Source of the DNA: Escherichia coli
GTDB lineage: Bacteria > Pseudomonadota > Gammaproteobacteria > Enterobacterales > Enterobacteriaceae
Direction: 5' to 3' (one strand)
Assembly: GCF_965641715.1 (NCBI RefSeq)
Contig: NZ_OZ282453.1
Length of the DNA: 64,000 nucleotides
Shown: piece after piece, positions 1 through 64,000 of the stretch
How the letters are laid out: every line of letters begins with the position of its first letter
Numbering within the stretch: the stretch's first letter is position 1
Notes under the pieces: generated by a model
The model's input: the letters and a program-made list of their open reading frames with translations, nothing else
The model's database searches: none
Told to the model about the DNA's origin: nothing
Made by a program: the position numbers and the translations under genes

Positions 1-186
1 GCAGTAACACAGCCCAAAAATACCGTTGAACAAAGTCTTCTTGATCAGGTACTCATTTCAGAAAAAAACATATATACCGTTAATGGTTATGGCACTGATA
101 GTGATGTTCTGCAAGCCATGATTTCTGCTAAAATTGATAACAATGAATACCTTAAGCAATACGATATCAGCAAAAAGAAGGTATAG
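1..186 (+). CDS. 3' end of an unknown ORF (5' end outside window), AT-rich
   Basis: Open frame 1 from the window edge to TAG at 184-186; the next ORF starts 4 nt later. Confidence 0.3.
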   Translation, partial: AVTQPKNTVEQSLLDQVLISEKNIYTVNGYGTDSDVLQAMISAKIDNNEYLKQYDISKKKV

Positions 187-189
187 GAT

Positions 190-633
190 ATGTTATTGAA
201 ATACTTAAGAAACCTGATTGTAAGTGTTTTTTGCACCTTGTTCCTACTGAGGTATATCCCTCAGATGGGGCATGCTGACATACTTACAGCCTCCGGGGTT
301 ATTTCAACTGTATCCGGTATTTTATTTGGTTTTATTTTAGCCACAATATCAATTTTTAGTGCTGCTAGCGAAAACTCAAATGGAATAATAAAAGCATTAA
401 AAAACAACAACATACTTCAAGTTATTATTGTAAATCTATTAACCGCAGGTGCATCTTTAATTACGGCATGCGTTATTGCTTTGATAGCAATGTTTGCCAA
501 TGAAAAGACATTGTTACATGGAGAAAAAATAGAATTTATTTTAATTATCGAATCTTTATCTCTTCTTATCATTTCAGTAATAACTTTTGCCTTTACATGG
601 AGAAAAGTAAACTGGATACTCCCCCACATTTAA
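190..633 (+). CDS. Small hydrophobic membrane protein (about 4 predicted TM segments), AT-rich cargo gene
   Basis: 147-aa ORF with hydrophobic stretches; low GC; convergent with the Q-like gene. Confidence 0.45.
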   Translation: MLLKYLRNLIVSVFCTLFLLRYIPQMGHADILTASGVISTVSGILFGFILATISIFSAASENSNGIIKALKNNNILQVIIVNLLTAGASLITACVIALIAMFANEKTLLHGEKIEFILIIESLSLLIISVITFAFTWRKVNWILPHI

Positions 634-656
634 AAAGGGCAGAAATGCCCTTTTTT
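634..656. terminator. Rho-independent terminator hairpin between convergent genes
   Basis: GGGCA-GAAA-TGCCC stem-loop followed by TTTTTT, immediately after the TAA stop at 631-633. Confidence 0.5.
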
Positions 657-1034
657 CTACTCCATTTCAAGTTTAACATCCAGCATTGAAAGGCATCCAT
701 CAATAAACCCTTCAGCCATCTGTATCTCTATACGTATCAATTTCTCATCTTTTTTGCGAGCTCTTGCAAGCTTTCTTTTCGAGATGCCATACAGGTAATG
801 GGCCACAATCAAAGAATGCTCGTACGGTTTTCGCTTTTTAAGAAGAGCAAGACAACCTTCAATAATTAATGCATCACTATCTGAACAAGCCTGACGTGTT
901 TTGCTTGTATAGGGAAGAAGCCCTTTAAACCCAGCAGCTATAGGAGAATAGTCTACTCCTGAACTATCACTCGCCGCCCATGCTCCCCAACGATCCAGAA
1001 CCATTTGAATATCACGCATCAACTTTCTCCACAA
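657..1034 (-). CDS. Phage antitermination protein Q family
   Basis: 125 aa; N-terminus MRDIQMVLDRWGAWAA and cysteine-rich middle match recalled prophage Q-like antiterminators. Confidence 0.55.
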   Translation of the reverse strand: MWRKLMRDIQMVLDRWGAWAASDSSGVDYSPIAAGFKGLLPYTSKTRQACSDSDALIIEGCLALLKKRKPYEHSLIVAHYLYGISKRKLARARKKDEKLIRIEIQMAEGFIDGCLSMLDVKLEME

Positions 1035-1036
1035 AA

Positions 1037-2032
1037 TCAGGCCAGCACGCCAATTGCCAGCGCACGATCGATAAAACGAAATATCAGCTCCAGCTGGGAG
1101 CCATACCTCTCTTCAAATGCCACGGTATCCGCATGCAGCTCGTCGTGATGCTTTCTGCACAAAGGCAACACAAAAAGGTCATGCGCTTTTGTACCCATTC
1201 CACACTGACCGTGGCCTATCAGGTGGTGGGGATCATCAGCGGGCTTTCCACAACATGCACACGGCTGTGTCTTAACCCAGCGCGTGTACTTTTCATTAAC
1301 CCAGCGGCGACGTTTTGGGCGTAACATAAAAGACTCCGGCGACTCCGGATCCACTTTCAGCGCCAGCACCTTTTTCGCTTTATCCTGGATGATGCTGGTG
1401 GCAGGAACCGAAGGCACAAGGTCACTTTCCCGGGTGACAGACGGCACAACAGGCTTCGGTAATCTCAGTGCCTTACGGGCTGCACTTTCCGGTAAGGCAT
1501 CCGCCAGATCATTACGAATCAGCCACCAGCACAGTTCCGGCATTGTCACAACGTGACTGTCATCAAAACCGAGATCCCGACGCACAACAGACAACACCCA
1601 GCGGGCACAGTTATCCGTTGCCATTGATTCCAGCCGTTCCGTGAACTGATCGCGCAGCTGGTTATCGCAGTGCCAGCACAGACGGATTGCGCCCGGAGCG
1701 TGTCGCATTGTGGTCATGTTCTCGCTGTGCCAGTCGGAATGAGGCCACTGGCAGCCTTTTTCACGAAGTAACCAGCTTTCAAGACATTCCACGCCACCAG
1801 CACGACGGATCACTGCCTCATTGCGGAACACGGCCCGAACGGCAGGATCATCCGCCAGCGGTTGTGATGCCGCCGGAACGGCACCACTGGCGAAAGATGA
1901 ATAACGTTCCGGCTCAGGCTCCAGCAGGACACGCCCCTGCATAAACAGGGGCATCAACTCTGAACCTGGCCTGAACAATACGATCCCCATACGCGGGGCA
2001 ATTTCAGGGGTCAGTAGTGCTCTCACGGTCAC
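1037..2032 (-). CDS. DUF968-family phage protein (YdfU-like)
   Basis: 331 aa; C-terminal cysteine/histidine cluster (CACCGKPADDPHHL ... CRKHHDELH) typical of DUF968. Confidence 0.5.
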   Translation of the reverse strand: MTVRALLTPEIAPRMGIVLFRPGSELMPLFMQGRVLLEPEPERYSSFASGAVPAASQPLADDPAVRAVFRNEAVIRRAGGVECLESWLLREKGCQWPHSDWHSENMTTMRHAPGAIRLCWHCDNQLRDQFTERLESMATDNCARWVLSVVRRDLGFDDSHVVTMPELCWWLIRNDLADALPESAARKALRLPKPVVPSVTRESDLVPSVPATSIIQDKAKKVLALKVDPESPESFMLRPKRRRWVNEKYTRWVKTQPCACCGKPADDPHHLIGHGQCGMGTKAHDLFVLPLCRKHHDELHADTVAFEERYGSQLELIFRFIDRALAIGVLA

Positions 2033-2033
2033 C

Positions 2034-2831
2034 TCAATGAACGGTATCGAGCAGCTTTAACAGCTCAGGGAATCGGGATTCGAAGAAATGCGGCTGCGTC
2101 TCGCGCGGATTTGCGGGACTGGTGATATTCTTGCCGAACATGCAGCCTTTCGCTGTCAGCGACCAGAATTTTTTGATGTTGTTAATCGCGGTACGGCTGT
2201 ATCGTTCGCGCTGCTCGACGATCCCCAGCTTCACCATCTGGTGATATGCCTGATTAGCTGTCAGGCGGATACCATACTGCTTCAGCAGTGCACTCAGTGA
2301 CAGCGTGGGGCGGCTTGAGCCATCAGGCGCGTCAGCAGGAGCATCAATGGCATAGCGCGGTGCCAGATTCGGTAAGCCAACAGCCTCCTGAAGCTTCTGA
2401 CAGGCTCCAAGCACTGATGAGTTAGACAGGTTTAATTCCCGGCGCATAAAGTCCAGCAGGATCACACCAGCCTGCATCTTGTCAGCAGCCTGTCCGGATA
2501 ATTTTTCCGGTGCGCTGGTTACCATGTCGAAAGTACGGATCACCTTCAGATGGAATGACGGGCTGATCCACATTGCATAGGCATACACCAGTTCTTTGCA
2601 GACATACGTCCCCTGGTTATTTCCGCCACGAATAACGTTAACTGGCTCTATATTGACCGAGTTGCAAATCTGCAACTCGCTTATTAAACGCTCAGTTTGC
2701 TCATTGCGGAGCCAGAATGCAGGCTTATGCTTATCCAGAGAACCAGCAGCCCTGTGCAGATCGTTCAGGCTGTAACGCCCATAAGCATCACGACGAACTT
2801 CAATACCATCAATAACCATCAGATTATTCAT
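2034..2831 (-). CDS. KilA-N domain protein (putative antirepressor)
   Basis: N-terminus VIDGIEVRRDAYGRYSLNDLHRAAG matches the KilA-N DNA-binding domain signature. Confidence 0.6.
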   Translation of the reverse strand: MNNLMVIDGIEVRRDAYGRYSLNDLHRAAGSLDKHKPAFWLRNEQTERLISELQICNSVNIEPVNVIRGGNNQGTYVCKELVYAYAMWISPSFHLKVIRTFDMVTSAPEKLSGQAADKMQAGVILLDFMRRELNLSNSSVLGACQKLQEAVGLPNLAPRYAIDAPADAPDGSSRPTLSLSALLKQYGIRLTANQAYHQMVKLGIVEQRERYSRTAINNIKKFWSLTAKGCMFGKNITSPANPRETQPHFFESRFPELLKLLDTVH

Positions 2832-2850
2832 ACTTCGTTTCTCCTCTTAA

Positions 2851-3240
2851 TCAGGCGGCTGCACCCGCCGGTTTCTCATACTTACTGATAGTGATCTCGA
2901 CCTTCCCTTTCGGGATAACCGGTCCCCACTCCACCAGCATTCTTTTCACCTGTCTGTCGTCTTCCCACACACCCGCGTGGGTCAGGGCGTCAAACAGCGC
3001 CTTGTTATAGTTGTCCAGATCGCGGATCCGGTTATCCGGAGGAAACAACACGATCTCCACTGAAGCAGGTGCCGACGTTGGTTTCGGCAGACGACGTAAC
3101 TGCTCAACTATTGCTGCGCATGCCGCGCTCTGGAATTTGCGCCCCGCTGCGCTTATCAGACTCTTACCAGCAAACGCCCCTTTGTTGGGGTGTCGCCAGT
3201 ACGTGTTCACGCTGGGCGGGAAAGGCAGGATCAGCTTCAT
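2851..3240 (-). CDS. rusA: Holliday junction resolvase RusA
   Basis: 129 aa; LPFPPSVNTYWRH ... IRDLDNYNKALFDALT motifs of the RusA family; lambdoid position upstream of Q. Confidence 0.75.
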   Translation of the reverse strand: MKLILPFPPSVNTYWRHPNKGAFAGKSLISAAGRKFQSAACAAIVEQLRRLPKPTSAPASVEIVLFPPDNRIRDLDNYNKALFDALTHAGVWEDDRQVKRMLVEWGPVIPKGKVEITISKYEKPAGAAA

Positions 3241-3596
3241 ACTTTCAGGCCCCTCTCATGTAACCAGTGGGCTGCACGCAGTCTGGCGTTTTCCTCACCG
3301 GCAAGCAGTGCGCGGATAATCCCGGCTGCCTCGCTGTCGTCGTCCTTCACTGTGGTATGAAGCGTGATACCCCGGGCCACGCCACGCTTTATCGTGATGA
3401 CGCCTTTTTTCTCCAGTGCGCGAAGATGCTCCACCGCTGCATTCACCGAACGGTATCCCAGCATGGCTGCCACCTCCTGATTGGTTGGCGGGAAACCACG
3501 TTCTTTCTGATAAGAAATCAGCATATCCAGCACCTGCTGCTGGCATTGAGTTAACGTCGTCATTAAGCCCCCACGTAATTCCCTGACAGATACCAC
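3237..3596 (-). CDS. LexA-like winged-helix DNA-binding protein (phage regulator)
   Basis: 119 aa; segment QQVLDMLISYQKERGFPPTNQEVAAMLGYRSVNAAVEHLRALEKKGVI resembles the LexA N-terminal DNA-binding domain. Confidence 0.4.
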   Translation of the reverse strand: MVSVRELRGGLMTTLTQCQQQVLDMLISYQKERGFPPTNQEVAAMLGYRSVNAAVEHLRALEKKGVITIKRGVARGITLHTTVKDDDSEAAGIIRALLAGEENARLRAAHWLHERGLKV

Positions 3597-4057
3597 TCAT
3601 CACCCGATACAGCGCGCTTGCTGCTTTTCCGTAAACACTGCTCACGACGCGCCAGAAAATTGTTTCGTTCTGGCTGGGAGTGGCTTTCACGGAATGCCGC
3701 CATCCACACCGTTGCAGCACGACGGTATAAGCCCCTGGACTCCAGTTCTTCAGCCTGGCGGGTCAGGCACAAAATCACACGGGGATCGTTAGTGCCGACA
3801 TAGAAATTGCGCACAGGTCTGGTTTCACGAACAGATTGTGGTTCCGGCTCCTGCGCTCTCTCAGTCAGGCGCGGGAAATGTCTGCGTGTATCTCCTTCAC
3901 AACGGTGAGCCACACGCCCACTCTGACGTAACTTGCTTGCTGACTGCAGAACGCGCTGCCGTGAGTAACCAGCAAAAGCATCCGCAATGTCTCCGGAAGT
4001 ACACCCCGGATGGGCTTCAATGAATTTCTGAACTTCATTCAAAAGACTCATAATCAC
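3563..4057 (-). CDS. PerC-family-like transcriptional activator (start codon uncertain)
   Basis: Motif AEELESRGLYRRAATVWMAAF resembles the recalled PerC/Pch signature (LE.KGLWRRAA.RW). Confidence 0.35.
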   Translation of the reverse strand: MIMSLLNEVQKFIEAHPGCTSGDIADAFAGYSRQRVLQSASKLRQSGRVAHRCEGDTRRHFPRLTERAQEPEPQSVRETRPVRNFYVGTNDPRVILCLTRQAEELESRGLYRRAATVWMAAFRESHSQPERNNFLARREQCLRKSSKRAVSGDEWYLSGNYVGA

Positions 4058-4872
4058 CCCCTGAATCCTGCCGGGATCTGGCTGTAGTCCACGTTGTCGT
4101 AACTGGCTTTGAAGTACGGGTCCTCGCGTCTGGCTGCAGATACCGCAGGAACTTCCCAGGATTCTTCGAAATGACGATCCGGACCAAAGAACGTGACAGC
4201 CTGTTTCACAAATTGTGTGCCGCTGTTACCCATCGCAGATACCCAGCCCGCGTAGCGTTTCACACCTTCCAGCATGGTTTCGGGGTTTACCCCCTCATTC
4301 AAACGGGCTTTCCAGGCTTTGAAGGCTGCAGATTTTGAATTACCACCAGCACGTTTGGGATATGCCAGCCATGCCTGCTCAAACTCCGGAGAGTATTCCG
4401 GCCGGTTTGAACGAACTCGCACGGACTCATCAACTGATGCACCAACAGCTATTGGTTCATTGACTGGTTCTTTGACTGGTTCAAAAGAGTGACTGGTTCT
4501 GGGTGAATCTCCTGCACTACCCCCTGGTGCAACTCCTGCACTACCTGGTGAATTTGCTGCACCAGATAGTGAATTATTTGCACTACCCCCTAGTGAATCT
4601 CCTGCACCATCCAGATGAAGGAGATAGATATTACTTGAGTTACCTTTTTCACCTTTCCGGGTGACTTTTTTTACCAGCCCGGACTCACAAAGGGCCGCAA
4701 TATGATTCATCACAGAACGTTTGCTAATCTCGCACTGGTCAGCAATATGCTGGTAGCTGGGCCAGCACTCACCCTGATCGCTGGCATTATCAGCCAGCTT
4801 GATCAGAACCAGTTTTCGCAATGGATTACCCACTCGAATTTTCATCGCTTTAACCATCAGCTCCATACTCAT
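4054..4872 (-). CDS. Phage replication-initiator-like protein with N-terminal HTH and low-complexity Gly/Ser/Ala linker
   Basis: 272 aa; N-terminal wHTH region (NPLRKLVLIKLADNASDQGECWPSYQHIADQCEISKRSVMNHIAAL); internal DNA repeats; lambda O-like position. Confidence 0.5.
   Translation of the reverse strand: MSMELMVKAMKIRVGNPLRKLVLIKLADNASDQGECWPSYQHIADQCEISKRSVMNHIAALCESGLVKKVTRKGEKGNSSNIYLLHLDGAGDSLGGSANNSLSGAANSPGSAGVAPGGSAGDSPRTSHSFEPVKEPVNEPIAVGASVDESVRVRSNRPEYSPEFEQAWLAYPKRAGGNSKSAAFKAWKARLNEGVNPETMLEGVKRYAGWVSAMGNSGTQFVKQAVTFFGPDRHFEESWEVPAVSAARREDPYFKASYDNVDYSQIPAGFRG
4500..4620. repeat. About five imperfect tandem 21-24 bp repeats inside the replication gene (iteron-like), followed by an AT-rich stretch
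   Basis: Repeated unit GTGAAT..CTGCACTACC(CC)CTG visible at 4503-4620; resembles the lambda ori layout within gene O. Confidence 0.45.
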
Positions 4873-5105
4873 GCTGCACCTCCGAGATGCTTCATGTTTT
4901 TTCCGGAGCGAAAGGTTATAAGCGGCATACTGACGCGGTAATTACGGCCCAGCGGTTCACAAATCACCTTCTGACATTCACGGTCCACCAGGCTAACACG
5001 TAGAACATGCCCTGCGGGCGTGGTGTACCACTGACCAACGGTAGGAATTGATGTTTTTTTACGCTGAAGCAAACGGCAAATATTGAGGATCAACGGATTA
5101 AGCAT
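4869..5105 (-). CDS. Small hypothetical phage protein
   Basis: 78-aa ORF overlapping neighbours by 4 and 8 nt in the same operon. Confidence 0.3.
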   Translation of the reverse strand: MLNPLILNICRLLQRKKTSIPTVGQWYTTPAGHVLRVSLVDRECQKVICEPLGRNYRVSMPLITFRSGKNMKHLGGAA

Positions 5106-5934
5106 GACGATGCCCTCCGCTGATATTCAGGAAACGGTGAATATGAAGATTAGCCTTATCCGCCAGACGAATACGTTCAGCCTGCAAGTTAAGAAGGGTT
5201 TCTACCAGAACCTGATGCGCCTGCGGATCCGAAAGAGTTACCTTGCGCAGAGCACGTAGTGCAGTTGTTACATAGCTGAGTTTATGTAAGTCTTCATCAT
5301 TCAGACGAGTGAGGGCTGGGACAGTAGCCATGATGGCAGCCTCCGTATGCAATGGATAACTTCCACCACCGGAAACGCCAATTTCGCTGGTGGTGAACTG
5401 AGCAGGGTTGGCGTAACCGGCGCATACGGAAACCGGCGCACCTTTCGGTGCCCCCACCCAGCCCACCATAATTTGGGTATAGCTGAGTTGTAGCAACAAA
5501 AAAGACGCTAACGCGCCAATTGTCGCCGTATGCAATTCCAGGACGCCAATCCCGGCACCCGCTTTATAAGGTGCCTGAACAGTGTAACGTCCCGGAATGG
5601 CAGAATCAATGTGCTGGTGGTCCTTCACACTCAACAAAATCACGCCTGAATTTCCACAAAGGGCTAAAGCACTCATGCGGGTAGTCTTTGCGAAGATAGA
5701 TAACGCGCTGTGTTTCTGGTTCCCAACGAATAACATGGACATAAAGCCCTCTTCCGTCACGAAACCAGCGGTTAAGTTCCCGCACAACTCGCCCCCCACA
5801 GTCAGGTAAAGTTCTCTGTGGTTACTTACAGCCAGGTGATTTGGTAATCTGCATTCATGCCGTAACAACAGGTGTTCAGCGACACTGACCACCAGCTGTT
5901 GCGACAAACGGTTATTTGCCGTTAAACTGTTCAT
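5098..5934 (-). CDS. Hypothetical phage protein (early right operon)
   Basis: 278-aa ORF, co-oriented and overlapping neighbours; no motif recognised. Confidence 0.35.
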   Translation of the reverse strand: MNSLTANNRLSQQLVVSVAEHLLLRHECRLPNHLAVSNHRELYLTVGGELCGNLTAGFVTEEGFMSMLFVGNQKHSALSIFAKTTRMSALALCGNSGVILLSVKDHQHIDSAIPGRYTVQAPYKAGAGIGVLELHTATIGALASFLLLQLSYTQIMVGWVGAPKGAPVSVCAGYANPAQFTTSEIGVSGGGSYPLHTEAAIMATVPALTRLNDEDLHKLSYVTTALRALRKVTLSDPQAHQVLVETLLNLQAERIRLADKANLHIHRFLNISGGHRHA

Positions 5935-6494
5935 GCGTTAGTTTCTCCACAGACACAAAACGCCACGACGCCCGGAGCTGCACACTCGCGGGCGTCACTC
6001 TTTTCTGGAGCGCAAAAGATTTTGTAGACCAGTGCTGCATGCTCTTGGAGCTTCGAAATTGACAGATACAACTCATCATTAATTGCTGTCTGCTCGTGTG
6101 GCTCCACGACCCCATCTTCGATTGCCGAACGAATCTGCTTTGAGTAATTCCCGATCTGTTCGATGACTTCCAGCAGGCGCTGGTTTATATCGGCGTTCTC
6201 TACTTCCTCAATTTCAGGAAGCGATACGAACACCCCACCAGCAGACTGTGCGACAGCATCCGCAATGTAGTGAGTGCCAGCCGCGCGCTGTAAAACCATT
6301 GCCCATCCCAGCGGGAAAATCTGATCGCCATCGGCACGAAGGCGGTTAAATAATGCGTTCTCTGTTACATCCAGCCAGTCAGCTGCTTCAGCGTAACCAC
6401 CCGGCAACGCTGCGATAGTTTTTCTGACAGCTTTCACGTACCACTCAGGCTGTTTTTCTACTTTCCAGTGATACTTACCCACGGTTAGCCTCAT
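5931..6494 (-). CDS. Hypothetical phage regulatory protein in the CII/YdaT position
   Basis: 187-aa ORF immediately downstream of the cro-like gene; function inferred from position only. Confidence 0.3.
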   Translation of the reverse strand: MRLTVGKYHWKVEKQPEWYVKAVRKTIAALPGGYAEAADWLDVTENALFNRLRADGDQIFPLGWAMVLQRAAGTHYIADAVAQSAGGVFVSLPEIEEVENADINQRLLEVIEQIGNYSKQIRSAIEDGVVEPHEQTAINDELYLSISKLQEHAALVYKIFCAPEKSDARECAAPGVVAFCVCGETNA

Positions 6495-6525
6495 CGTTCT
6501 GTGGTTAAAAATTGAAGGTGTTCTG

Positions 6526-6726
6526 TTAATCTTTCGGATAGATATCCGGCCTTAAGTCAGATTTCGTAATTGCACCTGACGTGCATTGCTCAAGTTTTTT
6601 CGCCAGCACAAAACTGGCTTTTTTATAACCATTGAAAACCAGCCGTAAGTAGCCAGGTGTTGAGCCAACTTTTCCGGCCAACTCGCCCTGCTGTTCTTTG
6701 GTTAAAGAGTCCCAATACGCTTTCAT
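6526..6726 (-). CDS. Cro/YdaS-like HTH regulator
   Basis: 66 aa from an internal ATG with GGAGG 9 nt upstream (the ORF track begins earlier); sequence MKAYWDSLTKEQQGELAGKVGSTPGYLRLVFNG; divergent from cI. Confidence 0.5.
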   Translation of the reverse strand: MKAYWDSLTKEQQGELAGKVGSTPGYLRLVFNGYKKASFVLAKKLEQCTSGAITKSDLRPDIYPKD

Positions 6727-6816
6727 ACAATATGTACCTCCGATATACATATTACATGATTGAAATGAACCTTCAAGATACTTGTACCTTATCGGTACAA
6801 AGGTTTTAATTTCGTT
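6727..6816. promoter_or_regulatory. cI/cro intergenic switch region with operator-like palindromes
   Basis: Inverted repeat CTTGTACC-TTATC-GGTACAAAG at 6781-6802 and further TGTAC-containing sites at 6727-6757. Confidence 0.45.
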
Positions 6817-7491
6817 ATGAAAACAATCCATGACATCCGGCGGTCTAACGCCAGAAAACTGAGAGATGGTGTTGGCGGGAATTCTTCCTTTGCCACCATG
6901 ATTGATCGCGAGCCAACCCAGACCAGCAGGTTTATGGGAGATGGTGCTACTAAAAATATCGGTGACAGCATGGCGCGGCACATCGAAAAATGTTTCGACC
7001 TGCCTGTCGGATGGCTTGATCAAGAACACCAGACCACGAACATCACAAAAAAACCTGATGTTTCAATCACTAACAAACAAATAACGTTAGTCCCTGTCAT
7101 ATCATGGGTACAGGCCGGAGCATGGAAAGAAGTTGGCTATTCTGAGGTTGATTTGAGCACAGCAGAAACTTACCCCTGCCCTGTACCCTGTGGCGAAATG
7201 ACTTATATCTTGCGGGTGATTGGTGATTCAATGATTGATGAGTACCGCCCTGGAGACATGATTTTTGTTGATCCCGAAGTCCCTGCCTGCCACGGTGACG
7301 ACGTTATTGCATTGATGCACGATACAGGCGAAACCACCTTCAAGCGATTGATAGAAGATGGAACACAGCGTTATCTCAAAGCATTAAACCCAAACTGGCC
7401 TGAGCCTTACATTAAGATTAACGGTAATTGCTCTATAATTGGTACAGTGATTTTCTCGGGAAAACCAAGAAGATACACAATAAAGGCCTAA
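6817..7491 (+). CDS. CI-like phage repressor (HTH plus S24 LexA-like peptidase domain)
   Basis: 224 aa; C-terminal ILRVIGDSMIDEYRPGDMIFVDP with the Ser-Lys dyad context of the S24 family. Confidence 0.75.
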   Translation: MKTIHDIRRSNARKLRDGVGGNSSFATMIDREPTQTSRFMGDGATKNIGDSMARHIEKCFDLPVGWLDQEHQTTNITKKPDVSITNKQITLVPVISWVQAGAWKEVGYSEVDLSTAETYPCPVPCGEMTYILRVIGDSMIDEYRPGDMIFVDPEVPACHGDDVIALMHDTGETTFKRLIEDGTQRYLKALNPNWPEPYIKINGNCSIIGTVIFSGKPRRYTIKA

Positions 7492-7949
7492 TCAATATTT
7501 ATGAACCTGCTTCGGCAGGTTTTTTTATACTTGACAATGTACCCATGGGATACATAATGTATCCAAAAGAAACATGAGGCAGGCAAGATTCAAACAAAAT
7601 TTGGTTGTAACACGGCGTATGGCACATGCGTCGTTAGCGGTCTGGGGACGTTAAAGGGGACAATCCACTTCTTGCTCGGGCAAACAAACCAGGTAGCCGG
7701 AATGTGCAAGTCAATGATGATGCTGATAAGACGCCTAACCAGCGTGGCGATCCGGTTTGACGCCTGGGAAGAGACCAGGGTGCAACGATGAGGGCATTTA
7801 TAGAGCCGCGACAAAGTGTGGTGCCGTAACTGGCTAAGTGCTCTCAGCGTTGTGGTAATCCGCGAAATGGCGCGGCGGTAAGTATGGCGGGGTTACTCTT
7901 TCCCCGTTGAGGACACCGGATTGTCAGGTTGACCATACGCCTGAGTGAC

Positions 7950-8025
7950 AACCCCACCACAACAGCCACTGCTTTGGCGGTACCAGTTTGTACACTTGCT
8001 TCCGGCTGGTACCGCTCTTTTTACA
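7950..8025 (+). ncRNA. DicF-like small RNA / terminator hairpin (approximate bounds)
   Basis: TTTGGCGGTACCAGTTT ... CTGGTACCGCT stem followed by CTTTTT; resembles the recalled DicF 3' structure in the analogous operon position. Confidence 0.3.
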
Positions 8026-8159
8026 AAACAGAGAAGAGCATCACCGGACGACGGGCTCATAACCCAATCCATCCGGGCGGCTGCCACCGCAGGTGTTCTT
8101 CTCTGTTTTGTGGAGAAACCAACCGACCTTGCAGGGTCGATATGATGAGGAGCAGCAAA

Positions 8160-8522
8160 ATGGCTAGCGAACGCAGTACTGATGTGCAGGCATTTATCGG
8201 GGAGCTGGACGGCGGCGTATTTGAAACCAAAATCGGCGCAGTTCTCAGTGAAGTCGCTTCCGGTGTGATGAACACGAAAACCAAAGGTAAGGTCTCACTC
8301 AACCTGGAAATCGAACCATTTGATGAGAACCGTGTGAAAATCAAACACAAACTCTCATATGTTCGCCCGACTAACCGCGGGAAAATTTCCGAAGAAGACA
8401 CCACCGAAACGCCGATGTATGTCAATCGCGGTGGTCGCCTGACTATTCTGCAGGAAGACCAGGGACAATTACTGACTCTTGCCGGTGAACCTGACGGAAA
8501 ACTCCGCGCAGCAGGTCATTAA
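8160..8522 (+). CDS. YfdP-like phage protein
   Basis: 120 aa from the ATG after GAGGAG; the ORF track starts earlier at 7929; first gene of the yfdP-T-like module. Confidence 0.4.
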   Translation: MASERSTDVQAFIGELDGGVFETKIGAVLSEVASGVMNTKTKGKVSLNLEIEPFDENRVKIKHKLSYVRPTNRGKISEEDTTETPMYVNRGGRLTILQEDQGQLLTLAGEPDGKLRAAGH

Positions 8523-8587
8523 TATCGTTCTTAATTAACTGATTATTTATCTCATCACTGAATATCTTTATATAGTGAGGACTTATT

Positions 8588-9412
8588 ATGTCTCAGAACT
8601 TAGACGCAACCGCAATTAATCAAATCCATGCCCTTATTTCTGCTCAGGGTGTTAATGAAATTATCAGTAATATTGGTGCCGATGCTGTGGCATTGCCTGA
8701 GAATTTCCGCATTCATGATCTGGAAAAATTTAATTTAAATCGCTTCCGTTTCCGTGGTGCGCTTTCCACTGCCAGCATCGATGACTTTACCCGTTATTCT
8801 AAAGATCTTGCAGATGAAGGCACCCGCTGCTTTATCGATGCTGATAATATGCGTGCCGTCAGTGTACTTAACCTGGGTACTATTGATGAACCAGGTCACG
8901 CAGATAACACCGCCACTCTCAAACTGAAAAAGACAGCACCGTTCTCTGCCCTGTTGTCTGTTAACGGCGAGCGTAACTCCCAGAAGTCACTGGCAGAATG
9001 GATTGAAGACTGGGCCGACTACCTTGTGGGCTTTGATGCTAATGGTGACGCTATTCAGGCAACAAAAGCGGCTGCGGCAGTCCGTAAAATCACGATTGAA
9101 GCAAACCAGACCGCTGATTTTGAAGATAATGACTTCAGCGGCAAACGCTCCCTGATGGAGTCTGTCGAAGCGAAGACCAAAGACATTATGCCAGTGGCAT
9201 TTGAATTTAAATGCGTTCCGTTTGAAGGTCTGAAAGAACGTCCGTTTAAATTACGCCTCAGCATTATCACTGGCGATCGTCCTGTACTGGTTCTGCGCAT
9301 TATTCAGCTGGAGGCGGTGCAGGAAGAAATGGCTAACGAATTTCGTGATCTGCTTGTTGAGAAATTCAAGGACAGCAAAGTAGAAACCTTTATTGGTACT
9401 TTCACCGCCTGA
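8588..9412 (+). CDS. YfdQ-like protein (DUF2303 family)
   Basis: 274 aa; length and sequence match recalled K-12 CPS-53 YfdQ. Confidence 0.5.
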
Positions 9413-9539
9413 TTTCATTACTGCAAATGCCCCTGCGGGGGCATTTATGGAAACGTAATTTACTCAATAATCGCCGGATGGTGAGGGATTCTTTTTACCA
9501 GAATTCAGCGCGGTGCAGCGCATATACGTGGAGAACAAA

Positions 9540-10076
9540 ATGTCATTTATCAAAACTTTTTCTGGGAAGCATTTTTATTATGACAGGATAAATAAAGACG
9601 ACATCGATATTAACGATATCGCGGTTTCCCTTTCAAATATCTGTCGCTTTGCCGGTCATCTTTCGCACTTCTACAGCGTCGCCCAACATGCGGTTCTTTG
9701 CAGCCAGCTGGTGCCGCAGGAATTTGCTTTTGAAGCGTTAATGCATGATGCAACAGAAGCGTATTGCCAGGACATTCCCGCACCACTGAAACGCCTTCTT
9801 CCTGACTATAAACGGATGGAAGAAAAAATAGACGCCGTAATCCGTGAGAAATACGGGTTACCCCCGGTTATGAGTACACCCGTGAAATATGCCGATCTCA
9901 TCATGCTGGCAACCGAACGCCGCGATCTCGGGCTTGATGATGGCTCTTTCTGGCCTGTACTGGAAGGCATCCCGGCAACAGAGATGTTCAACGTGATTCC
10001 ACTGGCACCGGGCCATGCCTACGGGATGTTTATGGAACGTTTTAACGATTTATCGGAGTTACGCAAATGCGCATGA
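9540..10076 (+). CDS. HD-domain 5'-deoxynucleotidase (YfdR-like)
   Basis: 178 aa starting MSFIKTFSGKHFYYD; HD motif region HFYSVAQHAV ... MHDATEAY. Confidence 0.6.
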   Translation: MSFIKTFSGKHFYYDRINKDDIDINDIAVSLSNICRFAGHLSHFYSVAQHAVLCSQLVPQEFAFEALMHDATEAYCQDIPAPLKRLLPDYKRMEEKIDAVIREKYGLPPVMSTPVKYADLIMLATERRDLGLDDGSFWPVLEGIPATEMFNVIPLAPGHAYGMFMERFNDLSELRKCA

Positions 10077-10429
10077 ATGTTTTCGAAATGGAAGGGTTTC
10101 TTCGCGGGAAATGTGTACCGCGAGATCTGAAAGTGAACGAAACAAATGCTGAGTACCTGGTACGTAAATTCGACGCGCTTGAAGCTAAATGTGCGGCACT
10201 GGAAAACAAAATAATACCAGTGTCAACTGAACTGCCACCAGCAAATGAAAGTGTTCTGTTATTTGATGCTAATGGAGAAGGCTGGCTGATTGGCTGGCGT
10301 TCTCTCTGGTACACCTGGGGACAAAAAGAAACCGGAGAATGGCAGTGGACATTTCAGGTCGGGGACCTTGAAAACTTCAATATCACTCACTGGGCAGTAA
10401 TGCCCAAAGCGCCGGAGGCTGGAGCATAA
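10067..10429 (+). CDS. YfdS-like phage protein
   Basis: 120 aa; overlaps neighbours by 10 nt and 1 nt, suggesting coupled translation. Confidence 0.4.
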   Translation: MRMNVFEMEGFLRGKCVPRDLKVNETNAEYLVRKFDALEAKCAALENKIIPVSTELPPANESVLLFDANGEGWLIGWRSLWYTWGQKETGEWQWTFQVGDLENFNITHWAVMPKAPEAGA

Positions 10430-11049
10430 TGACCACATTTACCAATAAAGAACTGATTAAAGAAATCAAAGAACGAATCAGCAGCCTAGAGGTTCGAGAC
10501 GATATTGAGCGCCGTGCTTATGAAATTGCTCTGGCATCGCTGGAAGAGGAGCCGGTGGCATGGCTGCATTCAGACAATGGCTTAGGTATTCCGGCAATAA
10601 CCAGGAGCAAAAACATTGCTGACAGTTGGTTATCAATGGGCTGGTATGTTCAGCCGCTATATATAGCCAAGCCAGTACTGGTGGTGCCAGATGCTCGTCC
10701 GTCTTTAAATAATGGCATAGTCGGTTTTGATGAAGGCTGGAACGCCTGCCGCGCCACCATGCTTCATGGTGCCAAACCTGTAAGCCAGACTTACAAGTTG
10801 AACAAGCTGCCGGGCAACTCTCCGGTAACTCAGGATGGTTGGATAAGCTGTAGTGAGCGAATGCCGAACGATAAACAGTATGTTTGGTGTTGGGGTAAGT
10901 CTTACGGCTGGACTGAGTGCGATACCTTCGAAGGGTATTACGATTGGTCGAGAAACAAATGGTGGGCAGTTACTGACGATGGGGAAGAACCGGCATCGAA
11001 AGTAACCCACTGGATGCCGCTACCGGAGCCACCGCAGGAGGTGAAGTAA
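10429..11049 (+). CDS. Phage protein with DUF551-like C-terminus (YfdT-like)
   Basis: 206 aa; C-terminal WWAVTDDGEEPASKVTHWMPLPEPP resembles DUF551. Confidence 0.4.
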   Translation: MTTFTNKELIKEIKERISSLEVRDDIERRAYEIALASLEEEPVAWLHSDNGLGIPAITRSKNIADSWLSMGWYVQPLYIAKPVLVVPDARPSLNNGIVGFDEGWNACRATMLHGAKPVSQTYKLNKLPGNSPVTQDGWISCSERMPNDKQYVWCWGKSYGWTECDTFEGYYDWSRNKWWAVTDDGEEPASKVTHWMPLPEPPQEVK

Positions 11050-11243
11050 TGAACAACTTAATGACAACTAAACAAGTCGCCGACTTCTGTGGCGTTTCAG
11101 TATCGACCGTTCTTCGCTGGAACAGCGTAAACAGGAGAACTGGCCAGAAATACAGGCCTGACTTTCCAGATCCTGATATTAAATCCTGCCCAAATAAATG
11201 GGCATCACGCAAGATATACAGGTTTGCTGGAGTTATTGAGTGA
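11049..11243 (+). CDS. AlpA-family HTH protein / putative excisionase
   Basis: 64 aa; TTKQVADFCGVSVSTVLRWN HTH typical of AlpA/Xis-like regulators; lies upstream of the int region. Confidence 0.55.
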   Translation: MNNLMTTKQVADFCGVSVSTVLRWNSVNRRTGQKYRPDFPDPDIKSCPNKWASRKIYRFAGVIE

Positions 11244-11278
11244 TGGGTATTAGCTCATATCAGAACTAATACCCATCA
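11241..11278. promoter_or_regulatory. Perfect 13-bp inverted repeat immediately after the xis-like stop codon
   Basis: TGATGGGTATTAG-N12-CTAATACCCATCA; no T-run follows, so a protein-binding site or RNA stem is as likely as a terminator. Confidence 0.3.
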
Positions 11279-11445
11279 ATGACACAGAGCCAACTACCCA
11301 CCCTGTGTCAGGGGCTAACTTTTAACACCATAATTCACCGCTAGATAAAAACTGTATTGCATTGCACGAGCGGCGCAGCATTATCAGTTAGAGTGTCTTT
11401 ACCTTGTTAGGCTCCACAGTTCGCACTGTCCAACGCCTGTCACTT

Positions 11446-14400
11446 TCACACGCTGCGCCTTCGAGAATATTCATTTAATCGCTGATAACGAACATCTTGC
11501 TCCAGTTGTGGAGCAGCTTGAACAATTTGAAGCAAGCATTGCCCCAACTCTCGAGGCCCCCAGTGTTGTTCGGCAATCACGGCATTCAGCAGGGATAGAG
11601 CGTCCGCAGGATATCGGCTGCAAATATCTGATTCTAGCAAAAGGCGAACGTCGTAGCTAAGGTGTTCGAGCGGTTGCAGCCAGTCCTGCACCACTGCCAA
11701 AGCCGCCGGAAATTCACCTCGGGCAGCAATCACCATACGAGTCAACGATTCGGATATGCGTGGGGTGGCCAAGTTGCGGGACTTTGGCCAAACCTGTTGC
11801 CAAAATGGCTGGACACGATTTTTCCAATACTCCTCGCGCTGATCGCCCGCACCTTCAAGTGCCTGGTATAACGCCTGCGCGGCTACCTCCAGACCTTCTT
11901 GTGGAAGAGCACTAATTGCCGTTCGGAACTCCTCCACGGTATATCCCTCGGTAGGGCCCAGAGCTGCATAAGTCAGGAAAATAGCGAATTGCTGCCGGTG
12001 CTCGCCAAGATCAGAATAGTGATTGGCGCTCTCCAAAAAATCTGACTTGAAAGCTATCAGCAACGGTTCATACAGGCGTGGCGACCAGAGGAAGCCTTCC
12101 CACACAGCTTTTGCTTCGACGGGATTACTCCAAGCAAACAAGGGCAATAGATACTGTTCGGTCCAAGGTCGATCTACGCGAAAAAATGCGATCAGCCGCG
12201 ACCCCAGCAACACCCGACCATGGCGGAATAGCTCTATCTGTACATTACACAATTTGGTGAAAAGTGTTTTCAATTCAACAGGAAGCAAATCATTGTCATT
12301 CGGGTTCTGTTTGAACCATAGGGTGATCAGTGATTGCGTGACATGCCCAATGGGATGATTGATCGCCGTAGAAACAGGATCATAGGTCTCAATTCCGTTT
12401 CGAATGGTGCTAGACTCTGGGCTTGTTTCTATCATCAGAACCCGACGACAAAGGGCCAGTAGAATCTCCTCGTGGCAGAGGATGGTCTTCGAAGCCTCCT
12501 CCATCCACCAAGTGACAGCGTGGGAAATCTCCTGAAGTACTGCGTCAGGCATGTCAAGCACCAACGGTGCGGCGTACCGCCACGAACGCAAAATCATCCC
12601 TGGTTCAGCCCAAGTCTGCAGAGCTTCACGCCACCGACCAACAGGCCACACATCATCTTGTGATAGTTTACGTAACGCATACAGACTGTGAAAAAAGCGC
12701 GTACGGCAAACATCACTCCAAGTGTCCTCATAGAAAGGCAGTCTTTCTGGCATAGGCTTTGCGAGCCATTGCACTAATTCCTGCCACTTACGGGGCGCAA
12801 TGTCGACATCTATACTCTCCTCGAAGCCTGGATCACCGGTTCCGCTCATCCAGTGAGAGAATTCATCACGCTCGTTGGTTGCCAGTTGCCATTTTGGGTA
12901 TGCTGTGGATATTTCCGTCAAACGTGTAGCCGCAGACTCTCCCAAAACAAGGCCCGCTCCCCTGAGCTTCTCTAGACACAACCAGACGGAATGAGCCACC
13001 AAATAATGCCACCTGTCTGCTTCCAAATTATCCTCGTACATCTCGCGCGGAGGCCCTGCCAAGATAGCAGTTTCCAGACGCTCTTGTGCAATTCCTGTCA
13101 GATGTCGTCCCTGCAAAACAAACAGTCTGAATACCTCTCGCCGAGTATCCGTGGCCCACAACCACCATGAACCGTCCTCTAACAACCAATTAACCCACCG
13201 CTCAGGTGGTATGCAGTTGTCTTGGCTTGCGGCAAACAGTGCCAGACGTTTGAAGGTGGGATATGGCAACTCAAACCAATTCTGAGCAATGCGCGAGGCC
13301 TGATCGCTGTCTTTGGCTCGAACGGCTAACCATGAATCCCGAAGTAATTCAATCAGGCTCACCCAATCGCGGAACCCCCGGTTCTGCCAGTGCGGAGTGA
13401 TGGACGGCAAATCCCAATGCGAGCGGTCGTGACGATCGTCGGACTCTCCCAACTCCCGCAACAAGTCCAGTGCATCACGCAACAACTGCTGAAAATCTTC
13501 CAACAGGTATGGCAAGGACGATTTCCATGACTCGTCAGCAAGGTCGAACAGGGTTGAACGTACGTAATCAGCAGTCAGCACCAGCTCCCAATCCACCAAT
13601 TGCTTGATTCGCAAGGGTTCATCAGTGCTGCTCGAATCGTCTTCACTATAGCGAAACGGCCGCCTCAACATAACCTTGGGAGAAAGCAACTCGCGTAACT
13701 CCAAGCGCAATGTAGTCGTCAAGCCTTCATTCTTTAAGCGGTTTTGCCAACGATACAAATCCAGGTTCTGCAATGGCGATTTCACACGACCACTAAGCAG
13801 AAGCCGCCATAAAGTAGACATAGGTGGACCAGGAATAGCCAGGGGGGAATGCAAGAGAATTTCATCTAACTCAGAAGTCTTACGCTCCCGCATCAGTGCT
13901 GCTAAGCGATCTAGTTCGCTCTCAATCAGAAACATCCAACGGTCGTGTATTTGTCCGCCGCGTTCAGCAATCCATATGATCAACCTAGGGTCGCCCAGAT
14001 AACGAACTAGCCAACGGGCTATATGGGACATTACGTCATCCCATTTGCTAGCACTGACACATCCAGAAACCAGCGACATCTGCGGGGCCAGCTCATAGGG
14101 CGCAGGACGCTGAACCAGACTGAATCGGAGTTTCGGGTCAATTTCGACATGCGGAGATACACAAAAGCGTGGCAGATCGCTGTATTTAAATCGTTCGTCC
14201 GAGAAAGCTTTCAATAACCAATCCAGCGGCGGTGCAGGATTGAGTTCCGCAAAGCGTTTTGCTGGTAAACCTGATTTATCTGACAAGGCCCACAACATCC
14301 GACCAACGAAATCGTCCTGACGAGTGCTGTCCTGCGGGCGGGCCAGAGCATGTTTGACGACTATAGCCTCTTTGCCCTGTATACCATCTCGATAAGTATC

Positions 14401-15273
14401 TGCCCAAGCGTGCAACGTTTGATGCAGCACTGAATGATCAGTGGAGCTCGCCGGTACGGTGTAAAGGATAGGAGTGACCCCTTTGGCCTCCCACTCGATG
14501 GCTTTCCGGTGCTCCTGCCCCGGCTCACACTCCCCCAGTGCCCATACTTGTGGTGTGACTTCACCGAGCCTCCGATCTGCTGCAAGCGCATCCATCATGT
14601 AGCGCAGTACCGGGTCGTTGATGCTGTAGCCAACGAAGCAGACCACATAGTTACGAAATAACTCACTCACAAAGCGAGCTGCCCAACGCTCAGTGAGATA
14701 AGCCAAGCCAAAGTCACCGCTGGTAACAACCAGACGATTCAGGGCAGTATCATCCGCCTTTTCCGGTAACAGCCCATGCAGGTATACAAGTCCATCCCAG
14801 CGGCTGTTTTTTGGAATTGGCAGCATCGGCGCTACATAGGCCTGAAAAGCCTGGCCTGTACGTTTAGCTGCCACATGAAAGAGACGGTCAAAGTTGGTAG
14901 TGACCAATCGAAGGGCACCCTCGCGGCTACGGGCTAAACGTAACAGCGCCGCCTGAGTATCAATAGCGCCCCTACGACGGAGCTTTGGCTTAAGGGCTTT
15001 TTCCAACGCGCGTCGGACGGCTATACGCTGCCCTGGTAAGCGCCGTTCCAGCAAATCTAATGTGCCGTCAAATTGCCCACGCTCGAAAACCTCACGCTCA
15101 ATTTCTGAAAGTGTTGTTCCGTTCCTCTGGTAAATTAGTTCTACCAACCCTTTGAAACCAGGTAAACCAGCAGGGTAGGAAATGCCTGCTCCACAGAAGA
15201 ACACAACGCGCCCTTCCTCGTGCGCCTGCAAAAGCTCATCAGGAATATCAGGGCCGTTGGTAATGAATTGCAT
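11446..15273 (-). CDS. Large SIR2-like domain protein (N-terminal SIR2-type NADase-like domain plus about 1000-aa C-terminal domain of unknown function); candidate anti-phage defence protein
   Basis: 1275-aa ORF; N-terminal motifs VVFFCGAGISYPAGLP, VTTNFDRL, VYLHG, VCFVGYSINDP; no P-loop seen downstream; sits between xis-like and int. Confidence 0.6.
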   Translation of the reverse strand: MQFITNGPDIPDELLQAHEEGRVVFFCGAGISYPAGLPGFKGLVELIYQRNGTTLSEIEREVFERGQFDGTLDLLERRLPGQRIAVRRALEKALKPKLRRRGAIDTQAALLRLARSREGALRLVTTNFDRLFHVAAKRTGQAFQAYVAPMLPIPKNSRWDGLVYLHGLLPEKADDTALNRLVVTSGDFGLAYLTERWAARFVSELFRNYVVCFVGYSINDPVLRYMMDALAADRRLGEVTPQVWALGECEPGQEHRKAIEWEAKGVTPILYTVPASSTDHSVLHQTLHAWADTYRDGIQGKEAIVVKHALARPQDSTRQDDFVGRMLWALSDKSGLPAKRFAELNPAPPLDWLLKAFSDERFKYSDLPRFCVSPHVEIDPKLRFSLVQRPAPYELAPQMSLVSGCVSASKWDDVMSHIARWLVRYLGDPRLIIWIAERGGQIHDRWMFLIESELDRLAALMRERKTSELDEILLHSPLAIPGPPMSTLWRLLLSGRVKSPLQNLDLYRWQNRLKNEGLTTTLRLELRELLSPKVMLRRPFRYSEDDSSSTDEPLRIKQLVDWELVLTADYVRSTLFDLADESWKSSLPYLLEDFQQLLRDALDLLRELGESDDRHDRSHWDLPSITPHWQNRGFRDWVSLIELLRDSWLAVRAKDSDQASRIAQNWFELPYPTFKRLALFAASQDNCIPPERWVNWLLEDGSWWLWATDTRREVFRLFVLQGRHLTGIAQERLETAILAGPPREMYEDNLEADRWHYLVAHSVWLCLEKLRGAGLVLGESAATRLTEISTAYPKWQLATNERDEFSHWMSGTGDPGFEESIDVDIAPRKWQELVQWLAKPMPERLPFYEDTWSDVCRTRFFHSLYALRKLSQDDVWPVGRWREALQTWAEPGMILRSWRYAAPLVLDMPDAVLQEISHAVTWWMEEASKTILCHEEILLALCRRVLMIETSPESSTIRNGIETYDPVSTAINHPIGHVTQSLITLWFKQNPNDNDLLPVELKTLFTKLCNVQIELFRHGRVLLGSRLIAFFRVDRPWTEQYLLPLFAWSNPVEAKAVWEGFLWSPRLYEPLLIAFKSDFLESANHYSDLGEHRQQFAIFLTYAALGPTEGYTVEEFRTAISALPQEGLEVAAQALYQALEGAGDQREEYWKNRVQPFWQQVWPKSRNLATPRISESLTRMVIAARGEFPAALAVVQDWLQPLEHLSYDVRLLLESDICSRYPADALSLLNAVIAEQHWGPRELGQCLLQIVQAAPQLEQDVRYQRLNEYSRRRSV

Positions 15274-15455
15274 TCCTTTTCCTCCTATCCAATGTGCACG
15301 TTCATTCGAGTAAATGAAGGCAAGGGGTTACATCTTATTATACCGACCGTGCAAATCCGGCTTCCTAGCAAGCTACTTTACTTGCCAACTCATAATGTCC
15401 GAACTCCGAACAAAGCGGACTGCTAGATTTGATTGCGTTCTAGCTACGCAAAATA

Positions 15456-16679
15456 TCATTTCGAGCCTGAACGAGTACAAGTAACAATCGATTCAACTCT
15501 CTCCCACCATGCCTGGTAGGCTTTACGCTGTTCTTCTAGATAATCACTCTTGTCATAAACTTGCCATACACCTGGCAGTTTATGACCGAGCATTATTTCA
15601 GCAATATGAGGCGCAGTAAGATCAGAAAAGTTTGTTCGTGCTGTTCGTCTCAAATCATGAAGAGACCAATGAGGAAATTGATACCCCAAACGCCGCCATG
15701 CGTACTGCATTAAATTGTAAGGCAGCGACTGCAATGATGTCCGACCAACTGGTTCCCTGCTTCCTTCCTTAGTAAAAAGCATATCGGAACCGTTGTTCAT
15801 AGAGATAACGTATTTTATAAGCTCTTCAACCGGTTCAATAATGGGCCGCTTTAGCGGTTTGCCTGTTATATCCCCTGTCTTATGTCGTTCTGGTGGTACA
15901 GTCCATATTTTATTAATGAAATCAAAATCGTCCACCTTGGCAGTAATTAGCTCTGAACTACGGCAACCAAAATGCAGCAATAGTTTAATGAAGGCCCGGT
16001 ATTTAGGAACCATTCGAGAACCATCGATCGCAGCATAAAGGATTTTAATTTCATCATGTGTCAGAAACCGTTTCTTCTGACCTTTACGGATATCCATATC
16101 TTTACCCGTGATATCCGACAGCGGGCGAGTTTCAATGAGCTTTCTCTTATACGCCCAGACATGGGCCTGCTTTGCGTTAATTAGCAATCGGTCTGCTATT
16201 GCTGGAGTCTTAGTGCTAAGAGGCTCCAGGACTTCTAACCAATCATGCAATGTAGCTGCATCGTGAGGGATATTCCCGATTTTAGAGAACAGGTGCAGCT
16301 CAAACGAGCGGAGTATCTGTTCAGAACCTTTTTTATTTTTTACACAATATGCTTCATACCAAGCACGGATCACAGATTCTACCGTCATGGCTTCAGTAGC
16401 TTTACGTTTTTCTGCCAGCTTGACCAATCGTGGATTGCGGTTTGACTCGAGTTCACCACGAAGACGGATAACTTCTTCTCTGGCCTCTTTTAGTCCAGTT
16501 GCCGGGTAAGTTCCGATATCAAGACGCTCACCTTTCCCCGCCCACTGATAACGATATTGGAACACTACGCGACCTTTCGGTGATACTCTAACAGACAGAC
16601 CATCACGATCGGATTTAACCAAAACCTTATCACGTTCCTTTCCAACGACTGAACGCAACCACGCATCAGACAGCGCCAT
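15456..16679 (-). CDS. int: Tyrosine recombinase / phage integrase with N-terminal arm-binding domain
   Basis: 407 aa; N-terminus typical of P4/CP4-57-like integrases; catalytic region with HDLRRT and LGHK motifs. Confidence 0.85.
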   Translation of the reverse strand: MALSDAWLRSVVGKERDKVLVKSDRDGLSVRVSPKGRVVFQYRYQWAGKGERLDIGTYPATGLKEAREEVIRLRGELESNRNPRLVKLAEKRKATEAMTVESVIRAWYEAYCVKNKKGSEQILRSFELHLFSKIGNIPHDAATLHDWLEVLEPLSTKTPAIADRLLINAKQAHVWAYKRKLIETRPLSDITGKDMDIRKGQKKRFLTHDEIKILYAAIDGSRMVPKYRAFIKLLLHFGCRSSELITAKVDDFDFINKIWTVPPERHKTGDITGKPLKRPIIEPVEELIKYVISMNNGSDMLFTKEGSREPVGRTSLQSLPYNLMQYAWRRLGYQFPHWSLHDLRRTARTNFSDLTAPHIAEIMLGHKLPGVWQVYDKSDYLEEQRKAYQAWWERVESIVTCTRSGSK

Positions 16680-16685
16680 TACTCA

Positions 16686-16750
16686 CCTTGTACAAATAAC
16701 AAAAAACCTCTGCTGTTTTGTACATTATGTACAAGCACATGTACAGATTT
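16686..16750. promoter_or_regulatory. Cluster of TTGTACA motifs, including a perfect palindrome, upstream of int; possible operator, arm site or att-proximal region
   Basis: TTGTACA at 16688; TTGTACAttaTGTACAA at 16717-16733; TGTACA at 16740; AT-rich region 16680-16900. Confidence 0.35.
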
Positions 16751-17064
16751 TTGATGAAAGTAACCTGATCAATTTAAAGTTACATGAAAGAATTTTCAAT
16801 CAAAGAAATCACATAACATCATGTTATTAAATGAGTTATATAATTATTACTCAATTAATTGAAAGGATTTTGAAAGAGTAAAAGAGCTTTTATTTGGGCT
16901 TAATTATTGGGGTGAGAAATAATGGCAAAAGTGCGGCGCTTCGCCACCTCTTGCAAATAAGGAGACAACGTCATAATTCTTTCTTCTTGAGTAAGCGGCA
17001 TCGCGCCGCGCTTGTTGAAAACGAAAAATTGCGGCTATTTTACCCATCAACGGGGGGGAGGCAA

Positions 17065-17742
17065 TCAGTGTTTACACAGGAGCTGCTCCAGTTCGTGCAA
17101 CGAAGAAACGGTCCAGGTGGGCGCGATGCCTTCTGGTTGCTCGCGATTGTGCGCATTCAGCCAGCAGGTCGCAAGCCCGGCGTTGATGCCACCGAGAATA
17201 TCGGACTCGGCAGTGTCGCCAACCATCAGCACGCGTGAACGGTCAGGATTGCCCGCCTGTTCCAGCGCATAATCGAAAATTTTCTTATTCGGTTTGGCAA
17301 CGCCAACTTCTTCGGAAATCACCAGCAAATCGAAGTAATCACGCAGGCCCGTCCGTTCCAGACGCACTTGCTGCAAGGCACTAAAACCGTTGGTGATGAT
17401 GCCGATTTTGGCGTTGCCACGAATGGCGTTAAGCAGAGAAACCGCGCCCGGCAGCGGCGTGCAGATTTCCGCCATCGCATTAATAAAGGCTTCGTTGAGT
17501 TTACCCGGCTCGACGTTCAGCCGTTCGGCCCAGCTCTCAAACCGCCCGTGCTGAAGCTGTAATGAAGTGATCGCGCCGTTTTGATAATCCACCCACAGTG
17601 GCTTGTTAACGGCCTGATAGTCCTGAAAATCTTCAGCGGTAAAGGTGACGCTGTAATCAAGAAACATCCGCTGCAGGCCGGTGAATGAGTCAAAGGTAAA
17701 CAGCGTTTCATCGGCATCAAAGAAAATCCAGTCCCACTTCAT
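17065..17742 (-). CDS. yjjG: HAD-family pyrimidine 5'-nucleotidase YjjG
   Basis: 225 aa; starts [15 protein letters not shown] (HAD motif I DxD); matches recalled K-12 YjjG and gene order. Confidence 0.85.
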
Positions 17743-17756
17743 TATTCCACCTTGTC

Positions 17757-18203
17757 TTACATACTGATTGGCAACGCCATGATGATGGCGTCTTCGCGAC
17801 CGTCCGTGGTGGGGTAGTAATTGCGGCGAATCGTCGCCTCGTTAAAGCCTAAACTTTCGTACAGGGCAATGGCGGCAGCATTTGAGGCACGGACTTCCAG
17901 CCATAGTGTCGCCACGCCGCGTTTTTCCAGTTCGTCGATCAGATGTTCCAGTAGCGCCCTTCCCAATCCCTGACGCTGATAGTCAGGATCGACCGCAATA
18001 TTGAACAATGTAGCTTCATCCAGCACCACTTGCGTAATCGCAAACGCCGCCATTTTGCCGTTTTGCGTTAACTGAAAGTTGAGATAACGCTCGCCCTGGT
18101 TGCTGGCAAAGGTTTTTTCACTCCACGGAAAGGCGTGGGCGCGTTGTTCAATGTGGTAAGCCGCTGGTAAATCAGTCGTTTCGAGGGAAGAAATCGTGTT
18201 CAT
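17757..18203 (-). CDS. rimI: Ribosomal protein S18 alanine N-acetyltransferase RimI
   Basis: 148 aa GNAT-fold protein ([13 protein letters not shown]); position between holD and yjjG. Confidence 0.85.
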
Positions 18204-18585
18204 ATGTGCAAATTTGTTGCCATAACGCGGCGCGTGCCGTTGGGTTTGCCCGTAAATCGGTGAGCGCCGGTGATGCCACCTGAGCGCCTTCCAGTGATAG
18301 CGGTTCGTCAGTACCCAACCGCCAGCTGTTGCAGCGACTGCCTTGCGGCAGCATCGCGATTTTTTCTGGCGTCAGTTGCAGCACCTGGTCGGGGCTGACG
18401 GTTAATGCGCGCAGAACATCGCTCACTAAAGGATCAGTCAGGGCGGGAAGATCGTTTGCCACCATCACCAGACGGACGTGTGCCGGGATCGCAATGGCAA
18501 TCTCCCCCTGCAACGCGCCAGGGCGACGCAGCGACCACTGGGTAATGCCCAGTTGCTGTAACTGCCAGTCTCGTCGGGATGTCAT
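18172..18585 (-). CDS. holD: DNA polymerase III psi subunit HolD
   Basis: 137 aa starting MTSRRDWQLQQLGITQW; overlaps rimI as in K-12. Confidence 0.8.
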   Translation of the reverse strand: MTSRRDWQLQQLGITQWSLRRPGALQGEIAIAIPAHVRLVMVANDLPALTDPLVSDVLRALTVSPDQVLQLTPEKIAMLPQGSRCNSWRLGTDEPLSLEGAQVASPALTDLRANPTARAALWQQICTYEHDFFPRND

Positions 18586-18687
18586 AGCGAATCGCTCCTG
18601 TTGTCAGGGGCGCAAATATAGCAAATTCGTCGATACCGCGCCAACATATGGCTATAATCGCCGCCAGTATCAATTGAGGAGCATTCC

Positions 18688-19719
18688 ATGTCTGCATTTA
18701 CCCCGGCAAGTGAAGTCTTGCTGCGTCACAGTGATGATTTCGAACAAAGCCGTATTCTGTTTGCCGGAGACTTACAGGATGACCTGCCCGCGCGTTTAGA
18801 TACCGCGGCCAGCCGTGCTCATACCCAGCAATTCCACCACTGGCAGGTATTAAGCCGCCAGATGGGGGATAACGCCCGTTTCAGTCTGGTCGCTACGGCG
18901 GATGACGTCGCAGATTGCGATACTTTGATTTACTACTGGCCGAAGAACAAACCGGAAGCCCAGTTCCAGTTGATGAATTTACTTTCTCTGCTGCCAGTGG
19001 GGACAGATATTTTTGTCGTTGGCGAGAACCGCAGCGGCGTGCGCAGCGCCGAGCAGATGCTGGCAGATTATGCGCCGTTGAATAAAGTCGACAGCGCTCG
19101 TCGCTGTGGACTCTATTTTGGTCGTCTGGAAAAACAGCCAGTATTTGATGCGGAGAAATTCTGGGGCGAATACAGCGTCGATGGCCTGACGGTCAAAACG
19201 CTGCCTGGCGTGTTTAGCCGCGACGGTCTGGATGTCGGTAGCCAGTTGCTGCTCTCGACGTTAACTCCGCACACGAAAGGTAAAGTGCTGGATGTCGGCT
19301 GTGGCGCGGGTGTGCTTTCAGTTGCCTTTGCGCGCCATTCGCCGAAAATTCGTCTCACCTTGTGCGATGTCTCTGCCCCGGCGGTAGAAGCCAGCCGCGC
19401 AACACTTGCGGCCAACGGTGTTGAAGGTGAAGTCTTTGCCAGCAACGTCTTTTCCGAGGTGAAAGGTCGTTTTGATATGATCATCTCCAACCCGCCGTTC
19501 CACGATGGGATGCAAACCAGCCTGGATGCGGCGCAAACGCTGATTCGCGGCGCGGTGCGTCATCTTAATAGCGGCGGCGAGCTGCGAATTGTAGCGAACG
19601 CCTTCCTGCCTTACCCGGACGTGCTGGATGAGACATTTGGCTTCCACGAAGTGATCGCGCAAACAGGGCGATTCAAGGTATATCGCGCCATTATGACCCG
19701 CCAGGCGAAGAAAGGTTAA
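18688..19719 (+). CDS. rsmC: 16S rRNA (guanine1207-N2)-methyltransferase RsmC
   Basis: 343 aa; SAM-methyltransferase motif [12 protein letters not shown] and NPPFH motif. Confidence 0.85.
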
Positions 19720-19735
19720 GTATCTGATATCTGTC

Positions 19736-19905
<170 letters not shown>

Positions 19906-20028
19906 TAGTCTCCTGATGGACATTTTTCCAGCAATTACACATCAGGCGATAATTAACTATTGACGAAAAGCTGAAAACCACTAGAATGCGCCTCCGTGGT
20001 AGCAATTCTTTTTAAGAATTGATGGTAT

Positions 20029-20115
20029 GCGAAGGTGGCGGAATTGGTAGACGCGCTAGCTTCAGGTGTTAGTGTCCTTACGGACGTGGGGGTTCAAGTC
20101 CCCCCCCTCGCACCA
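20029..20115 (+). tRNA. leuQ: tRNA-Leu (anticodon CAG)
   Basis: 87-nt sequence GCGAAGGTGGCGGAATTGGTAGACGCG ... CCCTCGCACCA; anticodon loop CTTCAGGTG. Confidence 0.9.
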
Positions 20116-20143
20116 AAAACCACGTTGATATTGCTCGCACTGG

Positions 20144-20230
20144 GCGAAGGTGGCGGAATTGGTAGACGCGCTAGCTTCAGGTGTTAGTGTTCTTACGGAC
20201 GTGGGGGTTCAAGTCCCCCCCCTCGCACCA
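20144..20230 (+). tRNA. leuP: tRNA-Leu (anticodon CAG), one substitution relative to the flanking copies
   Basis: 87-nt copy; variable-arm difference GTGTTCTTACGG versus GTGTCCTTACGG. Confidence 0.9.
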
Positions 20231-20264
20231 AACGAGGCGATATCAAAAAAAGTAAGATGACTGT

Positions 20265-20351
20265 GCGAAGGTGGCGGAATTGGTAGACGCGCTAGCTTCA
20301 GGTGTTAGTGTCCTTACGGACGTGGGGGTTCAAGTCCCCCCCCTCGCACCA
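20265..20351 (+). tRNA. leuV: tRNA-Leu (anticodon CAG)
   Basis: 87-nt copy identical to the first. Confidence 0.9.
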
Positions 20352-20389
20352 ATTATCTTTACTTCCTTTCTTGTTTCTTCCCTGTTTTG

Positions 20390-20626
20390 TCATCCCTGAT
20401 TCAAATTCATTATCATCAGCATGATGCCAGCAATAAGCGCCAGGCACGATGGTAGCAAAATGTAATGCCGCAACTGTTTGTGATACAGCATCACCGGCGT
20501 CAATACTAATCCCATCAGAATGACAATCCGCCACTGATCCGGCGATAAATCCGCATACATCAGCCCTGCAATCAGCAATCCCGGCAGCAACACTCCCCAG
20601 CCACTGCCCAGCGTACGTTGCAACAT
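20390..20626 (-). CDS. yjjZ: Small membrane protein YjjZ
   Basis: 78 aa from internal ATG (MLQRTLGSGWGVLLPGLLIAGL); the ORF track extends upstream. Confidence 0.55.
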   Translation of the reverse strand: MLQRTLGSGWGVLLPGLLIAGLMYADLSPDQWRIVILMGLVLTPVMLYHKQLRHYILLPSCLALIAGIMLMIMNLNQG

Positions 20627-20766
20627 GGTTTCATCTCTTTCATTGATAATGATAACCAATATCATATGATAATTTTTATCATTTGCAAGCCAGAGAAATC
20701 CCTTGCTATCGGGTAAACCTATCGCTAGGATTAGCAATCATTATCATTTAGATTACTATCCCGATT

Positions 20767-21555
20767 ATGGCCTATCGTTCCGCACCGCTCTATGAAGATG
20801 TCATCTGGCGAACACATCTCCAGCCGCAGGATGCTGGGCTTGCACAAGCCGTACGGGCGATGATCGCCGAACATCGTGAACATTTGCTCGAGTTTATCCG
20901 CCTGGATGAACCCGCTCCGCTTAACGCCATGACGCTGGCGCAATGGTCATCACCGAATGCGCTAAGTTCTCTACTCGCGGTCTATTCCGATCATATCTAT
21001 CGCAACCAACCAACGATGATCCGCGAGAACAAACCGCTGATCTCACTATGGGCACAATGGTATATCGGCCTGATGGTGCCACCATTAATGCTGGCGCTAC
21101 TGACGCAGGAAAAAGCATTAGATGTGTCGCCGGAACATTTCCATGCTGAGTTTCACGAAACCGGACGCGTCGCCTGTTTCTGGGTCGATGTGTGTGAAGA
21201 TAAAAACGCAACACCACATTCGCCGCAGCAGCGAATGGAAACGTTAATCAGCCAGGCGCTGGTTCCGGTTGTGCAAGCACTAGAAGCGACCGGAGAGATC
21301 AACGGCAAACTTATCTGGAGTAATACCGGTTATTTGATCAACTGGTATCTCACTGAGATGAAGCAACTGCTCGGCGAGGCTACTGTTGAATCGCTGCGCC
21401 ATGCCCTCTTTTTTGAGAAAACGCTCACGAACGGTGAAGATAATCCACTCTGGCGTACCGTGGTACTGCGCGACGGCCTGCTGGTGCGCCGCACTTGCTG
21501 CCAGCGTTATCGCTTACCGGATGTGCAGCAATGTGGCGATTGTACGCTGAAATGA
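20767..21555 (+). CDS. fhuF: Ferric-siderophore reductase FhuF (2Fe-2S)
   Basis: 262 aa; C-terminal C-C-x10-C-x2-C cluster (RRTCCQRYRLPDVQQCGDC). Confidence 0.8.
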   Translation: MAYRSAPLYEDVIWRTHLQPQDAGLAQAVRAMIAEHREHLLEFIRLDEPAPLNAMTLAQWSSPNALSSLLAVYSDHIYRNQPTMIRENKPLISLWAQWYIGLMVPPLMLALLTQEKALDVSPEHFHAEFHETGRVACFWVDVCEDKNATPHSPQQRMETLISQALVPVVQALEATGEINGKLIWSNTGYLINWYLTEMKQLLGEATVESLRHALFFEKTLTNGEDNPLWRTVVLRDGLLVRRTCCQRYRLPDVQQCGDCTLK

Positions 21556-21592
21556 AAGCACTGCCGGGGAAGTAAACCCGGCATCATGCGGA

Positions 21593-22270
21593 TTAATAGG
21601 GATGCAACACATTACTTGCTTCGCAATGCCGCATACATAACAGAATATCTGCGGCCTCCAACAACCCTGCGTCAGAACTGACGCCCAGTTTCGACATCAC
21701 ATTAAATTTATGTGCACGGATCGTTTTGATATTGCGTTTAAGCTGCTCGGCAATTTGTGTCATTGAGTAGCCACGTGACATAAAGCGCAATATTTCTCTC
21801 TCCGTCGGGCTTAGCGTCCGGCTTTGGTTAATGTACCACTGATTGTTCAGTCGGTCGGTCGCCTGACGTACACCATTTAATGACAAAAAGAGTTCCTGAT
21901 GAAAAATCTCCAGCGTTGACGCTTTACTTAATACACCGTCCAGCGGTGATGGCGACAATGAACCAATCAGCCGAGCTTCAATATCATCATCCGCAATAAC
22001 TAAACGCCGGGTACGCGGAAACTTAATCGCCAGTTCAGTCAGGCAAGATAATCCCTCTCTGCGCTCACTTCTCATGGCAGAAAAAGAAAAAATGACCGCC
22101 GCAAACGAGATCCGCGACATGGCATCCTGAAATGACTCCTGACTGGTATAGGTATGGAGCTTATAAGGGTTACCCGCAAACTTTCTGAATAAACTCTCAA
22201 TACCGATACTACTCATGACGCATTTTTCTATGAGTGCGACATTTCTCTTCTTAATTCGGCTGTGTTCCAT
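21593..22270 (-). CDS. bglJ: LuxR-family transcriptional regulator BglJ
   Basis: 225 aa with C-terminal LuxR HTH; overlaps yjjQ as in the yjjQ-bglJ operon. Confidence 0.75.
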
Positions 22271-22953
22271 TCTGCGGCATCTCCATAAACAGAAGGCAAG
22301 TTAAGTTCTCTTGCACCCTGCGCGCTATTTATCCATGCATACATTTCAGCGTTGCTGTGAATTGCCAGTCGACGCATCGCACTGTTTTTTTGGGCGCTGA
22401 TAGTTTTATTACTTTTCTTAAGCAATGAAGCTATCTGGTTGATGCCCCATCCTTTACCTAATAGCCGCAGTACCTTGCGCTCTGAAAGAGTGAGAATGAC
22501 GGAGCGATAGCTAAAATCATGAGTTTCAGTCATTGCCGGAGAGGTCAGCATGGCGCTGATACGCTCTGCGTGCGTATTGCCGGAACGTACGGTCTTGACC
22601 AGATTCTCAATGGGTTCAACATCAGACAATAACGTCGCCGTAGGGCACATGAGCAGTTCTACTGCCTGGGAATACCAGGAGCGTGACACCATGAAAACCC
22701 AGTGAATTTCCCGATATTGTGAGATTAAAGAATAATAATGTTCACAAACAGAACGTGGATCTTCACTTTCACCGGCTAAATCAGCAATGACTAATCCGGA
22801 ACGACGTAATTGTAATAAGGTAAGGTCCTCCGCAGAGGCGCTGGATATTATTTCATATTCAGGGAAGTGAGTCCTCATGACCTCTTTTAACCCTGCTTGC
22901 ATAACAGGTATTTTACTGATAACAATTCCATTTTTGCAGCATCCTGGCAACAT
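22228..22953 (-). CDS. yjjQ: LuxR-family transcriptional regulator YjjQ
   Basis: 241 aa with C-terminal LuxR HTH ([23 protein letters not shown]). Confidence 0.75.
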
Positions 22954-23571
22954 ATTTCCTCCACATCCACTGTCTAAAAATTATGATGGTTTATTCAGGA
23001 TATTCATTCCTTAAATGTTTCCAGCAAATTAATAGATTAAGCGAATAAATTATCCTTAGCATTCACTTTCATATCAGCATACTCCTGCTGCACAACAACT
23101 CCACTGCATGTGTCAGAAGGTTAGCATCAAATGATAACCTGGTGAAATAGCCTGGAGACATTTAAAATATCTACATTAAGTTGTTAGGAATACTTAATGA
23201 AAAACAGAAATCACATTCATTTAATTTATAATTAAATGATATCCCTTCCCGCAGAATGAAAAATCACACAACCAATATTTATTCAATGAAATCTGATGGT
23301 TTTAACTTGTTAACATTAAAAAACGCGCCCGGTTATCTATTATCCTGACTCGTAAAGGCCAAACAATAAATTCATTATAGTGATAATATTCATGCGATAG
23401 TTTGTTTACGGCGAGAGATAATTCGCTTTTTATCACCAAGCGTCTCCCGATAACCAGGATTAATCAGCGCAATTTTGATCTTAACCTACCGCAAAACAAC
23501 CGTGCTTCATGATACAAATGGATTCTCATTATCTGAACAATACGCAGCACGTCTATGACAAAGGGCGAGTT

Positions 23572-24342
23572 ATGCAAACTGAGCAACAGCGAGCCGTAAC
23601 ACGGCTTTGTATCCAGTGTGGATTATTTCTTTTGCAACATGGTGCGGAAAGCGCGTTGGTTGATGAGCTTTCCTCACGACTGGGTCGGGCGCTGGGAATG
23701 GACAGCGTCGAAAGTTCTATCTCTTCGAACGCCATAGTGCTGACAACTATTAAAGATGGGCAATGCCTGACATCGACACGTAAAAATCACGATCGCGGCA
23801 TTAATATGCATGTGGTGACTGAAGTCCAGCACATTGTGATTCTTGCGGAGCATCATCTGCTGGATTACAAAGGCGTAGAGAAACGATTTAGCCAAATTCA
23901 GCCATTACGTTACCCAAGATGGCTGGTAGCCTTAATGGTTGGCCTTTCTTGCGCCTGTTTCTGTAAACTCAATAACGGTGGCTGGGATGGTGCCGTCATC
24001 ACCTTCTTTGCCAGTACGACCGCGATGTATATCCGCCAGCTGCTGGCACAACGTCATCTTCATCCACAGATCAACTTTTGCCTTACCGCTTTCGCCGCCA
24101 CCACCATTTCCGGATTGCTTTTGCAACTCCCCACTTTCAGCAATACCCCCACCATTGCGATGGCCGCCAGCGTTCTGCTGCTGGTGCCGGGCTTTCCGTT
24201 GATTAATGCCGTCGCCGATATGTTTAAAGGCCACATCAATACCGGACTGGCACGCTGGGCGATCGCCAGTCTGCTGACACTGGCTACCTGCGTCGGCGTG
24301 GTGATGGCACTGACGATTTGGGGGCTACGCGGATGGGTGTGA
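23572..24342 (+). CDS. yjjP: Inner-membrane protein YjjP (threonine/serine exporter family)
   Basis: Start chosen at [13 protein letters not shown] to match recalled K-12 N-terminus; overlaps yjjB. Confidence 0.7.
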
Positions 24343-24806
24343 TCGAATTTCTGTTTGCATTGGCGCAGGATATGATCCTCGCCGCCATTCCTGCGGTCGG
24401 CTTTGCGATGGTGTTCAACGTTCCCGTGCGGGCGTTACGCTGGTGTGCGCTGCTTGGCTCGATAGGTCATGGTTCCCGAATGATCTTGATGACCAGCGGG
24501 TTGAATATTGAGTGGTCAACCTTTATGGCTTCTATGCTGGTCGGCACCATTGGTATTCAATGGTCGCGCTGGTATCTGGCGCATCCGAAAGTGTTTACCG
24601 TGGCGGCCGTTATCCCTATGTTCCCGGGCATATCGGCTTATACCGCAATGATTTCGGCGGTAAAAATCAGCCAGCTAGGTTACAGCGAACCGTTGATGAT
24701 TACCCTGTTAACCAACTTTCTTACAGCTTCATCGATTGTTGGTGCGTTATCTATCGGTCTTTCCATTCCTGGATTATGGTTGTACCGCAAGCGCCCTCGC
24801 GTATAA
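24333..24806 (+). CDS. yjjB: Inner-membrane protein YjjB
   Basis: About 157-aa hydrophobic protein coupled to yjjP. Confidence 0.7.
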
Positions 24807-24913
24807 AATTGCCTCGCTTAAAGCACGCGGATGAGAGACAGCCTCCTCTCCTCCGTGTGTTACTATAAAAGTTATCTCCCTTCTCGTTCATCGTTCCATA
24901 TTTGAGAAACAGT

Positions 24914-25453
24914 ATGTCTTCCAGAGTTTTGACCCCGGACGTCGTTGGTATTGACGCCCTGGTAAACGATCACCAAACCGTTCTGGCAAAAGCTGAAGGC
25001 GGTGTGGTTGCCGTATTTGCTAACAATGCCCCGGCGTTTTATGCCGTCACGCCTGCACGCCTGGCTGAACTGCTGGCGCTGGAAGAAAAGCTGGCGCGTC
25101 CGGGAAGCGATGTCGATCTGGACGATCAACTCTATCAGGAACCGCAAGCCGCTCCCGTTGCTGTACCCATGGGGAAATTCGCCATGTATCCGGACTGGCA
25201 ACCCGATGCCGATTTTATCCGCCTGGCGGCGCTATGGGGCGTGGCGCTAAGAGAGCCGGTGACCACCGAAGAACTGGCCTCATTCATTGCCTACTGGCAG
25301 GCGGAAGGTAAAGTTTTTCACCATGTGCAGTGGCAACAAAAACTGGCGCGCAGCCTGCAAATCGGTCGTGCCAGCAACGGCGGACTGCCGAAACGAGATG
25401 TGAATACGGTCAGTGAACCTGACAGCCAAATTCCACCAGGATTCAGAGGGTAA
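24914..25453 (+). CDS. dnaT: Primosomal protein DnaT
   Basis: 179 aa starting [17 protein letters not shown]; 3 nt upstream of dnaC. Confidence 0.85.
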
Positions 25454-25455
25454 CG

Positions 25456-26193
25456 ATGAAAAACGTTGGCGACCTGATGCAACGCCTGCAAAAAATGATG
25501 CCTGCCCATATCAAACCTGCATTCAAAACGGGTGAAGAGCTACTGGCCTGGCAGAAAGAACAAGGGGCGATCCGCTCCGCCGCTCTCGAACGTGAAAATC
25601 GGGCGATGAAAATGCAGCGCACCTTTAACCGCTCCGGTATTCGTCCACTGCATCAGAACTGCTCCTTTGAGAACTATCGCGTTGAGTGTGAAGGGCAGAT
25701 GAATGCGTTAAGCAAAGCGCGCCAGTATGTCGAAGAGTTTGACGGCAACATCGCCAGCTTCATCTTTTCTGGTAAGCCAGGAACCGGCAAAAACCATCTG
25801 GCGGCGGCAATCTGCAACGAGCTGCTGCTACGCGGTAAATCCGTATTGATCATCACCGTGGCCGATATTATGTCGGCGATGAAAGATACCTTCAGGAATA
25901 GCGATACCAGCGAAGAACAACTGCTTAACGATCTGAGCAACGTTGATCTGCTGGTGATCGATGAGATCGGCGTGCAGACCGAATCGAAATACGAAAAAGT
26001 GATCATCAACCAGATCGTCGATCGCCGCTCTTCTTCCAAACGCCCAACCGGGATGCTGACCAACAGTAATATGGAAGAGATGACCAAGTTGCTGGGCGAA
26101 CGCGTGATGGACCGTATGCGCCTGGGTAACAGTTTGTGGGTGATCTTCAACTGGGATAGCTACCGTAGCCGTGTAACAGGTAAAGAGTATTAA
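25456..26193 (+). CDS. dnaC: DNA replication helicase loader DnaC
   Basis: 245 aa; Walker A GKPGTGKNHLA. Confidence 0.9.
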   Translation: MKNVGDLMQRLQKMMPAHIKPAFKTGEELLAWQKEQGAIRSAALERENRAMKMQRTFNRSGIRPLHQNCSFENYRVECEGQMNALSKARQYVEEFDGNIASFIFSGKPGTGKNHLAAAICNELLLRGKSVLIITVADIMSAMKDTFRNSDTSEEQLLNDLSNVDLLVIDEIGVQTESKYEKVIINQIVDRRSSSKRPTGMLTNSNMEEMTKLLGERVMDRMRLGNSLWVIFNWDSYRSRVTGKEY

Positions 26194-26238
26194 TCCCCGT
26201 TTCTGGCGGTATACTGCGACACAATTCCACCTTGAGTA

Positions 26239-26736
26239 ATGATGATGAAAACTGTTAAACATCTTCTGTGCTGTGCCATTGCCGCCAGCGCATTAATTTC
26301 CACCGGGGTGCATGCTGCGTCCTGGAAAGATGCGCTCTCCAGCGCCGCCAGCGAACTTGGCAACCAAAACAGCACGACACAGGAAGGCGGTTGGTCGCTC
26401 GCGTCATTAACTAACTTGCTTAGCAGCGGGAACCAGGCCTTAAGCGCAGATAACATGAACAATGCCGCAGGCATTCTGCAATACTGCGCGAAGCAAAAGC
26501 TGGCGTCGGTAACCGATGCCGAAAACATCAAGAATCAGGTGCTGGAAAAGCTGGGCCTGAACAGTGAAGAGCAAAAAGAAGACACCAACTATCTGGACGG
26601 CATTCAGGGTTTGCTGAAAACCAAAGATGGTCAGCAACTCAATCTGGATAACATCGGAACGACTCCGCTGGCAGAAAAGGTGAAAACCAAAGCCTGCGAT
26701 CTGGTGTTAAAGCAGGGGCTGAACTTCATTTCCTGA
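26239..26736 (+). CDS. yjjA: Periplasmic protein YjjA (DUF2501)
   Basis: 165 aa with signal peptide MMMKTVKHLLCCAIAASALISTGVHA. Confidence 0.7.
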   Translation: MMMKTVKHLLCCAIAASALISTGVHAASWKDALSSAASELGNQNSTTQEGGWSLASLTNLLSSGNQALSADNMNNAAGILQYCAKQKLASVTDAENIKNQVLEKLGLNSEEQKEDTNYLDGIQGLLKTKDGQQLNLDNIGTTPLAEKVKTKACDLVLKQGLNFIS

Positions 26737-26989
26737 ACCGCGAAACGCCGCGTTTTAGCTGTTACCCGGCTGACGCGGCTCTCTCCTGCCCTTTTCCCTG
26801 CTCCTGGACGGTTTTCCCCCTGTTACACGGGAAGCGACCGCGATCAAAAAAGTCTGTTTATAAACTAATTCCTAACAACATCGCATTTTTTTGACACTAG
26901 AATTGCAGCAATATGGCGACGCCATTACATTGTGCTTCTCAAAAAGCTTAAACGTTGGCTAAACGGCCCGGTTTAGTGAGGATCGCCCG

Positions 26990-29281
26990 TTGTCAGAACT
27001 ACTCTCTTTCGCCCTTTTTCTCGCCTCTGTGCTGATTTACGCATGGAAAGCGGGACGTAACACCTGGTGGTTTGCAGCCACATTAACGGTGCTGGGGCTA
27101 TTTGTCGTTTTAAATATCACCCTGTTTGCCAGCGACTATTTTACTGGCGATGGTATTAACGACGCGGTTCTCTATACCTTAACCAACAGCCTGACCGGTG
27201 CTGGCGTCAGCAAATACATCCTGCCGGGTATCGGCATTGTGCTGGGGCTGACGGCGGTGTTCGGTGCGCTGGGCTGGATCCTGCGCCGTCGTCGCCATCA
27301 TCCGCACCATTTTGGTTACAGCCTGCTGGCGCTCTTACTGGCGCTGGGTTCGGTGGACGCCAGCCCGGCATTTCGTCAGATAACGGAACTGGTGAAATCC
27401 CAGTCACGCGATGGCGACCCGGACTTTGCGGCTTATTATAAAGAGCCGTCGAAAACTATCCCTGACCCGAAACTCAACCTGGTTTATATCTACGGCGAAA
27501 GTCTCGAGCGGACCTATTTTGATAACGAAGCTTTCCCGGATCTCACGCCTGAACTGGGCGCGTTGAAAAATGAAGGCCTGGATTTCAGCCACACGCAGCA
27601 GCTGCCAGGAACGGATTACACGATTGCGGGCATGGTGGCTTCTCAGTGCGGCATACCGCTGTTTGCCCCCTTTGAAGGCAACGCCTCCGCCTCTGTCTCC
27701 AGCTTCTTCCCGCAGAACATCTGTCTGGGCGATATCCTGAAAAACTCGGGTTATCAGAACTATTTCGTGCAGGGCGCAAATCTGCGTTTTGCCGGTAAAG
27801 ATGTGTTCCTGAAATCGCACGGCTTCGATCACTTATACGGCTCAGAAGAGCTGAAAAGCGTGGTGGCCGACCCGCACTATCGCAACGACTGGGGATTCTA
27901 CGACGATACCGTTCTCGATGAAGCGTGGAAAAAGTTTGAAGAGCTTTCCCGTTCTGGTCAGCGATTCTCACTGTTTACCCTGACAGTCGATACCCATCAC
28001 CCGGATGGTTTTATCTCTCGTACCTGTAACCGCAAAAAATATGATTTTGACGGTAAGCCGAATCAGTCATTCAGCGCGGTAAGTTGCAGCCAGGAGAATA
28101 TCGCGACGTTTATCAATAAAATCAAAGCGTCACCGTGGTTTAAAGATACTGTCATCGTCGTCTCTTCTGACCATTTAGCGATGAACAACACGGCGTGGAA
28201 ATACCTCAATAAGCAGGATCGCAATAACCTGTTTTTTGTCATTCGTGGCGACAAGCCGCAGCAAGAGACGCTGGCAGTGAAGCGTAACACGATGGATAAC
28301 GGCGCGACGGTGCTGGACATTCTCGGTGGCGATAACTATCTCGGACTTGGTCGTAGCAGTTTATCCGGGCAGTCGATGTCGGAAATCTTCCTCAATATCA
28401 AAGAGAAAACATTGGCGTGGAAGCCAGATATCATCCGCCTGTGGAAATTCCCTAAAGAGATGAAAGAGTTCACCATCGACCAGCAGAAAAACATGATTGC
28501 CTTCTCGGGTAGCCATTTCCGTTTGCCGCTGCTGTTGCGGGTTTCAGACAAACGCGTGGAACCGCTGCCGGAAAGCGAATACTCAGCACCGCTGCGTTTC
28601 CAGCTGGCCGATTTCGCTCCACGCGACAATTTCGTCTGGGTTGACCGTTGCTACAAGATGGCACAACTCTGGGCTCCGGAACTGGCACTTTCCACCGACT
28701 GGTGTGTCTCGCAGGGGCAGCTTGGCGGTCAGCAAATTGTTCAGCATGTTGACAAAACAACATGGAAGAGCAAGACGGCATTTAAAGATACGGTCATCGA
28801 CATGGCGCGTTACAAAGGCAATGTCGATACGCTGAAGATTGTTGATAACGATATTCGCTACAAAGCCGACAGTTTCATCTTTAACGTCGCCGGTGCGCCA
28901 GAAGAGGTGAAACAGTTTAGCGGGATTTCCCGTCCGGAGTCGTGGGGCCGCTGGTCCAACGCGCAGCTGGGCGATGAAGTAAAAATCGAGTACAAGCATC
29001 CGCTGCCGAAGAAATTTGACCTGGTGATTACCGCCAAAGCATACGGCAATAACGCCAGCCGTCCTATTCCGGTACGCGTAGGCAATGAAGAACAAACTCT
29101 TGTGCTGGGCAATGAAGTGACCACCACCACACTGCATTTCGATAACCCAACCGATGCCGACACACTGGTAATTGTGCCGCCGGAACCTGTCTCAACCAAC
29201 GAAGGGAATATCCTCGGACACTCGCCGCGTAAGCTCGGGATCGGCATGGTGGAAATTAAAGTGGTAGAACGTGAAGGGTAA
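26990..29281 (+). CDS. opgB: Phosphoglycerol transferase I OpgB (MdoB)
   Basis: 763 aa starting [24 protein letters not shown] from a TTG start; sulfatase-like domain. Confidence 0.85.
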
Positions 29282-29291
29282 TTCCTGACTG

Positions 29292-29330
29292 ATGTGTAGG
29301 TCGCATAAGGTGCGACCTACACGCCTTCTA
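29292..29330. repeat. REP-like palindrome / probable opgB terminator
   Basis: TGTAGGTCGCA-TAAGG-TGCGACCTACA perfect inverted repeat. Confidence 0.4.
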
Positions 29331-29418
29331 CGGCTTACAACACATTATTAAGAAACAAAAAAAACAGCGCCCAACACTTCCCCGGACGCTGCATGGCAAC
29401 TTTAATAATCTCGCCTTA

Positions 29419-30441
29419 TCAGAAAGTAATTACACCCTTAATCAACTCACGATTGTTAATCACATCGCGCTCGTAGGTTTCTGCCAGCGTGGCGAACGGG
29501 TAGCGATGGGTTAACATCATGTCGGCAGTGATTTTTCCTTCCGCCATCAGTCGACCGACTTTAGCGAAATCTTCCGGCGTGGCGTTGCGGCTGCCCATCA
29601 TCGTCGTTTCTTTTTTATGGAATTCCGGATCGGAGAACTGCAACTCACCTTTAAACAGGCCGACAAATACCACCGTGCCGCCGTGACGAATCAGATTCAC
29701 GGTGTTATTCATCGCATGTTGATTACCTGTCGCGTCGATCACTTTCTGCGCCAGCGAACCACCAAACTGCGCCCGCAGCTGCGCGTCAAAATCTTCGGCT
29801 GACGGGTCCAGCACGGGCAACTCCAGACGCGTTGCCACATGTTCACGGCGCGCCGGACTGGTATCCGCCACCACCACCTGTGCGCCATCGGCTTTAGCGA
29901 TTGCCGCCGCGCCCAGACCGATTGGCCCCGCCCCGACCACCAGCACCTGCTCGCCGGGAGCAATGGCTGCGCGACGCACCGCATGAGCGCTAATAGCGAA
30001 AGGTTCAATCAATGCGGCCGCCTGCGGGTCAATACCGTCTGCGGGCAAAATGTTCGCCACCGGCACGCTCAAATACTCACTAAAACCGCCATCCTGATGC
30101 ACGCCGATGACTGAAATTTTTTCACAGCAATTGGTACGCCCGCTTTTACACGCCGGGCATTGCTGACAGGCAACATAAGGGATCACAGCAACTTGCTGAC
30201 CATTTTTAAGATCAGCAATATTTTTACCCAGCCCAACAATCTCCCCACATATTTCATGGCCTAAAACCCGTGGATAACTAAAAAATGGTTGATTTCCACC
30301 CCAGGCATGAATATCGGTACCGCAAATCCCGACAGACTTAATTTTTATTAATGCTTCATTGTCACCCGGAATAGGTATCTCGCGTTGTTTCCAGACTAAT
30401 TCTTTCGGCTGCTGGCAAATTAAAACATTCATCGTAGACAT
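29419..30441 (-). CDS. lgoD: L-galactonate oxidoreductase LgoD (YjjN), Zn-dependent alcohol dehydrogenase family
   Basis: 340 aa from MSTMNVLICQQ; GHEICGEIV zinc motif and GAGPIGLGAAA Rossmann motif. Confidence 0.8.
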   Translation of the reverse strand: MSTMNVLICQQPKELVWKQREIPIPGDNEALIKIKSVGICGTDIHAWGGNQPFFSYPRVLGHEICGEIVGLGKNIADLKNGQQVAVIPYVACQQCPACKSGRTNCCEKISVIGVHQDGGFSEYLSVPVANILPADGIDPQAAALIEPFAISAHAVRRAAIAPGEQVLVVGAGPIGLGAAAIAKADGAQVVVADTSPARREHVATRLELPVLDPSAEDFDAQLRAQFGGSLAQKVIDATGNQHAMNNTVNLIRHGGTVVFVGLFKGELQFSDPEFHKKETTMMGSRNATPEDFAKVGRLMAEGKITADMMLTHRYPFATLAETYERDVINNRELIKGVITF

Positions 30442-30579
30442 GATTCGGCTCTCCATTTTTTGTTGCCTTAGATATCAATGAAAATGAAAAATGGCAGCGG
30501 AACGGAAAATCTGTTTTGTGAAAACACACGCATAAAAATGTTTTAAATCGGGTTTTAATGGACTCACAAGGAGGAAAAT

Positions 30580-31494
30580 ATGAGTCGTTCACAAAATTTA
30601 CGCCACAATGTGATTAACCAGGTCATTGATGATATGGCGCGGGGTCATATCCCTTCCCCACTTCCATCGCAAAGTGCGCTGGCGGAAATGTACAACATCA
30701 GCCGCACTACAGTGCGTCATATTCTCAGCCACTTACGCGAATGCGGCGTCTTAACGCAGGTTGGAAACGACTATGTTATTGCGCGTAAACCTGACCATGA
30801 TGACGGTTTCGCCTGTACTACCGCTTCAATGAGTGAACAAAACAAAGTGTTTGAGCAGGCTTTTTTCACGATGATAAACCAGCGTCAGTTACGCCCTGGG
30901 GAAACTTTTTCTGAACTGCAACTGGCGCGGGCCGCGGGTGTCAGCCCGGTGGTTGTAAGAGAATATCTTTTAAAATTCGGCCGTTATAATCTTATTCAAA
31001 GCGAAAAGCGCGGCCAGTGGAGCATGAAGCAATTCGATCAATCCTACGCCGAGCAGCTGTTTGAGCTACGCGAAATGCTCGAAACACATTCACTTCAGCA
31101 CTTTCTCAACCTGCCTGATCATGATCCCCGCTGGCTGCAGGCGAAAACCATGCTCGAACGTCATCGGCTACTGCGTGACAACATCGGCAATAGCTTTCGC
31201 ATGTTCTCGCAACTTGACAGAGATTTTCACTCCTTACTGCTTTCAGCTGCCGACAATATCTTTTTTGATCAATCGCTTGAGATCATCTCAGTCATCTTTC
31301 ATTTTCACTATCAATGGGACGAAAGCGATCTTAAACAGCGCAATATCATTGCCGTCGATGAGCATATGACCATTCTCAGCGCTCTGATTTGCCGCAGTGA
31401 CCTTGATGCCACCCTTGCGCTCCGTAACCATTTGAATTCAGCGAAACAATCAATGATTCGATCCATTAATGAGAACACGCGTTATGCTCATTAA
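30580..31494 (+). CDS. lgoR: GntR-family regulator LgoR (YjjM)
   Basis: 304 aa; N-terminal HTH; position between lgoD and lgoT. Confidence 0.75.
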   Translation: MSRSQNLRHNVINQVIDDMARGHIPSPLPSQSALAEMYNISRTTVRHILSHLRECGVLTQVGNDYVIARKPDHDDGFACTTASMSEQNKVFEQAFFTMINQRQLRPGETFSELQLARAAGVSPVVVREYLLKFGRYNLIQSEKRGQWSMKQFDQSYAEQLFELREMLETHSLQHFLNLPDHDPRWLQAKTMLERHRLLRDNIGNSFRMFSQLDRDFHSLLLSAADNIFFDQSLEIISVIFHFHYQWDESDLKQRNIIAVDEHMTILSALICRSDLDATLALRNHLNSAKQSMIRSINENTRYAH

Positions 31495-31708
31495 GTACGG
31501 ATTAAAAACAGCAAACTATTAGCGGGTGCACGGTTTTATCAAAAGATAAATACCGGGAAATTCCCGCTTACCTATGCTCACAATCAGTCGACTAAAAATG
31601 TTTTTGTGAGCGGTAGTAAAGTCCTAAAACTTTAACCTGCCGTTAATGTCAACCTTGCGTAATGCACAATTACGTAAACAATTAAAATTATAAATACAGG
31701 AGTCCGGC

Positions 31709-33070
31709 GTGGAAAAAGAAAATATCACCCTCGATCCGCGTTCTTCATTTACTCCATCTTCGTCGGCAGATATTCCCGTGCCACCAGATGGATTAGTTCA
31801 ACGCAGTACCCGAATTAAACGCATTCAAACCACCGCCATGTTGTTATTATTTTTTGCGGCGGTAATCAATTATCTCGACCGCAGTTCGCTGTCGGTAGCA
31901 AATTTAACGATTCGTGAAGAATTGGGATTAAGTGCCACCGAAATCGGCGCTTTGCTCTCCGTGTTTTCACTCGCTTACGGCATTGCGCAACTTCCTTGCG
32001 GCCCACTATTGGATCGTAAAGGCCCACGCCTGATGCTGGGACTGGGGATGTTCTTCTGGTCACTGTTCCAGGCCATGTCTGGCATGGTGCACAGCTTTAC
32101 GCAGTTCGTGTTGGTGCGTATCGGTATGGGGATTGGTGAAGCGCCGATGAACCCATGCGGTGTAAAAGTCATTAACGACTGGTTCAACATCAAAGAGCGC
32201 GGACGCCCGATGGGCTTCTTCAACGCAGCTTCTACCATTGGCGTTGCCGTAAGCCCACCGATTCTGGCGGCGATGATGCTGGTGATGGGCTGGCGCGGGA
32301 TGTTTATTACCATTGGTGTACTGGGGATTTTTCTCGCCATCGGCTGGTATATGCTCTATCGCAACCGCGAGCACGTAGAACTGACTGCCGTTGAACAAGC
32401 TTATCTCAATGCAGGTAGCGTCAATGCCCGCCGAGATCCGCTCAGTTTTGCCGAATGGCGCAGCCTGTTCCGTAACCGCACAATGTGGGGAATGATGCTC
32501 GGATTCAGTGGCATCAACTACACTGCGTGGCTGTATCTGGCCTGGCTTCCTGGTTACCTGCAAACAGCCTATAACCTGGATTTAAAAAGCACAGGGTTGA
32601 TGGCGGCTATCCCTTTCCTGTTTGGGGCTGCCGGGATGCTGGTCAACGGTTACGTTACTGACTGGCTGGTCAAAGGGGGAATGGCTCCGATTAAAAGCCG
32701 TAAGATCTGCATTATTGCCGGGATGTTCTGTTCTGCCGCCTTTACGCTGATAGTACCACAAGCGACAACATCCATGATGGCGGTTCTGCTGATTGGCATG
32801 GCACTGTTCTGTATTCACTTTGCCGGAACATCCTGCTGGGGCTTGATCCACGTCGCAGTTGCTTCTCGCATGACTGCGTCGGTGGGCAGTATCCAGAACT
32901 TTGCCAGCTTCATCTGCGCCTCTTTCGCGCCGATCATTACTGGTTTTATTGTTGATACAACCCACTCATTCCGTCTGGCACTAATCATTTGCGGTTGCGT
33001 CACCGCAGCGGGAGCACTGGCGTACATCTTCCTGGTTCGTCAGCCGATCAACGACCCGCGTAAAGATTAA
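31709..33070 (+). CDS. lgoT: MFS L-galactonate transporter LgoT (YjjL)
   Basis: 453 aa, 12-TM MFS profile. Confidence 0.8.
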   Translation: MEKENITLDPRSSFTPSSSADIPVPPDGLVQRSTRIKRIQTTAMLLLFFAAVINYLDRSSLSVANLTIREELGLSATEIGALLSVFSLAYGIAQLPCGPLLDRKGPRLMLGLGMFFWSLFQAMSGMVHSFTQFVLVRIGMGIGEAPMNPCGVKVINDWFNIKERGRPMGFFNAASTIGVAVSPPILAAMMLVMGWRGMFITIGVLGIFLAIGWYMLYRNREHVELTAVEQAYLNAGSVNARRDPLSFAEWRSLFRNRTMWGMMLGFSGINYTAWLYLAWLPGYLQTAYNLDLKSTGLMAAIPFLFGAAGMLVNGYVTDWLVKGGMAPIKSRKICIIAGMFCSAAFTLIVPQATTSMMAVLLIGMALFCIHFAGTSCWGLIHVAVASRMTASVGSIQNFASFICASFAPIITGFIVDTTHSFRLALIICGCVTAAGALAYIFLVRQPINDPRKD

Positions 33071-33118
33071 ACTCCCTATGCCCGATAACATTTTGCTTAT
33101 CGGGCATTTTTATGGCGA

Positions 33119-34783
33119 TTAAAACGTTTCCCAGTTCTCCCCGCTATCTGCCACTGCCATTTTACGCGGCGTAGCTGGCGTCACGGTTTTTACCACAGCC
33201 GATGTTTCACGCTGCTGTTGCTGCTGTTGCTGAATCCGGAACACTGCCACAGCTTCGGTCAGGCGACTGGCCTGCTCTTCCAGCGCGGCGGCGGCAGCGG
33301 CAGATTCTTCCACCAGCGCGGCGTTCTGTTGAGTTACCCGGTCCATCTCAGCAACCGCTAAGCCAACCTGATCGATACCACGGCTCTGCTCATCAGAAGC
33401 AGAAGCAATTTCGCCCATAATGTCCGTCACGCGGGTCACAGCACTGACAATCTCCGCCATTGTTTCCCCGGCGCTTTCGACCAGCGTAGAGCCAACATCC
33501 ACTTTCCCCACCGAGTCTTCAATCAGGCTTTTAATTTCACGAGCCGCCTGGGCGCTACGCTGGGCCAGATTACGCACTTCACCCGCGACCACCGCAAAAC
33601 CGCGCCCTTGCTCACCCGCACGCGCAGCCTCAACCGCCGCGTTCAAAGCCAGAATATTGGTCTGGAAAGCAATGCCGTCAATTACGCTGATAATATCGGC
33701 GATTTTCTGCGAACTGGTGGAGATATCGCGCATAGTCTGCACCACGTTATCTACCACTTTGCCGCCGCGTTGCGCCGTTTCAGAAGCACTTAATGCCAGA
33801 TGGCTGGCCTGGCGCGCATTCTCGGCGTTCTGTTTCACCGTTGCGGTCAGTTGCTCCATGCTGGCTGCCGTCTCTTCCAGCGAAGCGGCCTGTTGCTCGG
33901 TGCGCGAAGAGAGATCGTTATTGCCGGTAGCGATTTCGCTGGCACCGCTATAGATGGCATTGGCCCCGTTGCGCACATCACCGACGGTACGCATCAGTTC
34001 TCCCTGCATATGGCGCAAACTCTCTGCCAGTTGCCCCATCTCATTAGAGCCATCCACCTCAATCGGTTTCACCAGATCGCCGCCTGCAATATGACGGATG
34101 CTGTCAATCAGGCGATTCATTGGCGCTACCAGCGAGGCTTTAATACCGAACCAGACGGCGAAGATGACCGCCAGTACCACGATCATCACGCCCACCAGAA
34201 TCCACATCGCCTGGCTGTAGGAGGCATTGTTATCGCTGACGGCGATATCATAGAGCCGATCGTTTTGCTCCATGTAAGCCACATACTGCTTCTCGAAACC
34301 GTCTTGATATCCCTGGGTCGGCTGATCAAAGAACTCGTTGATTTTGCCTGCACCTAACAGTTGGATCAGCTCCGCCAGCGCATTGTGATAAATATCGTAA
34401 TTACGTTTGATCTCTGCCGCTGCGGCGGTGCTCTGACGCGGGTCACGCGGCAACGCTTCGTAATCCGCCCAGTTTTTTTCCGCCTGTTTCAACGAAATAC
34501 TGGCACTCTGCATCAGCTCAGCAACGGTTGAACCGCTACCAATATTATTCTGATCCATCATGTAGCGGATACCCGCGCGGTTGAGGGTGTTACGCGTCTG
34601 CAACAACGCGACCCAGCTGCCATTCAGCGTGGATTGCTGCTGGCGAATGGTTTGTAAAACAGTGAAATTTTCTTTGTCATTCTTTAAGGCATTAAAGAAC
34701 AGACCGCCTGATGTCAGTTGTAAAAGGCCAAAAACGGCCAAAACCAGCAGTAAGCTGGTCACGATCTTGATACGTTTTAACAT
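33119..34783 (-). CDS. tsr: Methyl-accepting chemotaxis protein I (serine chemoreceptor Tsr)
   Basis: 554 aa; highly conserved MCP signalling domain; C-terminal NWETF pentapeptide. Confidence 0.9.
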
Positions 34784-34901
34784 GGTTTCTCTTTCCTGTG
34801 GACCGATGCAAGATTTTCGGCCTGGAAAGCAAAAACTTTATGAAAAGGTGTAACCCGCCATCCATGGAAAAACCAGGCGCTGGTTATCAGATACTAAAAA
34901 G

Positions 34902-35348
34902 TTATTCATTATCGCCCGGGATGTCTTCTTGTCGGGAATTGCCCAGAGCAATAAATTCCTCTAACAGATGGGTTAACTGTTGCATTTTCTCGGCAGTAAA
35001 CTGAGCTTCAATCTGCCGATAGGCTTCTTCAATCTGTGTCTGAGCGCGGTTATACAGCGCCTGCCCCTCTTTGGTCAGCGAGATATAGAGCTTCCGCTGA
35101 TCATTGATCGGCTTTAATCGCAACACTAGACCGTCGCGTTCCATCCGCGTGAGGATCCCGGTCAGGCTTGGGCGCAAAATGCAGGCGCGATACGCCAGAT
35201 CGTGAAAATCCATTGATGGGCTTTCCGCCAGAATACGCACGATGCGCCACTGTTGCTCAGTCAAATTATGCCGTTTAACGATTGGGCGAAAATAACTCAT
35301 CGCCGCTTCTCGCGCCTGGAGCAACGCAATGGTTAGTGAGTCGTGCAT
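34902..35348 (-). CDS. hpaR: MarR-family repressor HpaR of the hpa operon
   Basis: 148 aa from MHDSLTIALLQ; MarR wHTH; divergent from hpaG. Confidence 0.75.
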   Translation of the reverse strand: MHDSLTIALLQAREAAMSYFRPIVKRHNLTEQQWRIVRILAESPSMDFHDLAYRACILRPSLTGILTRMERDGLVLRLKPINDQRKLYISLTKEGQALYNRAQTQIEEAYRQIEAQFTAEKMQQLTHLLEEFIALGNSRQEDIPGDNE

Positions 35349-35619
35349 TATCTTTCCCCTGAAAAATTCAAAATCATTAATATAGAAACAGTTAATCGTC
35401 ACGTTACCGGGACTGCGCTGTCCCTGCAATTCCTGATTTTATCAAAATTGATGATATTTTATTAACTTACTGATATTTAATATTTTATTATCTTTAAATG
35501 TAAATAGTTTGTTAATTAGATCACATTTACATCACTTACTTTTGCCAAACTACGCAATCGGGAATAAAAGTAATCATTAACATATTAATGATTAAGATGA
35601 TCGAATCCGAGGAGTGGTA

Positions 35620-36909
35620 ATGAAAGGCACTATCTTCGCCGTAGCGTTGAACCATCGCAGCCAGCTTGATGCATGGCAGGACGCGTTCCAGCAATCCCCC
35701 TACAAAGCCCCGCCTAAAACTGCGGTCTGGTTTATTAAACCGCGCAATACGGTGATTGGTTGCGGTGAACCGATTCCCTTTCCACAGAGTGAAAAGGTAC
35801 TGAGCGGTGCGACAGTTGCGCTGATTGTGGGAAAAACGGCGACGAAAGTACGTGAAGAAGATGCGGCAGAGTACATCGCCGGATATGCGCTGGCTAACGA
35901 CGTCAGCCTGCCGGAAGAGAGCTTTTACCGTCCGGCAATCAAAGCAAAATGTCGTGATGGATTCTGCCCCATTGGCGAAACCGTGGCTCTCAGCAATGTC
36001 GATAATCTGACTATCTATACCGAGATCAACGGGCGTCCTGCCGATCACTGGAATACCGCCGATTTACAACGTAACGCCGCACAGCTGCTGAGCGCCCTGA
36101 GCGAATTTGCCACGCTGAATCCAGGCGATGCTATTCTGCTCGGCACGCCACAGGCGCGCGTGGAAATACAGCCAGGCGATCGCGTGCGTGTTCTCGCAGA
36201 AGGTTTCCCGCCGCTGGAAAATCCGGTAGTGGACGAACGTGAAGTGACCACGCGCAAGAGCTTCCCAACGCAGCCACACCCGCACGGCACGCTGTTTGCC
36301 CTCGGCCTGAACTACGCCGACCACGCCAGCGAACTGGAATTTAAGCCACCGGAAGAACCGCTGGTGTTCCTGAAAGCGCCGAATACCCTCACTGGCGATA
36401 ACCAGACCTCCGTGCGCCCGAACAATATTGAATACATGCACTACGAAGCGGAGCTGGTGGTGGTGATTGGCAAGCAGGCGCGTAACGTCAGCGAAGCCGA
36501 TGCCATGGATTATGTCGCGGGCTACACCGTGTGTAACGACTACGCCATTCGCGACTATCTGGAAAACTACTACCGCCCTAACCTGCGGGTAAAAAGCCGC
36601 GACGGACTGACGCCGATGCTTTCAACCATCGTGCCGAAAGAGGCGATCCCGGACCCGCATAATCTGACCCTTCGCACCTTCGTCAACGGCGAGTTACGCC
36701 AGCAAGGCACCACCGCCGATCTGATCTTCAGCGTGCCCTTCCTGATCGCCTACTTAAGCGAATTTATGACCCTGAATCCGGGCGACATGATCGCCACCGG
36801 CACACCAAAAGGCTTATCTGACGTGGTGCCTGGCGATGAAGTAGTGGTGGAAGTAGAAGGCGTGGGCCGCTTGGTGAACCGAATTGTGAGTGAGGATACA
36901 GCGAAATGA
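35620..36909 (+). CDS. hpaG: Bifunctional HpaG isomerase/decarboxylase (FAH family, two domains)
   Basis: About 429 aa; tandem fumarylacetoacetate-hydrolase-like domains. Confidence 0.8.
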   Translation: MKGTIFAVALNHRSQLDAWQDAFQQSPYKAPPKTAVWFIKPRNTVIGCGEPIPFPQSEKVLSGATVALIVGKTATKVREEDAAEYIAGYALANDVSLPEESFYRPAIKAKCRDGFCPIGETVALSNVDNLTIYTEINGRPADHWNTADLQRNAAQLLSALSEFATLNPGDAILLGTPQARVEIQPGDRVRVLAEGFPPLENPVVDEREVTTRKSFPTQPHPHGTLFALGLNYADHASELEFKPPEEPLVFLKAPNTLTGDNQTSVRPNNIEYMHYEAELVVVIGKQARNVSEADAMDYVAGYTVCNDYAIRDYLENYYRPNLRVKSRDGLTPMLSTIVPKEAIPDPHNLTLRTFVNGELRQQGTTADLIFSVPFLIAYLSEFMTLNPGDMIATGTPKGLSDVVPGDEVVVEVEGVGRLVNRIVSEDTAK

Positions 36910-38372
36910 AAAAAGTAAATCATTGGATCAACGGCAAAAATGTCGCAGGTAACGACTACTTCCAGACCACCAATCCGGCAACCGGTGAAGTGCTGGCGGA
37001 TGTGGCCTCTGGCGGTGAAGCGGAGATCAATCAGGCGGTAGCGGCAGCGAAAGAGGCGTTCCCGAAATGGGCCAATCTGCCGATGAAAGAGCGTGCGCGC
37101 CTGATGCGCCGTCTGGGCGATCTGATCGACCAGAACGTGCCGGAGATCGCCGCGATGGAAACCGCTGACACGGGCCTGCCGATCCATCAGACCAAAAACG
37201 TGTTGATCCCACGCGCTTCCCACAACTTTGAATTTTTCGCGGAAGTCTGCCAGCAGATGAACGGCAAGACCTATCCGGTTGACGACAAGATGCTCAACTA
37301 CACGCTGGTGCAGCCGGTGGGCGTTTGTGCGCTGGTATCGCCGTGGAACGTGCCGTTTATGACCGCCACCTGGAAGGTCGCGCCGTGTCTGGCGCTGGGC
37401 AATACCGCGGTGCTGAAGATGTCCGAACTCTCCCCGCTGACCGCTGACCGCCTGGGTGAGCTGGCGCTGGAAGCCGGTATTCCGGCGGGCGTGCTGAACG
37501 TGGTACAGGGCTACGGCGCAACCGCAGGCGATGCGCTGGTCCGTCATCATGACGTGCGTGCCGTGTCGTTCACCGGCGGTACGGCGACCGGGCGCAATAT
37601 CATGAAAAACGCCGGGCTGAAAAAATACTCCATGGAACTGGGCGGTAAATCGCCGGTGCTGATTTTTGAAGATGCCGATATTGAGCGCGCGCTGGACGCC
37701 GCCCTGTTCACCATCTTCTCGATCAACGGCGAACGCTGCACCGCCGGTTCGCGCATCTTTATTCAGCAGAGCATCTACCCGGAATTTATAAAGCGCTTTG
37801 CCGAACGCGCTAACCGTCTGCGCGTGGGCGATCCGACCGATCCGAATACCCAGGTGGGGGCGCTTATCAGCCAGCAACACTGGGAAAAAGTCTCCGGCTA
37901 TATCCGTCTGGGCATTGAAGAAGGCGCAACCCTGCTGGCGGGCGGCCCGGATAAACCGTCCGACCTGCCTGCGCACCTGAAAGGCGGCAACTTCCTGCGC
38001 CCAACGGTGCTGGCGGATGTCGATAACCGCATGCGAGTGGCGCAGGAAGAGATCTTCGGGCCGGTCGCCTGCCTGCTGCCGTTTAAAGACGAAGCCGAAG
38101 GTCTGCGCCTGGCAAACGACGTGGAGTACGGCCTCGCGTCGTACATCTGGACACAGGATGTCAGCAAAGTGTTACGCCTGGCGCGTGGCATTGAAGCAGG
38201 CATGGTGTTCGTCAACACCCAGAACGTGCGTGACCTGCGCCAGCCATTTGGCGGCGTAAAAGCCTCCGGCACCGGGCGTGAAGGCGGTGAGTACAGCTTC
38301 GAAGTGTTCGCGGAAATGAAGAACGTCTGCATTTCCATGGGCGACCATCCCATTCCGAAATGGGGAGTCTGA
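36906..38372 (+). CDS. hpaE: 5-carboxymethyl-2-hydroxymuconate semialdehyde dehydrogenase
   Basis: 488 aa aldehyde dehydrogenase (ELGGKSP, catalytic Cys context GERCTAGSR). Confidence 0.85.
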   Translation: MKKVNHWINGKNVAGNDYFQTTNPATGEVLADVASGGEAEINQAVAAAKEAFPKWANLPMKERARLMRRLGDLIDQNVPEIAAMETADTGLPIHQTKNVLIPRASHNFEFFAEVCQQMNGKTYPVDDKMLNYTLVQPVGVCALVSPWNVPFMTATWKVAPCLALGNTAVLKMSELSPLTADRLGELALEAGIPAGVLNVVQGYGATAGDALVRHHDVRAVSFTGGTATGRNIMKNAGLKKYSMELGGKSPVLIFEDADIERALDAALFTIFSINGERCTAGSRIFIQQSIYPEFIKRFAERANRLRVGDPTDPNTQVGALISQQHWEKVSGYIRLGIEEGATLLAGGPDKPSDLPAHLKGGNFLRPTVLADVDNRMRVAQEEIFGPVACLLPFKDEAEGLRLANDVEYGLASYIWTQDVSKVLRLARGIEAGMVFVNTQNVRDLRQPFGGVKASGTGREGGEYSFEVFAEMKNVCISMGDHPIPKWGV

Positions 38373-38373
38373 T

Positions 38374-39225
38374 ATGGGTAAGTTAGCATTAGCAGCAAAA
38401 ATCACACACGTACCGTCGATGTATCTCTCTGAACTGCCTGGGAAAAACCACGGTTGTCGCCAGGGCGCGATCGACGGGCATAAAGAGATCAGCAAGCGTT
38501 GCCGGGAAATGGGCGTCGATACCATTATCGTTTTCGATACCCACTGGCTGGTCAACAGTGCTTATCACATCAACTGTGCAGACCATTTTGAAGGCGTCTA
38601 CACCAGCAACGAGCTGCCGCATTTTATTCGTGACATGACCTACAACTACGAGGGCAACCCGGAGTTGGGGCAGCTTATTGCCGATGAAGCCTTAAAGCTC
38701 GGCGTGCGGGCGAAAGCGCACAACATTCCCAGCCTCAAACTGGAGTACGGCACGCTGGTACCGATGCGCTACATGAATGAAGACAAGCGCTTCAAAGTGG
38801 TCTCCATTTCGGCTTTCTGCACGGTTCACGATTTTGCCGACAGCCGCAAGCTGGGCGAAGCGATTCTGAAAGCGATCGAACAGTACGACGGCACCGTGGC
38901 GGTCCTTGCCAGCGGTTCGTTATCGCACCGCTTTATTGACGATCAGCGTGCGGAAGAAGGGATGAACAGCTATACCCGCGAGTTCGACCGCCAGATGGAC
39001 GAGCGTGTGGTGAAGCTGTGGCGCGAAGGCCAGTTCAAAGAGTTTTGCAATATGCTGCCGGAGTACACCGACTACTGCTACGGCGAAGGCAATATGCACG
39101 ACACGGTGATGCTGCTGGGGATGCTCGGCTGGGATAAATACGACGGCAAGGTGGAGTTTATTACCGAGCTGTTCCCAAGCTCTGGCACCGGTCAGGTTAA
39201 CGCTGTTTTCCCGCTGCCCGCGTAA
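38374..39225 (+). CDS. hpaD: Homoprotocatechuate 2,3-dioxygenase (extradiol)
   Basis: 283 aa; position within the hpaGEDFHI operon. Confidence 0.85.
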   Translation: MGKLALAAKITHVPSMYLSELPGKNHGCRQGAIDGHKEISKRCREMGVDTIIVFDTHWLVNSAYHINCADHFEGVYTSNELPHFIRDMTYNYEGNPELGQLIADEALKLGVRAKAHNIPSLKLEYGTLVPMRYMNEDKRFKVVSISAFCTVHDFADSRKLGEAILKAIEQYDGTVAVLASGSLSHRFIDDQRAEEGMNSYTREFDRQMDERVVKLWREGQFKEFCNMLPEYTDYCYGEGNMHDTVMLLGMLGWDKYDGKVEFITELFPSSGTGQVNAVFPLPA

Positions 39226-39234
39226 GGACGTTTT

Positions 39235-39615
39235 ATGCCGCACTTTATCGTGGAATGTACTGAAAATATTCGTGAAGAAGCCCGCTTACCTGAGCTGTTT
39301 GCCAGTGTTAACACTGCACTGGCGGCAACGGGGATTTTTCCGCTTGGGGGAATACGTAGCCGGGCGCACTGGATCGATACCTGGCAAATGGCTGATGGCA
39401 AGCACGATTACGCCTTTGTGCATATGACGCTAAAAATCGGCAGCGGACGCAGTCTGGAAAGCCGTCAGGAAGTGGGCGAAATGCTGTTTGATCTGATTAA
39501 AACGCACTTCGCCTCACTGATGGAGAGCCGTTACCTGGCGCTTTCATTTGAGATTGCAGAGCTGCACCCGACGTTGAATTTCAAACAGAACAACGTACAC
39601 GCGTTGTTTAAATAA
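39235..39615 (+). CDS. hpaF: 5-carboxymethyl-2-hydroxymuconate isomerase
   Basis: 126 aa, MPHFIVECT tautomerase-like N-terminus. Confidence 0.8.
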
Positions 39616-39682
39616 ATTTGCACCAGCTTCCAGGCCGGATGATAAGGCGCTGCCGCATCCGGCAATGCCACAGGATATCGCT

Positions 39683-40486
39683 ATGTTCGATAAACACACC
39701 CACACCCTGATCGCCCAGCGTCTGGATCAGGCAGAAAAACAGCGCGAACAGATCCGCGCGATCTCCCTGGATTATCCGGAGATCACCATCGAAGACGCTT
39801 ACGCGGTGCAGCGTGAATGGGTTCGACTGAAAATCGCCGAAGGTCGCACGCTGAAAGGCCACAAAATCGGCCTGACCTCGAAAGCGATGCAGGCCAGCTC
39901 GCAGATCAGCGAACCAGATTACGGTGCCCTGCTGGATGACATGTTCTTCCACGATGGCAGCGATATCCCGACCGATCGCTTTATCGTGCCGCGCATTGAA
40001 GTGGAGCTGGCTTTCGTGCTGGCAAAACCGCTGCGTGGGCCAAACTGCACGCTGTTCGACGTTTACAACGCCACGGACTATGTGATCCCGGCGCTGGAGC
40101 TGATCGACGCTCGCTGCCACAACATCGATCCGGAAACCCAGCGCCCGCGTAAAGTGTTCGACACCATTTCTGATAACGCCGCCAATGCCGGGGTGATCCT
40201 CGGTGGTCGTCCCATTAAGCCCGATGAGTTGGATCTACGTTGGATCTCCGCCCTGATGTATCGCAATGGCGTGATTGAAGAAACCGGCGTCGCCGCTGGT
40301 GTGCTGAATCATCCGGCAAACGGCGTGGCCTGGCTGGCGAACAAACTCGCACCCTATGACGTACAACTGGAAGCCGGGCAAATCATTCTCGGCGGTTCGT
40401 TTACCCGCCCGGTTCCGGCGCGTAAGGGCGACACCTTCCACGTCGATTACGGCAACATGGGCTCCATTAGCTGCCGCTTTGTTTAA
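39683..40486 (+). CDS. hpaH: 2-oxo-hept-3-ene-1,7-dioate hydratase
   Basis: 267 aa from MFDKHTHTL; the ORF track starts 18 nt upstream. Confidence 0.8.
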
Positions 40487-40496
40487 GGAGAGAACG

Positions 40497-41300
40497 ATGG
40501 AAAACAGTTTTAAAGCGGCGCTGAAAGCAGGCCGCCCGCAGATCGGATTATGGCTGGGGCTGAGTAGCAGTTACAGCGCAGAGTTACTGGCCGGAGCAGG
40601 ATTCGACTGGTTGTTGATCGACGGTGAACACGCGCCGAACAACGTGCAAACCGTGCTCACCCAGCTACAGGCGATTGCGCCCTATCCCAGCCAACCGGTA
40701 GTACGTCCGTCGTGGAACGATCCAGTGCAAATCAAACAACTGCTGGACGTCGGTACACAAACCTTACTGGTGCCGATGGTACAAAACGCTGACGAAGCCC
40801 GTGAAGCGGTATGCGCCACCCGTTATCCCCCCGCCGGTATTCGCGGTGTGGGCAGTGCGCTGGCTCGCGCCTCGCGCTGGAATCGTATTCCTGATTACCT
40901 GCAAAAAGCCAACGATCAAATGTGCGTGCTGGTGCAGATCGAAACGCGTGAGGCAATGAAGAACTTACCGCAGATTCTGGACGTGGAAGGAGTCGACGGC
41001 GTGTTTATCGGCCCGGCGGATCTGAGCGCCGATATGGGTTATGCCGGTAATCCACAGCACCCGGAAGTACAGGTCGCCATTGAGCAGGCGATCGTGCAGA
41101 TCCGCGAAGCGGGCAAAGCGCCGGGGATTCTGATCGCCAATGAGCAACTGGCAAAACGCTATCTGGAACTGGGCGCGCTGTTTGTCGCCGTCGGCGTTGA
41201 CACCACCCTGCTCGCCCGCGCCGCTGAAGCGCTGGCAGCACGGTTTGGTAATAGTTCTTCTATTTCGATGGCGAAGCAAAACAACAACTCTGTCTACTAA
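40497..41300 (+). CDS. hpaI: 4-hydroxy-2-oxoheptanedioate aldolase
   Basis: Start at [19 protein letters not shown], class II aldolase family; the ORF track extends upstream. Confidence 0.8.
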
Positions 41301-41321
41301 ACGTACGATGTGGAGCGCATC

Positions 41322-42677
41322 ATGACGACCTCTACCCTGCAATATAAAGATAATAAAACTGTTGAAATTGAACATCGTGTCATTAATAAATTATTTCGTC
41401 GCCTAATCATTTTTCTTTTTATTCTGTTTGTTTTTTCGTTTCTTGATCGCATCAATATAGGATTTGCCGGACTGACAATGGGCAAGGATCTTGGCCTGAC
41501 GTCCACAATGTTTGGCCTCGCCGCGACACTCTTTTATGTCACGTACGTCATGTGCGGGATCCCCAGTAATATGATGTTAGCGAAAATTGGCGCTCGTCGA
41601 TGGATCGCTGGGATCATGGTGGTCTGGGGAATTGCTTCCACCTGCACAATGTTTGCAACAAGCCCCGAAACACTCTATCTACTGCGTATGCTGGTTGGTA
41701 TTGCTGAGGCGGGTTTTTTACCTGGTATTTTGGTTTATCTGACCTGGTGGTTCCCGGCATATCATCGGGCCAGAGCCAATGCCTTATTTATGATAGCGAT
41801 GCCAGTCACTATGATGCTGGGATCGATCCTTTCAGGCTACATTCTGGCCTTGGATGGACTGTGGAATCTAAAAGGCTGGCAATGGCTCTTTTTGCTGGAA
41901 GGTCTGCCATCGGTCATTCTTGGTGTCGTCACCTGGTTTTATCTCAACGACACACCAGACCAGGCGACCTGGCTTGATGAAAACGAAAAACAGGCTTTAA
42001 AAACGATGATTCTCCGTGAACAAGAGAGTGCATTTGCCCATGCATCTGTTCCACGCTCAACCTTACGTGAAGTCCTGACCCCAGCCATCATGCTATATAC
42101 ACTTGCTTATTTTTGCCTGACCAATACTCTGAGTGCGATTAATATCTGGACGCCGCAAATCCTACAGAGTTTCAATACTGGCAGTAGCAACATCATGATT
42201 GGTTTGCTGGCGGCCATCCCCCAATTCTGCACAATTTTTGGCATGATCTGGTGGAGTCGTCGTTCCGACCGTCTTAAAGAACGCAAAAAGCATACGATTC
42301 TTCCCTACCTGTTTGCCGCTGCCGGATGGTTACTCGCTTCTGCGACAGATCACAGCCTCATTCAACTGAGCGGCATCATTATGGCCTCAATGGGATCATT
42401 TACCGCGATGGCTATCTTTTGGACAACACCGGATCAAGTTATAAGCTTGCAATCGCGTGCCGTTGCGATGGCTGTCATCAATGCTGTCGGCAATGTAGGT
42501 TCAGCAGTCAGTCCATTACTTATCGGTATTTTGAAAGATGCAACCGGCAGTTTTAGCTCAGGTTTGTGGTTTGTAGCAGGATTGCTGGTACTGGGCGCGT
42601 TAGTCATGACCCGAATCCCTATGGGGAGTCGGGAACACTCTCTTTCATCTGAACTTATCGCACCAAAACCGCAATAA
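41322..42677 (+). CDS. hpaX: MFS 4-hydroxyphenylacetate transporter
   Basis: About 451 aa, 12-TM MFS; start could be 41310. Confidence 0.75.
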   Translation: MTTSTLQYKDNKTVEIEHRVINKLFRRLIIFLFILFVFSFLDRINIGFAGLTMGKDLGLTSTMFGLAATLFYVTYVMCGIPSNMMLAKIGARRWIAGIMVVWGIASTCTMFATSPETLYLLRMLVGIAEAGFLPGILVYLTWWFPAYHRARANALFMIAMPVTMMLGSILSGYILALDGLWNLKGWQWLFLLEGLPSVILGVVTWFYLNDTPDQATWLDENEKQALKTMILREQESAFAHASVPRSTLREVLTPAIMLYTLAYFCLTNTLSAINIWTPQILQSFNTGSSNIMIGLLAAIPQFCTIFGMIWWSRRSDRLKERKKHTILPYLFAAAGWLLASATDHSLIQLSGIIMASMGSFTAMAIFWTTPDQVISLQSRAVAMAVINAVGNVGSAVSPLLIGILKDATGSFSSGLWFVAGLLVLGALVMTRIPMGSREHSLSSELIAPKPQ

Positions 42678-42683
42678 GGAGTC

Positions 42684-43577
42684 ATGATGTCCAGTGAAGC
42701 TATCTTTGAACATGGTTATGAAAATATTGATTTGGTCCGGGAATATGATGCCCGCTACGCTGGTGAAGATGTGCATTATGAAACATTTGCCCGGTTAGCG
42801 AATTTCTTTGGACGCGATATGCGCCCTCACTGGCACGATAGATATTTTCAACTCCATTATCTGGTCACTGGACGCATTACTTTACAACTGGATGAGCACT
42901 TCTATTCTGTGCGCGCACCGCTTTTTGTACTAACACCACCATCGGTGCCACATACTTTCTTTACTGATCCTGATAGCGATGGGCATGTTCTGACCGTACG
43001 TCAGGAGTTAATTTGGCCCCTGGTAGAAAAGCTCTGGCCTGGTAGTGGAGATGCCGCAATGCTACAAGGTATCTGTCTGTCACTGGAGGGAATGGAACAT
43101 ACACTGGCGGCATTAAATCATTATTGGCCGATAATATCCCGGGAGTTTCAACAAAATAAGCCAGGACGGGAAATTCTATTGCAATCACTGGCGCAAAGTA
43201 TTTTTACAATCCTACTGCGTGAAGCACCACCAAATGATATTTCAACATGCAGCGTGCGCGGCGAGATGTGTTTATTCCAGAAGTTTAATCGGCTGATTGA
43301 CGAAAATTATCGCCAACATTTAATGGTCCCTGAATATGCAACAATGCTCGGTATGAGTGAATCACGGCTTACCGAGCTGTGCCGACGTTTTGCCAATCAA
43401 TCGCCGAAGAGATTGATTTTCGAACGAGTGAGCCGGGAAGCCAGACGGCTTCTGCTCTATAGCGAGCAAAGCATCAACCAGATAGCCCTTGATCTTGGCT
43501 ACAAAGATCCCGCCTATTTCGCCCGTTTTTTCAACCGAATGATGGGTTGCTCACCAACACAATTCCGTGGTCGCTGA
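42684..43577 (+). CDS. hpaA: AraC/XylS-family activator of hpaBC
   Basis: 297 aa; C-terminal AraC HTH. Confidence 0.75.
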   Translation: MMSSEAIFEHGYENIDLVREYDARYAGEDVHYETFARLANFFGRDMRPHWHDRYFQLHYLVTGRITLQLDEHFYSVRAPLFVLTPPSVPHTFFTDPDSDGHVLTVRQELIWPLVEKLWPGSGDAAMLQGICLSLEGMEHTLAALNHYWPIISREFQQNKPGREILLQSLAQSIFTILLREAPPNDISTCSVRGEMCLFQKFNRLIDENYRQHLMVPEYATMLGMSESRLTELCRRFANQSPKRLIFERVSREARRLLLYSEQSINQIALDLGYKDPAYFARFFNRMMGCSPTQFRGR

Positions 43578-43602
43578 CCATTTATCAACCTGAGAGACTC
43601 GA

Positions 43603-44542
43603 CATGAAAATATCTTTACGCTCACTATTTGTGGCGTGCCTGATTGCGCCAGTGGCATTCACCTACGCCTCCGAACCGCAAGAAATGAAAATTGTACTAC
43701 TTGGAACGAAAGGTGGCCCTTCTTTATTAAAAGCTGACCGTTTACCGATGGCAACGGCACTTATTATTGGCAATAAAACCTGGTTAATTGATGCTGGTTA
43801 CGGGGCCAGCTTACAACTGGTAAAAAATAATATTCCACTGCGCCAGATTGATAATATTTTACTCACCCATTTACACAGTGATCATATTCTGGACTATCCA
43901 TCAGTCTTAATGAATGCATGGGCTAGCGGTCTGCAGGACAAAACTATTCATGTGTTCGGTCCGCCAGGCACCCGAGCCATGACCGCTGCCAGTTGGCAGG
44001 TCTTCGATCGGGACATCACACTGCGTATGGAAGAAGAAGGAAAACCCGATCCTCGCAAACTCGTTACAGCTCAAGATGTTGGTGAAGGCGTAGTTTATAA
44101 AGATGATACCGTGACCGTGACTGCATTAAAGGTCCCTCATTCTCCTTTCCCTGACGGTGAGGCTTTTGCTTATCGCTTCGACACACAAGGCAAGCGAATT
44201 GTCTTCTCAGGAGATACCTCGTACTTTCCCCCACTGGCAACTTTCTCAGAAGGCGCTGATATACTTGTGCATGAGGCCGTACATGAGCCCTCCGTCGCTA
44301 AGCTGGCAGACAGTATTGGCAATGGTAAAACACTGGCAAAAGCCATTGCTTCTCACCATACGACTATTGAGGATGTAGGCAAAATTGCCAATGAAGCAAA
44401 AGTGAAAAAACTCATCCTTAGCCACCTGGTACCAATCACCGTTCCGGATGAAACATGGAAGCAAGAAGCACAGAAAAACTATTCAGGCCCTATCGTCGTT
44501 GGTCATGAAAATATGACGATTACCATTCCATTCGCCCCATAA
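43603..44542 (+). CDS. Secreted MBL-fold metallo-hydrolase (unknown substrate)
   Basis: Signal peptide MKISLRSLFVACLIAPVAFTYA; HxHxDH motif LLTHLHSDHILDY; low GC relative to flanking hpa genes. Confidence 0.55.
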
Positions 44543-44768
44543 AAAATTCCGTCCCCGTTAGCCCTTGTTAGCGGGGAATATTATGATTTGCCTTACTGTA
44601 AGTTGATCACGATCGCAGTTTACTATTTAACTCCACCTTGCTGGCGAAAAGTACCAACGTTCGCCTGAAACGTCTCTTCCCGACAACCGCGTTCAACGCT
44701 TCAATTAAATAACAAAAACAACACACAAAATTAACAATCGTATTCCGATTAATACTGTAGAGGTCGAC

Positions 44769-46331
44769 ATGAAACCAGAAGATTTCCGCGCCAGTACCCA
44801 ACGTCCGTTCACCGGGGAAGAGTATCTGAAAAGCCTGCAGGATGGTCGCGAGATCTATATCTATGGCGAGCGAGTGAAAGACGTCACCACTCATCCGGCA
44901 TTTCGTAATGCGGCAGCGTCTGTTGCCCAACTGTACGACGCGCTGCACAAACCGGAGATGCAGGACTCTCTGTGTTGGAACACCGACACCGGCAGCGGCG
45001 GCTATACCCATAAATTCTTCCGCGTGGCGAAAAGTGCCGACGACCTGCGCCAGCAACGCGACGCCATCGCTGAGTGGTCACGCCTGAGCTATGGCTGGAT
45101 GGGCCGTACCCCAGACTACAAAGCCGCTTTCGGTTGCGCACTGGGCGCGAATCCGGGCTTTTACGGTCAGTTCGAGCAGAACGCCCGTAACTGGTATACC
45201 CGTATTCAGGAAACTGGCCTCTACTTTAACCACGCGATTGTTAACCCACCGATCGATCGTCATTTGCCGACCGATAAAGTGAAAGACGTTTACATCAAGC
45301 TGGAAAAAGAGACTGACGCCGGGATTATCGTCAGCGGTGCGAAAGTGGTTGCCACCAACTCGGCGCTGACTCACTACAACATGATTGGCTTCGGCTCGGC
45401 ACAAGTGATGGGCGAAAACCCGGACTTCGCACTGATGTTCGTTGCGCCAATGGATGCCGATGGCGTCAAATTAATCTCCCGCGCCTCTTATGAGATGGTC
45501 GCGGGTGCTACCGGCTCGCCATACGACTACCCGCTCTCCAGCCGCTTCGATGAGAACGATGCGATTCTGGTGATGGATAACGTGCTGATCCCATGGGAAA
45601 ACGTGCTGATCTACCGCGATTTTGATCGCTGCCGTCGCTGGACGATGGAAGGCGGTTTTGCCCGTATGTATCCGCTGCAAGCCTGTGTGCGCCTGGCAGT
45701 GAAACTCGACTTCATCACGGCACTGCTGAAAAAATCACTCGAATGTACCGGCACCCTGGAGTTCCGTGGTGTGCAGGCCGATCTCGGTGAAGTGGTAGCG
45801 TGGCGCAACACCTTCTGGGCATTGAGTGACTCGATGTGTTCAGAAGCGACGCCGTGGGTCAACGGGGCTTATTTACCGGATCATGCCGCACTGCAAACCT
45901 ATCGCGTACTGGCACCAATGGCCTACGCGAAGATCAAAAACATTATCGAACGCAACGTTACCAGTGGCCTGATCTACCTCCCTTCCAGTGCCCGTGACCT
46001 GAACAATCCGCAGATCGACCAGTATCTGGCGAAGTATGTGCGCGGTTCGAATGGTATGGATCACGTCCAGCGCATCAAGATCCTCAAACTGATGTGGGAC
46101 GCCATTGGCAGCGAATTTGGTGGTCGTCACGAGCTGTATGAAATCAACTACTCCGGTAGCCAGGATGAGATTCGCTTGCAATGTCTGCGCCAGGCACAAA
46201 GCTCCGGCAATATGGACAAGATGATGGCGATGGTTGATCGCTGCCTGTCGGAATACGACCAGAACGGCTGGACTGTGCCGCACCTGCACAACAACGACGA
46301 TATCAACATGCTGGATAAGCTGCTGAAATAA
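44769..46331 (+). CDS. hpaB: 4-hydroxyphenylacetate 3-monooxygenase, oxygenase component
   Basis: 520 aa starting MKPEDFRASTQRPFTGEEYLKSLQDGREIYIYGERV. Confidence 0.9.
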   Translation: MKPEDFRASTQRPFTGEEYLKSLQDGREIYIYGERVKDVTTHPAFRNAAASVAQLYDALHKPEMQDSLCWNTDTGSGGYTHKFFRVAKSADDLRQQRDAIAEWSRLSYGWMGRTPDYKAAFGCALGANPGFYGQFEQNARNWYTRIQETGLYFNHAIVNPPIDRHLPTDKVKDVYIKLEKETDAGIIVSGAKVVATNSALTHYNMIGFGSAQVMGENPDFALMFVAPMDADGVKLISRASYEMVAGATGSPYDYPLSSRFDENDAILVMDNVLIPWENVLIYRDFDRCRRWTMEGGFARMYPLQACVRLAVKLDFITALLKKSLECTGTLEFRGVQADLGEVVAWRNTFWALSDSMCSEATPWVNGAYLPDHAALQTYRVLAPMAYAKIKNIIERNVTSGLIYLPSSARDLNNPQIDQYLAKYVRGSNGMDHVQRIKILKLMWDAIGSEFGGRHELYEINYSGSQDEIRLQCLRQAQSSGNMDKMMAMVDRCLSEYDQNGWTVPHLHNNDDINMLDKLLK

Positions 46332-46348
46332 CGCAGCAGGAGGTTAAG

Positions 46349-46861
46349 ATGCAATTAGATGAACAACGCCTGCGCTTTCGTGACGCGATGGCCAGCCTGT
46401 CGGCAGCGGTAAATATTATCACCACCGAGGGCGACGCCGGACAATGCGGGATTACGGCAACGGCCGTCTGCTCGGTAACGGATACACCACCGTCGCTGAT
46501 GGTGTGCATTAACGCCAACAGTGCGATGAACCCGGTTTTTCAGGGCAACGGCAAGTTGTGCGTCAACGTCCTCAACCATGAGCAGGAGCTGATGGCACGC
46601 CACTTCGCGGGCATGACGGGCATGGCGATGGAAGAGCGTTTTAGCCTCTCGTGCTGGCAAAAAGGTCCGCTGGCGCAGCCGGTGCTAAAAGGTTCGCTGG
46701 CCAGTCTTGAAGGTGAGATCCGCGATGTGCAGGCAATTGGCACACATCTGGTGTATCTGGTGGAGATTAAAAACATCATCCTCAGTGCAGAAGGTCACGG
46801 ACTTATCTACTTTAAACGCCGTTTCCATCCGGTGATGCTGGAAATGGAAGCTGCGATTTAA
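46349..46861 (+). CDS. hpaC: 4-hydroxyphenylacetate 3-monooxygenase, flavin reductase component
   Basis: 170 aa flavin-reductase-like protein directly downstream of hpaB. Confidence 0.85.
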   Translation: MQLDEQRLRFRDAMASLSAAVNIITTEGDAGQCGITATAVCSVTDTPPSLMVCINANSAMNPVFQGNGKLCVNVLNHEQELMARHFAGMTGMAMEERFSLSCWQKGPLAQPVLKGSLASLEGEIRDVQAIGTHLVYLVEIKNIILSAEGHGLIYFKRRFHPVMLEMEAAI

Positions 46862-47253
46862 GCTCCAGCCCCTTCACGCATTCGTCGAAGGGGCATTTTT
46901 ATTGTGATCTCAATCACATATCCACCCGATGAATAATTCTTGCCCAACCGCTCACCGCCATTCCTGACCGCTTACATCCCTAAAATAACCACTCAGTTAT
47001 TTACCTTACTTTACGCGCGCGTATCTCTGGCAACATCACTGCAGGATAGCGGTCAATTTACCTCCTCAAACGCAACGCAAACCTAGAACGGCTTCGGCCT
47101 ATGATTAACAAATTACTCTATGGATTTTGGTTTGCAGGAAGGCAGCAAGTGAGTGAATCCCCGGGAGCTTACAACAGTAAGTGTCAGAGGTGAACGAACG
47201 CAGCTGCCGCACCTGTAAGCCAAAAGACGACGAGTAAAATGCCAGGTTTTACT

Positions 47254-49404
47254 ATGGATACGAAAAAACTATTCAAGCACATACCCTGGGTGATTCTCGG
47301 AATCATCGGTGCATTCTGCCTCGCGGTAGTTGCATTACGTCGGGGGGAGCACGTCAGCGCCCTGTGGATCGTGGTCGCCTCTGTGTCGGTGTATCTGGTG
47401 GCGTATCGCTACTACAGTCTGTACATCGCCCAGAAGGTGATGAAACTCGACCCCACACGCGCGACGCCTGCGGTTATTAACAACGACGGTCTGAACTACG
47501 TTCCGACCAACCGTTACGTGTTGTTTGGTCACCACTTCGCCGCTATCGCCGGTGCTGGTCCGCTGGTTGGTCCGGTGCTCGCCGCGCAGATGGGCTACCT
47601 GCCTGGCACGCTGTGGCTGCTGGCGGGGGTAGTGCTGGCCGGTGCGGTACAGGACTTTATGGTGCTGTTTATCTCCTCTCGCCGTAACGGCGCATCTCTC
47701 GGTGAGATGATCAAAGAAGAGATGGGGCCAGTACCGGGGACTATCGCGCTGTTTGGCTGTTTTTTAATCATGATCATCATCCTCGCCGTTCTGGCGCTGA
47801 TTGTGGTTAAAGCCCTGGCCGAAAGTCCGTGGGGTGTCTTCACCGTTTGCTCAACCGTACCAATTGCGCTGTTTATGGGTATCTACATGCGCTTTATCCG
47901 TCCGGGGCGTGTGGGTGAAGTCTCTGTCATTGGTATCGTGCTGCTGGTTGCCTCTATCTACTTCGGTGGCGTGATTGCTCACGATCCGTACTGGGGTCCG
48001 GCACTGACCTTTAAAGACACCACCATTACCTTCGCGCTGATTGGCTATGCGTTTGTTTCCGCACTGCTGCCGGTGTGGCTGATCCTCGCACCGCGCGATT
48101 ATCTGGCAACCTTCCTGAAAATCGGCGTTATCGTCGGCCTGGCGCTGGGTATCGTGGTGCTGAACCCGGAACTGAAAATGCCTGCGATGACCCAGTACAT
48201 TGACGGTACTGGCCCGCTGTGGAAAGGCGCTCTGTTCCCGTTCCTGTTCATCACCATCGCCTGTGGTGCGGTATCTGGCTTCCACGCGCTGATCTCTTCC
48301 GGTACGACGCCGAAACTGCTGGCTAACGAAACCGACGCGCGTTTCATTGGCTACGGCGCAATGCTGATGGAGTCCTTCGTGGCGATTATGGCGCTGGTTG
48401 CTGCGTCCATCATCGAACCGGGTCTTTACTTCGCGATGAATACCCCGCCTGCGGGCCTTGGCATCACCATGCCTAACCTGCATGAAATGGGTGGCGAGAA
48501 CGCGCCGATCATCATGGCGCAGCTGAAAGACGTTACCGCACACGCGGCGGCGACCGTCAGCTCCTGGGGCTTCGTGATTTCGCCAGAGCAGATCCTGCAA
48601 ACCGCGAAAGACATTGGTGAGCCTTCTGTCCTGAACCGTGCAGGTGGTGCGCCGACGCTGGCGGTAGGTATCGCTCATGTGTTCCACAAAGTGCTGCCGA
48701 TGGCTGACATGGGCTTCTGGTATCACTTCGGTATTCTGTTCGAAGCCCTGTTCATCCTGACCGCGCTGGATGCGGGTACCCGTTCTGGCCGCTTTATGCT
48801 GCAAGACCTGCTGGGTAACTTCATCCCGTTCCTGAAAAAAACCGACTCTCTGGTTGCCGGTATCATCGGTACTGCGGGCTGTGTGGGTCTGTGGGGCTAC
48901 CTGCTGTATCAGGGCGTGGTCGATCCGCTGGGCGGCGTTAAGAGCCTGTGGCCGCTGTTCGGTATCTCCAACCAGATGCTGGCAGCCGTAGCGCTGGTAC
49001 TGGGCACCGTTGTGCTGATTAAGATGAAGCGCACCCAATACATCTGGGTAACTGTTGTTCCGGCTGTATGGCTGCTTATCTGCACCACCTGGGCGCTGGG
49101 TCTGAAACTGTTCAGTACCAACCCGCAGATGGAAGGCTTCTTCTACATGGCAAGCCAGTACAAAGAGAAGATTGCTAACGGTACTGACCTGACGGCGCAG
49201 CAGATTGCCAACATGAACCACATCGTTGTGAACAACTACACCAACGCAGGCCTGAGTATTCTGTTCCTGATTGTGGTGTACAGCATCATCTTCTACGGTT
49301 TCAAAACCTGGCTTGCGGTGCGTAACAGCGACAAACGTACTGACAAAGAAACACCGTACGTTCCAATCCCGGAAGGCGGCGTGAAGATCTCTTCGCACCA
49401 CTAA
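47254..49404 (+). CDS. btsT: CstA-family pyruvate/H+ symporter BtsT (YjiY)
   Basis: About 716 aa from MDTKKLFKHIPW; polytopic membrane protein of the CstA family. Confidence 0.8.
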   Translation: MDTKKLFKHIPWVILGIIGAFCLAVVALRRGEHVSALWIVVASVSVYLVAYRYYSLYIAQKVMKLDPTRATPAVINNDGLNYVPTNRYVLFGHHFAAIAGAGPLVGPVLAAQMGYLPGTLWLLAGVVLAGAVQDFMVLFISSRRNGASLGEMIKEEMGPVPGTIALFGCFLIMIIILAVLALIVVKALAESPWGVFTVCSTVPIALFMGIYMRFIRPGRVGEVSVIGIVLLVASIYFGGVIAHDPYWGPALTFKDTTITFALIGYAFVSALLPVWLILAPRDYLATFLKIGVIVGLALGIVVLNPELKMPAMTQYIDGTGPLWKGALFPFLFITIACGAVSGFHALISSGTTPKLLANETDARFIGYGAMLMESFVAIMALVAASIIEPGLYFAMNTPPAGLGITMPNLHEMGGENAPIIMAQLKDVTAHAAATVSSWGFVISPEQILQTAKDIGEPSVLNRAGGAPTLAVGIAHVFHKVLPMADMGFWYHFGILFEALFILTALDAGTRSGRFMLQDLLGNFIPFLKKTDSLVAGIIGTAGCVGLWGYLLYQGVVDPLGGVKSLWPLFGISNQMLAAVALVLGTVVLIKMKRTQYIWVTVVPAVWLLICTTWALGLKLFSTNPQMEGFFYMASQYKEKIANGTDLTAQQIANMNHIVVNNYTNAGLSILFLIVVYSIIFYGFKTWLAVRNSDKRTDKETPYVPIPEGGVKISSHH

Positions 49405-49453
49405 CCGTGTTTAGCCCCGCTTCGGCGGGGCTTTGTTCTTATCAGAGTGAACT

Positions 49454-49657
49454 ATGTTTGGTAACTTAGGACAGGCAAAAAAATATCTCGGCCAGGCGGC
49501 GAAGATGTTGATTGGCATTCCAGACTACGACAACTACGTCGAGCATATGAAGACCAACCATCCCGACAAGCCGTACATGAGCTATGAAGAATTCTTCCGC
49601 GAACGCCAGAACGCGCGCTACGGCGGCGATGGTAAAGGCGGTATGCGCTGTTGTTAA
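49454..49657 (+). CDS. yjiX: YjiX (DUF466 small protein)
   Basis: 67 aa ending GGMRCC; K-12 order btsT-yjiX-yjiA. Confidence 0.75.
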
Positions 49658-49667
49658 TGGAGAGAGC

Positions 49668-50624
49668 ATGAACCCGATTGCAGTTACCCTACTCACCGGT
49701 TTTTTAGGCGCGGGAAAAACCACCCTGCTGCGCCATATTCTTAACGAACAACACGGCTACAAGATTGCCGTGATTGAAAACGAATTCGGCGAAGTCTCCG
49801 TTGATGATCAACTGATTGGCGACCGCGCCACGCAGATCAAAACGCTGACCAACGGCTGCATCTGCTGTTCGCGCTCCAACGAGCTGGAGAACGCGCTACT
49901 CGACCTGCTGGATAATCTCGACAAGGGCAATATTCAGTTCGATCGTCTGGTCATTGAATGCACCGGCATGGCCGATCCTGGCCCGATTATTCAGACCTTT
50001 TTCTCCCATGAGATTTTATGCCAGCGCTACCTGCTGGACGGCGTGATTGCGCTGGTGGATGCGGTACATGCCGATGAGCAGATGAACCAGTTCACCATCG
50101 CCCAGTCCCAGGTTGGCTACGCCGACCGTATTCTGCTGACTAAAACCGACGTCGCAGGCGAAGCAGAAATACTGCGTGAACGTCTGGCACGCATCAACGC
50201 CCGTGCACCGGTCTACACCGTCACCCACGGCGACATCGACCTGGGCCTGCTGTTCAACACTAACGGTTTTATGCTGGAAGAAAACGTCGTCAGCACCAAA
50301 CCGCGTTTCCACTTTATCGCGGATAAACAAAACGATATTTCGTCGATTGTGGTGGAACTGGATTACCCGGTAGATATCAGCGAAGTTTCCCGCGTGATGG
50401 AAAACCTGCTGCTGGAATCGGCGGATAAACTGCTGCGTTACAAAGGGATGCTGTGGATTGACGGCGAACCTAATCGCCTGCTGTTCCAGGGCGTCCAGCG
50501 CCTCTACAGCGCCGACTGGGACCGCCCATGGGGCGATGAAAAACCGCATAGCACGATGGTGTTTATCGGGATTCAGTTGCCGGAGGAAGAGATTCGGGCG
50601 GCGTTTGCGGGGTTGAGGAAGTAA
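49668..50624 (+). CDS. yjiA: CobW/COG0523-family GTPase YjiA
   Basis: 318 aa from MNPIAVTLLTGFLGAGKTTLL (Walker A); CxCC motif GCICCS. Confidence 0.8.
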   Translation: MNPIAVTLLTGFLGAGKTTLLRHILNEQHGYKIAVIENEFGEVSVDDQLIGDRATQIKTLTNGCICCSRSNELENALLDLLDNLDKGNIQFDRLVIECTGMADPGPIIQTFFSHEILCQRYLLDGVIALVDAVHADEQMNQFTIAQSQVGYADRILLTKTDVAGEAEILRERLARINARAPVYTVTHGDIDLGLLFNTNGFMLEENVVSTKPRFHFIADKQNDISSIVVELDYPVDISEVSRVMENLLLESADKLLRYKGMLWIDGEPNRLLFQGVQRLYSADWDRPWGDEKPHSTMVFIGIQLPEEEIRAAFAGLRK

Positions 50625-50710
50625 TCGTGAAAGGTTGAGTGTAAAGCAGCTCAATGCCCCATTTAGCAGTGAGGGGGGAAACAGAACGACGTGCTCCCCT
50701 CCGCTAAGTT

Positions 50711-50902
50711 TTATTGCGCGTGAATACCTGGATCTGGCAAAAAATTGCCGCGTTTGGCGTCAGACCATGCTTCGCTACCAGAAGCAGGAATGTCGCTGTA
50801 ATCAATGTCTTCGTCGGATTTATTAACCAAAGCCATGAGTTCAGCTTCTTGCTGCACATCAAGTGTGTAGAGTGTGCCCCGTTTATGTTTAACCATGCTC
50901 AT
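50711..50902 (-). CDS. Small ORF with possible antitoxin-like motif (weak)
   Basis: 63 aa; DEDIDYSDIP ... WSDAKRG is reminiscent of BrnA-like antitoxins; no partner toxin seen. Confidence 0.2.
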   Translation of the reverse strand: MSMVKHKRGTLYTLDVQQEAELMALVNKSDEDIDYSDIPASGSEAWSDAKRGNFLPDPGIHAQ

Positions 50903-50941
50903 TTATGACCAGAACCTTTACGATTTAATTATAAAGATGAC

Positions 50942-51943
50942 TTATTTCAGCCATCCAGGCACGTTATATTCTGAGACATTCTCAATGGAATATGCATCTC
51001 TCCTGTCAGAACCTTTCTTACACTTCAACTCATTGAACCCCCATTTACCCTCTCTATTGGAATAAAATACAGTATATTTATCAGTATTAAACCCGAAATA
51101 TCTTTCATCCGGACGTGAAATATTCAACTCTCCACATTTAACCTGACTGCGCCATTCAAAATCTATGGTGCTTTTTAAAACGTAGTACGAAATATTCTCT
51201 ACATTTTTTGAAGCAAAAACTACTAAAATAGTAGATACTATAAATGCTCCGGCAAGTATAAATAACCTATACACACTTAATTTAGTCCCCAGAGTTAAAA
51301 AAGCAAAATAGATAATAAGTTGCATCAACATGAAGAAAATCAACAAAAAAGCCATCCCTTTCCAGAAATACTCAACCCATGGTGATAGTGTGATATTTAG
51401 ATTACTCAAACTTAAAAATAAACTGGAAGAAAAACTACTTGAGAATAAATATATAATTGGTATGACAGCTAAAGTCATAGACCTAATAATCATTAATTTT
51501 TTATTATTTTTAAATTCCAACTCTAATATAATAAAAACACCTCCCAGAAAAACAAATACTGAAAAAGCACTAAAAACGTATACAGAGACACTGACTGGAA
51601 AAATATTAATTGAAAGCACAAAAAACAAAAATATAAACCATGCAATAAGTGAACACCAGGCAGCACAACTATTCAAACTGTTTTTATTACTGAACTTGAC
51701 AAAATACCCCATATATTCTGTAATGCGATTTTCTTCCACTAATGCATAAAGAAGAATACCAACAAAGCACAGAGATAAAATAATATCTTTCCACAGATAT
51801 TTATAAGGGAGAAGTATAAAACCAAGGAGTAGATAAATTAGCAGAATGACATCTAATGCCTTAGTACAAAAATATTGTTTCACTCCTTGCAAGAACCGAA
51901 CATTCTCCATATGAATCCTTCTCCAGCTATTGATGAAACTCAA
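50942..51943 (-). CDS. AT-rich polytopic membrane protein (about 6-7 TM) with about 80-aa C-terminal soluble tail; occupies the mrr slot
   Basis: 333-aa ORF with visibly low GC (AT-rich); multiple long hydrophobic segments; no motif recognised. Confidence 0.5.
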   Translation of the reverse strand: MSFINSWRRIHMENVRFLQGVKQYFCTKALDVILLIYLLLGFILLPYKYLWKDIILSLCFVGILLYALVEENRITEYMGYFVKFSNKNSLNSCAAWCSLIAWFIFLFFVLSINIFPVSVSVYVFSAFSVFVFLGGVFIILELEFKNNKKLMIIRSMTLAVIPIIYLFSSSFSSSLFLSLSNLNITLSPWVEYFWKGMAFLLIFFMLMQLIIYFAFLTLGTKLSVYRLFILAGAFIVSTILVVFASKNVENISYYVLKSTIDFEWRSQVKCGELNISRPDERYFGFNTDKYTVFYSNREGKWGFNELKCKKGSDRRDAYSIENVSEYNVPGWLK

Positions 51944-52050
51944 GAATACCTTTAAAACAGTGACTTAACGCTGATAATACTCTTTGAACAGATGAATTCA
52001 TCTATTTTTCTGTGTAGAATTTGCGCATCGCATTTAGATGAGAACACCCC

Positions 52051-54483
52051 ATGGCGGAACTGAACCTAAGTAACCTGACGGAAGCAGACATCATTACCAA
52101 ATGCGTTATGCCAGCCATTCTCAATGCAGGCTGGGACAACACAACGCAAATCAGACAGGAGGTCAAACTCCGGGACGGTAAAGTCATCGTACGTGGTAAA
52201 GTTGCGGCACGCAGAACGGTAAAATCTGCTGACATCGTGCTGTACCACAAGCCAGGCATTCCCTTAGCCGTGATTGAAGCAAAAGCCAACAAACATGAAA
52301 TTGGCAAAGGGATGCAACAGGGCATTGAATATGCGCGCCTGCTGGACGTTCCTTTTGTTTTTGCCACCAATGGTGATGGCTTTATCTTCCGCGATGCCAC
52401 CGCAGCTGAAGGTGAATGCCTTGAAAAGCAAATAACGCTGGATGACTTCCCCTCCCCCGCTGAACTCTGGCAAAAATTCTGCCTCTGGAAAGGATACACA
52501 CAAGCTCAGCTTCCGGTGATTACTCAGGACTATTACGACGATGGTAGCGGTAAATCGCCTCGTTATTATCAACTTCAGGCAATCAACAAAACCATTGAAG
52601 CCGTCTCCAACGGGCAAAACCGCGTTCTGCTGGTCATGGCGACCGGAACAGGGAAAACCTATACCGCATTCCAGATCATCTGGCGCCTGTGGAAATCAAA
52701 AAATAAAAAACGCATTCTGTTCCTTGCCGATCGCAACATTCTGGTCGACCAAACCAAAAATAATGATTTCCAGCCATTTGGTACGGCAATGACCAAAGTC
52801 AGCGGACGCACCATTGATCCCGCTTATGAAATTCACCTCGCGCTCTATCAGGCTATAACTGGCCCGGAGGAAGACCAAAAAGCGTTTAAACAAGTCGCAC
52901 CAGATTTCTTCGATCTGATCGTGATCGACGAATGCCATCGCGGCAGCGCATCCGAAGACAGCGCCTGGCGAGAGATCCTTGATTATTTCAGTTCCGCCAC
53001 CCAAATTGGCTTAACCGCCACGCCAAAAGAGACGCATGAAGTCTCCAGCACGGATTACTTCGGCGATCCGGTTTACGTCTACTCGCTAAAAGAAGGGATC
53101 GAAGACGGCTTCCTCGCCCCTTATAAAGTTGTCCGTGTTGATATTGATGTTGATCTGCAAGGCTGGCGCCCAACCAAAGGGCAAACTGACTTAAACGGCG
53201 AAGTGATCGACGATCGTATCTATAACCAGAAAGATTTCGATCGCACGATGGTAATCGACGAACGCACAGAACTGGTTGCCAGAACCATTACCGACTACCT
53301 CAAGCGCACCAATCCGATGGATAAAACCATCGTCTTCTGTAACGACATCGATCATGCAGAACGTATGCGCCGCGCCCTGGTTAATCTCAACCCGGAGCAG
53401 GTGAAAAAGAACGACAAATACGTCATGAAAATCACCGGCGATGATGAAATTGGCAAAGCTCAGTTGGATAACTTCATCAACCCGAAAAAACCGTACCCGG
53501 TTATCGCGACCACTTCAGAGCTGATGACCACCGGTGTGGATGCTAAAACCTGCAAACTGGTAGTACTGGACCAGAACATCCAGTCGATGACCAAATTCAA
53601 GCAGATTATCGGTCGTGGTACACGCATCGACGAACGTTACGGCAAACTCTGGTTTACCATCCTCGACTTTAAAAAAGCCACCGAACTGTTTGCCGATGAG
53701 CGTTTCGATGGCATTCCCGAAAAAGTCATGGATACCACACCAGAGGATATCGCCGATCCAGACTCTGATTTTGAAGAGAAACTCGAAGAAATCAGCGAAC
53801 ATGTCGACGAACAGGTAACAGGCGTTGATGAACCGCCTGCGCCACCATACCAGGTTAAAGATACCGATGATGTCGGCCCACTTCCGGAAGAAGACGAGAA
53901 GAAAATCCGCAAGTTTCACGTCAACGGTGTAGCGGTGGGCGTTATTGCCCAGCGTGTTCAGTATTACGACGCCGACGGTAAACTGGTTACCGAATCCTTT
54001 AAAGATTACACTCGCAAAACACTGCTCAAAGAATATGCCTCGCTGGATGACTTTACCCGCAAGTGGCAGGACGCCGATCGCAAAGAAGCGATCATTCACG
54101 AGCTGGAGCAACAGGGGATCATCTGGGAAGTACTGGCAGAAGAAGTCGGTAAAGATCTCGACCCATTCGACATGCTTTGCCACGTAGTGTATGGTCAGCC
54201 GCCGTTAACCCGCAAAGAGCGCGCCGAGAACGTGCGCAAGCGGAACTACTTCACAAAATACTCTGAAGCAGCGCAAGCCGTGCTCGATAATCTGCTGGAT
54301 AAATACGCCGATGCGGGCGTACAGGAGATCGAAAGTATTCAGGTGCTGAAACTTAAGCCATTCGACAGCATGGGCACCTTACCGGAGATTATTAAAACCG
54401 GATTTGGCGACCGTAACGGGTATAATCAGGCGCTCAGCGAGCTGGAAAACGAAATCTACCAATTACCGCCCCGCTCTGCTTAA
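52051..54483 (+). CDS. hsdR: Type I restriction enzyme R subunit (non-EcoKI size class)
   Basis: 810 aa; PD-(D/E)xK-like N-terminus; helicase motif [14 protein letters not shown] and motif II DECHRG. Confidence 0.85.
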
Positions 54484-54549
54484 CAACTCTCTTTTGTGCC
54501 TTCTGCAACCATCATGTTGCAGAAGGCCTTGTTTTTCATGGAATACAAC

Positions 54550-56019
54550 ATGTCTATCAGCTCAGTAATCAAATCATTACAAGATATTATGCGCAAAGAT
54601 GCCGGTGTGGACGGCGATGCGCAGCGTCTCGGTCAGCTCTCCTGGCTGCTATTTTTGAAAATCTTCGATGCCCAGGAAGAGGCGCTGGAACTGGAGCAGG
54701 ATAACTATCAATATCCGATCCCACAGCGTTATTTGTGGCGCAGTTGGGCCGCCAACGCGCAGGGCATTACCGGTGATTCCCTGCTGGAATTCGTTAATGA
54801 TGATCTGTTCCCGGCGTTGAAAAACCTCACTGCGCCTATCGATAAAAACCCACGCGGCTACGTGGTAAAGCAGGCGTTCAGCGATGCCTATAACTATATG
54901 AAAAACGGTACGCTACTGCGTCAGGTGATCAACAAGCTGAACGAAATTGACTTTACCAGCGCCAGCGAACGCCATCTGTTTGGTGATATTTACGAACAGA
55001 TCCTTAAAGATCTGCAATCTGCGGGCAATGCTGGCGAATTCTATACTCCACGCGCCGTCACTCGCTTTATGGTGGATCGCGTCGATCCGAAACTCGGCGA
55101 ATCCATTATGGACCCGGCCTGCGGTACGGGCGGTTTTCTTGCCTGCGCATTTGATCATGTAAAGAACAAATACGTGAAGAGCGTCGCCGATCATCAGACG
55201 CTGCAACAACAGATCCACGGTGTTGAGAAAAAACAGCTTCCGCACCTGCTGGCGACCACCAATATGCTGCTGCACGGCATTGAAGTACCGGTACAAATTC
55301 GTCACGACAACACCCTGAACAAACCGCTTTCCTCCTGGGATGAACAACTGGATGTCATTGTTACCAACCCGCCGTTTGGTGGCACGGAAGAAGATGGTAT
55401 TGAGAAGAACTTTCCAGCAGAGATGCAAACCCGCGAAACGGCGGATTTGTTCCTGCAACTGATTGTGGAAGTACTGGCGAAAAACGGTCGCGCGGCGGTG
55501 GTATTGCCGGATGGCACACTATTTGGCGAAGGCGTTAAAACCAAAATCAAAAAGCTACTTACCGAAGAGTGCAACCTGCATACCATCGTGCGCTTACCGA
55601 ATGGTGTGTTTAACCCCTATACCGGCATTAAAACCAACCTGTTGTTCTTTACCAAAGGTCAGCCAACCAAAGAGATTTGGTTCTATGAGCATCCGTATCC
55701 GGCGGGCGTGAAAAACTACAGCAAAACCAAGCCGATGAAGTTTGAAGAGTTTCAGGCGGAGATCGACTGGTGGGGTAACGAGGCCGATGGTTTTGCCAGC
55801 CGCGTCGAGAATGAGCAAGCGTGGAAAGTCAGCATTGATGACGTGATTGCGCGTAACTTCAATCTGGATATTAAAAACCCACATCAGGCGGAAACCGTCA
55901 GCCATGATCCGGACGAACTGTTAGCGCAGTATGCAAAGCAACAGGCGGAGATCCAGACGCTGCGTAATCAACTGCGCGATATTCTCGGCGCTGCGCTGTC
56001 TGGCAAGGAGGTTAACTGA
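54550..56019 (+). CDS. hsdM: Type I restriction-modification N6-adenine methyltransferase M subunit
   Basis: Motif IV NPPFGG; SAM-binding DPACGTGGFL; start could be 54496 or 54538. Confidence 0.85.
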   Translation: MSISSVIKSLQDIMRKDAGVDGDAQRLGQLSWLLFLKIFDAQEEALELEQDNYQYPIPQRYLWRSWAANAQGITGDSLLEFVNDDLFPALKNLTAPIDKNPRGYVVKQAFSDAYNYMKNGTLLRQVINKLNEIDFTSASERHLFGDIYEQILKDLQSAGNAGEFYTPRAVTRFMVDRVDPKLGESIMDPACGTGGFLACAFDHVKNKYVKSVADHQTLQQQIHGVEKKQLPHLLATTNMLLHGIEVPVQIRHDNTLNKPLSSWDEQLDVIVTNPPFGGTEEDGIEKNFPAEMQTRETADLFLQLIVEVLAKNGRAAVVLPDGTLFGEGVKTKIKKLLTEECNLHTIVRLPNGVFNPYTGIKTNLLFFTKGQPTKEIWFYEHPYPAGVKNYSKTKPMKFEEFQAEIDWWGNEADGFASRVENEQAWKVSIDDVIARNFNLDIKNPHQAETVSHDPDELLAQYAKQQAEIQTLRNQLRDILGAALSGKEVN

Positions 56020-57776
56020 TGAGTGTGGAAAAGCTGATCGTTGATCATATGGAAACCTGGACCTCGGCGTTGCAAACCCGTTCCACCGCCGGGCGCGGCA
56101 GCTCCGGTAAGATTGATTTGTATGGTATTAAGAAATTGCGTGAGCTGATTCTGGAACTGGCGGTGCGCGGTAAACTGGTGCCGCAGGATCCGCATGATGA
56201 ACCGGCGTCGGAGCTGCTGAAGCGTAATGAAGAACGGAAAAAAGAATTAGCGCGCAATAATGGTATGAAAACCACAGCAAGCACTAATATCCATGGAAAT
56301 GAATATTATATCGATACCCCCGAAAAGTGGTCATGGATAAGACTTGGTAATTTAGCTAAATTCATCGATTACCGAGGAAAAACACCACATAAAAAAGAAA
56401 ATGGTATAAGGCTTATAACAGCAAAAAATATCAGAAAGGGCTATATTGATCTCAATCCAGAAGAGTTCATATCTGAAGAAGATTACATATCATGGATGAC
56501 AAGAGGCTTTCCTAAATGTGGTGATATTTTATTCACAACTGAAGCACCACTGGGGAATGCAGCGATTATTGATTTAGACGGAAAGTTCGCTCTTGCTCAA
56601 CGTTCTATCTGTTTTCAATGGCATACTCCAGAGATAAGCCCTTTTATGCTTATTCAAATCCTGGCGATCCCCTTCCAGTCACAACTAAGTGACAAATCTA
56701 CAGGCATGACCGCAACAGGAATAAAAGCGTCTAAGTTAAAAGAGATCCCTGTTATTTTACCACCTTACCAAGAACAAATACGTATTGTATCCAAAGTACA
56801 GGAGTTCATGTCCCTATGTGACCAACTGGAACAGCAATCCCTGACCAGTCTGGACGCACATCAGCAACTGGTTGAAACCCTGTTGGAAACACTTACAGAC
56901 AGCCAAAACGCCGAGGAACTGGCTGAAAACTGGGCGCGTATTAGCGAGCATTTCGACACCCTATTTACCACTGAAGCCAGCGTGGATGCGTTAAAACAGA
57001 CCATTCTGCAACTGGCCGTAATGGGTAAACTTGTGCCGCAGGATCCGAATGACGAACCAGCCTCTGAACTGCTCAAACGAATTGCGCAGGAAAAAGCTCA
57101 ACTGGTGAAAGAAGGGAAAATAAAAAAACAAAAACCGTTGCCGCCAATTAGCGATGAGGAAAAGCCGTTTGAACTGCCGGAAGGTTGGGAGTGGTGTCGA
57201 TTGGGTTCTATTTATAATTTTTTAAATGGATATGCCTTTAAAAGTGAGTGGTTTACCTCTGTCGGTTTACGTTTATTGCGGAATGCTAACATTGCTCATG
57301 GAGTTACCAATTGGAAAGATGTTGTACATATACCAAATGACATGATATCCGATTTTGAAAATTATATTTTGTCAGAAAATGATATTGTTATTTCATTAGA
57401 CAGACCAATTATTAATACCGGGTTAAAATATGCTATCATTAGCAAATCAGATTTACCCTGTTTACTGCTCCAACGAGTAGCAAAATTTAAAAATTATGCA
57501 AACACTGTGTCTAACTCCTTCTTGACAATATGGTTGCAATCTTATTTCTTCATAAATTCAATTGATCCTGGAAGAAGTAATGGAGTTCCACATATATCTA
57601 CGAAACAGTTAGAGATGACACTATTTCCTCTTCTACCGCAAAGTGAACAAGATCGTATTATTTCAAAAACGGATGAATTAATACAAACCTGTAATAAACT
57701 GAAATATATTATCAAAACCGCCAAACAAACCCAACTGCACCTTGCAGACGCACTGACTGACGCAGCGATAAACTAA
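56019..57776 (+). CDS. hsdS: Type I restriction-modification specificity subunit with two AT-rich target-recognition domains
   Basis: 585 aa; duplicated conserved spacer (ELAVRGKLVPQDPHDEPASELLKR and LAVMGKLVPQDPNDEPASELLKR) flanking low-GC variable regions. Confidence 0.8.
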   Translation: MSVEKLIVDHMETWTSALQTRSTAGRGSSGKIDLYGIKKLRELILELAVRGKLVPQDPHDEPASELLKRNEERKKELARNNGMKTTASTNIHGNEYYIDTPEKWSWIRLGNLAKFIDYRGKTPHKKENGIRLITAKNIRKGYIDLNPEEFISEEDYISWMTRGFPKCGDILFTTEAPLGNAAIIDLDGKFALAQRSICFQWHTPEISPFMLIQILAIPFQSQLSDKSTGMTATGIKASKLKEIPVILPPYQEQIRIVSKVQEFMSLCDQLEQQSLTSLDAHQQLVETLLETLTDSQNAEELAENWARISEHFDTLFTTEASVDALKQTILQLAVMGKLVPQDPNDEPASELLKRIAQEKAQLVKEGKIKKQKPLPPISDEEKPFELPEGWEWCRLGSIYNFLNGYAFKSEWFTSVGLRLLRNANIAHGVTNWKDVVHIPNDMISDFENYILSENDIVISLDRPIINTGLKYAIISKSDLPCLLLQRVAKFKNYANTVSNSFLTIWLQSYFFINSIDPGRSNGVPHISTKQLEMTLFPLLPQSEQDRIISKTDELIQTCNKLKYIIKTAKQTQLHLADALTDAAIN

Positions 57777-57996
57777 TTCCCTCGCCCTCAAAAAACCAAT
57801 AAAGCGGCTAAATAGCCGCTTTATTCACATCACCAAAAATTATATTTCACGCTAAACTTCATCTTATTTTCATTAATTTTTAGCTGGACTTCCCCTGTAT
57901 TTACTGATGATATATCCAGGTATTTAGCGCGGTGCGGATGTGCGCCAACACACCCGCACCGCTAATCACAATCCCTATTTCTAAGGAATAGTAATC

Positions 57997-58338
57997 ATGA
58001 CTGACACGCATTCTATTGCACAACCGTTCGAAGCAGAAGTCTCCCCGGCAAATAACCGTCAATTAACCGTGAGTTATGCGAGCCGCTACCCGGATTACAG
58101 CCGTATTCCCGCCATCACCCTGAAAGGTCAGTGGCTGGAAGCCGCCGGTTTTGCCACTGGCACGGCGGTAGATGTCAAAGTGATGGAAGGCTGTATTGTC
58201 CTCACCGCCCAACCCGCCGCCGCCGAAGAGAGCGAACTGATGCAGTCACTACGCCAGGTGTGCAAACTGTCGGCGCGTAAACAAAAGCAGGTGCGGGAAT
58301 TTATTGGGGTGATTGCGGGTAAACAGAAAGTCGCCTGA
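57997..58338 (+). CDS. symE: SOS-induced toxin-like protein SymE
   Basis: 113 aa starting [34 protein letters not shown]; matches recalled K-12 SymE; adjacent to hsdS as in K-12. Confidence 0.8.
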
Positions 58339-58384
58339 TACATTGACCCGGTAGCGCCAGTGCTACCGGGTATTATTCGCCGCG

Positions 58385-60478
58385 TTATACCAAGGCGCTC
58401 TCCATCTGTTTTTCAAATGCCTGACGAATTAATCCCATAATGTAAGGAAGTTGTGCGAGGTCACTGAAACCAATTTCCACATCACCATTACCCCAGCGCC
58501 CAACATTTGTCACATCTTTGGCAATACCTTTCGGATCGACCAGTTCATGAAACTGCATATTAAGCGACAATCGCAGTCGGCTTTTTTGCGGCACAACATC
58601 AACAAAATTCGTTTCCGCTTTAAACGCAATATATAGCTTCAATACTTCCTGCGTGATCCCTGCGTCCAGGCGCATAACTTCATCGCGAAGATGATCGAAT
58701 AACACCCGGCTATGCGAACCATCAGCAAGAAAAGGATAATCACTCAGGCTGTAACTGGTTTTGTTTTCAGGCTGTCCCCGATAAACAGCTAAAACCTCTT
58801 CAGGAAGAGAAGGCGCTTGCCAGACCTGAACCGCGAGATCGGCCAGACGATCGGCTCGGGCGTGAATGGCGGCTTCATCCCATTTTTCGCACTGTCCAAG
58901 ACCGATATTCAAATAGAGCGGGCTATGCTTAAAGCCGTCTTCAATATCGCGTTTTTCTGCGAAAGGTCTGTCACTGTAACGGGAGTTATAGCGCGTTAAA
59001 GTGAGATTCCCCAACGTATGCAACAGTTCTTTATGAATACGCTGCCAGTCGCTTCCCAGCTCTTCGCGCCATTTAGCCGACAAATTTTCGTTCTGCGGCA
59101 TAATATGTTCAATCGTAAACTCTTCCACGCGCTCTCTGCGTTTATCGTTTTCCAGTCGTCGTAACCAGTAGCTGCGACTACGGAAGTTATAGAGATCGCG
59201 AACTTTTAATTCCCGTTTAAATTCATCATCGTTGGGGAAACGACGATATGAAGGTAGATTCAAAAAATGTACCTGAATACTTTCCAGATAATTTTCTTTA
59301 TTAATAACTTTATAAAAAGTGGCAAATGTCTTGTTCAAAGAATTTGTCGGAATTGCACATACTGCACGGCGGAAAACATAAGATTCAATTAAACGAATTA
59401 TGCTCAGGAAATCTTCGTGAGACAAAACGCCATTTTTATAGTCATGATAAAGCGCCAGTAAGAAAGGATACACCACATCGACCTTTAACTCGCGCAAATC
59501 CTGAAAAGCCGTAGCAAGCAATTTGTCACTTTCTTTTCCCAATGCCATTGCACAGTAATACTCCGCGTAGATATGAATATCTTCAACCAGCCGATCTACG
59601 CCTTTTTCAGCAACACTCTGGCTGCGGGCATGGAGTTTAAATGCCTCATAGACTTCATCTGTCCGAGGGATCTCCCCCGTTTTTACCGTCAGATAATGAC
59701 GCATAAAACTGTCAAAATATTCGCTGTAACCTTGCTGACCAAAGGCGACTTCCATTGGACGCCAGTGATCTTCATACAACCGGGTTTGATGCTCTGGTTC
59801 GAGGCCCATCAGAATAAAATTGCGCACCAGATCGGCCTGACTTAACGCCTTACCGGTGGAGTTCATACTTTCAAAAATCAGTTGCGGATTATCCTGACCA
59901 CGATTAAGCGCCACATCGACAATTAATAACTTTGCTAACCCACGACATAAGGGGATCAAGTCATCACCGAGTTTGGCAATTTGTTCATCAAAGAAAGTAA
60001 AGTTTTCCATTATTCGATGGGAATAGTTTTCTGGCATTGGTCTTTGTTTTATTAACGCCAGTAAACTGTCTTTATCAGTCTCGGTCAGCAGTAATTTAAA
60101 ACCTTTCTCGCCGGACTCATAAGGATTGAGCAAATAATAATTACGCAATTTCATTGCCGAAAAGCCATCAAAAACTTCGTCTTCGCCAAGATGGCGCGAT
60201 AAAGCCTCAATCAGCAACATTGCGGTCGTCAGCCGCTGCTGACCATCAATGACCAGCAACGGAGAAATACCAGAAACCTGATACAATCCCTGCTCTATAT
60301 AAACAACCGAACCGATAAAATGCGCTGATATATCGTCACGCTTTCCTGCACGAATGATGTCGTCCCAAAGTTGCCGACATTGTTGCCCGGTCCATGAATA
60401 AGTCCGTTGATAAATGGGAATAACAAACTGCTGCGAACGTTTTAAAAAATCGAGTAGGCGAGCTTCTGTAGCTTTCAT
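58385..60478 (-). CDS. GmrSD-family type IV (modification-dependent) restriction endonuclease candidate (DUF262 plus DUF1524)
   Basis: 697 aa; N-terminal DUF262 motifs (IPIYQRTYSW, DGQQRLTT); C-terminal His-Me finger-like TIEHIMPQ. Confidence 0.65.
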   Translation of the reverse strand: MKATEARLLDFLKRSQQFVIPIYQRTYSWTGQQCRQLWDDIIRAGKRDDISAHFIGSVVYIEQGLYQVSGISPLLVIDGQQRLTTAMLLIEALSRHLGEDEVFDGFSAMKLRNYYLLNPYESGEKGFKLLLTETDKDSLLALIKQRPMPENYSHRIMENFTFFDEQIAKLGDDLIPLCRGLAKLLIVDVALNRGQDNPQLIFESMNSTGKALSQADLVRNFILMGLEPEHQTRLYEDHWRPMEVAFGQQGYSEYFDSFMRHYLTVKTGEIPRTDEVYEAFKLHARSQSVAEKGVDRLVEDIHIYAEYYCAMALGKESDKLLATAFQDLRELKVDVVYPFLLALYHDYKNGVLSHEDFLSIIRLIESYVFRRAVCAIPTNSLNKTFATFYKVINKENYLESIQVHFLNLPSYRRFPNDDEFKRELKVRDLYNFRSRSYWLRRLENDKRRERVEEFTIEHIMPQNENLSAKWREELGSDWQRIHKELLHTLGNLTLTRYNSRYSDRPFAEKRDIEDGFKHSPLYLNIGLGQCEKWDEAAIHARADRLADLAVQVWQAPSLPEEVLAVYRGQPENKTSYSLSDYPFLADGSHSRVLFDHLRDEVMRLDAGITQEVLKLYIAFKAETNFVDVVPQKSRLRLSLNMQFHELVDPKGIAKDVTNVGRWGNGDVEIGFSDLAQLPYIMGLIRQAFEKQMESALV

Positions 60479-60574
60479 TCTGACGTCTTTCCGTGAAACG
60501 ATGATTTCGCAATAATAACCACTTCCTTGTGGAGGTTATAGAGAAATCCTGTTTATCCGCGACGAACATACCCC

Positions 60575-60739
60575 TCACTCCACATCCTCCCTGCGTAACC
60601 CAATATCCCTCAACCGCTCATCACTCATCTGCTGTAACACTCGTCGGGTCTGCATTTGCCACCGCCAACGCCTCATCGCCTGCCAGAGTTGCACAAGTCT
60701 GATAAACGGCGTTTTGGCTTTGTTTTCGTGAAATTCCAT
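60575..60739 (-). CDS. yjiS: DUF1127 small protein YjiS
   Basis: 54-aa ORF MEFHENKAKTPFIRLVQLWQAMRRWRWQMQTRRVLQQMSDERLRDIGLRREDVE; below the ORF-track size cut-off. Confidence 0.55.
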   Translation of the reverse strand: MEFHENKAKTPFIRLVQLWQAMRRWRWQMQTRRVLQQMSDERLRDIGLRREDVE

Positions 60740-60915
60740 CTGCTGCCTCCTCATCTTTCAGAGGCTTCATCATCCGCCTTCTGGCAGTTCACAATACAGA
60801 TGCAAATATTAGTTTTATTTAACATACAGACAGGTTAAAACAGCATCTGCATCCGGTTTTTTAGCTTCATCTGTACCGGTTTTTCTCTCTGTATGGTCTA
60901 AATAAGGAATACAGC

Positions 60916-62328
60916 ATGACGCGTTATCAACATCTGGCAACTCTGCTTGCCGAGCGGATTGAGCAAGGGCTGTATCGTCACGGGGAGAAATTGCCGTCGG
61001 TGCGCAGCTTAAGTCAGGAGCACGGCGTCAGCATCAGCACCGTGCAGCAGGCGTATCAGACGCTGGAGACGATGAAGCTCATCACTCCGCAGCCGCGTTC
61101 GGGGTATTTTGTCGCACAACGTAAAGCCCAGCCGCCAGTGCCGCCGATGACGCGTCCGGTGCAGCGCCCGGTGGAAATTACCCAGTGGGATCAGGTACTG
61201 GATATGCTGGAGGCGCATAGCGACAGTTCCATTGTTCCGTTAAGCAAAAGCACGCCGGATGTCGAAACGCCCAGCCTGAAACCACTCTGGCGGGAGCTAA
61301 GCCGGGTGGTACAGCATAATCTGCAAACCGTTCTCGGTTATGACTTGCTAGCCGGTCAGCGGGTATTGCGCGAGCAGGTTGCCCGCCTGATGCTCGACAG
61401 CGGCTCGGTGGTCACCGCCGATGACATCATTATCACCAGCGGCTGCCATAACTCGATGTCGCTGGCGTTAATGGCGGTGTGTAAACCGGGCGATATTGTC
61501 GCGGTCGAATCCCCCTGTTATTACGGTTCGATGCAGATGCTGCGCGGCATGGGCGTGAAAGTGATTGAAATCCCAACCGATCCAGAAACTGGCATCAGCG
61601 TTGAAGCGCTGGAACTGGCGCTGGAACAGTGGCCGATTAAAGGCATCATTTTGGTGCCAAACTGTAATAATCCGCTGGGATTTATTATGCCGGACGCGCG
61701 CAAACGGGCCGTTCTCTCTCTCGCTCAGCGTCATGATATTGTGATTTTTGAAGATGATGTCTACGGCGAACTGGCAACGGAGTATCCGCGCCCGCGGACC
61801 ATTCATTCATGGGATATCGACGGGCGAGTGCTGTTGTGCAGCTCGTTCAGTAAAAGTATTGCTCCAGGCCTGCGCGTGGGTTGGGTCGCACCGGGGCGTT
61901 ATCACGATAAACTGCTGCATATGAAATACGCCATCAGCAGCTTTAATGTGCCGTCCACGCAAATGGCGGCAGCAACGTTTGTGCTGGAAGGTCACTATCA
62001 TCGCCATATCCGGCGGATGCGGCAGATCTATCAGCGCAATTTGGCGCTTTATACCTGCTGGATACGGGAATATTTTCCCTGCGAAATCTGTATTACGCGC
62101 CCGAAAGGCGGATTTTTACTGTGGATAGAATTGCCTGAACAGGTCGATATGGTCTGCGTCGCGCGGCAGCTGTGCCGCATGAAAATCCAGGTGGCGGCAG
62201 GCTCGATTTTCTCAGCTTCCGGCAAATACCGTAACTGCCTGCGCATCAACTGCGCTTTGCCGCTCAGCGAAACCTATCGCGAAGCACTGAAGCAAATTGG
62301 CGAGGCCGTGTATCAGGCAATGGAATGA
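60916..62328 (+). CDS. yjiR: MocR-family regulator (GntR HTH fused to aminotransferase-like domain) YjiR
   Basis: 470 aa; N-terminal GntR HTH and class I aminotransferase-like body. Confidence 0.8.
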   Translation: MTRYQHLATLLAERIEQGLYRHGEKLPSVRSLSQEHGVSISTVQQAYQTLETMKLITPQPRSGYFVAQRKAQPPVPPMTRPVQRPVEITQWDQVLDMLEAHSDSSIVPLSKSTPDVETPSLKPLWRELSRVVQHNLQTVLGYDLLAGQRVLREQVARLMLDSGSVVTADDIIITSGCHNSMSLALMAVCKPGDIVAVESPCYYGSMQMLRGMGVKVIEIPTDPETGISVEALELALEQWPIKGIILVPNCNNPLGFIMPDARKRAVLSLAQRHDIVIFEDDVYGELATEYPRPRTIHSWDIDGRVLLCSSFSKSIAPGLRVGWVAPGRYHDKLLHMKYAISSFNVPSTQMAAATFVLEGHYHRHIRRMRQIYQRNLALYTCWIREYFPCEICITRPKGGFLLWIELPEQVDMVCVARQLCRMKIQVAAGSIFSASGKYRNCLRINCALPLSETYREALKQIGEAVYQAME

Positions 62329-62444
62329 ATTCGAATCAGTGGCGAGGCCCCTGATTTCCTCTCACGAATCGCCTGTGACTCGTTTTATCTTTGCAGGGGC
62401 ATCACCACGTTCCAGCATGGCTTAGGCAAAGTGTGCTTTGTTCA

Positions 62445-62545
62445 TACCGGATGCGGCGTGAACGCCTTATCCGGCTTACAAATCGCGCAAATTCAATAGA
62501 TTGCAGAGGTAATGTAGGTCTGATAAGCGTAGCACATCAGGCAGC
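62445..62545. repeat. REP/BIME elements
   Basis: CCGGATGCGGCGTGAACGCCTTATCCGG and GTAGGTCTGATAAGCGTAGCACATCAGGC units. Confidence 0.55.
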
Positions 62546-62569
62546 TTTGCGTTTGTCATCAGTCTCTGA

Positions 62570-63514
62570 TTAGTACTCGATCCATGGATCGCGCTTGCTT
62601 TCAGGCAAGGGTTGCTCTAATGCCTGCATTTGCTCTGCCGAAAGTCCAGTATATCGTTGTATCCATTCAGGATCCGCACCGTTCTGCAAAAGCAATCTAA
62701 GGAGGCGTTGTTCCCCTTCTTCTTTCCCCTTTTCCATCCCTAACAGCCATCCATCATTATGAATTCGCTCTGCAATCGTCATTATTCGCTCCCTGTGTTG
62801 TGGCATTCGACGGGTAAGTTCACTGATAAACTCATTAAAACGCGCTTCATCGCCAGTCAGTAAAATGTAATTTAACAGCGCGGTTATCTGGCTGTCATTA
62901 GCGCACCCTGTAACCAGTAATACTGCCAGTTGATCAATAAGCCCCATTAGATCGCGCTGGCGAATATGCTTTTGGATCAACTCCAACAGGGCGACTCTGC
63001 GGTGCTGCACAATCTCGTCGTCTGGCACGACAGTGATATCCACCAGCGGGAACGCGGCATTATAAAGTTTCCGTGCGGTAGTCGGGTCGGCAAATTCGTC
63101 CAGCCAGCACAGGGACCAGGGGTAAGGACTACGGCTACCGTGATAAAACAGCATCGGGATGACCAGCGGTAGCTGCCGGCGTTTATCATGCTCGATATGG
63201 CGCTGCATCACCGCCATGGAATAGCGCATCAGGCGAAACGCCATATGAATATCCTCGCGGCTCTGATGTTCAATCACTACGTAAATATAACCATCACCTT
63301 CACGGGTCTTTACCGACCACAGAATATCGGAGTGTAGCGCCCGCAATTTTTCATCGACAAAGCTGGCTGACTCCAGTTTTAAGCTGTCGAGATCGCACAG
63401 TTCACGTAAATCTTTGGGTAAGTGGATCTCCATAAAATCCCGCGCGGTGTCAGGGTGAGTGAGAAAGGATTTAAATAATGCGTCATGTGGCGTGCTGGTC
63501 GTGAAGTTTGTCAT
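62570..63514 (-). CDS. rpnD: Rpn-family recombination-promoting nuclease (YhgA-like), apparently intact RpnD
   Basis: 314-aa uninterrupted ORF; corresponds to the K-12 yjiP/yjiQ locus. Confidence 0.65.
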
Positions 63515-64000
63515 GGCGATCCGTCACCTGTAGATAAGATGGCCCGACTTTAGCGACTAACAAAACCATTCTCACCCGGCAATTTCTCGTTCCCCGAGGT
63601 GCTTTCCAGGCTATTTTTGTTCGTCTGCAAACGATACATTTTTCCGGAAACAGGCTCGCGTTTTACATTTCCTGTACCCGGCAGATATTCCCCTTTCCAC
63701 CGCGCTCTTTTGATTAACCGCAAATTTTAATTACACTTAAGGTGTATATTTTCTATGCAACCCATCAATTAAAGAGGTGTAATGTGCTGATGACTATTTG
63801 TAATCGTTATACATTCTGACCTGGAGTCAGAAGGTATTTCTCTGTCTGTGTGTTCACAGGCAGTGTGATTGATTACATGAAATTCAGTACATTTGCCCTT
63901 CTCGCCTGCCTTTCGTCATTACCGACGGTATTGAATTTCGTTTTCCCCGTTGGGGTTCTCCGGACAAGGAGTTGTTTGTTATGCCACGTTTTTTTGCCCG

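Follow-up and report, generated by a model that had tools for sequence, protein, structure and literature searches.

What occupies the ~650-bp gap between the cI-like gene (6817–7491) and the yfdP-like gene of the prophage carried in this 64-kb stretch of Escherichia coli DNA (hereafter, the window)? A sequence-only reading had described the gap as a region with no convincing open reading frame (ORF) that contained a hairpin recalling the 3′ end of DicF and a second long stem. That picture was right about both structures, but it did not recognise that the bulk of the 650 bp is made up of two more conserved, structured RNA domains. These two domains lie upstream of the hairpin, are widespread in temperate phages and are absent from Rfam. 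We consider it likely, as one joint reading with the processed regulator proposed below, that the gap is the untranslated, heavily structured leader of the prophage PL operon, and that its 3′ third is this prophage's own version of the dicF locus of Qin.

Setting and coding capacity of the gap

The longest ORFs in the gap are 74 aa (minus strand, TTG start) and 66 aa (GTG start), and none begins with ATG. The promoter that follows the cI-like gene carries in its spacer a 17-bp operator, TGTACCCATGGGATACA (7538–7554), and transcription is predicted to start at ~7565. The same operator type, TGTACC-N5-GRTACA, is found at 6733–6749 and 6783–6799, between cro and cI (5 matches vs 0.22 expected by chance). 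Because one operator type is common to the promoter and to the cro–cI region, the gap was taken to be the leader of a repressor-controlled early-left operon. The predicted transcript (7565–8175) has a folding energy of −233.6 kcal/mol, compared with −203.2 ± 5.6 kcal/mol for shuffled sequences (z = −5.5). The features of the region are collected in Table 1. Some of them are annotated elsewhere: the terminator at 7503–7522 is also recorded as a terminator in phages Ayreon and SfV, the promoter as a promoter in phage Ayreon, and a gene homologous to the yfdP-like coding sequence as yfdP in RefSeq.

Table 1. Positions of the features in and around the leader (window coordinates)
Feature	Position	Strand	Elements	Basis or score
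Intrinsic terminator closing the cI-like repressor transcript	7503–7522	+	GAACCTGCTTCGGCAGGTTT + T-run	Terminator scan
PL-type sigma-70 promoter	7531–7558	+	TTGACA-16-CATAAT, 11/12 consensus	Promoter scan
5′ leader module, structured RNA of ~240 nt and five helices	7610–7853	+	H1 7613–7621/7625–7633; invariant GGUAGCCGGAAUGUGCAAG 7692–7710; H4 7731–7734/7742–7745 (loop CUAACCA); H5 7763–7767/7775–7779 (loop GAAGAGA); long terminal helix 7783–7798/7837–7853	RNAalifold; without Rfam match at E ≤ 10
Pseudoknotted domain of ~115 nt, homologue of the sequence directly 5′ of dicF in Qin	7849–7963	+	Closing helix 7849–7856/7956–7963; Ha 7860–7864/7871–7875; Hb 7888–7892/7902–7906; Hc 7918–7926/7946–7954; pseudoknot GUAUGG 7882–7887 × CCAUAC 7933–7938	
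Hairpin in the DicF position	7973–8022	+	UUUGGCGGUACCAG / 19-nt loop / CUGGUACCGCU + CUUUUU	−21.2 kcal/mol
Long stem directly 3′ of the U-tail	8023–8111	+	Arms 8023–8047/8087–8111	Inverted-repeat search, folding
Small hairpin	8124–8139	+	CGACC-UUGCAG-GGUCG	Sequence
Shine–Dalgarno sequence and start of the yfdP-like gene (CDS 8160–8522)	8147–8152; ATG 8160	+	GAGGAG	

No Rfam 15 family reached its gathering score over 7500–8160, and at E ≤ 10 the 901 nt from 7400 to 8300 gave chance-level matches only, all on the cI terminator. Among 5,426 complete E. coli genomes searched by BLAST, part of the stretch was present in 4,729 and at least 80% of it in 899. For a K-12 derivative and many more of the genomes sampled, the match covered window positions 7849–7955, at 92–94% identity. 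Text searches of the literature for the conserved sequences found no paper.

A five-helix module at the 5′ end of the leader

The first of the two domains is present in a single copy in the window. It was found at 75–98% identity in early-left leaders of lambdoid phages, in the trnI–ban interval of P1 and in phage D6. Epsilon15-like phages of Escherichia, Salmonella, Klebsiella and Enterobacter also carry it, within large non-coding gaps. Scanning viral contigs for the invariant 19-mer yielded at least 72 diverse representatives, and RNAalifold, applied to 29 of diverse sequence, predicted 28 pairs, 12 of them with compensatory changes. The module is laid out as variable hairpins between invariant single-stranded stretches, and the lengths of the variable hairpins change without regard to reading frame. 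A further contact, between the H1 loop and an element S2 (GCACAU with AUGUGC), is possible. A promoter was recognisable in 24 of the 73 representatives listed, with the module beginning either 6–8 or ~48–55 nt after the −10 hexamer; in the window, H1 begins 54 nt after it. An intrinsic terminator, most often of the UUGGCGG type, lies no more than 900 nt downstream in 68 of the 72 representatives listed. Three contigs (L350, L272 and L321) have a PL promoter and operator homologous to those of HK022, and in them the module occupies the putL slot. We also looked for a boxA element (UGCUCUUUA-like and single-stranded): in the window, the terminal helix has UGCUCUCAG as its 3′ strand, where many relatives have UGCUCUUUCC or UGCUCUUUUU, and this strand is predicted to be paired.

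This placement suggests a tentative alternative, compatible with the release of a small RNA, in which the leader acts mainly in cis: the 5′ module would be a protein-independent processive antiterminator, analogous in function to put of HK022. It would fold while the transcript is being made and modify RNA polymerase, enabling the enzyme to pass the strong terminator at 7976–8022 and continue into yfdP and the remaining early-left genes. The put RNAs act in cis, suppressing termination in a way that depends on the zinc-binding domain of the polymerase β′ subunit. The interval from the promoter to the yfdP-like gene contains no convincing ORF, so no N-type gene follows the promoter. The module is likewise found in phages without an N gene at that position, and a put-like mechanism has been suggested for N-less lambdoids with yfdP/Q/R (PMC12315714). 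The put RNAs of HK022 and HK639 also lie just downstream of PL, and the recurrent spacing from the −10 hexamer, the downstream terminators and the occupation of the putL slot all fit such a role. Against it, put is an RNA of ~70 nt with two stems, whereas the module has ~240 nt and five helices plus a long terminal helix; the partial copy in P1 sits deep in the ban operon, 2.3 kb beyond the dicF-like region described below, without an obvious terminator after it; and conservation of the downstream terminator sequence would not be expected for a general antiterminator. Similarity to put at the sequence level was visible by eye (ACGGCG..CAUGCGUCG and CAGG..CGG.AAUG), yet nhmmer profiles built from 3 and 44 put sequences, which recovered puts at E values of 1e-13 to 1e-21, detected nothing in the module. 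Rfam scans are uninformative on this point, because Rfam holds no put family. Since the put profiles are blind to the module, we kept the resemblance as a positional analogy and treat a put-like role as a positional hypothesis only.

A pseudoknotted domain upstream of the hairpin

The sequence-only reading had noted that DicF lies in the equivalent operon of Qin, and the comparison with K-12 bore this out: window positions 7849–7955 share 93.5% identity with the ~107 nt immediately 5′ of dicF in a K-12 derivative (positions 3001–3107 of locus L001). The match is located between ydfC and dicB and ends 26 nt before DicF as placed by Rfam (3133–3184 of L001). This second domain is thus the counterpart of the body, that is, the 5′ part, of the 190-nt long form of DicF. 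The flanks differ, with a structured RNA module upstream and yfdP downstream in the window, versus ydfABC and dicB in Qin.

The domain was also found in P1 (annotated in its record as a "dicF-like region"), in P7, in Salmonella phage F1055, in phage pPE4 and in a Citrobacter genome. Its structure was proposed from the homologous sequences and tested on 43 distinct ones. Standard pairs filled 96.1% of cells, compared with 33–58% when the partners were slid, and 9 pairs had changed on both sides, compared with 2.3 in shuffles, the observed value being reached in 0 of 500. The pseudoknot itself is changed on both strands in P1, to GCAUGG × CCAUGC. Because the structure was derived from the same, modestly diverged sequences, this support, although good, is not final. 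The domain's covariance model had a single match in the window (7844–7972, 147.8 bits) and none near put of HK022. Neither this domain nor the 5′ module had a second copy in the window, such as one on the PR side. When bacterial contigs were scanned with a 16-mer, most matches were chance matches in unrelated bacteria; the real ones among those listed were in E. albertii, a Citrobacter and one MAG.

The domain of P1 and P7, located at the start of the ban operon, shares 75–81% identity with that of the window, with compensatory changes. It too comes right after a promoter under repressor control and has an intrinsic terminator behind it. Unlike in the window, the terminator is of unrelated sequence (GCCCAUCUUCGGGUGGGC), and the closing helix has another sequence and register. 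In P1, the domain and terminator follow the C1-controlled Pban promoter by ~45 nt and would give a primary transcript of ~185 nt, close in size to the RNA of ~175 nt proposed below for the window.

Three other identities were considered for this part of the leader and set aside. A tRNA-like nature of the 115-nt domain was rejected, as ARAGORN reported nothing there and no Rfam tRNA model matched. An RfaH ops site was suggested by GGCGGTAAGTATG, which resembles GGCGGTAGNNTG with one inserted A; this was rejected because P7 alters the critical T (GGCGGCAAG) and because the conservation is explained by the pseudoknot, which covaries in P1. Pairing of an upstream GGCGGUA with the 3′ arm of the terminator, as an antiterminator, was also dropped: one locus (L004) has a GGUGG/CCACC terminator without a change upstream, and the P1 terminator is unrelated.

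With both domains described, a more mundane explanation of the gap appears improbable, namely that it holds a terminator and the remnants of decayed genes (ydfABC or N-like), with stems that do nothing beyond termination. The hairpin is indeed a strong intrinsic terminator, SfV has an ORF and a terminator between the same flanks, and Qin has ydfA, B and C upstream. Against this stand the compensatory changes and invariant loops in both domains across lambdoid, P1-like and epsilon15-like phages, the hairpins that vary in length regardless of frame, and the retention of at least 80% of the stretch in 899 of 5,426 E. coli genomes.

The hairpin in the DicF slot

Downstream of the pseudoknotted domain, TTTGGCGGTACCAGTTT (7973–7989) and CTGGTACCGCTCTTTTT (8006–8022) form a hairpin with perfect arms at 7977–7986/8006–8015, or 11 pairs if G7976–U8016 is counted, followed by CUCUUUUU. 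It is the 11-bp stem and T-run that had been noticed before, displaced by one nucleotide from the earlier placement at 7974–8022. Terminator scanning and fold energy identify 7976–8022 as a strong intrinsic terminator. The hairpin is of the DicF terminator type, GGCGGUACCAG/CUGGUACCGCU + CUUUUU, with a GGCGG/CCGCC-type base and a U-tail, and the base of its 3′ arm reads CCGCU, which results in a G–U closing pair.

The likeness to DicF that the sequence-only reading had pointed out is real at the level of sequence. Over TTTGGCGGTA[C/T]CAGTTT, 16 of 17 bases are identical between the window and DicF, and in a pairwise alignment with K-12 the shared TTTGGCGGTA.CAGTTT is followed by divergence and then by a shared CCGC.CTTTTTA. 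Membership of the DicF family, which the same reading had looked to the Rfam model to confirm, did not hold. The DicF model (RF00039) had no match in the 901 nt at E ≤ 10, and on the 96 nt of 7940–8035 alone it scored 11.8 bits (E = 2, model positions 12–52 only), against a gathering score of 48 and the 76.7 bits that K-12 DicF obtains on its own model.

It is accordingly very unlikely that the locus is an ordinary, somewhat diverged DicF gene encoding a cell-division inhibitor that represses ftsZ. Such a gene would account for the same slot, the same 5′ arm (UUUGGCGGUA.CAGUUU), the U-tail, and the fact that DicF is the top Rfam match when only the 96 nt are searched. The score, however, falls far below the gathering threshold, and the single-stranded 5′ seed of DicF, UUUCUGGUGACG, which pairs with xylR (PMC5069750), is absent from the window, where the alignment with K-12 has a gap of ~18 nt. 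The loop through which DicF contacts the ribosome-binding site of ftsZ is also replaced: in a crude duplexfold test, the window RNA and ftsZ gave −24.1 to −26.9 kcal/mol, a weaker duplex than the mean for shuffled sequence (z ~ +1.3), versus −38.5 kcal/mol for K-12 DicF and ftsZ.

What the window does share with Qin is the arrangement. In both, the element lies in an operon downstream of the repressor gene and the promoter that the repressor controls, the hairpin opens with UUUGGCGGUA and ends in a U-tail, and a long stem precedes the ribosome-binding site of the next gene. The window differs in the loop and 3′ arm of the hairpin, in having neither the seed nor the RNase E site region, in lacking complementarity to ftsZ and in its Rfam score.

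Anchoring on the conserved upstream segment gave at least 123 loci for comparison of the slot. Among the loci listed, it was occupied by canonical DicF, by the hairpin of the window and by several others, the window hairpin being the second commonest allele (~40 of 123). Across all loci collected, at least 13 arm variants were found. Each of them folds into a hairpin of the form UUGGCGG...CCGCC(C)UUUU, with energies from −16 to −23 kcal/mol, and the hairpin is kept through compensatory changes between alleles. Homologues were collected through exact-match anchors and these counts are of matches listed, so that diversity is undersampled and biased. Within the window allele, the hairpin and the long stem that follows it are nearly invariant, and their support therefore comes from comparison between alleles. 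The window hairpin is an allele of the DicF-slot terminator, of which canonical DicF is another, and not a member of the DicF family.

The long stem and the mosaic make-up of the region

The second stem, earlier described as perfect around a loop of ~40 nt, is genuine, and its coordinates needed correction. Its perfect 15-bp arms are ACAAAACAGAGAAGA at 8023–8037 (formerly 8026–8040) and TCTTCTCTGTTTTGT at 8097–8111 (formerly 8081–8095, 16 nt off), with a 59-nt loop between them. When extended to 25 nt each, the arms are 84% complementary and 39 nt apart. This is the sole perfect 15-bp inverted repeat with a loop of at most 100 nt in the 64-kb window, and none arose in 30 shuffles. K-12 has an analogous stem of unrelated sequence, GUGAAUUUUGUGAUG...CAUCACAAAAUUCAU, directly after DicF, and phage F1055 shows one compensatory pair. 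By analogy, the long stem is predicted to be an RNase III processing stem, lying between the RNA and the mRNA that follows and separating the two.

The hairpin and long stem of the window were also found beside other downstream genes; in variants of this kind, the module ends after GUGGAGAAAC(C/U)AA. A second exchange point lies further upstream. In the window, the junction ...AGUGCUCUCAGCGUUGUGG is followed by the pseudoknotted domain; in mEp460 and 1720a-02, it is followed by a different segment of ~120 nt, closed by the same helix, GUUGUGGUGA/UCACCACAAC; and in TL-2011b, phiV10 and BUCT711, it is followed by tRNA-Arg(UCU), after which TL-2011b has a DicF-type hairpin. As the contents of the junction differ by phage and the hairpin and stem occur beside different genes, we regard the region as a mosaic of exchangeable RNA modules.

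GOLLD and ROOL are large phage-associated structured non-coding RNAs found beside tRNAs. The leader resembles them as a long (>500 nt), ornate non-coding RNA of temperate phages with, in the three phages just named, tRNA-Arg in an internal slot; it differs in having no sequence or Rfam relationship to either, and its hosts are enterobacteria. More speculatively, the 5′ module may, together with the helix-closed cassette slot and the UUGGCGG...CCGCC terminator, define a new and widespread class of phage early-leader RNA. The module would then be a processive antiterminator made of RNA alone, standing in for put or N in N-less lambdoid, P1-like and epsilon15-like phages. The flanking RNase III helices would cut out exchangeable cargo RNAs, which could be sRNAs carrying allele-specific seeds or could be tRNAs.

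That the stretch encodes small proteins is hardly credible: hypothetical ORFs are annotated in Ayreon, mEp460 and cdtI and two window ORFs match PHROG families of unknown function, but the ORFs have 39–74 aa and TTG or GTG starts, phrog_3651 is matched in its C-terminal half only (the remainder is antisense to yfdP and interrupted in the window), relatives carry 1-nt indels or whole segments swapped for tRNA or other RNA cassettes, and the covariation tracks RNA helices, so that we regard the small ORFs as spurious.

A candidate processed RNA

In Qin, a 190-nt DicF with a 5′ end made by RNase III and a 53-nt DicF with a 5′ end made by RNase E have been described (PMC10448788), as has a 72-nt DicF with a 3′ end made by RNase III (PMC5069750). 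By our own coordinate arithmetic, rather than a published map, the 190-nt form begins at the 3′ strand of a helix, GAAAGCGCAUGG/CCGUGCGCUUCC, that immediately precedes the pseudoknotted domain, and the 72-nt form ends within the 5′ arm of the post-DicF stem. Both helices have counterparts in the window, in structure only: the terminal helix of the 5′ module and the long stem after the hairpin.

On this basis, the likeliest role of the locus is to produce a processed DicF-type RNA of ~175 nt with a different target, all processing steps being carried over from Qin. Transcription can begin at the strong, operator-overlapped promoter, and the leader RNA then contains, in order, the five-helix module, the pseudoknotted domain, the DicF-slot terminator hairpin and the long stem. 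By analogy with Qin, RNA polymerase would either halt at the hairpin or read through it, and RNase III would cleave the terminal helix of the module (at ~7840–7850) and the post-hairpin stem. An RNA spanning ~7846–8022 would thereby be freed, in which a short linker joins the conserved domain to the hairpin; the latter, with its U-tail, is presumed to form the 3′ end. By the same analogy, it would act as a DicF-type base-pairing regulator, probably dependent on Hfq. Its specificity would reside in the allele-specific hairpin loop and the linker, and the target of the window allele would not be ftsZ.

Several lines of evidence argue for this reading: the synteny and homology with dicF, the processing known from Qin, the counterparts of both helices, the covariation in the domain, the existence of at least 13 hairpin alleles, the arrangement in P1 and the operator type common to the promoter and the cro–cI region. 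The sequence-only reading had put forward either a processed prophage sRNA locus or an antitermination or processing structure. The processing frame fits, given the positional homologue, the post-DicF stem in K-12 and the alleles, while the identity with DicF itself fails.

A precedent for a family of this form is provided by AgvB and AsxR, prophage anti-sRNAs located at the PR′ moron site and made as primary transcripts of 51–60 nt with a variable 5′ end (PMC4104026). They resemble the window locus in being a prophage sRNA family at a fixed position of the phage map, with a conserved part and a variable targeting part. In the window, by contrast, the variable part is the loop and stem of the terminator, the RNA is predicted to be processed, and the phage locus is a different one.

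Meaning for DicF and for prophage leaders

So far, DicF has been regarded as one 53-nt sRNA belonging to a single cryptic prophage. The comparison presented here shows the dicF slot to be polymorphic, with at least 13 hairpin alleles that have the base and U-tail in common and differ in stem and loop, and it predicts prophage sRNAs with other targets in ~900 of the 5,426 complete E. coli genomes. Within the locus, it is the pseudoknotted domain 5′ of the sRNA that is best conserved; this domain is present also in P1, and its conservation shifts the choice of what to mutate and probe in studies of "long DicF". Finally, a covariation-supported module without an Rfam match, in the position that putL has in HK022-type phages, means that a read-through reporter can address how N-less lambdoids of the yfdP/Q/R type pass their early terminators.

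Distribution of the leader RNA domains among phages

Three viral contigs (L350, L272 and L321) carried a PL promoter and operators homologous to those of HK022, and in each of them the 5′ module, the structured leader RNA that precedes the DicF-type region in the window, followed the promoter at the position occupied in HK022 by putL, the put antiterminator RNA site. Both the 5′ module and the DicF-upstream domain, the pseudoknotted domain whose homologue precedes dicF in Qin, were present in the ban operon of P1, where they were separated by 2.3 kb. The DicF-upstream domain and a terminator lay immediately 3′ of Pban. A partial 5′ module was found in the trnI-ban interval; the sequence after it, CUGAUUUUCUGGUGAUGA, is similar to the 5′ seed of DicF.

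In TL-2011b, a tRNA-Arg(UCU) gene was located directly at the 5′ module junction, and the same arrangement was observed in phiV10 and BUCT711; the tRNA therefore fills the slot held by the DicF-upstream domain in the window. Approximately 45 nt past this tRNA, TL-2011b carried a DicF-type hairpin (CUUGGCGGUGAUGG...CUAUCACCGCCCUUUUU), and then another stem. Phage pPE4 is labelled as an Actinobacillus phage in its record, yet it contains an E. coli-type DicA-like immunity region. Its DicF-upstream domain was without the 5′ closing strand, and one hairpin at the DicF position was duplicated in tandem.

Short motifs and an antisense ORF

By eye, the apical part of H2, the variable hairpin of the 5′ module, and the terminator loop further downstream in the same phage often had a CU-rich, anti-Shine-Dalgarno-like motif in common; examples are CUUGCU for the window, UCCCUUG for TL-2011b and UUCCUUGC for a comparison sequence (L263). 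On its 3′ strand, the terminal helix of the module has UGCUCUCAG in the window and UGCUCUUUCC or UGCUCUUUUU in many relatives, followed by GUUGUGG. These sequences are boxA- and boxC-like, as in the rrn and nut antitermination sites, although they are predicted to be base-paired. The closing helix of the DicF-upstream domain has a 3′ strand that runs into the pre-hairpin linker and includes, as part of ACCACAACAGCC, the heptamer CACAACA, which is the GcvB R1 target consensus as used by the prophage anti-sRNA AgvB; because much of this motif is predicted to be paired, the match may be coincidental.

The ORF antisense to the yfdP-like gene corresponded to phrog_3651 (162 positions, unknown function); in the window, a stop codon divides this ORF in two. 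This family was probably made from spurious annotations.

Genomic setting of the prophage

Tandem tRNA-Leu(CAG) genes, an naRNA4 repeat and SymR were detected; within the window the prophage is therefore flanked, on one side or both, by E. coli chromosome.

Positions of the features discussed
Feature	Sequence	Coordinates	Strand	Rfam score
C4 antisense RNA and isrK RNA, adjoining	window	5386-5574	-	C4 80.7 bits; isrK 61.2 bits
H2 region (counterparts in relatives)	window	~7645-7690
Terminal helix of 5′ module, 3′ strand	window	7837-7853
phrog_3651 ORF	window	8057-8425 and 7893-8087	-
CACAACA	window	7957-7963
Terminator hairpin loop (counterparts in relatives)	window	7987-8005
naRNA4 repeat	window	19807-19889
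tRNA-Leu(CAG), three in tandem	window	20029-20351
SymR	window	57926-58002
RNA domains of ban operon	P1 (L125)	2485-2611, 4773-4956
Leader region	TL-2011b (L250)	1500-1960
tRNA-Arg(UCU)	TL-2011b (L250)	1742-1818
Leader region	pPE4 (L128)	1970-2300

In the early-right region, the C4/isrK pair was located 3′ of cro and cII-like genes and was enclosed by an 837-bp ORF that is annotated as "immunity region" in relatives. The pair looks like a P1-type immI/antirepressor control module located within the early-right operon.

Follow-up and report, generated by a model that had tools for sequence, protein, structure and literature searches.

The DNA analysed here, referred to as the window, is a stretch of 64 kb from Escherichia coli that holds a cdtI-like lambdoid prophage adjoining yjjG/rimI/holD. 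The genes of this prophage that are of concern here follow each other in the order early-left operon, xis (+ strand), hairpins, dsr1 (- strand), and a P4-type integrase (- strand). The last gene of the early-left operon is an xis-like gene of 64 amino acids (11049-11243, + strand), which encodes a helix-turn-helix (HTH) protein with a weak match to Pfam HTH_17/HTH_23 and has a homologue in phage cdtI that is annotated as excisionase. On the opposite strand lies dsr1 (11446-15273), encoding a protein of 1275 amino acids with a SIR2_2 domain (Pfam, 9e-23); an identical gene carries the RefSeq name 'anti-phage defense-associated sirtuin Dsr1'. The gene that lies beyond dsr1 encodes the tyrosine integrase (15456-16679, - strand; Pfam Arm-DNA-bind_3, Phage_int_M, and Phage_integrase), which is convergent with xis. 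The att site is found beyond int, at 5.4 kb from the inverted repeat that is the subject of this paper.

This inverted repeat marks the exact border at which the conserved early-left (xis) module gives way to the SIR2/DSR1 gene, which is convergent with it; an earlier note on this DNA had placed the repeat there. The window sequence has the left arm TGATGGGTATTAG at 11241-11253, a 12-nt spacer, and the right arm CTAATACCCATCA at 11266-11278, the 13 + 13 positions being perfectly complementary as that note had described. The first three nucleotides of the repeat (TGA, 11241-11243) are the stop codon of the 64-amino-acid ORF, in agreement with the claimed start of the repeat at this codon. In a repeat search, the pair could be extended to 16 nt at 94% complementarity with a loop of 6 nt. 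By our own arithmetic, a sequence of 64 kb should contain ~0.02 perfect 13-bp inverted repeats whose spacer is at most 20 nt, and the repeat therefore exceeds chance. No further copies of the 13-mer beyond its own complement were detected in the window, the next-best match having two mismatches, which is at the level of chance.

The repeat can be folded into a hairpin (HP1) with a loop of 6-12 nt and a stem in which 5 of the 13 pairs are G-C. Folded alone, HP1 reaches -20.0 kcal/mol on the + strand and -24.9 kcal/mol on the - strand, on which the stem grows to 16 pairs via a G.U pair, and the 121-nt region around the hairpin has a z of -3.8 relative to dinucleotide shuffles. Directly after HP1, the repeat search found a second hairpin (HP2; 11280-11310, + strand), in which TGACACAG (11280-11287) pairs with CTGTGTCA (11303-11310). 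The statement in the earlier note that the repeat is not followed by a T-run, and is not a typical intrinsic terminator, proved correct for both strands; the terminator scan did not call the repeat, its sole call being a weak 5-bp stem at 11301-11313. A canonical intrinsic terminator was rejected on the basis of the absence of a T-run on either strand, the result of the scan, and the low number of G-C pairs in the stem (5/13).

Relatives of the prophage with Xis and Int proteins that are 95-100% identical carry other genes in the slot between xis and int, including CHAT, AIPR, and many genes for hypothetical proteins. Besides DSR1, CHAT, and AIPR, about 20 more cargo types occupy this slot, each of them with a distinct version of the ends. 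The 125 nt that follow xis occur in 34 versions over 86 loci, and the version tracks the cargo type. The layout of HP1 followed by HP2, the latter with the family form GGCACAGAGC...GCTCTGTGCC, is kept in all versions except one, and a similar element, read on the - strand, is found downstream of the int stop codon. As regards conservation in related prophages, which had been suggested as a check on the repeat, the hairpin is kept between two DSR1 lineages, and very different sequences stand beside 100% identical Xis and ~97% identical Int proteins.

The same variation bears on the possibility that the Xis-like protein, Int, or some other phage regulator binds to the inverted repeat, which its dyad symmetry and its position next to xis would suggest. 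However, among phages whose Xis is 100% and whose Int is 95-98% identical, the sequence at this position differs widely, a second copy of the half-site is lacking near the att/int-promoter or the immunity region, and att lies on the far side of int, 5.4 kb off. Moreover, the element is also found in contexts that lack this Xis or Int, and a role of the repeat as an Xis or Int site is considered extremely improbable.

These other contexts were disclosed by a search with the exact HP2 pattern, which yielded the element in IMG/VR contigs that do not contain this xis. Homologous ends of ~90 nt, occurring as inverted L and R types, bracket variable cargo at several unrelated loci. In P2-like phages the ends are located directly after gpS (the S/V or orf30 variable locus), after the portal gene gpQ, after gpU, and elsewhere, and in at least 13 of these non-xis loci an inverted R end lies 0.7-3.8 kb from the L end. 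At P2 fun(Z), an L end (E = 2e-15) is positioned on the stop codon of gene G and is accompanied by an inverted R end (E = 2e-11). Of 5426 complete E. coli genomes, 2382 contained end matches; in E. coli B, for instance, the element is located on the stop codon of nanQ. Across the Enterobacterales, the ends occur on chromosomes as well as on plasmids; 94 plasmids from many members of this order, among them plasmids of Yersinia and Salmonella, gave matches. A scan for the terminal motif in one genome per species detected 52 loci, in Gamma- and Betaproteobacteria. The cargo of the other cassettes encompasses AAA_13, TIR, GmrSD_N, DUF2971, FRG, PhzF, and ars genes, and no transposase matching the ends was encountered among the cargo proteins examined. 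One nested IS110-type gene in the cargo is unrelated to the ends, and a 101-amino-acid ORF beside the nanQ copy in E. coli B, designated 'transposase', gave no Pfam match. Mini forms of 71 bp without cargo occur in this family as well. The P2-like, plasmid, and chromosomal copies have no adjacent recombinase.

The sequences at the outer borders of these elements carry hallmarks of transposition. Intact ends start with TG and finish with CA, and for six independent insertions the 7 nt outside TG...CA agree at 38 of 42 positions, as compared to 8-18 of 42 in other registers and at most 24 in mismatched pairings. Perfect (7/7) duplications, all of them different, flank 11 of the 19 end pairs in the one-genome-per-species scan, and two more pairs have duplications that match at 6/7; two plasmid cassettes are flanked by the perfect duplications GCTAATA and ATTCAGT. 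The P2-like S/V insertion displayed no clear 7-bp duplication. The targets have the consensus nnTNAnn (T at position 3 in 18/20, A at position 5 in 19/20), with a central TAA in 11/20, and in the three cases that were checked, i.e., xis, P2 G, and nanQ, the TAA in the target is the stop codon of the upstream gene. The repeat in the window abuts the xis stop codon because the element family prefers nnTNAnn targets, which mostly contain TAA.

Autonomous elements with the same 26-bp repeats and 7-bp duplications were found in Catenovulum (L138), Xenorhabdus (L163), and a gammaproteobacterial metagenome-assembled genome (L176). These elements are 1201-1206 bp in length and contain a single ORF each of 344-346 amino acids, with a match to the NCBIfam IS481 family transposase model NF033577 at E = 5.5e-87 (291.9 bits, the curated cut-off being 224) and matches to Pfam HTH_29 and rve. 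The 26-bp repeat that is common to the insertion sequences (IS) and the cassette ends reads TGTATTAGCTCAGACTTGAyCTGACA. Beyond these 26 bp, the cassette ends comprise a further ~65 nt (HP2/HP3) that are specific to the cargo-carrying forms and absent from the IS. IS481 copies of this subgroup were not seen in E. coli, the autonomous ones being found in other genera.

With high probability, the inverted repeat in the window represents the extreme outer portion of the left terminal repeat of a cargo transposon that lacks a transposase and descends from the IS481 family; this transposon spans 11246-15479 (4.2 kb) and has dsr1 as its cargo. The only gene between the window ends is dsr1, and a transposase gene is thus lacking from the cassette. 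The inverted repeat contributes the outer 33 nt of the left end plus flanking sequence: its left arm (11241-11253, + strand) takes in 5 flanking nucleotides, the dinucleotide at the terminus (TG in the family, GG in the window), and the tip sequence TATTAG of the element, and its right arm (11266-11278, + strand) lies inside the left end, at a position where the family consensus is GAGCTGACACATC. The left end (L-type; 11246-11319, + strand) is degenerate; it keeps the tip TATTAGCTCA, has GG in place of TG, lacks both CTGACA motifs, and has a deletion of part of the loop of HP2, the best-conserved feature of L-type ends. An nhmmer profile of L ends from other contexts matched the window at 11244-11319 with E = 0.03 and matched relatives behind the same xis with E-values of 1e-5 to 1e-20, and the window left end can be aligned column by column with 20 relatives behind the same xis. 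The right end (R-type; 15394-15479, - strand) is inverted relative to the left end, finishes with ...GAGTACA with the terminal CA at 15478-15479, and encodes the last seven codons and the stop codon of int, so that the 3' end of the integrase gene is derived from the cassette. An nhmmer profile of R ends from non-xis contexts alone detected it at 15479-15394 on the - strand, with E = 4.4e-8 and over model positions 4-89. Taking both profiles together, the 64-kb window contains exactly one pair of ends.

The cassette is flanked by the two copies of a 7-bp target duplication. The left copy (11239-11245), AGTGATG, is degenerate and includes the xis stop codon, relatives having AGTAACG at the same site; the right copy (15480-15486) is AGTAACA. 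The two copies in the window are identical at 4/7 positions and adjoin a left terminus GG (11246-11247) and a right terminus CA. The same xis/int insertion has AGTAACG on both sides (7/7) in the relative L004 and a 6/7 duplication in L009, and the left terminus is TG in L004 and L079, two relatives at the same site. Written with a slash at the element borders, the junctions in L004 are AGTAACG/TG-TATTAT...CAGTA-CA/AGTAACG, and those in the window are AGTGATG/GG-TATTAG on the left and GAGTA-CA/AGTAACA on the right. The left end is weak when taken alone (E = 0.03, no TG, and a duplication of 4/7), and its assignment to the family therefore depends on the relatives that share this site and on the strong right end. 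Judged by these comparisons, the window left end is a fossil transposon tip: its TG has changed to GG, neither CTGACA motif survives, and the target duplication has diverged. The earlier proposal that the repeat could be a protein recognition site can be retained only in the sense that the repeat descends from a terminal inverted repeat recognised by an IS481-family transposase; as an Xis/Int site it has to be abandoned, the sequence being different beside identical Xis proteins.

On this basis, the history of the locus can tentatively be reconstructed. In the ancestral phage, xis and int would have been convergent genes overlapping by ~11 nt, with GTTATTGAGTAACGATCGATTC as the reconstructed empty site. 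The element would then have entered the 7-bp target AG-TAA-CG, with the xis stop codon inside it, and would have duplicated that target. After insertion, xis would still have ended at its own stop codon, now abutted by the element tip, and the last seven codons and the stop codon of int would have come from the right end. In intact ends, the first 26 bp are presumably bound, and cut at TG/CA, by a DDE transposase, as judged from the family. From the target duplications we infer that the cassette has been mobile; its ancestral insertion would have taken place on the xis stop codon, and it would have been mobilised in trans. Chimeric junction queries for three insertions, namely the xis/int insertion (searched in E. 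coli genomes and in phages) and two insertions on plasmids, did not yield an uninterrupted (empty) site.

Alternatively, the ends could be sites of conservative site-specific recombination, such as integron-attC-like or invertase-like sites for cassette exchange, instead of transposon ends. The repeats around fun are said to 'enable site-specific recombination' in a passage of PMC8987985, structured and sequence-variable ends travel with each cargo type, and a tyrosine recombinase gene is adjacent in the window. However, the 7-bp repeats that flank the elements differ per site, which is a signature of staggered-cut transposition and not of a fixed crossover core, and the ends are inverted, not direct. 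Moreover, the autonomous copies encode a DDE (rve) IS481 transposase, and the P2-like, plasmid, and chromosomal copies lack a neighbouring recombinase, which makes site-specific recombination a very unlikely explanation. An integron attC site was rejected in view of the inverted pairs around single cassettes, the variable 7-bp duplications, and a neighbour that is a P4-type phage integrase. An attC core was likewise dropped; GTT is common after HP3 but is without a matching AAC partner (by eye). The possibility that the two flanks are the halves of an ancestral palindromic terminator that was split by cargo was also discarded, as full-length ends with 7-bp duplications occur at unrelated sites.

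The transposon-end assignment also had to be weighed against the reading that the inverted repeat is primarily an RNA element, i.e., a terminator without a U-tract, a site for processing by RNase III or otherwise, or a 3' stabiliser. Such an element could end or insulate the early-left xis transcript and/or the convergent int-dsr1 transcript, and by its position on the stop codon could damp the translation of Xis. REP hairpins within 15 nt of a stop codon have been reported to damp translation of the upstream gene, and the stem of HP1 has such a REP-like position, as it begins at the xis stop codon. The location exactly between convergent genes, the folding of both strands that is better than that of shuffles, the 16-pair stem on the - strand, and the retention of the hairpin between two DSR1 lineages are all consistent with an RNA element, and P2 has a 'putative rho-independent terminator for O operon', with a different sequence, after gene S, where P2-like relatives carry the element.

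Against an RNA element stand, besides the absence of a T/U run on both strands, the results obtained with the cargo variants. For most cargo types in which xis is identical, the hairpin formed is a weak one (-2.4 to -11 kcal/mol), and two types display no excess folding. The mean folding z over the variants is -2.8 for the + strand and -3.4 for the - strand with dinucleotide shuffles as control, and the - strand folds lower in 32/34 variants, a difference that is small after shuffle control. RNAalifold analysis of 21 variants returned almost no consensus structure. Hairpin pairing across cargo types is 67-80%, and the fraction of paired positions is 76% as compared to 75% in the column-shuffle control; strong structural covariation was dropped, as the pairing was no better than in column shuffles. 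Searches with the Rfam 15 covariance models, performed with the window copy and two consensus-like copies, gave no relevant match at E <= 10. In addition, the P2 V-operon terminator is annotated ~280 nt past the left end, inside the cassette, the same sequence serves as right end at places where no upstream gene needs terminating, and an RNA element explains neither the inverted partner nor the 7-bp duplications. That the repeat is in the first place an RNA element is thus regarded as unlikely. Since covariation is weak, Rfam matches are absent, and a strong HP1 is found only with DSR1, a general RNA role tied to xis is not supported. A small ORF starting from an invariant ATG between the hairpins was considered and rejected, as it is not conserved (by eye).

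The strength of HP1 in the DSR1 cassettes is a separate matter. For the two DSR1 lineages, the folding energies of HP1 are -20.0 and -16.7 kcal/mol, versus -2.4 to -11.2 kcal/mol in other cargo types. The second DSR1 lineage is ~9% diverged and accounts for 7 of the 71 DSR1-carrying E. coli genomes. The lineages differ at 7/38 hairpin positions, these differences being located in the loop and at pair-compatible positions, and only 0.3-1.6% of random sets of seven substitutions keep a hairpin of such stability. The family consensus tip is a weak palindrome, AGCTCA-N4-TGAGCT with ATGTGT/ACACAT, and the DSR1 lineage has undergone concerted changes that lead to the perfect 13-bp stem; the stop codon became TGA instead of TAA while a T-to-A change occurred in the opposite arm, and this combination accounts for a gain of two pairs in the DSR1 lineage. 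In the DSR1 lineage, the weak quasi-palindrome of the transposon tip would thereby have been turned into a long perfect hairpin that recruits flanking sequence, including the stop codon.

These changes point either to selection on structure or to templated quasi-palindrome correction. According to the latter explanation, the perfection of the repeat would be functionless and would have originated by intramolecular template switching during replication, which corrected a weak quasi-palindrome into a perfect one that persisted thereafter. Relative to the consensus TAAyGTGTATTAGCTCAGATGTGAGCTGACACATC, the window has a cluster of changes, including a 2-nt insertion, all of which make the right arm an exact complement of the left arm, and the left end was already a fossil from which TG and the CTGACA motifs are gone, both of which would be in line with such a correction. 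Nevertheless, lineages that are ~9% apart keep the long hairpin despite seven differences, as only 0.3-1.6% of random sets would, and the change from TAA to TGA coincides with the opposite-arm T-to-A change, adding two pairs. A perfection without function is judged rather unlikely. In view of the retention of the hairpin between the two DSR1 lineages, a secondary role is proposed for the transposon tip: HP1 possibly has a structure-dependent function at the convergent xis/dsr1 transcripts, for example as a 3'-end stem-loop or as an insulator.

For the window itself the significance of these findings is modest, as they concern a fossil transposon tip that is possibly reused structurally; the wider border pattern at phage variable loci merits follow-up. 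It is recognised that the rapid exchange of defence genes at fixed hotspots in temperate phages still awaits an explanation. With homologous borders in P2-like phages, the lambdoid Stx/cdt-type prophage family, plasmids, and chromosomes, and with the hallmarks of IS481-type transposition that these borders display, the question of exchange becomes testable. As a tentative generalisation, for which the chances are judged to be appreciable but short of probable, IS481-derived transposase-less cassettes may be a general, so far unrecognised vehicle for defence and accessory genes at phage hotspots, having seeded, via TAA stop codons, variable loci in backbones that are unrelated to each other: P2 fun(Z), the S/V and portal-side loci, xis/int, plasmids, and chromosomal sites, with nanQ as an example. 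The L and R ends might subsequently have served as portable borders, acting as homology arms and/or insulators, for swaps of cargo, and the left tip in the DSR1 lineage might have been exapted as a selected hairpin. Profiles of the ends can be used to delimit cargo genome-wide, including defence genes that are as yet unknown. Moreover, an oddity of annotation is explained, in that int, gpS, and similar genes at these borders receive their C-termini and stop codons from the element. Literature searches on the end sequences, on defence cassettes flanked by terminal inverted repeats, and on the 7-bp duplications found nothing relevant.

Several known systems resemble the features described here. 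The lambda sib/tI retroregulation hairpin, REP elements close to stop codons, and bidirectional intrinsic terminators are stable stem-loops that are located 3' of int/xis-type genes or between convergent genes. Unlike these, the hairpin in the window lacks a U-tract, a search for homology gave nothing (Rfam negative), and its strength is not conserved among relatives with the same xis. Mobile insertion cassettes, MITEs, and TIME-COMP-type elements consist of passenger genes between the ends of an IS or transposon and are mobilised in trans. The window family shares with them the terminal inverted repeats, the target duplications, the absence of a transposase, and the presence of passenger genes, but it is derived from IS481, has longer and asymmetric (L versus R) ends, and is concentrated at phage variable loci on stop codons. 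TIMEs are described in PMC13367494. Insertion sequences of the IS481 family resemble the window family in the 26-bp terminal repeat, the TG...CA termini, and the 7-bp duplication with central TNA, and the element in the window differs from them by the absence of a transposase, the presence of a 3.8-kb defence gene, the ends of ~90 nt, and the degenerate left end.

The DSR1 cassette belongs to the family that was first noticed around P2 fun(Z), where flanking inverted repeats were reported by Nilsson, Karlsson and Haggard-Ljungquist (2004, Mol Biol Evol 21:1), as cited in a passage of PMC8987985. The ends of the two cassettes are homologous, and the P2 cargo is likewise a superinfection-exclusion/defence gene that is convergent with the upstream operon; the cassette in the window differs by its location in the xis/int slot of a lambdoid cdtI-like prophage and by its DSR1 cargo. 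According to the same passage of PMC8987985, the fun(Z) repeats have been published as site-specific recombination sites, whereas the present data lead to IS481-type transposition. Finally, phage defence hotspots (Rousset et al. 2022, PMC9122126; Moura de Sousa et al. 2026, 10.64898/2026.02.27.708500) share with the loci described here the variable defence cargo between core genes and its rapid turnover, and some of them are the same P2 loci, adjacent to the portal gene and among the late genes. Neither of these studies, the second of which surveys P2 and P4 hotspots, mentions hairpins, inverted repeats, or terminators at the hotspot borders, and both leave the mechanism of exchange open, recombination at cos ends being brought forward by Rousset et al. 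(2022, PMC9122126) only as speculation for hotspot exchange. In contrast to these studies, the analysis presented here identifies the borders as IS481-derived ends.

The prophage of the window lies between a trio of tandem tRNA-Leu(CAG) genes (leuQPV-like, 20029-20351) and prfC, adjoining yjjG/rimI/holD. Upstream of xis, the DUF551 gene is an intact open reading frame of 206 aa (10429-11049), and in the RefSeq annotation of the 100% identical region of E. coli AMSHJX01 (L002, 6530-7150) this gene is entered as two partial pseudogene pieces. At the other side of the cassette, int derives its terminal codons, including the stop codon, from the cassette end itself (15456-15479). Between this right end and the dsr1 start, inspection by eye of the minus strand (15274-15393) revealed a perfect TATAAT, along with the ribosome-binding site GGAGG, and these sequence motifs suggest that dsr1 is probably transcribed from its own promoter within the cassette.

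In the left end, two hairpins were delineated in the region of window positions 11280-11313, corresponding to columns 41-96 of the alignment of left-end relatives (A2): the second hairpin, HP2 (GGCACAGAGC...GCTCTGTGCC), and the third hairpin, HP3 (GTCTGCTCT-N6-AGAGCAGAC). Because both make use of a common GCTCT segment, HP2 and HP3 are mutually exclusive folds. Within HP2, conservation in alignment A2 is higher in the loop (CCAAACCTAATCTGAC) than in the stems.

The content of related cassettes is variable. In a cassette at the S/V locus of a P2-like phage (L095, 1944-5057), arsH/R/B/C-like open reading frames of an arsenic-resistance operon were recognized by eye, and cassette cargo therefore extends beyond defence genes. 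Nested within a 5.2-kb cassette in Kosakonia (L157, 4097-9326) is a transposase gene of the IS110 family (DEDD_Tnp_IS110 and Transposase_20 domains), which is unrelated to the cassette ends. Moreover, cargo-less mini forms of 71 bp, consisting of two terminal repeats back to back, were encountered in metagenome-assembled genomes of Solimicrobium and Legionellaceae (L135, 5295-5366, and L179, 3288-3359). On a Yersinia pseudotuberculosis plasmid (L130, 8338-8426), a single cassette has two inner-end segments placed back to back with a cargo gene on either side, as would result if two cassettes had fused, or had undergone recombination, at their inner ends.

Incomplete copies were detected as well. 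In E. coli B (L129), a solo L-type end is located exactly on the nanQ stop codon (5006-5097), with no R end within 5 kb; the adjoining open reading frame of 101 aa (5082-5387) is annotated as 'transposase' and has no Pfam match. Phage P2 (L132) carries a partial element copy on the minus strand between tin and old (17554-17621; model positions 17-84, E=1e-4). Like int in the window, gpS in P2-like phages has its final codons and its stop codon encoded within the element end (L122, 8639-8665, and relatives). In these phages the flank reads GCTAATA, which is the tip sequence of the element, TATTAGC, in inverse orientation; GCTAATA also constitutes the duplicated target of a Yersinia plasmid cassette.

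Follow-up and report, generated by a model that had tools for sequence, protein, structure and literature searches.

DSR2 depletes NAD+ and, in a chain of about 1005 residues, carries a sensor that binds a phage structural protein, the tail tube protein. Like Dsr1, it defends as a single protein, in which a SIR2 NADase at the N-terminus is followed by a large helical sensor at the C-terminus (Bacillus subtilis 29R; PDB entries 8k98, 8wyb and others). The same kind of SIR2 NADase occurs in ThsA, the type I Thoeris effector, where a C-terminal SLOG domain binds the signal made by ThsB in a two-gene system, and in KomC (PDB entry 8zsf), a 264-residue subunit of a multi-gene system. Avs5 (SIR2-STAND) and SIR2-HerA likewise have an N-terminal SIR2 NADase and defend against phages by depleting NAD+; in Avs5 a NOD/STAND ATPase separates effector from sensor, and SIR2-HerA requires an adjacent HerA ATPase. 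Dsr1 itself was reportedly named in 2020 by Gao et al., and the Escherichia coli protein EcDsr1 has the accession WP_029488749.1.

The function of E. coli Dsr1 has been described in two studies. The construct pBR322-Dsr1ECOR17, with dsr1 of strain ECOR17, protected MG1655 from a T4 clone without nrdC.5, and for this protection dsr1 and the 300 bp upstream of it were sufficient; deletion of dsr1 in ECOR17 restored infection, and T4 nrdC.5 acts as a counter-defence against Dsr1 (PMC9391042). A screen of 73 genes for EcDsr1-dependent toxicity yielded a single positive, the major capsid protein of phage ZL19; toxicity and defence were both lost when the NADase domain was disrupted, and EcDsr1 gave protection against no more than a few of the tested phages (bioRxiv 10.64898/2026.01.04.697583, preprint). 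The same preprint reports that the Dsr1 sensor is homologous to that of Avs7 and that both are triggered by major capsid protein (bioRxiv 10.64898/2026.01.04.697583). Depletion of NAD+ has been shown for a DSR1 expressed in B. subtilis (bioRxiv 10.1101/2021.12.14.472415).

Family assignment of the 1275-residue protein

The locus lies in a 64 000-nucleotide stretch of E. coli DNA (contig NZ_OZ282453.1), referred to here as the window. The initial annotation had proposed a 1275-residue SIR2-fusion protein, and the corresponding reading frame is present on the minus strand in the six-frame ORF list (Table 1). The frame is real, far beyond chance, because it gives a significant Pfam match to SIR2_2 together with full-length matches to family models. 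The NCBIfam equivalog NF041818.1 (Dsr1) scores 2056.9 bits against a cut-off of 1400, with residues 1–1271 of the protein aligned to model positions 1–1263, and the PADLOC Dsr1 model PDLC02183 scores 2732.7 bits and spans residues 1–1275 of 1275. A second PADLOC Dsr1 model, PDLC04167, also matches the 1275-residue protein (5.9e-194), and a third matches it in the SIR2 domain only, so that the DSR1 tested in B. subtilis may have a different sensor. Several complete E. coli genomes contain a gene of the same DNA sequence (100% identity), which RefSeq labels 'dsr1' (WP_048943335.1), and an identical protein in NCBI is titled 'MULTISPECIES: anti-phage defense-associated sirtuin Dsr1'. Judged from these matches, the gene encodes Dsr1 (defence-associated sirtuin 1) and is intact. 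The initial annotation had left it undecided whether the protein belonged to a described family or a new one and had pointed to a profile search of the DefenseFinder/PADLOC type; the NCBIfam and PADLOC results settle the matter as Dsr1, a family already described and curated in NCBIfam and PADLOC, and the gene is not new. A resemblance to DSR1/DSR2 had also been suggested. The first half of this comparison stands over the full length of the protein in both NCBIfam and PADLOC, whereas the likeness to DSR2 is confined to the SIR2 domain.

The protein shares its family models, species and RefSeq gene name with the published E. coli Dsr1 (EcDsr1, and the ECOR17 protein of PMC9391042), as well as the architecture of a SIR2 domain followed by a sensor of about 1000 residues with no NTPase. 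The comparison with ECOR17 consists of two cloning-primer sites and their spacing in the window: the dsr1 primers align with 0 mismatches at 15546–15573, which is the gene-specific part of primer SS-43 (minus strand), and at 11446–11461. At these sites the int–dsr1 junction and the stop-codon region match exactly, no difference being found there, and the primer spacing in the window gives a 300-bp upstream fragment, as published.

Table 1. Features of the dsr1 locus, with nucleotide positions numbered along the window
Feature	Position	Strand	Basis or remark
xis, 64-aa excisionase (HTH, AlpA/MerR-like)	11049..11243	plus	PHROG phrog_1553, E 7.7e-36, 1–64 of 65
Intergenic region flanked by the stop codons of xis and dsr1, several strong hairpins	11244..11445	.	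RNA fold
dsr1 coding sequence	11446..15273	minus	1275 aa + stop codon; ATG start; six-frame ORF list
C-terminal putative sensor region, residues 271–1275, predicted mostly α-helical solenoid	11449..14463	minus	Homologues and AlphaFold2
SIR2 (SIR2_2) NADase effector domain, residues ~1–270	14464..15273	minus	Pfam, KomC alignment, family conservation
Candidate catalytic H166	14776–14778	minus	Motif position; KomC alignment
Candidate catalytic N127	14893–14895	minus	Motif position
GAGIS NAD-binding loop	residues 28–32	minus	Motif position
300 bp 5' of dsr1, 118 bp of them shared with the 3' end of int	15274..15573	minus	Same as the published 'native promoter' fragment cloned from ECOR17
GGAGG ribosome-binding site (Shine–Dalgarno)	~8 nt before dsr1 ATG	minus	Read from sequence
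TATAAT, perfect	15337–15342	minus	63 nt before dsr1 ATG; read from sequence
int, 407-aa tyrosine integrase	15456..16679	minus	PHROG phrog_1, E 8e-76
Prophage/chromosome junction, 14-bp attachment core GGGTGAGAAATAAT	16910..16923	.	Adjoins yjjG

The SIR2 domain and the C-terminal region

All of the SIR2 motifs named in the initial annotation are found in the translation, and the N-terminal SIR2 domain that it proposed is significant on profile search (Pfam SIR2_2, PF13289; residues 123–269, E 1.4e-23). The segment VVFFCGAGISYPAGLP contains the GAGIS loop; VTTNFDRL places TTNFD at residue 125, and hence N127; VYLHG places YLHG at residue 164, and hence H166; and VCFVGYSINDP places VGYS at residue 214. 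The Dsr1 family profile matches the solved SIR2 NADases KomC, ThsA and DSR2. The KomC NADase (PDB entry 8zsf) aligns with Dsr1 residues 12–245 and sets H166 opposite KomC H146, the catalytic histidine that is mutated in PDB entry 9xvc; this histidine is thus conserved in Dsr1, which differs from KomC in working without a partner. The asparagine and histidine columns are near-invariant across 92 Dsr1 homologues, and both N127 and H166, as read from the translation, are intact in the window protein.

The remaining 1000 or so residues, for which structure prediction and a fold search had been recommended, are confidently predicted to form an α-solenoid that is common to thousands of Dsr1 proteins. 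The AlphaFold2 model (pLDDT 92.1, pTM 0.89) consists of nearly all helices, and a fold search of the sensor against AFDB50 returned Dsr1-family models at TM 0.85–0.92. Queried separately, the sensor has 2821 relatives (50%-cluster level), and the best 150 of these 2821 have the Dsr1 layout, with the sensor beginning near residue 270. Fusions to other effectors were sought with the same query, and the best 120–150 matches were all SIR2_2/Dsr1 proteins. The Pfam search of residues 271–1275 found no family, the PDB fold search gave generic HEAT/ARM matches with no specific solved relative, and no solved Dsr1 structure turned up among the PDB entries searched. Some of the sensor relatives are labelled DUF4020 in AFDB.

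With respect to Avs7, the family-profile search and the sensor fold searches gave no Avs7 entry among the PDB matches. An AFDB50 match titled 'ATP-binding protein (Fragment)' has the Dsr1 sensor fold (TM 0.82, 34% identity). The two systems differ in the rest of the chain: Avs7 (SeAvs7) combines a STAND NTPase and a TPR sensor with a Cap4 nuclease, whereas Dsr1 has a SIR2 NADase and neither a STAND module nor a Walker A motif.

The protein had been described as lacking a Walker A/P-loop and as unlike ThsA, SIR2-HerA and Avs5, and these distinctions hold. A motif scan for Walker A ([AG]xxxxGK[ST]), GK[ST] and hhhhD[DE] was negative throughout the 1275 residues; with no Walker A/B-type motif and no PADLOC Avs match, identity with Avs5/SIR2-STAND is rejected, Dsr1 having no P-loop where Avs5 has its ATPase. 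PADLOC ThsA matches Dsr1 at residues 13–230 (E 3.2e-05). This match covers the SIR2 part only, residues 271–1275 contain no Pfam domain (the SLOG domain included), and the neighbours are xis and int, with no ThsB (TIR), so that ThsA was also discarded; in place of a partner-made signal, Dsr1 has its own 1000-residue sensor. SIR2-HerA was set aside in the same way, as there is no further sizeable ORF between xis and int and the PHROG-identified neighbours do not include HerA.

Prophage context and the xis–int slot

The gene was said to lie between an AlpA/Xis-like gene and an integrase, in the orientation of the latter, and both neighbours are recovered by PHROG with significant matches (Table 1). 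In the ORF list dsr1 is the sole sizeable ORF between xis and int; it is co-directional with int and converges on the early genes of the plus strand, and xis is convergent with it. Matching genomes list the integrase as WP_001218277.1, a tyrosine-type recombinase/integrase, and xis is unannotated in a RefSeq record with the same dsr1. In the xis–dsr1 intergenic region, the minus-strand RNA folds at −68.9 kcal/mol (z = −3.16 versus shuffles), the plus strand has hairpins too, and one terminator-like site was called, at 11301–11313 (plus strand). These hairpins probably act as terminators serving both genes. Upstream of dsr1, a consensus promoter scan found no full sigma-70 −35/−10 pair, and the number of sites was not above that in shuffles; from the elements listed in Table 1 we infer the location of the dsr1 promoter.

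The attachment core at the prophage/chromosome junction is the reverse complement of a 14-bp feature that LC727881.1, the record of an Stx2c-converting phage, labels 'duplication due to insertion'. This record is 99.6% identical to the window at 7955–17321 and encodes a Dsr1 with 99.8% amino-acid identity. The host element is a lambdoid, Stx2c-phage-like prophage integrated beside yjjG in E. coli.

Full-length dsr1 is present in 71 of 5426 E. coli genomes. Each copy in these complete genomes (about 71) has at least about 93.8% DNA identity to that in the window, and 66 records reach at least 99%. The integrase family is more widespread (about 699 of 5426 genomes), and the xis–int slot holds Dsr1 in about 70 of these roughly 699 genomes. 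In at least one genome the slot holds an anti-phage dCTP deaminase, and elsewhere it holds genes of 331, 436+81 and 413 residues, none of which has a match in Pfam, NCBIfam or PADLOC. The accessions of these unmatched proteins are WP_000653746.1, WP_015740443.1, beside which the 81-residue protein is encoded, and WP_052993680.1. As far as these genomes indicate, the contents of the slot vary among related prophages, in agreement with the proposal in the initial annotation that it is a place for prophage cargo. A more tentative suggestion, somewhat likelier to be wrong than right, is that the xis–int slot of yjjG-integrating lambdoid prophages is a dedicated defence hotspot and that the genes of 331, 436+81 and 413 residues could be undescribed defence genes. 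In Rahnella and Vibrio cholerae, homologues about 80% identical to Dsr1 have neighbours unrelated to one another and to those at the window locus. By this comparison of neighbourhoods, Dsr1 appears as a stand-alone gene without a conserved partner.

Proposed mode of action and alternatives

The explanation that we consider very probable is that the gene encodes an intact, stand-alone Dsr1, carried as prophage cargo, in which a capsid-sensing solenoid triggers NAD+ hydrolysis by the SIR2 domain and so halts the phage. The C-terminal α-solenoid would be the sensor and, following the published work on E. coli Dsr1, would respond to the phage major capsid protein produced in infection. Sensing would switch on the N-terminal SIR2 domain, probably by conformational change or oligomerization as in DSR2 and the Avs proteins. 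With N127 and H166 as its catalytic residues, the domain would then hydrolyse NAD+, and phage replication would stop for lack of it. The present analysis establishes the family of this protein, its domain layout, its intact catalytic residues and its setting as mobile cargo, and shows that it has neither an NTPase nor a conserved partner gene. Phage protection, counter-defence by nrdC.5, the capsid trigger, the dependence on the NADase and the depletion of NAD+ are taken from the literature on this locus or family.

How the host fares on activation is a separate matter. With the DSR1 tested in B. subtilis, the fall in NAD+ was only transient, with later recovery, and phi29 infection did not make the culture collapse (bioRxiv 10.1101/2021.12.14.472415; summarized in PMC10952713), as would be expected if Dsr1 were an NADase that causes a transient, non-lethal dip in NAD+, blocking the phage while the native host survives, with no abortive infection. 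We regard this as rather unlikely for the present protein. Co-expression of EcDsr1 with the ZL19 capsid protein led to cell death that depended on the NADase domain (bioRxiv 10.64898/2026.01.04.697583), although over-expression of the trigger may exaggerate toxicity, and the protein tested in Bacillus may be a different Dsr1 subtype.

The layout of an N-terminal SIR2 domain and a large helical C-terminus is common to Dsr1 and DSR2, and over residues 18–148, in the SIR2 region, the family profile finds a weak match to the solved DSR2 (E 0.0014). That the window protein is DSR2-like, with a C-terminal domain of DSR2 type as its sensor for the phage tail tube protein, is nevertheless very improbable. 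There is no PADLOC Dsr2 match (E up to 0.1), the profile similarity covers the SIR2 domain only and DSR2 is absent among the fold matches listed, by which DSR2 identity is effectively refuted; moreover, the DSR2 sensor is unrelated to that of Dsr1, the trigger reported for EcDsr1 is a capsid protein rather than the tail tube protein, and the lengths differ (about 1005 versus 1275 residues). Still further from the evidence is a protein with no defence role, whether a housekeeping protein deacylase of the sirtuin type or an inactive remnant, a reading to which we give next to no credence. SIR2 domains are also found in deacetylases of the CobB type, and at the NAD-binding loop the family profile gives weak matches to human SIRT2 and SIRT3 (E ~0.002–0.015), but the domain here is SIR2_2 (PF13289), as in ThsA and the DSR proteins. 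The gene is not a housekeeping gene, because it is prophage cargo found in only 71 of 5426 E. coli genomes. Against a remnant, the gene is 100% identical across several genomes, and the full-length frame with N127 and H166 intact led to rejection of the pseudogene reading. The same locus is protective in ECOR17 and MG1655, and the absence of a defence role is thereby contradicted by published knockout and complementation (PMC9391042).

For the gene itself, very little is new: Dsr1 is named and modelled, RefSeq annotates it automatically, and phage tests on the same locus in E. coli are already published, so that the 1275-residue SIR2-fusion candidate is a correct rediscovery of Dsr1. What the window offers is a clean native context, with Dsr1 as xis–int cargo in a prophage that is lambdoid, resembles an Stx2c phage and occupies the yjjG site. 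The xis–int slot of related prophages is a practical place in which to seek new defence genes, because other defence genes sit there together with several genes that have no match in Pfam, NCBIfam or PADLOC.

Family membership of Dsr1

A single 1275-residue reading frame with an ATG start is present in the six-frame list at the position and length reported in the initial annotation, and its translation contains all four of the SIR2 motifs quoted there: GAGIS at residue 28, TTNFD at 125 (N127), YLHG at 164 (H166) and VGYS at 214. The reported absence of a P-loop was borne out by a pattern search of the whole protein, which found no Walker A, GK[ST] or Walker-B-like hhhhD[DE] sequence.

The protein is a full-length match to the NCBIfam equivalog NF041818, 'anti-phage defense-associated sirtuin Dsr1' (2057 bits; curated cut-off 1400 bits), and to the PADLOC model PDLC02183, 'Dsr1' (2733 bits, positions 1-1275 of 1275). 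A second PADLOC Dsr1 model is also matched (5.9e-194), while the ThsA, SIR2 and LmuA models match weakly and within the first ~230 residues only; no Dsr2 or Avs model was matched in the PADLOC search. Pfam SIR2_2 aligns with residues 123-269 (E = 1.4e-23). At the DNA level, the gene is 100% identical to annotated dsr1 genes of several complete E. coli genomes, among them that for WP_048943335.1 in strain 1916D18. The exact protein is present in NCBI, where it is the representative of 418 sequences clustered at 90% identity. Of 5426 complete genomes, 71 carry full-length dsr1, which is always chromosomal; identity to the window gene reaches 99% or more in 66 records. The choice between a described and a new family, previously left open, is settled by NF041818, PDLC02183 and the RefSeq annotation: judged by its sequence, this is the described family Dsr1. 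The initial observation is confirmed and its interpretation supported, and the feature is a defence gene that is already known, annotated and tested.

Prophage context and neighbouring features

ORF and PHROG matches bear out the original description of the position: dsr1 is flanked by xis and int, shares the orientation of int and converges on the early genes. The upstream early genes (yfdP, yfdQ, yfdR and a DUF551 gene, all on the + strand) are typical of a lambdoid, CPS-53-like prophage. The record of the Stx2c-converting phage LC727881.1 is 99.6% identical to window 7955-17321, its Dsr1 shows 99.8% amino-acid identity, and the 14-bp GGGTGAGAAATAAT is annotated there as a 'duplication due to insertion'. 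This sequence marks the prophage end adjoining yjjG.

Features of the window and of related prophages (L006-L009, loci compared with the window)
Feature	Coordinates	Strand	Match or remark
C4 antisense RNA	5386-5473	-	Rfam, 80.7 bits
isrK Hfq-binding RNA	5498-5574	-	Rfam, 61.2 bits
DUF551 ORF, 206 aa	10429-11049	+	intact
xis, 64-aa excisionase	11049-11243	+	phrog_1553, E 7.7e-36
xis-dsr1 gap, 202 bp	11244-11445		convergent
Variable slot equivalent	11244-15455		
dsr1, 1275 aa	11446-15273	-	
Reverse primer site	11446-11461		stop-codon end
Lone TATAAT	15337-15342		
int, 407-aa tyrosine integrase	15456-16679	-	phrog_1, E 8e-76
Forward primer site	15546-15573	-	0 mismatches
GGGTGAGAAATAAT	16910-16923		14 bp
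naRNA4	19807-19889	-	Rfam, 73 bits
Three tRNA-Leu(CAG) genes	20029-20351		
333-aa ORF	50942-51943	-	TTG start; 31% GC patch
EcoAI-family type IB genes	52051-57776	+	restriction-modification
hsdR	52051-54483	+	
hsdM	54496-56019	+	
hsdS	56019-57776	+	
SymR antitoxin RNA	57926-58002	-	
GmrSD-like protein, 697 aa	58385-60478	-	PADLOC Orf5, HEC-06 and type IV methyl-directed restriction models
Slot cargo, L006	5639-6634	+	
Slot cargo, L007	5263-6811	+	
Slot cargo, L009	5564-6805	-	
Slot cargo, L008	5215-6810	+	

The promoter of dsr1 is putative. No full promoter upstream of the gene was called by the consensus scan; a lone TATAAT and a GGAGG 8 nt before the ATG both fall within the 300-bp fragment shown by experiment to suffice. 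The minus strand of the xis-dsr1 gap folds at -68.9 kcal/mol (z = -3.16) into several long perfect hairpins without clear T-runs, which probably terminate the xis and dsr1 transcripts.

Several further features were observed in the window. The xis ORF is unannotated in RefSeq strain 1916D18, which has an identical dsr1 and ~99.4% identity to the window here; the DUF551 counterpart in that strain is two partial pseudogene fragments (compared locus L001:12984-13604), and the equivalent position in another genome is annotated with a 206-aa DUF551 protein. The C4 antisense and isrK RNAs lie side by side in the early/immunity region. Otherwise colinear dsr1-bearing prophages match the window from 1041; the unaligned 1-1040 (36% GC) contains no ORF of at least 150 aa. 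The nucleoid-associated noncoding RNA naRNA4, a REP-derived element, lies just upstream of the tRNA genes. A second defence cluster comprises the type IB genes, SymR and the GmrSD-like protein, the C-terminal ~100 aa of which also match PDC-S18. The 333-aa ORF occupies the usual place of restriction genes in the E. coli immigration-control region, with a YjiA-type GTPase gene on one side and the type I restriction genes on the other; searches of Pfam, NCBIfam and PADLOC gave no match to it.

Catalytic domain, sensor and function

The best sequence match among solved structures is the SIR2 NADase KomC (PDB entry 8zsf), aligned over residues 12-245 of the window protein. TTNFD pairs with TTNYD of KomC and H166 with H146, the residue mutated in PDB entry 9xvc, 'KomC(H146N)'. 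The TTN and His columns are nearly invariant in an alignment of 92 family members at 33-51% identity, and the profile from this alignment matches KomC, ThsA, DSR2 and eukaryotic sirtuins in the SIR2 region only.

Used alone as a query, the sensor (residues 271-1275) retrieved 2821 relatives from a set of representatives clustered at 50% identity; each of the best 150 shares the Dsr1 layout, in which the sensor begins near residue 270. The matches listed for 90%-identity clusters include homologues with 75-81% identity in the sensor, from Rahnella, Enterobacter, Pectobacterium, Vibrio cholerae, Halothiobacillus, Nitrogeniibacter, Propionivibrio and Ferrovum, a distribution that points to horizontal spread. 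According to a 2026 preprint (10.64898/2026.01.04.697583), E. coli Dsr1 (WP_029488749.1) has a sensor homologous to the TPR sensor of the STAND protein Avs7; Avs7 was absent from the matches listed in our PDB searches.

Protection has been reported for the dsr1 homologue of E. coli ECOR17 (Srikant et al., eLife 2022, PMC9391042). When it was disrupted, an evolved T4 clone from which nrdC.5 had been lost could infect again. Supplied on pBR322 together with 300 bp of its upstream sequence, the gene conferred protection on MG1655, which nrdC.5 expression overcame. The gene-specific part of the forward cloning primer (from the supplement of PMC9391042) matches exactly 300 bp upstream of the window ATG and the reverse primer lies at the end of the gene that carries the stop codon, so that window 11446-15573 is the counterpart of the tested construct. 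Of 73 genes screened, the one for the major capsid protein of ZL19, a Drexlerviridae phage, was reported as the sole activator of EcDsr1-dependent cell death; disruption of the NADase domain abolished toxicity and defence, and protection by EcDsr1 extended to only a few of the tested phages (10.64898/2026.01.04.697583). A DSR1 expressed in B. subtilis depleted NAD+ transiently and without culture collapse (Garb et al., bioRxiv 10.1101/2021.12.14.472415), and DSR1 is reported to be overcome by phage NAD+-reconstitution pathways (bioRxiv 10.1101/2024.02.11.579819). The DSR1 tested in Bacillus may be a different subtype, because the match of a third PADLOC Dsr1 model to the window protein is confined to the SIR2 part.

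The most likely account is that the α-solenoid sensor would bind a structural protein that the phage makes late in infection (in the phages studied, the major capsid protein). Binding would release or assemble the N-terminal SIR2 domain, a coupling that we infer, and this domain would hydrolyse NAD+ via N127 and H166 and so stop phage replication. The outcome in the native host may or may not be abortive.

The variable cargo slot and other Dsr1 contexts

The integrase family is present in 699 of 5426 genomes. Only ~65 carry the int allele at 99% identity or above, and those examined all carry dsr1; in many other integrase genomes, similarity to the window is lost 12-24 nt from the end of int that carries its stop codon. 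Four of these genomes were examined, each with the prophage at the same yjjG site. Strain H106 carries an anti-phage dCTP deaminase in the slot (PADLOC dCTPase, 1.6e-163), BH100N a 331-aa hypothetical gene, O103:H2 strain 129 436-aa and 81-aa hypothetical genes, and A33 a 413-aa hypothetical gene. The presence of different cargo in prophages at one site supports the reading of this interval as a cargo slot. The hypothetical genes have no PADLOC or NCBIfam match, nor do the three larger ones match Pfam; by position, they are candidate unknown defence genes.

Distant homologues of Dsr1 occur in mobile elements of unrelated kinds. The Rahnella homologue belongs to an integrase island that also contains an HNH gene and transposases. 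That of V. cholerae (77% sensor identity; L011:1-13524, contig BOEE01000007.1) has type I-F Cas genes (Csy3 and Csy4) on one side and TnsA/TnsB/TniB-like genes on the other, which places it among the cargo of a Tn7-like CRISPR-associated transposon. No conserved partner gene is shared across the window, Rahnella and V. cholerae neighbourhoods, and dsr1 is an autonomous gene. Leads of some novelty are confined to the alternative, uncharacterised slot cargo and the mechanism of Dsr1 activation.

Follow-up and report, generated by a model that had tools for sequence, protein, structure and literature searches.

The three tandem tRNA genes at positions 20029 to 20351 of the 64 kb stretch of Escherichia coli DNA analyzed here (the window) almost certainly form the canonical leuQ-leuP-leuV operon of this species, with transcription and processing presumed to follow those of K-12 given the identity of the two sequences; the sequence offers nothing that speaks against this assignment. 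Between position -40 of the promoter and a point 30 nt beyond the third gene, the window is 100% identical to K-12 MG1655 leuQ-leuP-leuV, and the same genes flank the array in both, in agreement with the operon assignment made in an earlier sequence-only reading. The feature as a whole is already known, and the observation that drew attention to it is correct and ordinary.

ARAGORN found exactly three tRNA genes in the window, all of them tRNA-Leu(CAG) of 87 nt with the cag anticodon placed at position 35 (3/3 genes). It returned the boundaries and anticodon that the sequence-only reading had given for three tandem tRNA-Leu(CAG) genes. The genes and the spacers between them are as follows.

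20029-20115, + strand: leuQ, tRNA-Leu(CAG) with C48, called by ARAGORN, copy alignment and Rfam; identical to K-12 leuQ.
20116-20143, + strand: leuQ-leuP spacer (spacer 1), 28 nt, identical in K-12.
20144-20230, + strand: leuP, tRNA-Leu(CAG) with T48 (window position 20191), the variant copy, called by ARAGORN and copy alignment; identical to K-12 leuP.
20231-20264, + strand: leuP-leuV spacer (spacer 2), 34 nt, from K-12 comparison, minimum free energy (MFE) fold and pair counts.
20265-20351, + strand: leuV, tRNA-Leu(CAG) with C48, called by ARAGORN, copy alignment and Rfam; identical to K-12 leuV.

Each gene scored 48.5 bits with the Rfam tRNA model RF00005 (gathering score, 29), and the gene starts lie 115 and 121 bp apart, which bears out the spacing of about 115-120 bp described earlier. 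Alignment of the three copies revealed a single variable column, position 48, which reads C, T and C, so that the middle copy does carry, as had been noted, one C-to-T change in the variable arm. This arm is long and has its own stem-loop, with a 4-bp stem (46-49 with 54-57) and a 4-nt loop. All three genes end in ...TCGC-A-CCA, i.e., discriminator A73 followed by an encoded CCA; A73 is an identity element for LeuRS. Given their identity with K-12 tRNA-Leu1, these tRNAs would be charged with leucine and would decode CUG.

A 47-nt gene probe matched the window three times at up to 3 mismatches and was never found in 100 shuffles of the window. Tandem Repeats Finder reported the tRNA region as a period-121 array of 2.7 copies, and the earlier warning against mistaking the genes for a repeat array was thus justified. 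Taken at face value, this call would make the region some generic tandem repeat, or an element of another repeat-based kind, and not a set of functional tRNA genes. However, every unit holds a complete class II tRNA according to both ARAGORN and the Rfam tRNA model, the two spacers bear no relation to each other in sequence, and the corresponding K-12 units are annotated as leuQ, leuP, and leuV, with transcripts and processing that have been studied (PMC2190699, PMC7049720). These observations refute the repeat-element reading, to which we attach practically no probability, in favor of three genuine tRNA genes.

In the annotation of K-12 MG1655, leuV, leuP, and leuQ lie on the minus strand and are transcribed in the order leuQ, leuP, leuV (b4370, b4369, and b4368), so copies 1, 2, and 3 of the window correspond to leuQ, leuP, and leuV in transcription order. 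The leader, the genes, both spacers, and T48 all match the K-12 operon. The window departs from K-12 only in the surroundings of the operon: a third REP element, absent from K-12, adds 33 nt between rsmC and the promoter, and a small number of bases are substituted upstream of -40 and past +30 of the trailer. The operon is flanked by the following genes.

18688-19719, + strand: rsmC, upstream flank.
20390-20626, - strand: yjjZ, downstream flank, convergent with the tRNA genes.
20767-21555, + strand: fhuF, downstream flank.

This rsmC, array, yjjZ, and fhuF layout is common to the window, K-12, A30, and PT109. When 1.2 kb spanning the genes was used as query, 5425 of 5426 complete E. coli genomes matched, and the annotated features among the matches listed were rsmC, three tRNA-Leu genes, yjjZ, and fhuF. 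The window is E. coli chromosome, and its best match over 24 kb was to strain PT109 and its relatives (99.2%). K-12 carries four tRNA-Leu1 (CAG) genes, three being leuQ, leuP, and leuV and the fourth leuT. The latter belongs to the mixed tRNA operon argX-hisR-leuT-proM at another locus, and its mature sequence equals that of leuQ and leuV, including C48; ARAGORN showed no leuT in the window.

We considered whether the T in the middle copy could be a strain-specific mutation, a sequencing error, or the mark of a decaying pseudogene. It is the sole difference among three otherwise identical copies, and it lowers the stability of the computed cloverleaf by 2.9 kcal/mol, from -30.0 (C48) to -27.1 kcal/mol (T48), both of which would fit such a reading. 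Yet K-12 leuP carries the same T48, C48 being the base of K-12 leuQ and leuV and of the unlinked leuT, and the difference has been described in the literature (PMC12472396). The variant thus characterizes the operon, for which it has been published, and not the strain. In the variable-arm stem, the change replaces the C48-G55 pair by a U.G wobble and leaves all stem positions paired, so that it should be tolerated, and the other 86 positions are intact, including the acceptor stem, the anticodon, the discriminator A, and the CCA end of leuP. The same base is also found in most complete E. coli genomes: an 88-nt query made of spacer 1 and the first 60 nt of leuP, T48 included, matched without mismatch (identity of at least 99%) in 4526 of 5429 matching E. 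coli records, and the single imperfect record that we read had a SNP in the spacer and kept T48.

The survey was then extended beyond E. coli, one genome per species being scanned for three variable arms in tandem spacing with C or T at position 48. It yielded 39 loci from other Enterobacteriaceae species, covering Escherichia, Salmonella, Citrobacter, Klebsiella, Raoultella, Kosakonia, Enterobacter, Pluralibacter, Trabulsiella, Phytobacter, Franconibacter, and others. The C-T-C pattern was present in 34 loci, next to two C-C-C, two C-C-T, and one T-T-C, and the middle copy carried T in 35 of the 39 species. Apart from one substitution in E. albertii and the length of a C run, the tRNA bodies were otherwise invariant across the survey. 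Conservation across strains and genera refutes a strain mutation, and mutation, error, or pseudogene decay can be considered a highly improbable origin for T48. We infer instead that the leuP base is a tolerated isodecoder difference, old and stable between paralogues.

The C run just mentioned occupies positions 72-79 of the tRNA genes, across the T arm and acceptor region, and counts eight C, with 7, 9, or more in several public assemblies. Length variants were seen at loci L005, L022, L024, L026, L035, L038, and L043, and for L022, L024, L026, L035, L038, and L043, an apparent multi-base divergence of the tRNA was rejected as a frame shift caused by these C-run lengths. The variants may be either homopolymer assembly errors or real slippage; the eight-C run has been reported as the foremost hotspot of indels in the tRNA genes of E. 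coli (PMC8510543).

The number of copies in the array was counted in complete E. coli genomes by means of queries spanning the spacer junctions. A 441-nt whole-array query was rejected for this use because joined pieces give single-copy loci a coverage of 87%. The spacer 1 junction was found (coverage of at least 80%) in 4976 of 5425 matching genomes and the spacer 2 junction in 4984, and about 8% of complete genomes lacked both. Two such loci were read, in O157:H7 strain SS17 and in the urinary isolate EcPNK006; each consisted of a single C48 gene with the same promoter and trailer, the outcome expected of unequal exchange between leuQ and leuV. O157:H7 Sakai RIMD 0509939 also lacked the spacer 2 junction, and strain 2015C-4136CT1 contained a two-copy array reading T then C, a rare form. 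The Nissle 1917 record CP007799 (C, T, and T, with a truncated third copy) was left out, as its flanks of IS and pseudogene fragments look like an assembly problem. The window thus represents the majority form among E. coli, and the species survey also points to this form as ancestral.

Outside the tRNAs, the parts of the presumed transcription unit are the following.

19960-19995, + strand: promoter with -35 TTGACG, a 16-nt spacer, -10 TAGAAT, and the G+C-rich discriminator GCGCCTCC, predicted by scan and K-12 identity.
19996-20028, + strand: 5' leader of the predicted primary transcript, whose start would lie at about 19994-19996; contains a hairpin.
20352-20391, + strand: 3' trailer, unstructured and pyrimidine-rich, the presumed region of Rho-dependent termination, from composition and terminator scan.

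The -35/-10 site (19960-19987) was the best promoter-like site in the scan, a sigma-70-like one with 10 of 12 matches, and is a prediction; the same scan reported no promoter-like sites in the two leuQPV spacers. Among the Enterobacteriaceae loci with recovered upstream sequence, the -10 and the discriminator are invariant and the -35 nearly so. We take this to be a stable-RNA promoter under stringent and growth-rate control, and presumably also under control by Fis. At the other end of the operon, the first 40 nt of the trailer comprise 24 T, 10 C, 3 G, and 3 A, and the terminator scan found no intrinsic-terminator-like hairpin on the + strand after leuV. The trailer abuts the stop codon of yjjZ, with 38 nt between the tRNA operon and the 3' end of yjjZ, and 40 nt past leuV falls at about window position 20391, at this stop codon. 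The + strand GC skew is negative throughout the window and the operon therefore lies head-on to replication, an orientation reported for K-12 (PMC8510543).

In K-12, the leuQPV precursor, a single transcript, is separated by RNase P alone, independently of RNase E (PMC2190699, PMC7049720). Past leuV, it ends in an unstructured terminator that depends on Rho and is then trimmed by PNPase and RNase II (PMC2190699). As the sequences are identical, these steps can be carried over to the window. A single precursor for all three genes would start from the promoter at 19960-19987 and would stop in a Rho-dependent manner about 40 nt past leuV. Cleavage by RNase P at the 5' end of each tRNA would separate the tRNAs without RNase E, and the tail would be removed by PNPase and RNase II before exonucleases trim the encoded CCA ends. 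The window contains no U directly after the CCA of leuQ and leuP (CCAAAAACC and CCAAACGAG), an absence already remarked in processing work on K-12 (PMC2190699 and PMC7049720). By contrast, the operon that contains leuT is processed by RNase E (PMC2190699). A closer parallel is valV-valW, also a tandem tRNA operon separated by RNase P only, with an unstructured Rho-dependent terminator removed by PNPase and RNase II (PMC2190699), but encoding a different tRNA, in two genes with a 4-nt spacer.

An MFE fold of the presumed primary transcript placed two structures in the precursor outside the tRNAs, and pair counts were made on 37 Enterobacteriaceae sequences.

20003-20021, + strand: leader hairpin CAATTCTT-TTT-AAGAATTG, from the MFE fold and the 37-sequence alignment.
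20126-20137, + strand: 5' arm of a helix enclosing leuP, TGATATTGCTCG, in spacer 1, from the MFE fold.
20233-20245, + strand: 3' arm of the helix enclosing leuP, CGAGGCGATATCA, in spacer 2, from the MFE fold.

The seven pairs of the leader hairpin were 99.2% paired across the 37 sequences, and two of the seven showed compensatory double changes (GC/AU 31:6 and AU/UA 21:15), so that its standing as a conserved structure is reasonably supported. The helix joining spacer 1 to spacer 2 around leuP has 12 bp with one bulged G. Counted over 11 pairs (the outermost U-A omitted), it was 98% paired, and no double-sided change was seen among these 11 pairs in the 37 sequences. One column pair varies appreciably, with U.G in 19, C-G in 11, and U-A in 7 sequences and never C.A; our hypergeometric calculation puts the chance of zero C.A at about 0.06. 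Kosakonia oryzendophytica lacks the 3' arm. Conservation of the spacer-spacer helix is thus only suggestive.

The 16S and 23S rRNAs are enclosed by leader-trailer helices in the transcripts of rRNA operons. The leuP helix resembles these in that complementary flanks pair around a stable-RNA gene, but those of rRNA are longer and serve as substrates of RNase III, whereas the leuP helix amounts to 12 bp with one bulge and its role is only a candidate one; published work finds RNase P sufficient for the leuQPV transcript. The leuP helix and the leader hairpin may be functional parts of the precursor, acting as folding insulators against mispairing or setting the order of RNase P cleavage, with U48 perhaps belonging to the same adaptation, a proposal that we regard as tentative and unlikely. 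The literature examined contained no description of either structure as a functional part of the precursor.

A related addition to the main reading would be that U48 is kept by selection and gives the middle tRNA, or its precursor, a role distinct from those of leuQ, leuV, and leuT, one that might concern the folding or the processing order of a transcript with three identical tRNAs. The C-T-C pattern persists over many genera, and leuP is also the copy enclosed by the conserved spacer-spacer helix. However, T48 is in the majority in 33 of 37 sequences (0.89), a proportion that ordinary spacer columns of this alignment equal or exceed (0.88-0.96), giving no signal of selection at this position, and the sampled species are too close for persistence of the base to be evidence of selection. 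Moreover, the T has been moved or lost in five lineages (the C-C-C, C-C-T, and T-T-C loci above), and leuP itself is gone from the roughly 8% of E. coli genomes with collapsed arrays, the two single-copy arrays read keeping C48. We thus consider selection on U48 unlikely, and the operon reading stands without it.

The surroundings of the operon offered several further observations. Between rsmC and the leuQPV promoter lies a REP/BIME cluster (19722-19908) of three REP units in + / - / + orientation, with a 76-nt direct duplication (19722-19797 and 19833-19908, 83% identical). An Rfam match to naRNA4, a family built on a REP pair, covers 19807-19889 on the - strand (73 bits; gathering score, 59.5). 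On the other side, the tRNA operon, which we regard as strongly transcribed, converges on the 3' end of yjjZ, and the divergent yjjZ-fhuF intergenic region (20627-20766) contains several GATAAT/ATCATT-type motifs (e.g., GATAATGATAACCAATATCATATGATAATTTTTATCATT) that, by eye, look like candidate Fur boxes. A match to the SymR antitoxin RNA at 57926-58002 (- strand, 93.1 bits, Rfam) implies a symE/symR locus.

The window also contains one end of a prophage (1-16975), next to the conserved backbone and upstream of yjjG, with two large open reading frames.

11446-15273, - strand: 1275-aa ORF, annotated as the anti-phage defence sirtuin Dsr1 in near-identical PT109.
15456-16679, - strand: tyrosine integrase ORF of 407 aa, at the prophage end.

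A short prfC fragment (about 16906-16974) abuts the prophage, which suggests integration into prfC. The tRNA array was rejected as the attachment site, since the prophage abuts the prfC fragment 3 kb away and yjjG, rimI, holD, and rsmC stand between prophage and array. Within the prophage, at 5386-5574 on the - strand, Rfam matched a C4 antisense RNA (80.7 bits) next to isrK (61.2 bits), a pair characteristic of phage immunity or antirepressor regions, which fits a prophage.

CUG, which is read by tRNA-Leu(CAG), is the most used codon of E. coli. The leuQPV operon is the source of most of the tRNA for this codon and a textbook case of processing by RNase P only, and for annotation, its genes should be labeled leuQ, leuP, and leuV and not as a repeat array, nor should the T of the middle gene be recorded as a mutation. 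Taken together, these results show that the leuP difference arose before the main Enterobacteriaceae genera diverged and that the array has collapsed to one gene in some 8% of the complete genomes of E. coli, O157:H7 among them. If the proposed insulation by the precursor structures is true, the three tRNAs, identical in sequence, would be prevented from mispairing among themselves.

Follow-up and report, generated by a model that had tools for sequence, protein, structure and literature searches.

A mosaic form of the Escherichia coli hpa island with a foreign hpaX-hpaA block and a putative periplasmic ester hydrolase

In 1996, Prieto, Diaz and Garcia reportedly described the hpa cluster of Escherichia coli W, C and B, which consists of hpaR, hpaGEDFHI, hpaX, hpaA and hpaBC. 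The E. coli C annotation (NZ_CP020543) is used here as the canonical reference. Among metallo-beta-lactamase (MBL)-fold proteins, PNGM-1 is a B3-like enzyme with both RNase Z and beta-lactamase activity. The S4 arylsulfatases have been characterized on artificial aryl sulfates only (PMC5066984).

The window, a 64,000-nucleotide stretch of E. coli DNA, contains a complete hpaR / hpaGEDFHI / hpaX-hpaA / hpaBC island between tsr (33119-34783, minus strand; a 554-aa ORF) and btsT (47254-49404, plus strand), as originally predicted. Both flanking ORFs map onto the annotated genes of the E. coli C RefSeq entry, and every cluster gene is an intact ORF within 34902-46861. The gene for HpaR, the MarR-type repressor of the meta-cleavage operon, lies on the minus strand (34902-35348); the two other cassette-carrying strains that were checked, A30 and C4, have here a gene annotated hpaR, with the protein accession found in E. 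coli C (WP_000543916.1). All other cluster genes are on the plus strand. The meta-cleavage operon (35620-41300) is formed by hpaG (35620-36909), hpaE (36906-38372), hpaD (38374-39225), hpaF (39235-39615), hpaH (39683-40486) and hpaI (40497-41300). It is followed by divergent alleles of hpaX (41322-42677), encoding the 4-HPA permease, and hpaA (42687-43577), encoding the AraC-type activator of hpaBC; both products score above their NCBIfam equivalog cut-offs (HpaX, 862.6 versus 615.4 bits; HpaA, 493 versus 274.65 bits). Next comes a gene for a predicted exported, binuclear-metal MBL-fold hydrolase (43604-44542), whose product has 312 residues rather than the 313 first counted. The 4-HPA 3-monooxygenase and its reductase are encoded by hpaB (44769-46331) and hpaC (46349-46861), which together span 44769-46861, and both proteins are 100% identical to those of E. 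coli C. Protein identity to E. coli C is 97-100% for HpaG, E, D, H, I, B and C, and 86% for HpaF. The locus is a minority, mosaic version of the known E. coli hpa island.

Its main mosaic segment is a xenologous low-GC block of 3.45 kb (41250-44697, plus strand) that stands in for the resident hpaX-hpaA segment, which measures 2.6 kb in E. coli C. In blastn comparison with that strain, nucleotide identity is 96.5% up to 41249, 66-69% inside the block and 98% from 44646. A base-by-base check of the junctions places the left crossover inside hpaI (41249/41250) and the right one in the hpaBC promoter region (~44697/44698), 72 nt 5' of hpaB. The 17 codons that close hpaI, from 41250 on, are consequently of foreign origin and the HpaI C-terminus is altered relative to E. 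coli C; the full-length protein (267 aa) is 86.5% identical to that of a metagenomic relative, L076. The hpaI-hpaX spacer is 21 nt, versus 174 nt in E. coli C. Repeats and transposase genes were looked for at the block flanks and none were found.

Base composition follows the same boundaries. GC is 0.461 in the MBL gene (GC3 0.409), 0.468 in hpaX and 0.464 in hpaA, with GC3 at 0.41-0.48 across the three, whereas canonical hpaX and hpaA have a GC of 0.53-0.54. Values of 0.54-0.60 are found in hpaG, hpaE, hpaD, hpaH, hpaI, hpaB and hpaC, and hpaR (0.51) and hpaF (0.50) are intermediate. The low GC noted for the MBL ORF is therefore real, but it is an anomaly of three genes and not of one. Likewise, the suggestion of a secondary insertion is right in that the gene is foreign to the canonical cluster, but it came with a divergent hpaX-hpaA in a replacement of 3.45 kb. 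The MBL gene arrived in a block replacing the resident hpaX-hpaA, not as a single-gene insertion; we are highly confident of the mosaic replacement and the fold taken together. Homologous recombination, with crossovers at the hpaI 3' end and within the hpaBC promoter region, would have swapped in the block, which brought its own hpaX, its own hpaA and a third gene for an MBL-fold hydrolase. The donor would have been some Enterobacterales lineage of lower GC. A second, smaller mosaic patch (39151-39707, plus strand) takes in hpaF, with the 3' end of hpaD on one side and the hpaF-hpaH spacer on the other; measured in 150-nt windows, its nucleotide identity to E. coli C is 62-88%, versus 96.5% over the whole aligned region 33001-41249. 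E. coli C4 has the same divergent hpaF allele.

The block is present in 48 of 2071 hpaB-positive complete E. coli genomes, always on the chromosome and at an identity of at least 99%; in all 48 the PGAP label of the MBL gene is 'MBL fold metallo-hydrolase'. The canonical allele occurs in 2022, and the otherwise equivalent cluster of these genomes, devoid of the MBL gene, counts against a functional tie. A tblastn search of E. coli C with the MBL protein found no trace of it, and at this place the match to E. coli C and BL21 begins only with hpaB, confirming that the canonical E. coli cluster lacks the ORF. Being intact, under constraint and present in only 48 of those 2071 E. coli genomes, the gene is neither a universal cluster member with a known role nor a pseudogene. 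HpaX is 71% identical to its counterparts in E. coli C and Salmonella, and 84-89% to those of L076 and of the Entomohabitans and Pluralibacter types. HpaA is 58% identical to that of E. coli C; its best relatives are a metagenomic protein (83%) and those of Pluralibacter gergoviae (80%) and Entomohabitans (77%). Where the hpaX-hpaA pair is most like that of the block, in metagenomic L076/L077, Pluralibacter and Entomohabitans, no MBL gene follows hpaA, and relative to L076/L077 the window segment 43580-44599 is a clean indel of ~1 kb. The MBL gene is thus dispensable and behaves as a clean indel. A search for close plasmid copies of it gave none.

The MBL gene starts 26 nt past the hpaA stop codon, and hpaX 21 nt past that of hpaI. 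After the MBL stop codon there is a hairpin with an 11-bp stem (44552-44577, plus strand), probably a transcript end or stabilizer. The 65-nt stretch that bears it (44536-44600) has a minimum free energy of -18 kcal/mol (z = -3.0 versus shuffles); a simple terminator scan did not call the hairpin, whose T tail is weak. Because the gaps are short and the hairpin appears only after the MBL gene, hpaX, hpaA and the MBL gene are probably co-transcribed with hpaGEDFHI, prolonging that HPA-inducible operon. Within the hpaBC promoter region (44600-44768, plus strand), 44600-44697 derives from the foreign block, whereas E. coli C has the identical sequence for 44698-44768. An alignment of four hpaB upstream regions shows GAAAAGTACC and GTCTCTTC as motifs kept in every one.

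The MBL protein has the features ascribed to it by the original prediction. Codons 1-22 (43604-43669) encode a Sec-type presequence, MKISLRSLFVACLIAPVAFTYA followed by SEPQ, with an n-region, an h-region and a cleavage site between TYA and S. The HxHxDH motif is H89-L-H-S-D-H94 (nt 43868-43885), and the AF2 model (pLDDT 92) has a core beginning at residue 27. Of 60 family members, 53 have a presequence, and 19 of these presequences bear a Tat-like RR motif. Exported by its signal peptide, the protein would be a periplasmic two-metal hydrolase from the ElaC/AtsA branch of the superfamily. Purifying selection evidently acts on the gene, judging from its substitution pattern: relative to Salmonella pN is 0.14 and pS is saturated at 0.79, pN being higher for hpaA (0.27) and hpaX (0.20). 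The two E. coli alleles differ by six synonymous and two non-synonymous sites.

HMM classification of the subfamily, as had been proposed, returned Pfam Lactamase_B_2 (E 5.6e-20) and partial NCBIfam matches, the best being GntH, RNase Z, cyclic-nucleotide phosphodiesterase and PhnP, each far under its cut-off. By sequence, the nearest solved relative is the Pseudoalteromonas atlantica MBL-fold arylsulfatase (8gyg), at 28.7% identity. The family profile scores 193 bits on it (E 6e-56) and 106 bits on PNGM-1 and RNase Z, and it is also the best Foldseek match of the model (TM 0.82-0.84).

Homologues of the gene recur beside HPA genes. In all 24 Salmonella enterica contigs read, hpaA is followed by the MBL gene after a 14-nt gap, and the arizonae and diarizonae type strains share this order. 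In Pseudomonas putida and in three Alcanivorax or Alloalcanivorax species the homologue directly follows hpaI, and in Cobetia it is linked to HPA or homoprotocatechuate genes. In Stutzerimonas the order is hpaR, an hpaA-like gene, transporters, the MBL gene and a flavin-dependent two-component monooxygenase pair, which differs in fold from HpaBC and which we read as a candidate 4-HPA hydroxylase. The loci of Acinetobacter and P. guariconensis contain an HpaR-like MarR regulator and an OprD porin, that of Acinetobacter additionally an MFS transporter, a GMC oxidoreductase and an aldehyde dehydrogenase. Spacing at homologue loci is operon-like (14-57 nt). Most loci, however, have no hpa homologue within 10 kb except an aldehyde dehydrogenase. 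A Rhodobacteraceae subfamily lacks the presequence and lies inside cytoplasmic-looking operons, which a purely periplasmic scavenging role leaves unexplained. Given its routine presence in the Salmonella enterica locus and its linkage in several other genera, the MBL gene looks like an optional accessory of the hpa cluster rather than an unrelated passenger.

Recurrent placement in HPA or homoprotocatechuate clusters of distant bacteria, export, and an arylsulfatase as closest characterized relative together suggest that the protein most likely cuts an ester-conjugated 4-hydroxyphenyl-C2 compound. Among candidate substrates an aryl O-sulfate ranks first, ahead of a phosphate ester; HpaX would then import the released phenolic acid for degradation. 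From the gene context, a functional tie to the HPA pathway is probable. Sulfatase activity itself, argued from 29% identity to one enzyme characterized on artificial substrates only, is possible but doubtful. As a whole, the reading of a foreign-block island with a periplasmic HPA-pathway ester hydrolase is one toward which we lean slightly.

An unrelated MBL ORF could instead have landed between hpaA and hpaB in some donor lineage and now be carried along with the cluster, with no HPA role; in essence this is the secondary insertion of the original prediction. The clean indel, the Pluralibacter and Entomohabitans loci, the 2022 E. coli clusters and the majority of homologue loci, with no hpa homologue nearby but an aldehyde dehydrogenase, all fit such a history. 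We nevertheless judge it improbable, as the gene matches its neighbors hpaX and hpaA in GC and GC3, is operon-like in spacing and is under stronger purifying selection than hpaA, and as searches revealed neither a mobile-element signature nor close plasmid copies. Moreover, the linkage recurs in Salmonella, Pseudomonas, Alcanivorax, Stutzerimonas and Cobetia in differing gene orders, even beside a differently folded candidate hydroxylase pair. Similarly improbable is a periplasmic phosphodiesterase or nuclease of the ElaC/ZiPD, PhnP or CpdP type, which would act on nucleotides, cyclic nucleotides or other phosphoesters and serve to scavenge phosphate or nucleosides or to cleave a phosphorylated phenolic. 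The best partial NCBIfam matches named above favor it, the fold agrees well with those of RNase Z, YhfI, ElaC and a PhnP-family diphosphatase, and the presequence-less Rhodobacteraceae homologues adjoin an APH-family kinase. Yet these NCBIfam scores are far too low (127 bits versus a cut-off of 252 for RNase Z), the flexible tRNA arm of RNase Z (about residues 151-200) has no counterpart, the family profile favors the arylsulfatase by 87 bits, and phosphate scavenging leaves the hpa linkage unexplained.

Among the activities originally suggested, homology best supports a sulfatase; lactonase and beta-lactamase fare poorly. Many MBL-fold enzymes are lactonases, and three Rhodobacteraceae homologues sit between homogentisate dioxygenase and fumarylacetoacetase, so that a quorum-quenching AHL lactonase or an enzyme for a hydroxyphenylacetate-derived lactone (for example homogentisate gamma-lactone) might be considered. 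Those homologues are only 37-39% identical and lack the presequence, however; with the AidB lactonase model the protein reaches 17.7 bits where 360 are required, the PDB sequence matches listed at E <= 0.001 include no lactonase, and no lactone intermediate is known in the homoprotocatechuate meta-cleavage route. This reading is very unlikely. Hardly credible is a beta-lactamase-like resistance enzyme akin to PNGM-1 as an ancestor of subclass B3: the fold, the HxHxDH motif, the predicted periplasmic site and the rank of PNGM-1 among top sequence and fold matches would agree with it, but the 17 NCBIfam families listed at E <= 0.01 include no beta-lactamases, and the neighboring genes are catabolic, not resistance-related.

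Compared with known proteins, the MBL protein shares with PNGM-1 the fold and an aligned core of similar length (TM about 0.78), but identity is only 22-24% and the profile score about half that of the arylsulfatase. With tRNase Z/ZiPD (ElaC) it shares the sub-branch of the fold, and its HEA and H-T-T motifs are similar to the HEAT and HST motifs of tRNase Z; it differs in its missing arm, its predicted export and scores under all RNase Z equivalog cut-offs. The SulfAtlas S4 arylsulfatases (Pseudoalteromonas carrageenovora AtsA and P. atlantica 8gyg) have the same ElaC-like fold and HxHxDH motif, although the family-invariant lysine of LLGTKGGPS (K36) is Met in 8gyg; the likeness is one of sequence and fold, and the window's sulfatase-like protein sits in a catabolic HPA cluster.

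At the level of the locus, the island shares its chromosomal site and gene order with E. coli C and differs from it in the xenologous hpaX and hpaA, the extra MBL gene, the shorter hpaI-hpaX spacer, the changed HpaI C-terminus and the divergent hpaF allele. The Salmonella enterica locus (hpaGEDFHI-hpaX-hpaA-MBL) adjoins a DnaJ-like and MerR-like gene pair, which we take to be cbpA-cbpM. Salmonella was rejected as donor of the block, as it has canonical-type hpaX and hpaA, with 71% and 58% identity to those in the window, and its hpaBC lies at the opposite end of the cluster. The two loci nonetheless agree in hpaX-hpaA-MBL order and tight spacing, and their MBL proteins are 77% identical and share the presequence architecture.

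The window carries a complete hpa island at 34902-46861, with hpaR on the minus strand followed on the plus strand by hpaG, hpaE, hpaD, hpaF, hpaH, hpaI, hpaX, hpaA, an extra ORF, hpaB and hpaC. The island is bracketed on the chromosome by tsr and btsT and is collinear with those of E. coli C, strain A30 and a further strain, C4. All ORFs are intact, which together with the collinearity confirms the full cluster that the original prediction had placed between tsr and btsT. HpaG, HpaE, HpaD, HpaH, HpaI, HpaB and HpaC are 97-100% identical to their E. coli C counterparts (tblastn), and HpaX and HpaA exceed the NCBIfam equivalog cut-offs. The hpa pathway is a textbook route of aromatic-acid catabolism, and HpaBC is also used in biotechnology. 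The island itself is already known; its mosaic allele occurs as a natural variant, to which the RefSeq annotation draws no attention.

The mosaic consists of a block of foreign sequence that contains hpaX, hpaA and the extra ORF (43604-44542, plus strand), which encodes a metallo-hydrolase of the metallo-β-lactamase (MBL) fold. Identity to E. coli C by blastn is 96.5% up to 41249 and 98% from 44646, whereas between these positions it drops to 66-69% and extends only over parts of hpaX and hpaA. Base-by-base comparison with E. coli C places the left junction at 41249/41250, inside hpaI, so that the last 17 codons of that gene (within 41250-41321) are foreign and replace the canonical C terminus ending in AVKPGVY. 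On the right side, the two sequences agree without a break from 44698 onward, 72 nt ahead of the hpaB start codon (ATG), after a semi-conserved stretch at 44646-44697. The incoming block of 3.45 kb takes the place of 2.6 kb of resident DNA, and its HpaX and HpaA are 71% and 58% identical to the canonical proteins. In the window hpaI is intact and encodes 267 residues; in the nearly identical strain A30 (contig L002, 7812-8617) the gene is annotated as frameshifted.

Base composition sets the same three genes apart. The GC content is 0.468 for hpaX, 0.464 for hpaA and 0.461 for the MBL gene, with third-position values (GC3) of 0.476, 0.418 and 0.409, compared with 0.54-0.60 and GC3 of 0.63-0.72 for hpaG, hpaE, hpaD, hpaH, hpaI, hpaB and hpaC. 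The canonical hpaX and hpaA of E. coli C have GC contents of 0.537 and 0.529 and GC3 of 0.647 and 0.569; hpaR (0.508) and hpaF (0.499) of the window are intermediate. The low GC predicted for the extra ORF was therefore real, but the anomaly is shared equally by hpaX and hpaA and spans three genes.

Two further features of the locus were observed. A second mosaic patch (39151-39707) runs from the 3′ end of hpaD across hpaF and the hpaF-hpaH spacer; here identity to E. coli C falls to 62-88%, compared with 96.5% for the aligned stretch as a whole. The HpaF protein shares no more than 86% identity with its E. coli C counterpart, and C4 carries the same hpaF allele. The canonical hpaI-hpaX spacer (positions 9436-9508 of the E. 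coli C contig, L001) holds a dispersed repeat, probably REP-like: a query with this spacer matches at least three places in every matching genome (median 23), mostly through these ~70 nt. The repeat is missing from the foreign block, where hpaX begins 21 nt past hpaI.

How the block arose can be judged from its edges. The original prediction raised a secondary insertion of the MBL ORF as a possibility; the ORF does separate hpaA from hpaB, but the junctions lie in hpaI and in the hpaBC promoter, and the enclosed hpaX and hpaA share the divergence and the low GC, so a single-gene event does not hold. Delivery by a mobile element is rejected: no terminal repeats, target duplication, transposase or integrase adjoin the MBL gene, where only short repeats at chance level occur, and the junctions lie in homologous sequence. 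A plasmid source is likewise rejected, as no plasmid homologue reaches 60% identity and the best among the matches listed is ~42% identical. Because both junctions fall in sequence that is homologous between the two forms, the structure points to replacement by homologous recombination with DNA from another species.

Among 5426 complete E. coli genomes, 2071 possess hpaB, 2022 of these with the canonical hpaX-hpaA and 48 with the block. Each of the 48 copies lies on the chromosome and matches the window at 99% identity or more; they fall into two sub-alleles (~99.9% and ~99.2% identical to the window). Between the window and C4, which also carries the block, synonymous divergence is 0.025-0.03 in the three block genes, compared with 0.05-0.16 in most neighboring hpa genes (hpaG and hpaF, ~0.03). 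This difference and the two sub-alleles are consistent with a single entry into E. coli, followed by spread among backgrounds by recombination.

Salmonella, which likewise carries an MBL gene after hpaA, is not the donor, as its HpaX and HpaA are 71% and 58% identical to those of the window, no closer than the E. coli C proteins. The closest HpaA proteins found are metagenomic (83%) or from Pluralibacter gergoviae (80%) and Entomohabitans teleogrylli (77%), and these relatives share with the window the tight hpaI-hpaX junction and a longer HpaI C terminus. Although Pluralibacter, Entomohabitans and the metagenomic L076 lineage have the closest HpaA and HpaX found (77-89%), their DNA is only 74-77% identical, their GC content is 55-59% and they have no MBL gene. 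In the metagenomic contigs hpaB directly follows hpaA, so that 43580-44599 of the window is a clean indel relative to them. Since none of the sampled relatives fits in GC, DNA identity and possession of the MBL gene, the donor is a lower-GC lineage not yet sampled. That hpaX, hpaA and the MBL gene are so alike in composition argues that they had long been associated there.

The short spacers within the block (21 nt for hpaI-hpaX, 26 nt for hpaA-MBL) and the absence of any plus-strand promoter-like site near these two junctions suggest that the MBL gene is co-transcribed with hpaX-hpaA and probably also with hpaGEDFHI. Overall, the promoter and terminator scan gave no more matches than shuffled sequence. 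Folding alone revealed a hairpin at 44552-44577, after the MBL stop codon, with an 11-bp stem, a weak U tail and −18 kcal/mol for a 65-nt stretch (z = −3.0). It is likely a terminator or RNA stabilizer that separates the MBL gene from the hpaBC promoter, and the transcript would probably end there. The upstream half of that promoter (44600-44697) was exchanged along with hpaA, which fits a regulator and its putative operator having traveled together. Within 44646-44697, the motifs GAAAAGTACC and GTCTCTTC recur upstream of hpaB in the window, in E. coli C and in two metagenomic relatives, while their surroundings diverge; they are candidate HpaA, CRP or IHF sites.

The MBL ORF starts 26 nt after the hpaA stop codon, behind a GAGAG ribosome-binding sequence. 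It is intact and has both the presequence and the HxHxDH motif that were foreseen, though it encodes 312 residues rather than 313. The protein matches Pfam PF12706 (E = 5.6e-20) and PF00753, its AF2 model (pLDDT 92) has the MBL-superfamily fold, and the PDB fold matches listed are all MBL-fold proteins. The metal-binding motif H89-x-H-x-D-H94 and the further ligands H179, D204 and H274 show no variation among 60 homologues. The N terminus (MKISLRSLFVACLIAPVAFTYA, then SEPQ after the cleavage point) is built like a Sec signal peptide, with an n-region, an h-region and a cleavage site of small residues. Since Cys 12 sits in a poor lipobox (F-V-A-C) and the hydrophobic run before it is too short, we read the protein as a probable SPase I substrate. 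A presequence is found in 53 of 60 family members, with twin-arginine-like motifs in 19, and predicted export is thus a trait of relatives above ~40% identity.

The two E. coli alleles of the gene differ by six synonymous and two non-synonymous changes. Against Salmonella, its pN of 0.14 is lower than that of hpaX (0.20) and hpaA (0.27), with synonymous sites saturated; the gene is under purifying selection. The current annotation of the hydrolase is ‘MBL fold metallo-hydrolase’ and nothing more. By its place in the LT2 gene order, STM1109 is the putative Salmonella homologue. One proteome table (PMC5797601) lists STM1109 under the name ‘putative periplasmic protein’.

The contexts of homologues show that the gene is not a stray. 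The scan covered at least 80 genome stretches, and the absence of a species from its listing carries no meaning. In Salmonella enterica a 77% identical MBL gene lies 14 nt after hpaA in every one of 24 contigs read, as well as in the type strains of arizonae and diarizonae. In Pseudomonas putida and three Alcanivorax/Alloalcanivorax species the homoprotocatechuate operon ends with hpaI and, directly behind it, a homologue of 53-58% identity. Stutzerimonas stutzeri KOS6 (L016, 10001-13455) has hpaR, an hpaA-like gene and transporters upstream of the homologue, and immediately downstream an oxygenase of the acyl-CoA-dehydrogenase fold with a flavin reductase, a pair we read as the C2/C1, non-HpaB type of 4-HPA 3-hydroxylase. 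In Acinetobacter and P. guariconensis the neighbors of the homologue include an OprD porin and a MarR regulator resembling HpaR, the Acinetobacter locus also containing an MFS transporter, a GMC oxidoreductase and an aldehyde dehydrogenase, and Cobetia has hpaE-, hpaF- and hpaH-like genes within 10 kb. Most of the loci listed have no nearby hpa homologue except an aldehyde dehydrogenase, so the linkage to hydroxyphenylacetate pathways is recurrent, not universal.

Rearranged forms occur among contigs with the Salmonella hpa-locus order (L008, 10001-11260; L009, 1412-2671; L005, 1-9700). In some, a deletion from hpaD through hpaA joins the beginning of hpaE to the MBL gene, so that a 419-residue Aldedh-MBL chimera results. 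In another, a Mu-like prophage sits a short way upstream of the MBL gene.

No presequence is present in the homologues from Rhodobacteraceae (L048, L059, L070, L049-L073) and Puniceispirillum, which are 32-39% identical. Some lie between two class-III aminotransferases, with an APH-type kinase alongside; others have homogentisate dioxygenase on one side and fumarylacetoacetase on the other. Near those of Rhodobacteraceae there are also genes for IclR, a Tct transporter, ALDH and phenol hydroxylase. These loci again belong to hydroxyphenylacetate-type metabolism but appear cytoplasmic, and purely periplasmic deconjugation does not account for them. Either this subfamily acts on a different substrate, or the reaction common to the family is some other one. 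Such homologues, below ~40% identity, were left out when inferring the function of the E. coli protein.

Considering that function, the product most likely works in the periplasm, where it would cleave some conjugated form of a 4-hydroxyphenyl-C2 compound, the freed acid then being taken up by HpaX. Our best guess for the substrate is an aryl O-sulfate and our second a phosphate ester. The sulfate is preferred because of a relationship to the S4 arylsulfatases and because the phenolic hydroxyl is the sole feature common to the acids, amines and alcohols suggested by neighboring genes. In its fullest form, which we consider possible but rather improbable, the family (recognized by an LLGTKGGPS motif) would be a dedicated, mostly exported accessory of hydroxyphenylacetate catabolism across Proteobacteria. 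Its enteric member, found in most Salmonella and ~2% of hpa-positive E. coli, would serve in the periplasm as an aryl-sulfatase that desulfates host or plant phenolic conjugates (for example 4-HPA sulfate, DOPAC sulfate and tyramine or dopamine O-sulfates), with the aglycone entering via HpaX.

A search of a literature library found no link of an MBL-fold gene to hpa clusters or to homoprotocatechuate, no paper with hpaX, hpaA and metallo-β-lactamase together and no relevant paper naming 8GYG, the arylsulfatase structure considered below. The hpa pathway appears to have a widespread and overlooked accessory enzyme, probably periplasmic. Deconjugation of sulfated or phosphorylated phenolics would let bacterial carbon catabolism draw on host phase-II metabolites, or on phenolic sulfates of plant and marine origin. 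The locus is also a clean natural case of module swapping by homologous recombination within a catabolic island. One exchange took in a regulator, a transporter and a portion of the promoter that this regulator targets, which bears on how specificity and regulation co-evolve in such islands.

Activities other than a sulfatase were also weighed. RNase Z and PNGM-1 are the next-best solved relatives after an arylsulfatase. The protein is not a tRNase Z: the flexible tRNA-binding arm of tRNase Z/ElaC is missing (residues 151-200 of Bacillus subtilis RNase Z have no counterpart and the alignment splits there), the protein has an N-terminal presequence whereas tRNase Z is cytoplasmic, and every NCBIfam RNase Z model scores far below threshold, the best at 127 bits against a cut-off of 252. 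The original prediction had named lactonase, sulfatase and β-lactamase as candidates, and curated models speak against two of them. The 17 NCBIfam families listed at E ≤ 0.01 include no β-lactamase family and identity to PNGM-1 is 22-24%, arguing against a subclass B3/PNGM-1-type enzyme, and the gene does not look like an antibiotic-resistance determinant. The AidB model speaks against an AHL lactonase of the AiiA/AidB type, at 17.7 bits against a cut-off of 360.

The sulfatase candidate is favored by both profile and fold. The best solved relative by sequence is 8gyg, an arylsulfatase from Pseudoalteromonas atlantica, matched over its full length (E = 1.5e-25). A profile of 60 family members scores 193 bits on 8gyg and 106 on PNGM-1 and RNase Z, and Foldseek with the AF2 model ranks 8gyg first (TM 0.82-0.84), so that the protein is predicted to stand closer to this S4-type arylsulfatase than to tRNase Z. 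8gyg itself appears to belong with the ElaC-like MBL arylsulfatases of SulfAtlas family S4; the paper on the arylsulfatase Ps-Ars (PMC12060045) yielded no active-site information of use. Family S4 is typified by AtsA of P. carrageenovora, so far known to act only on artificial aryl sulfates and with a natural role that is not known (PMC5066984). If our proposal is true, it would give the AtsA/S4-like branch its first physiological substrate and role. Assignment to S4 takes at least 30% identity to a characterized enzyme over the full length together with HxHxDH (PMC5066984). The MBL protein has HxHxDH and is 28.7% identical over 268 aligned pairs to 8gyg, the enzyme compared here rather than AtsA (P28607), and the invariant lysine of LLGTKGGPS is a methionine in 8gyg. 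As the identity is just below the 30% rule and this residue differs, we call the protein a putative S4-like relative of the arylsulfatases, not a member of S4 proper.
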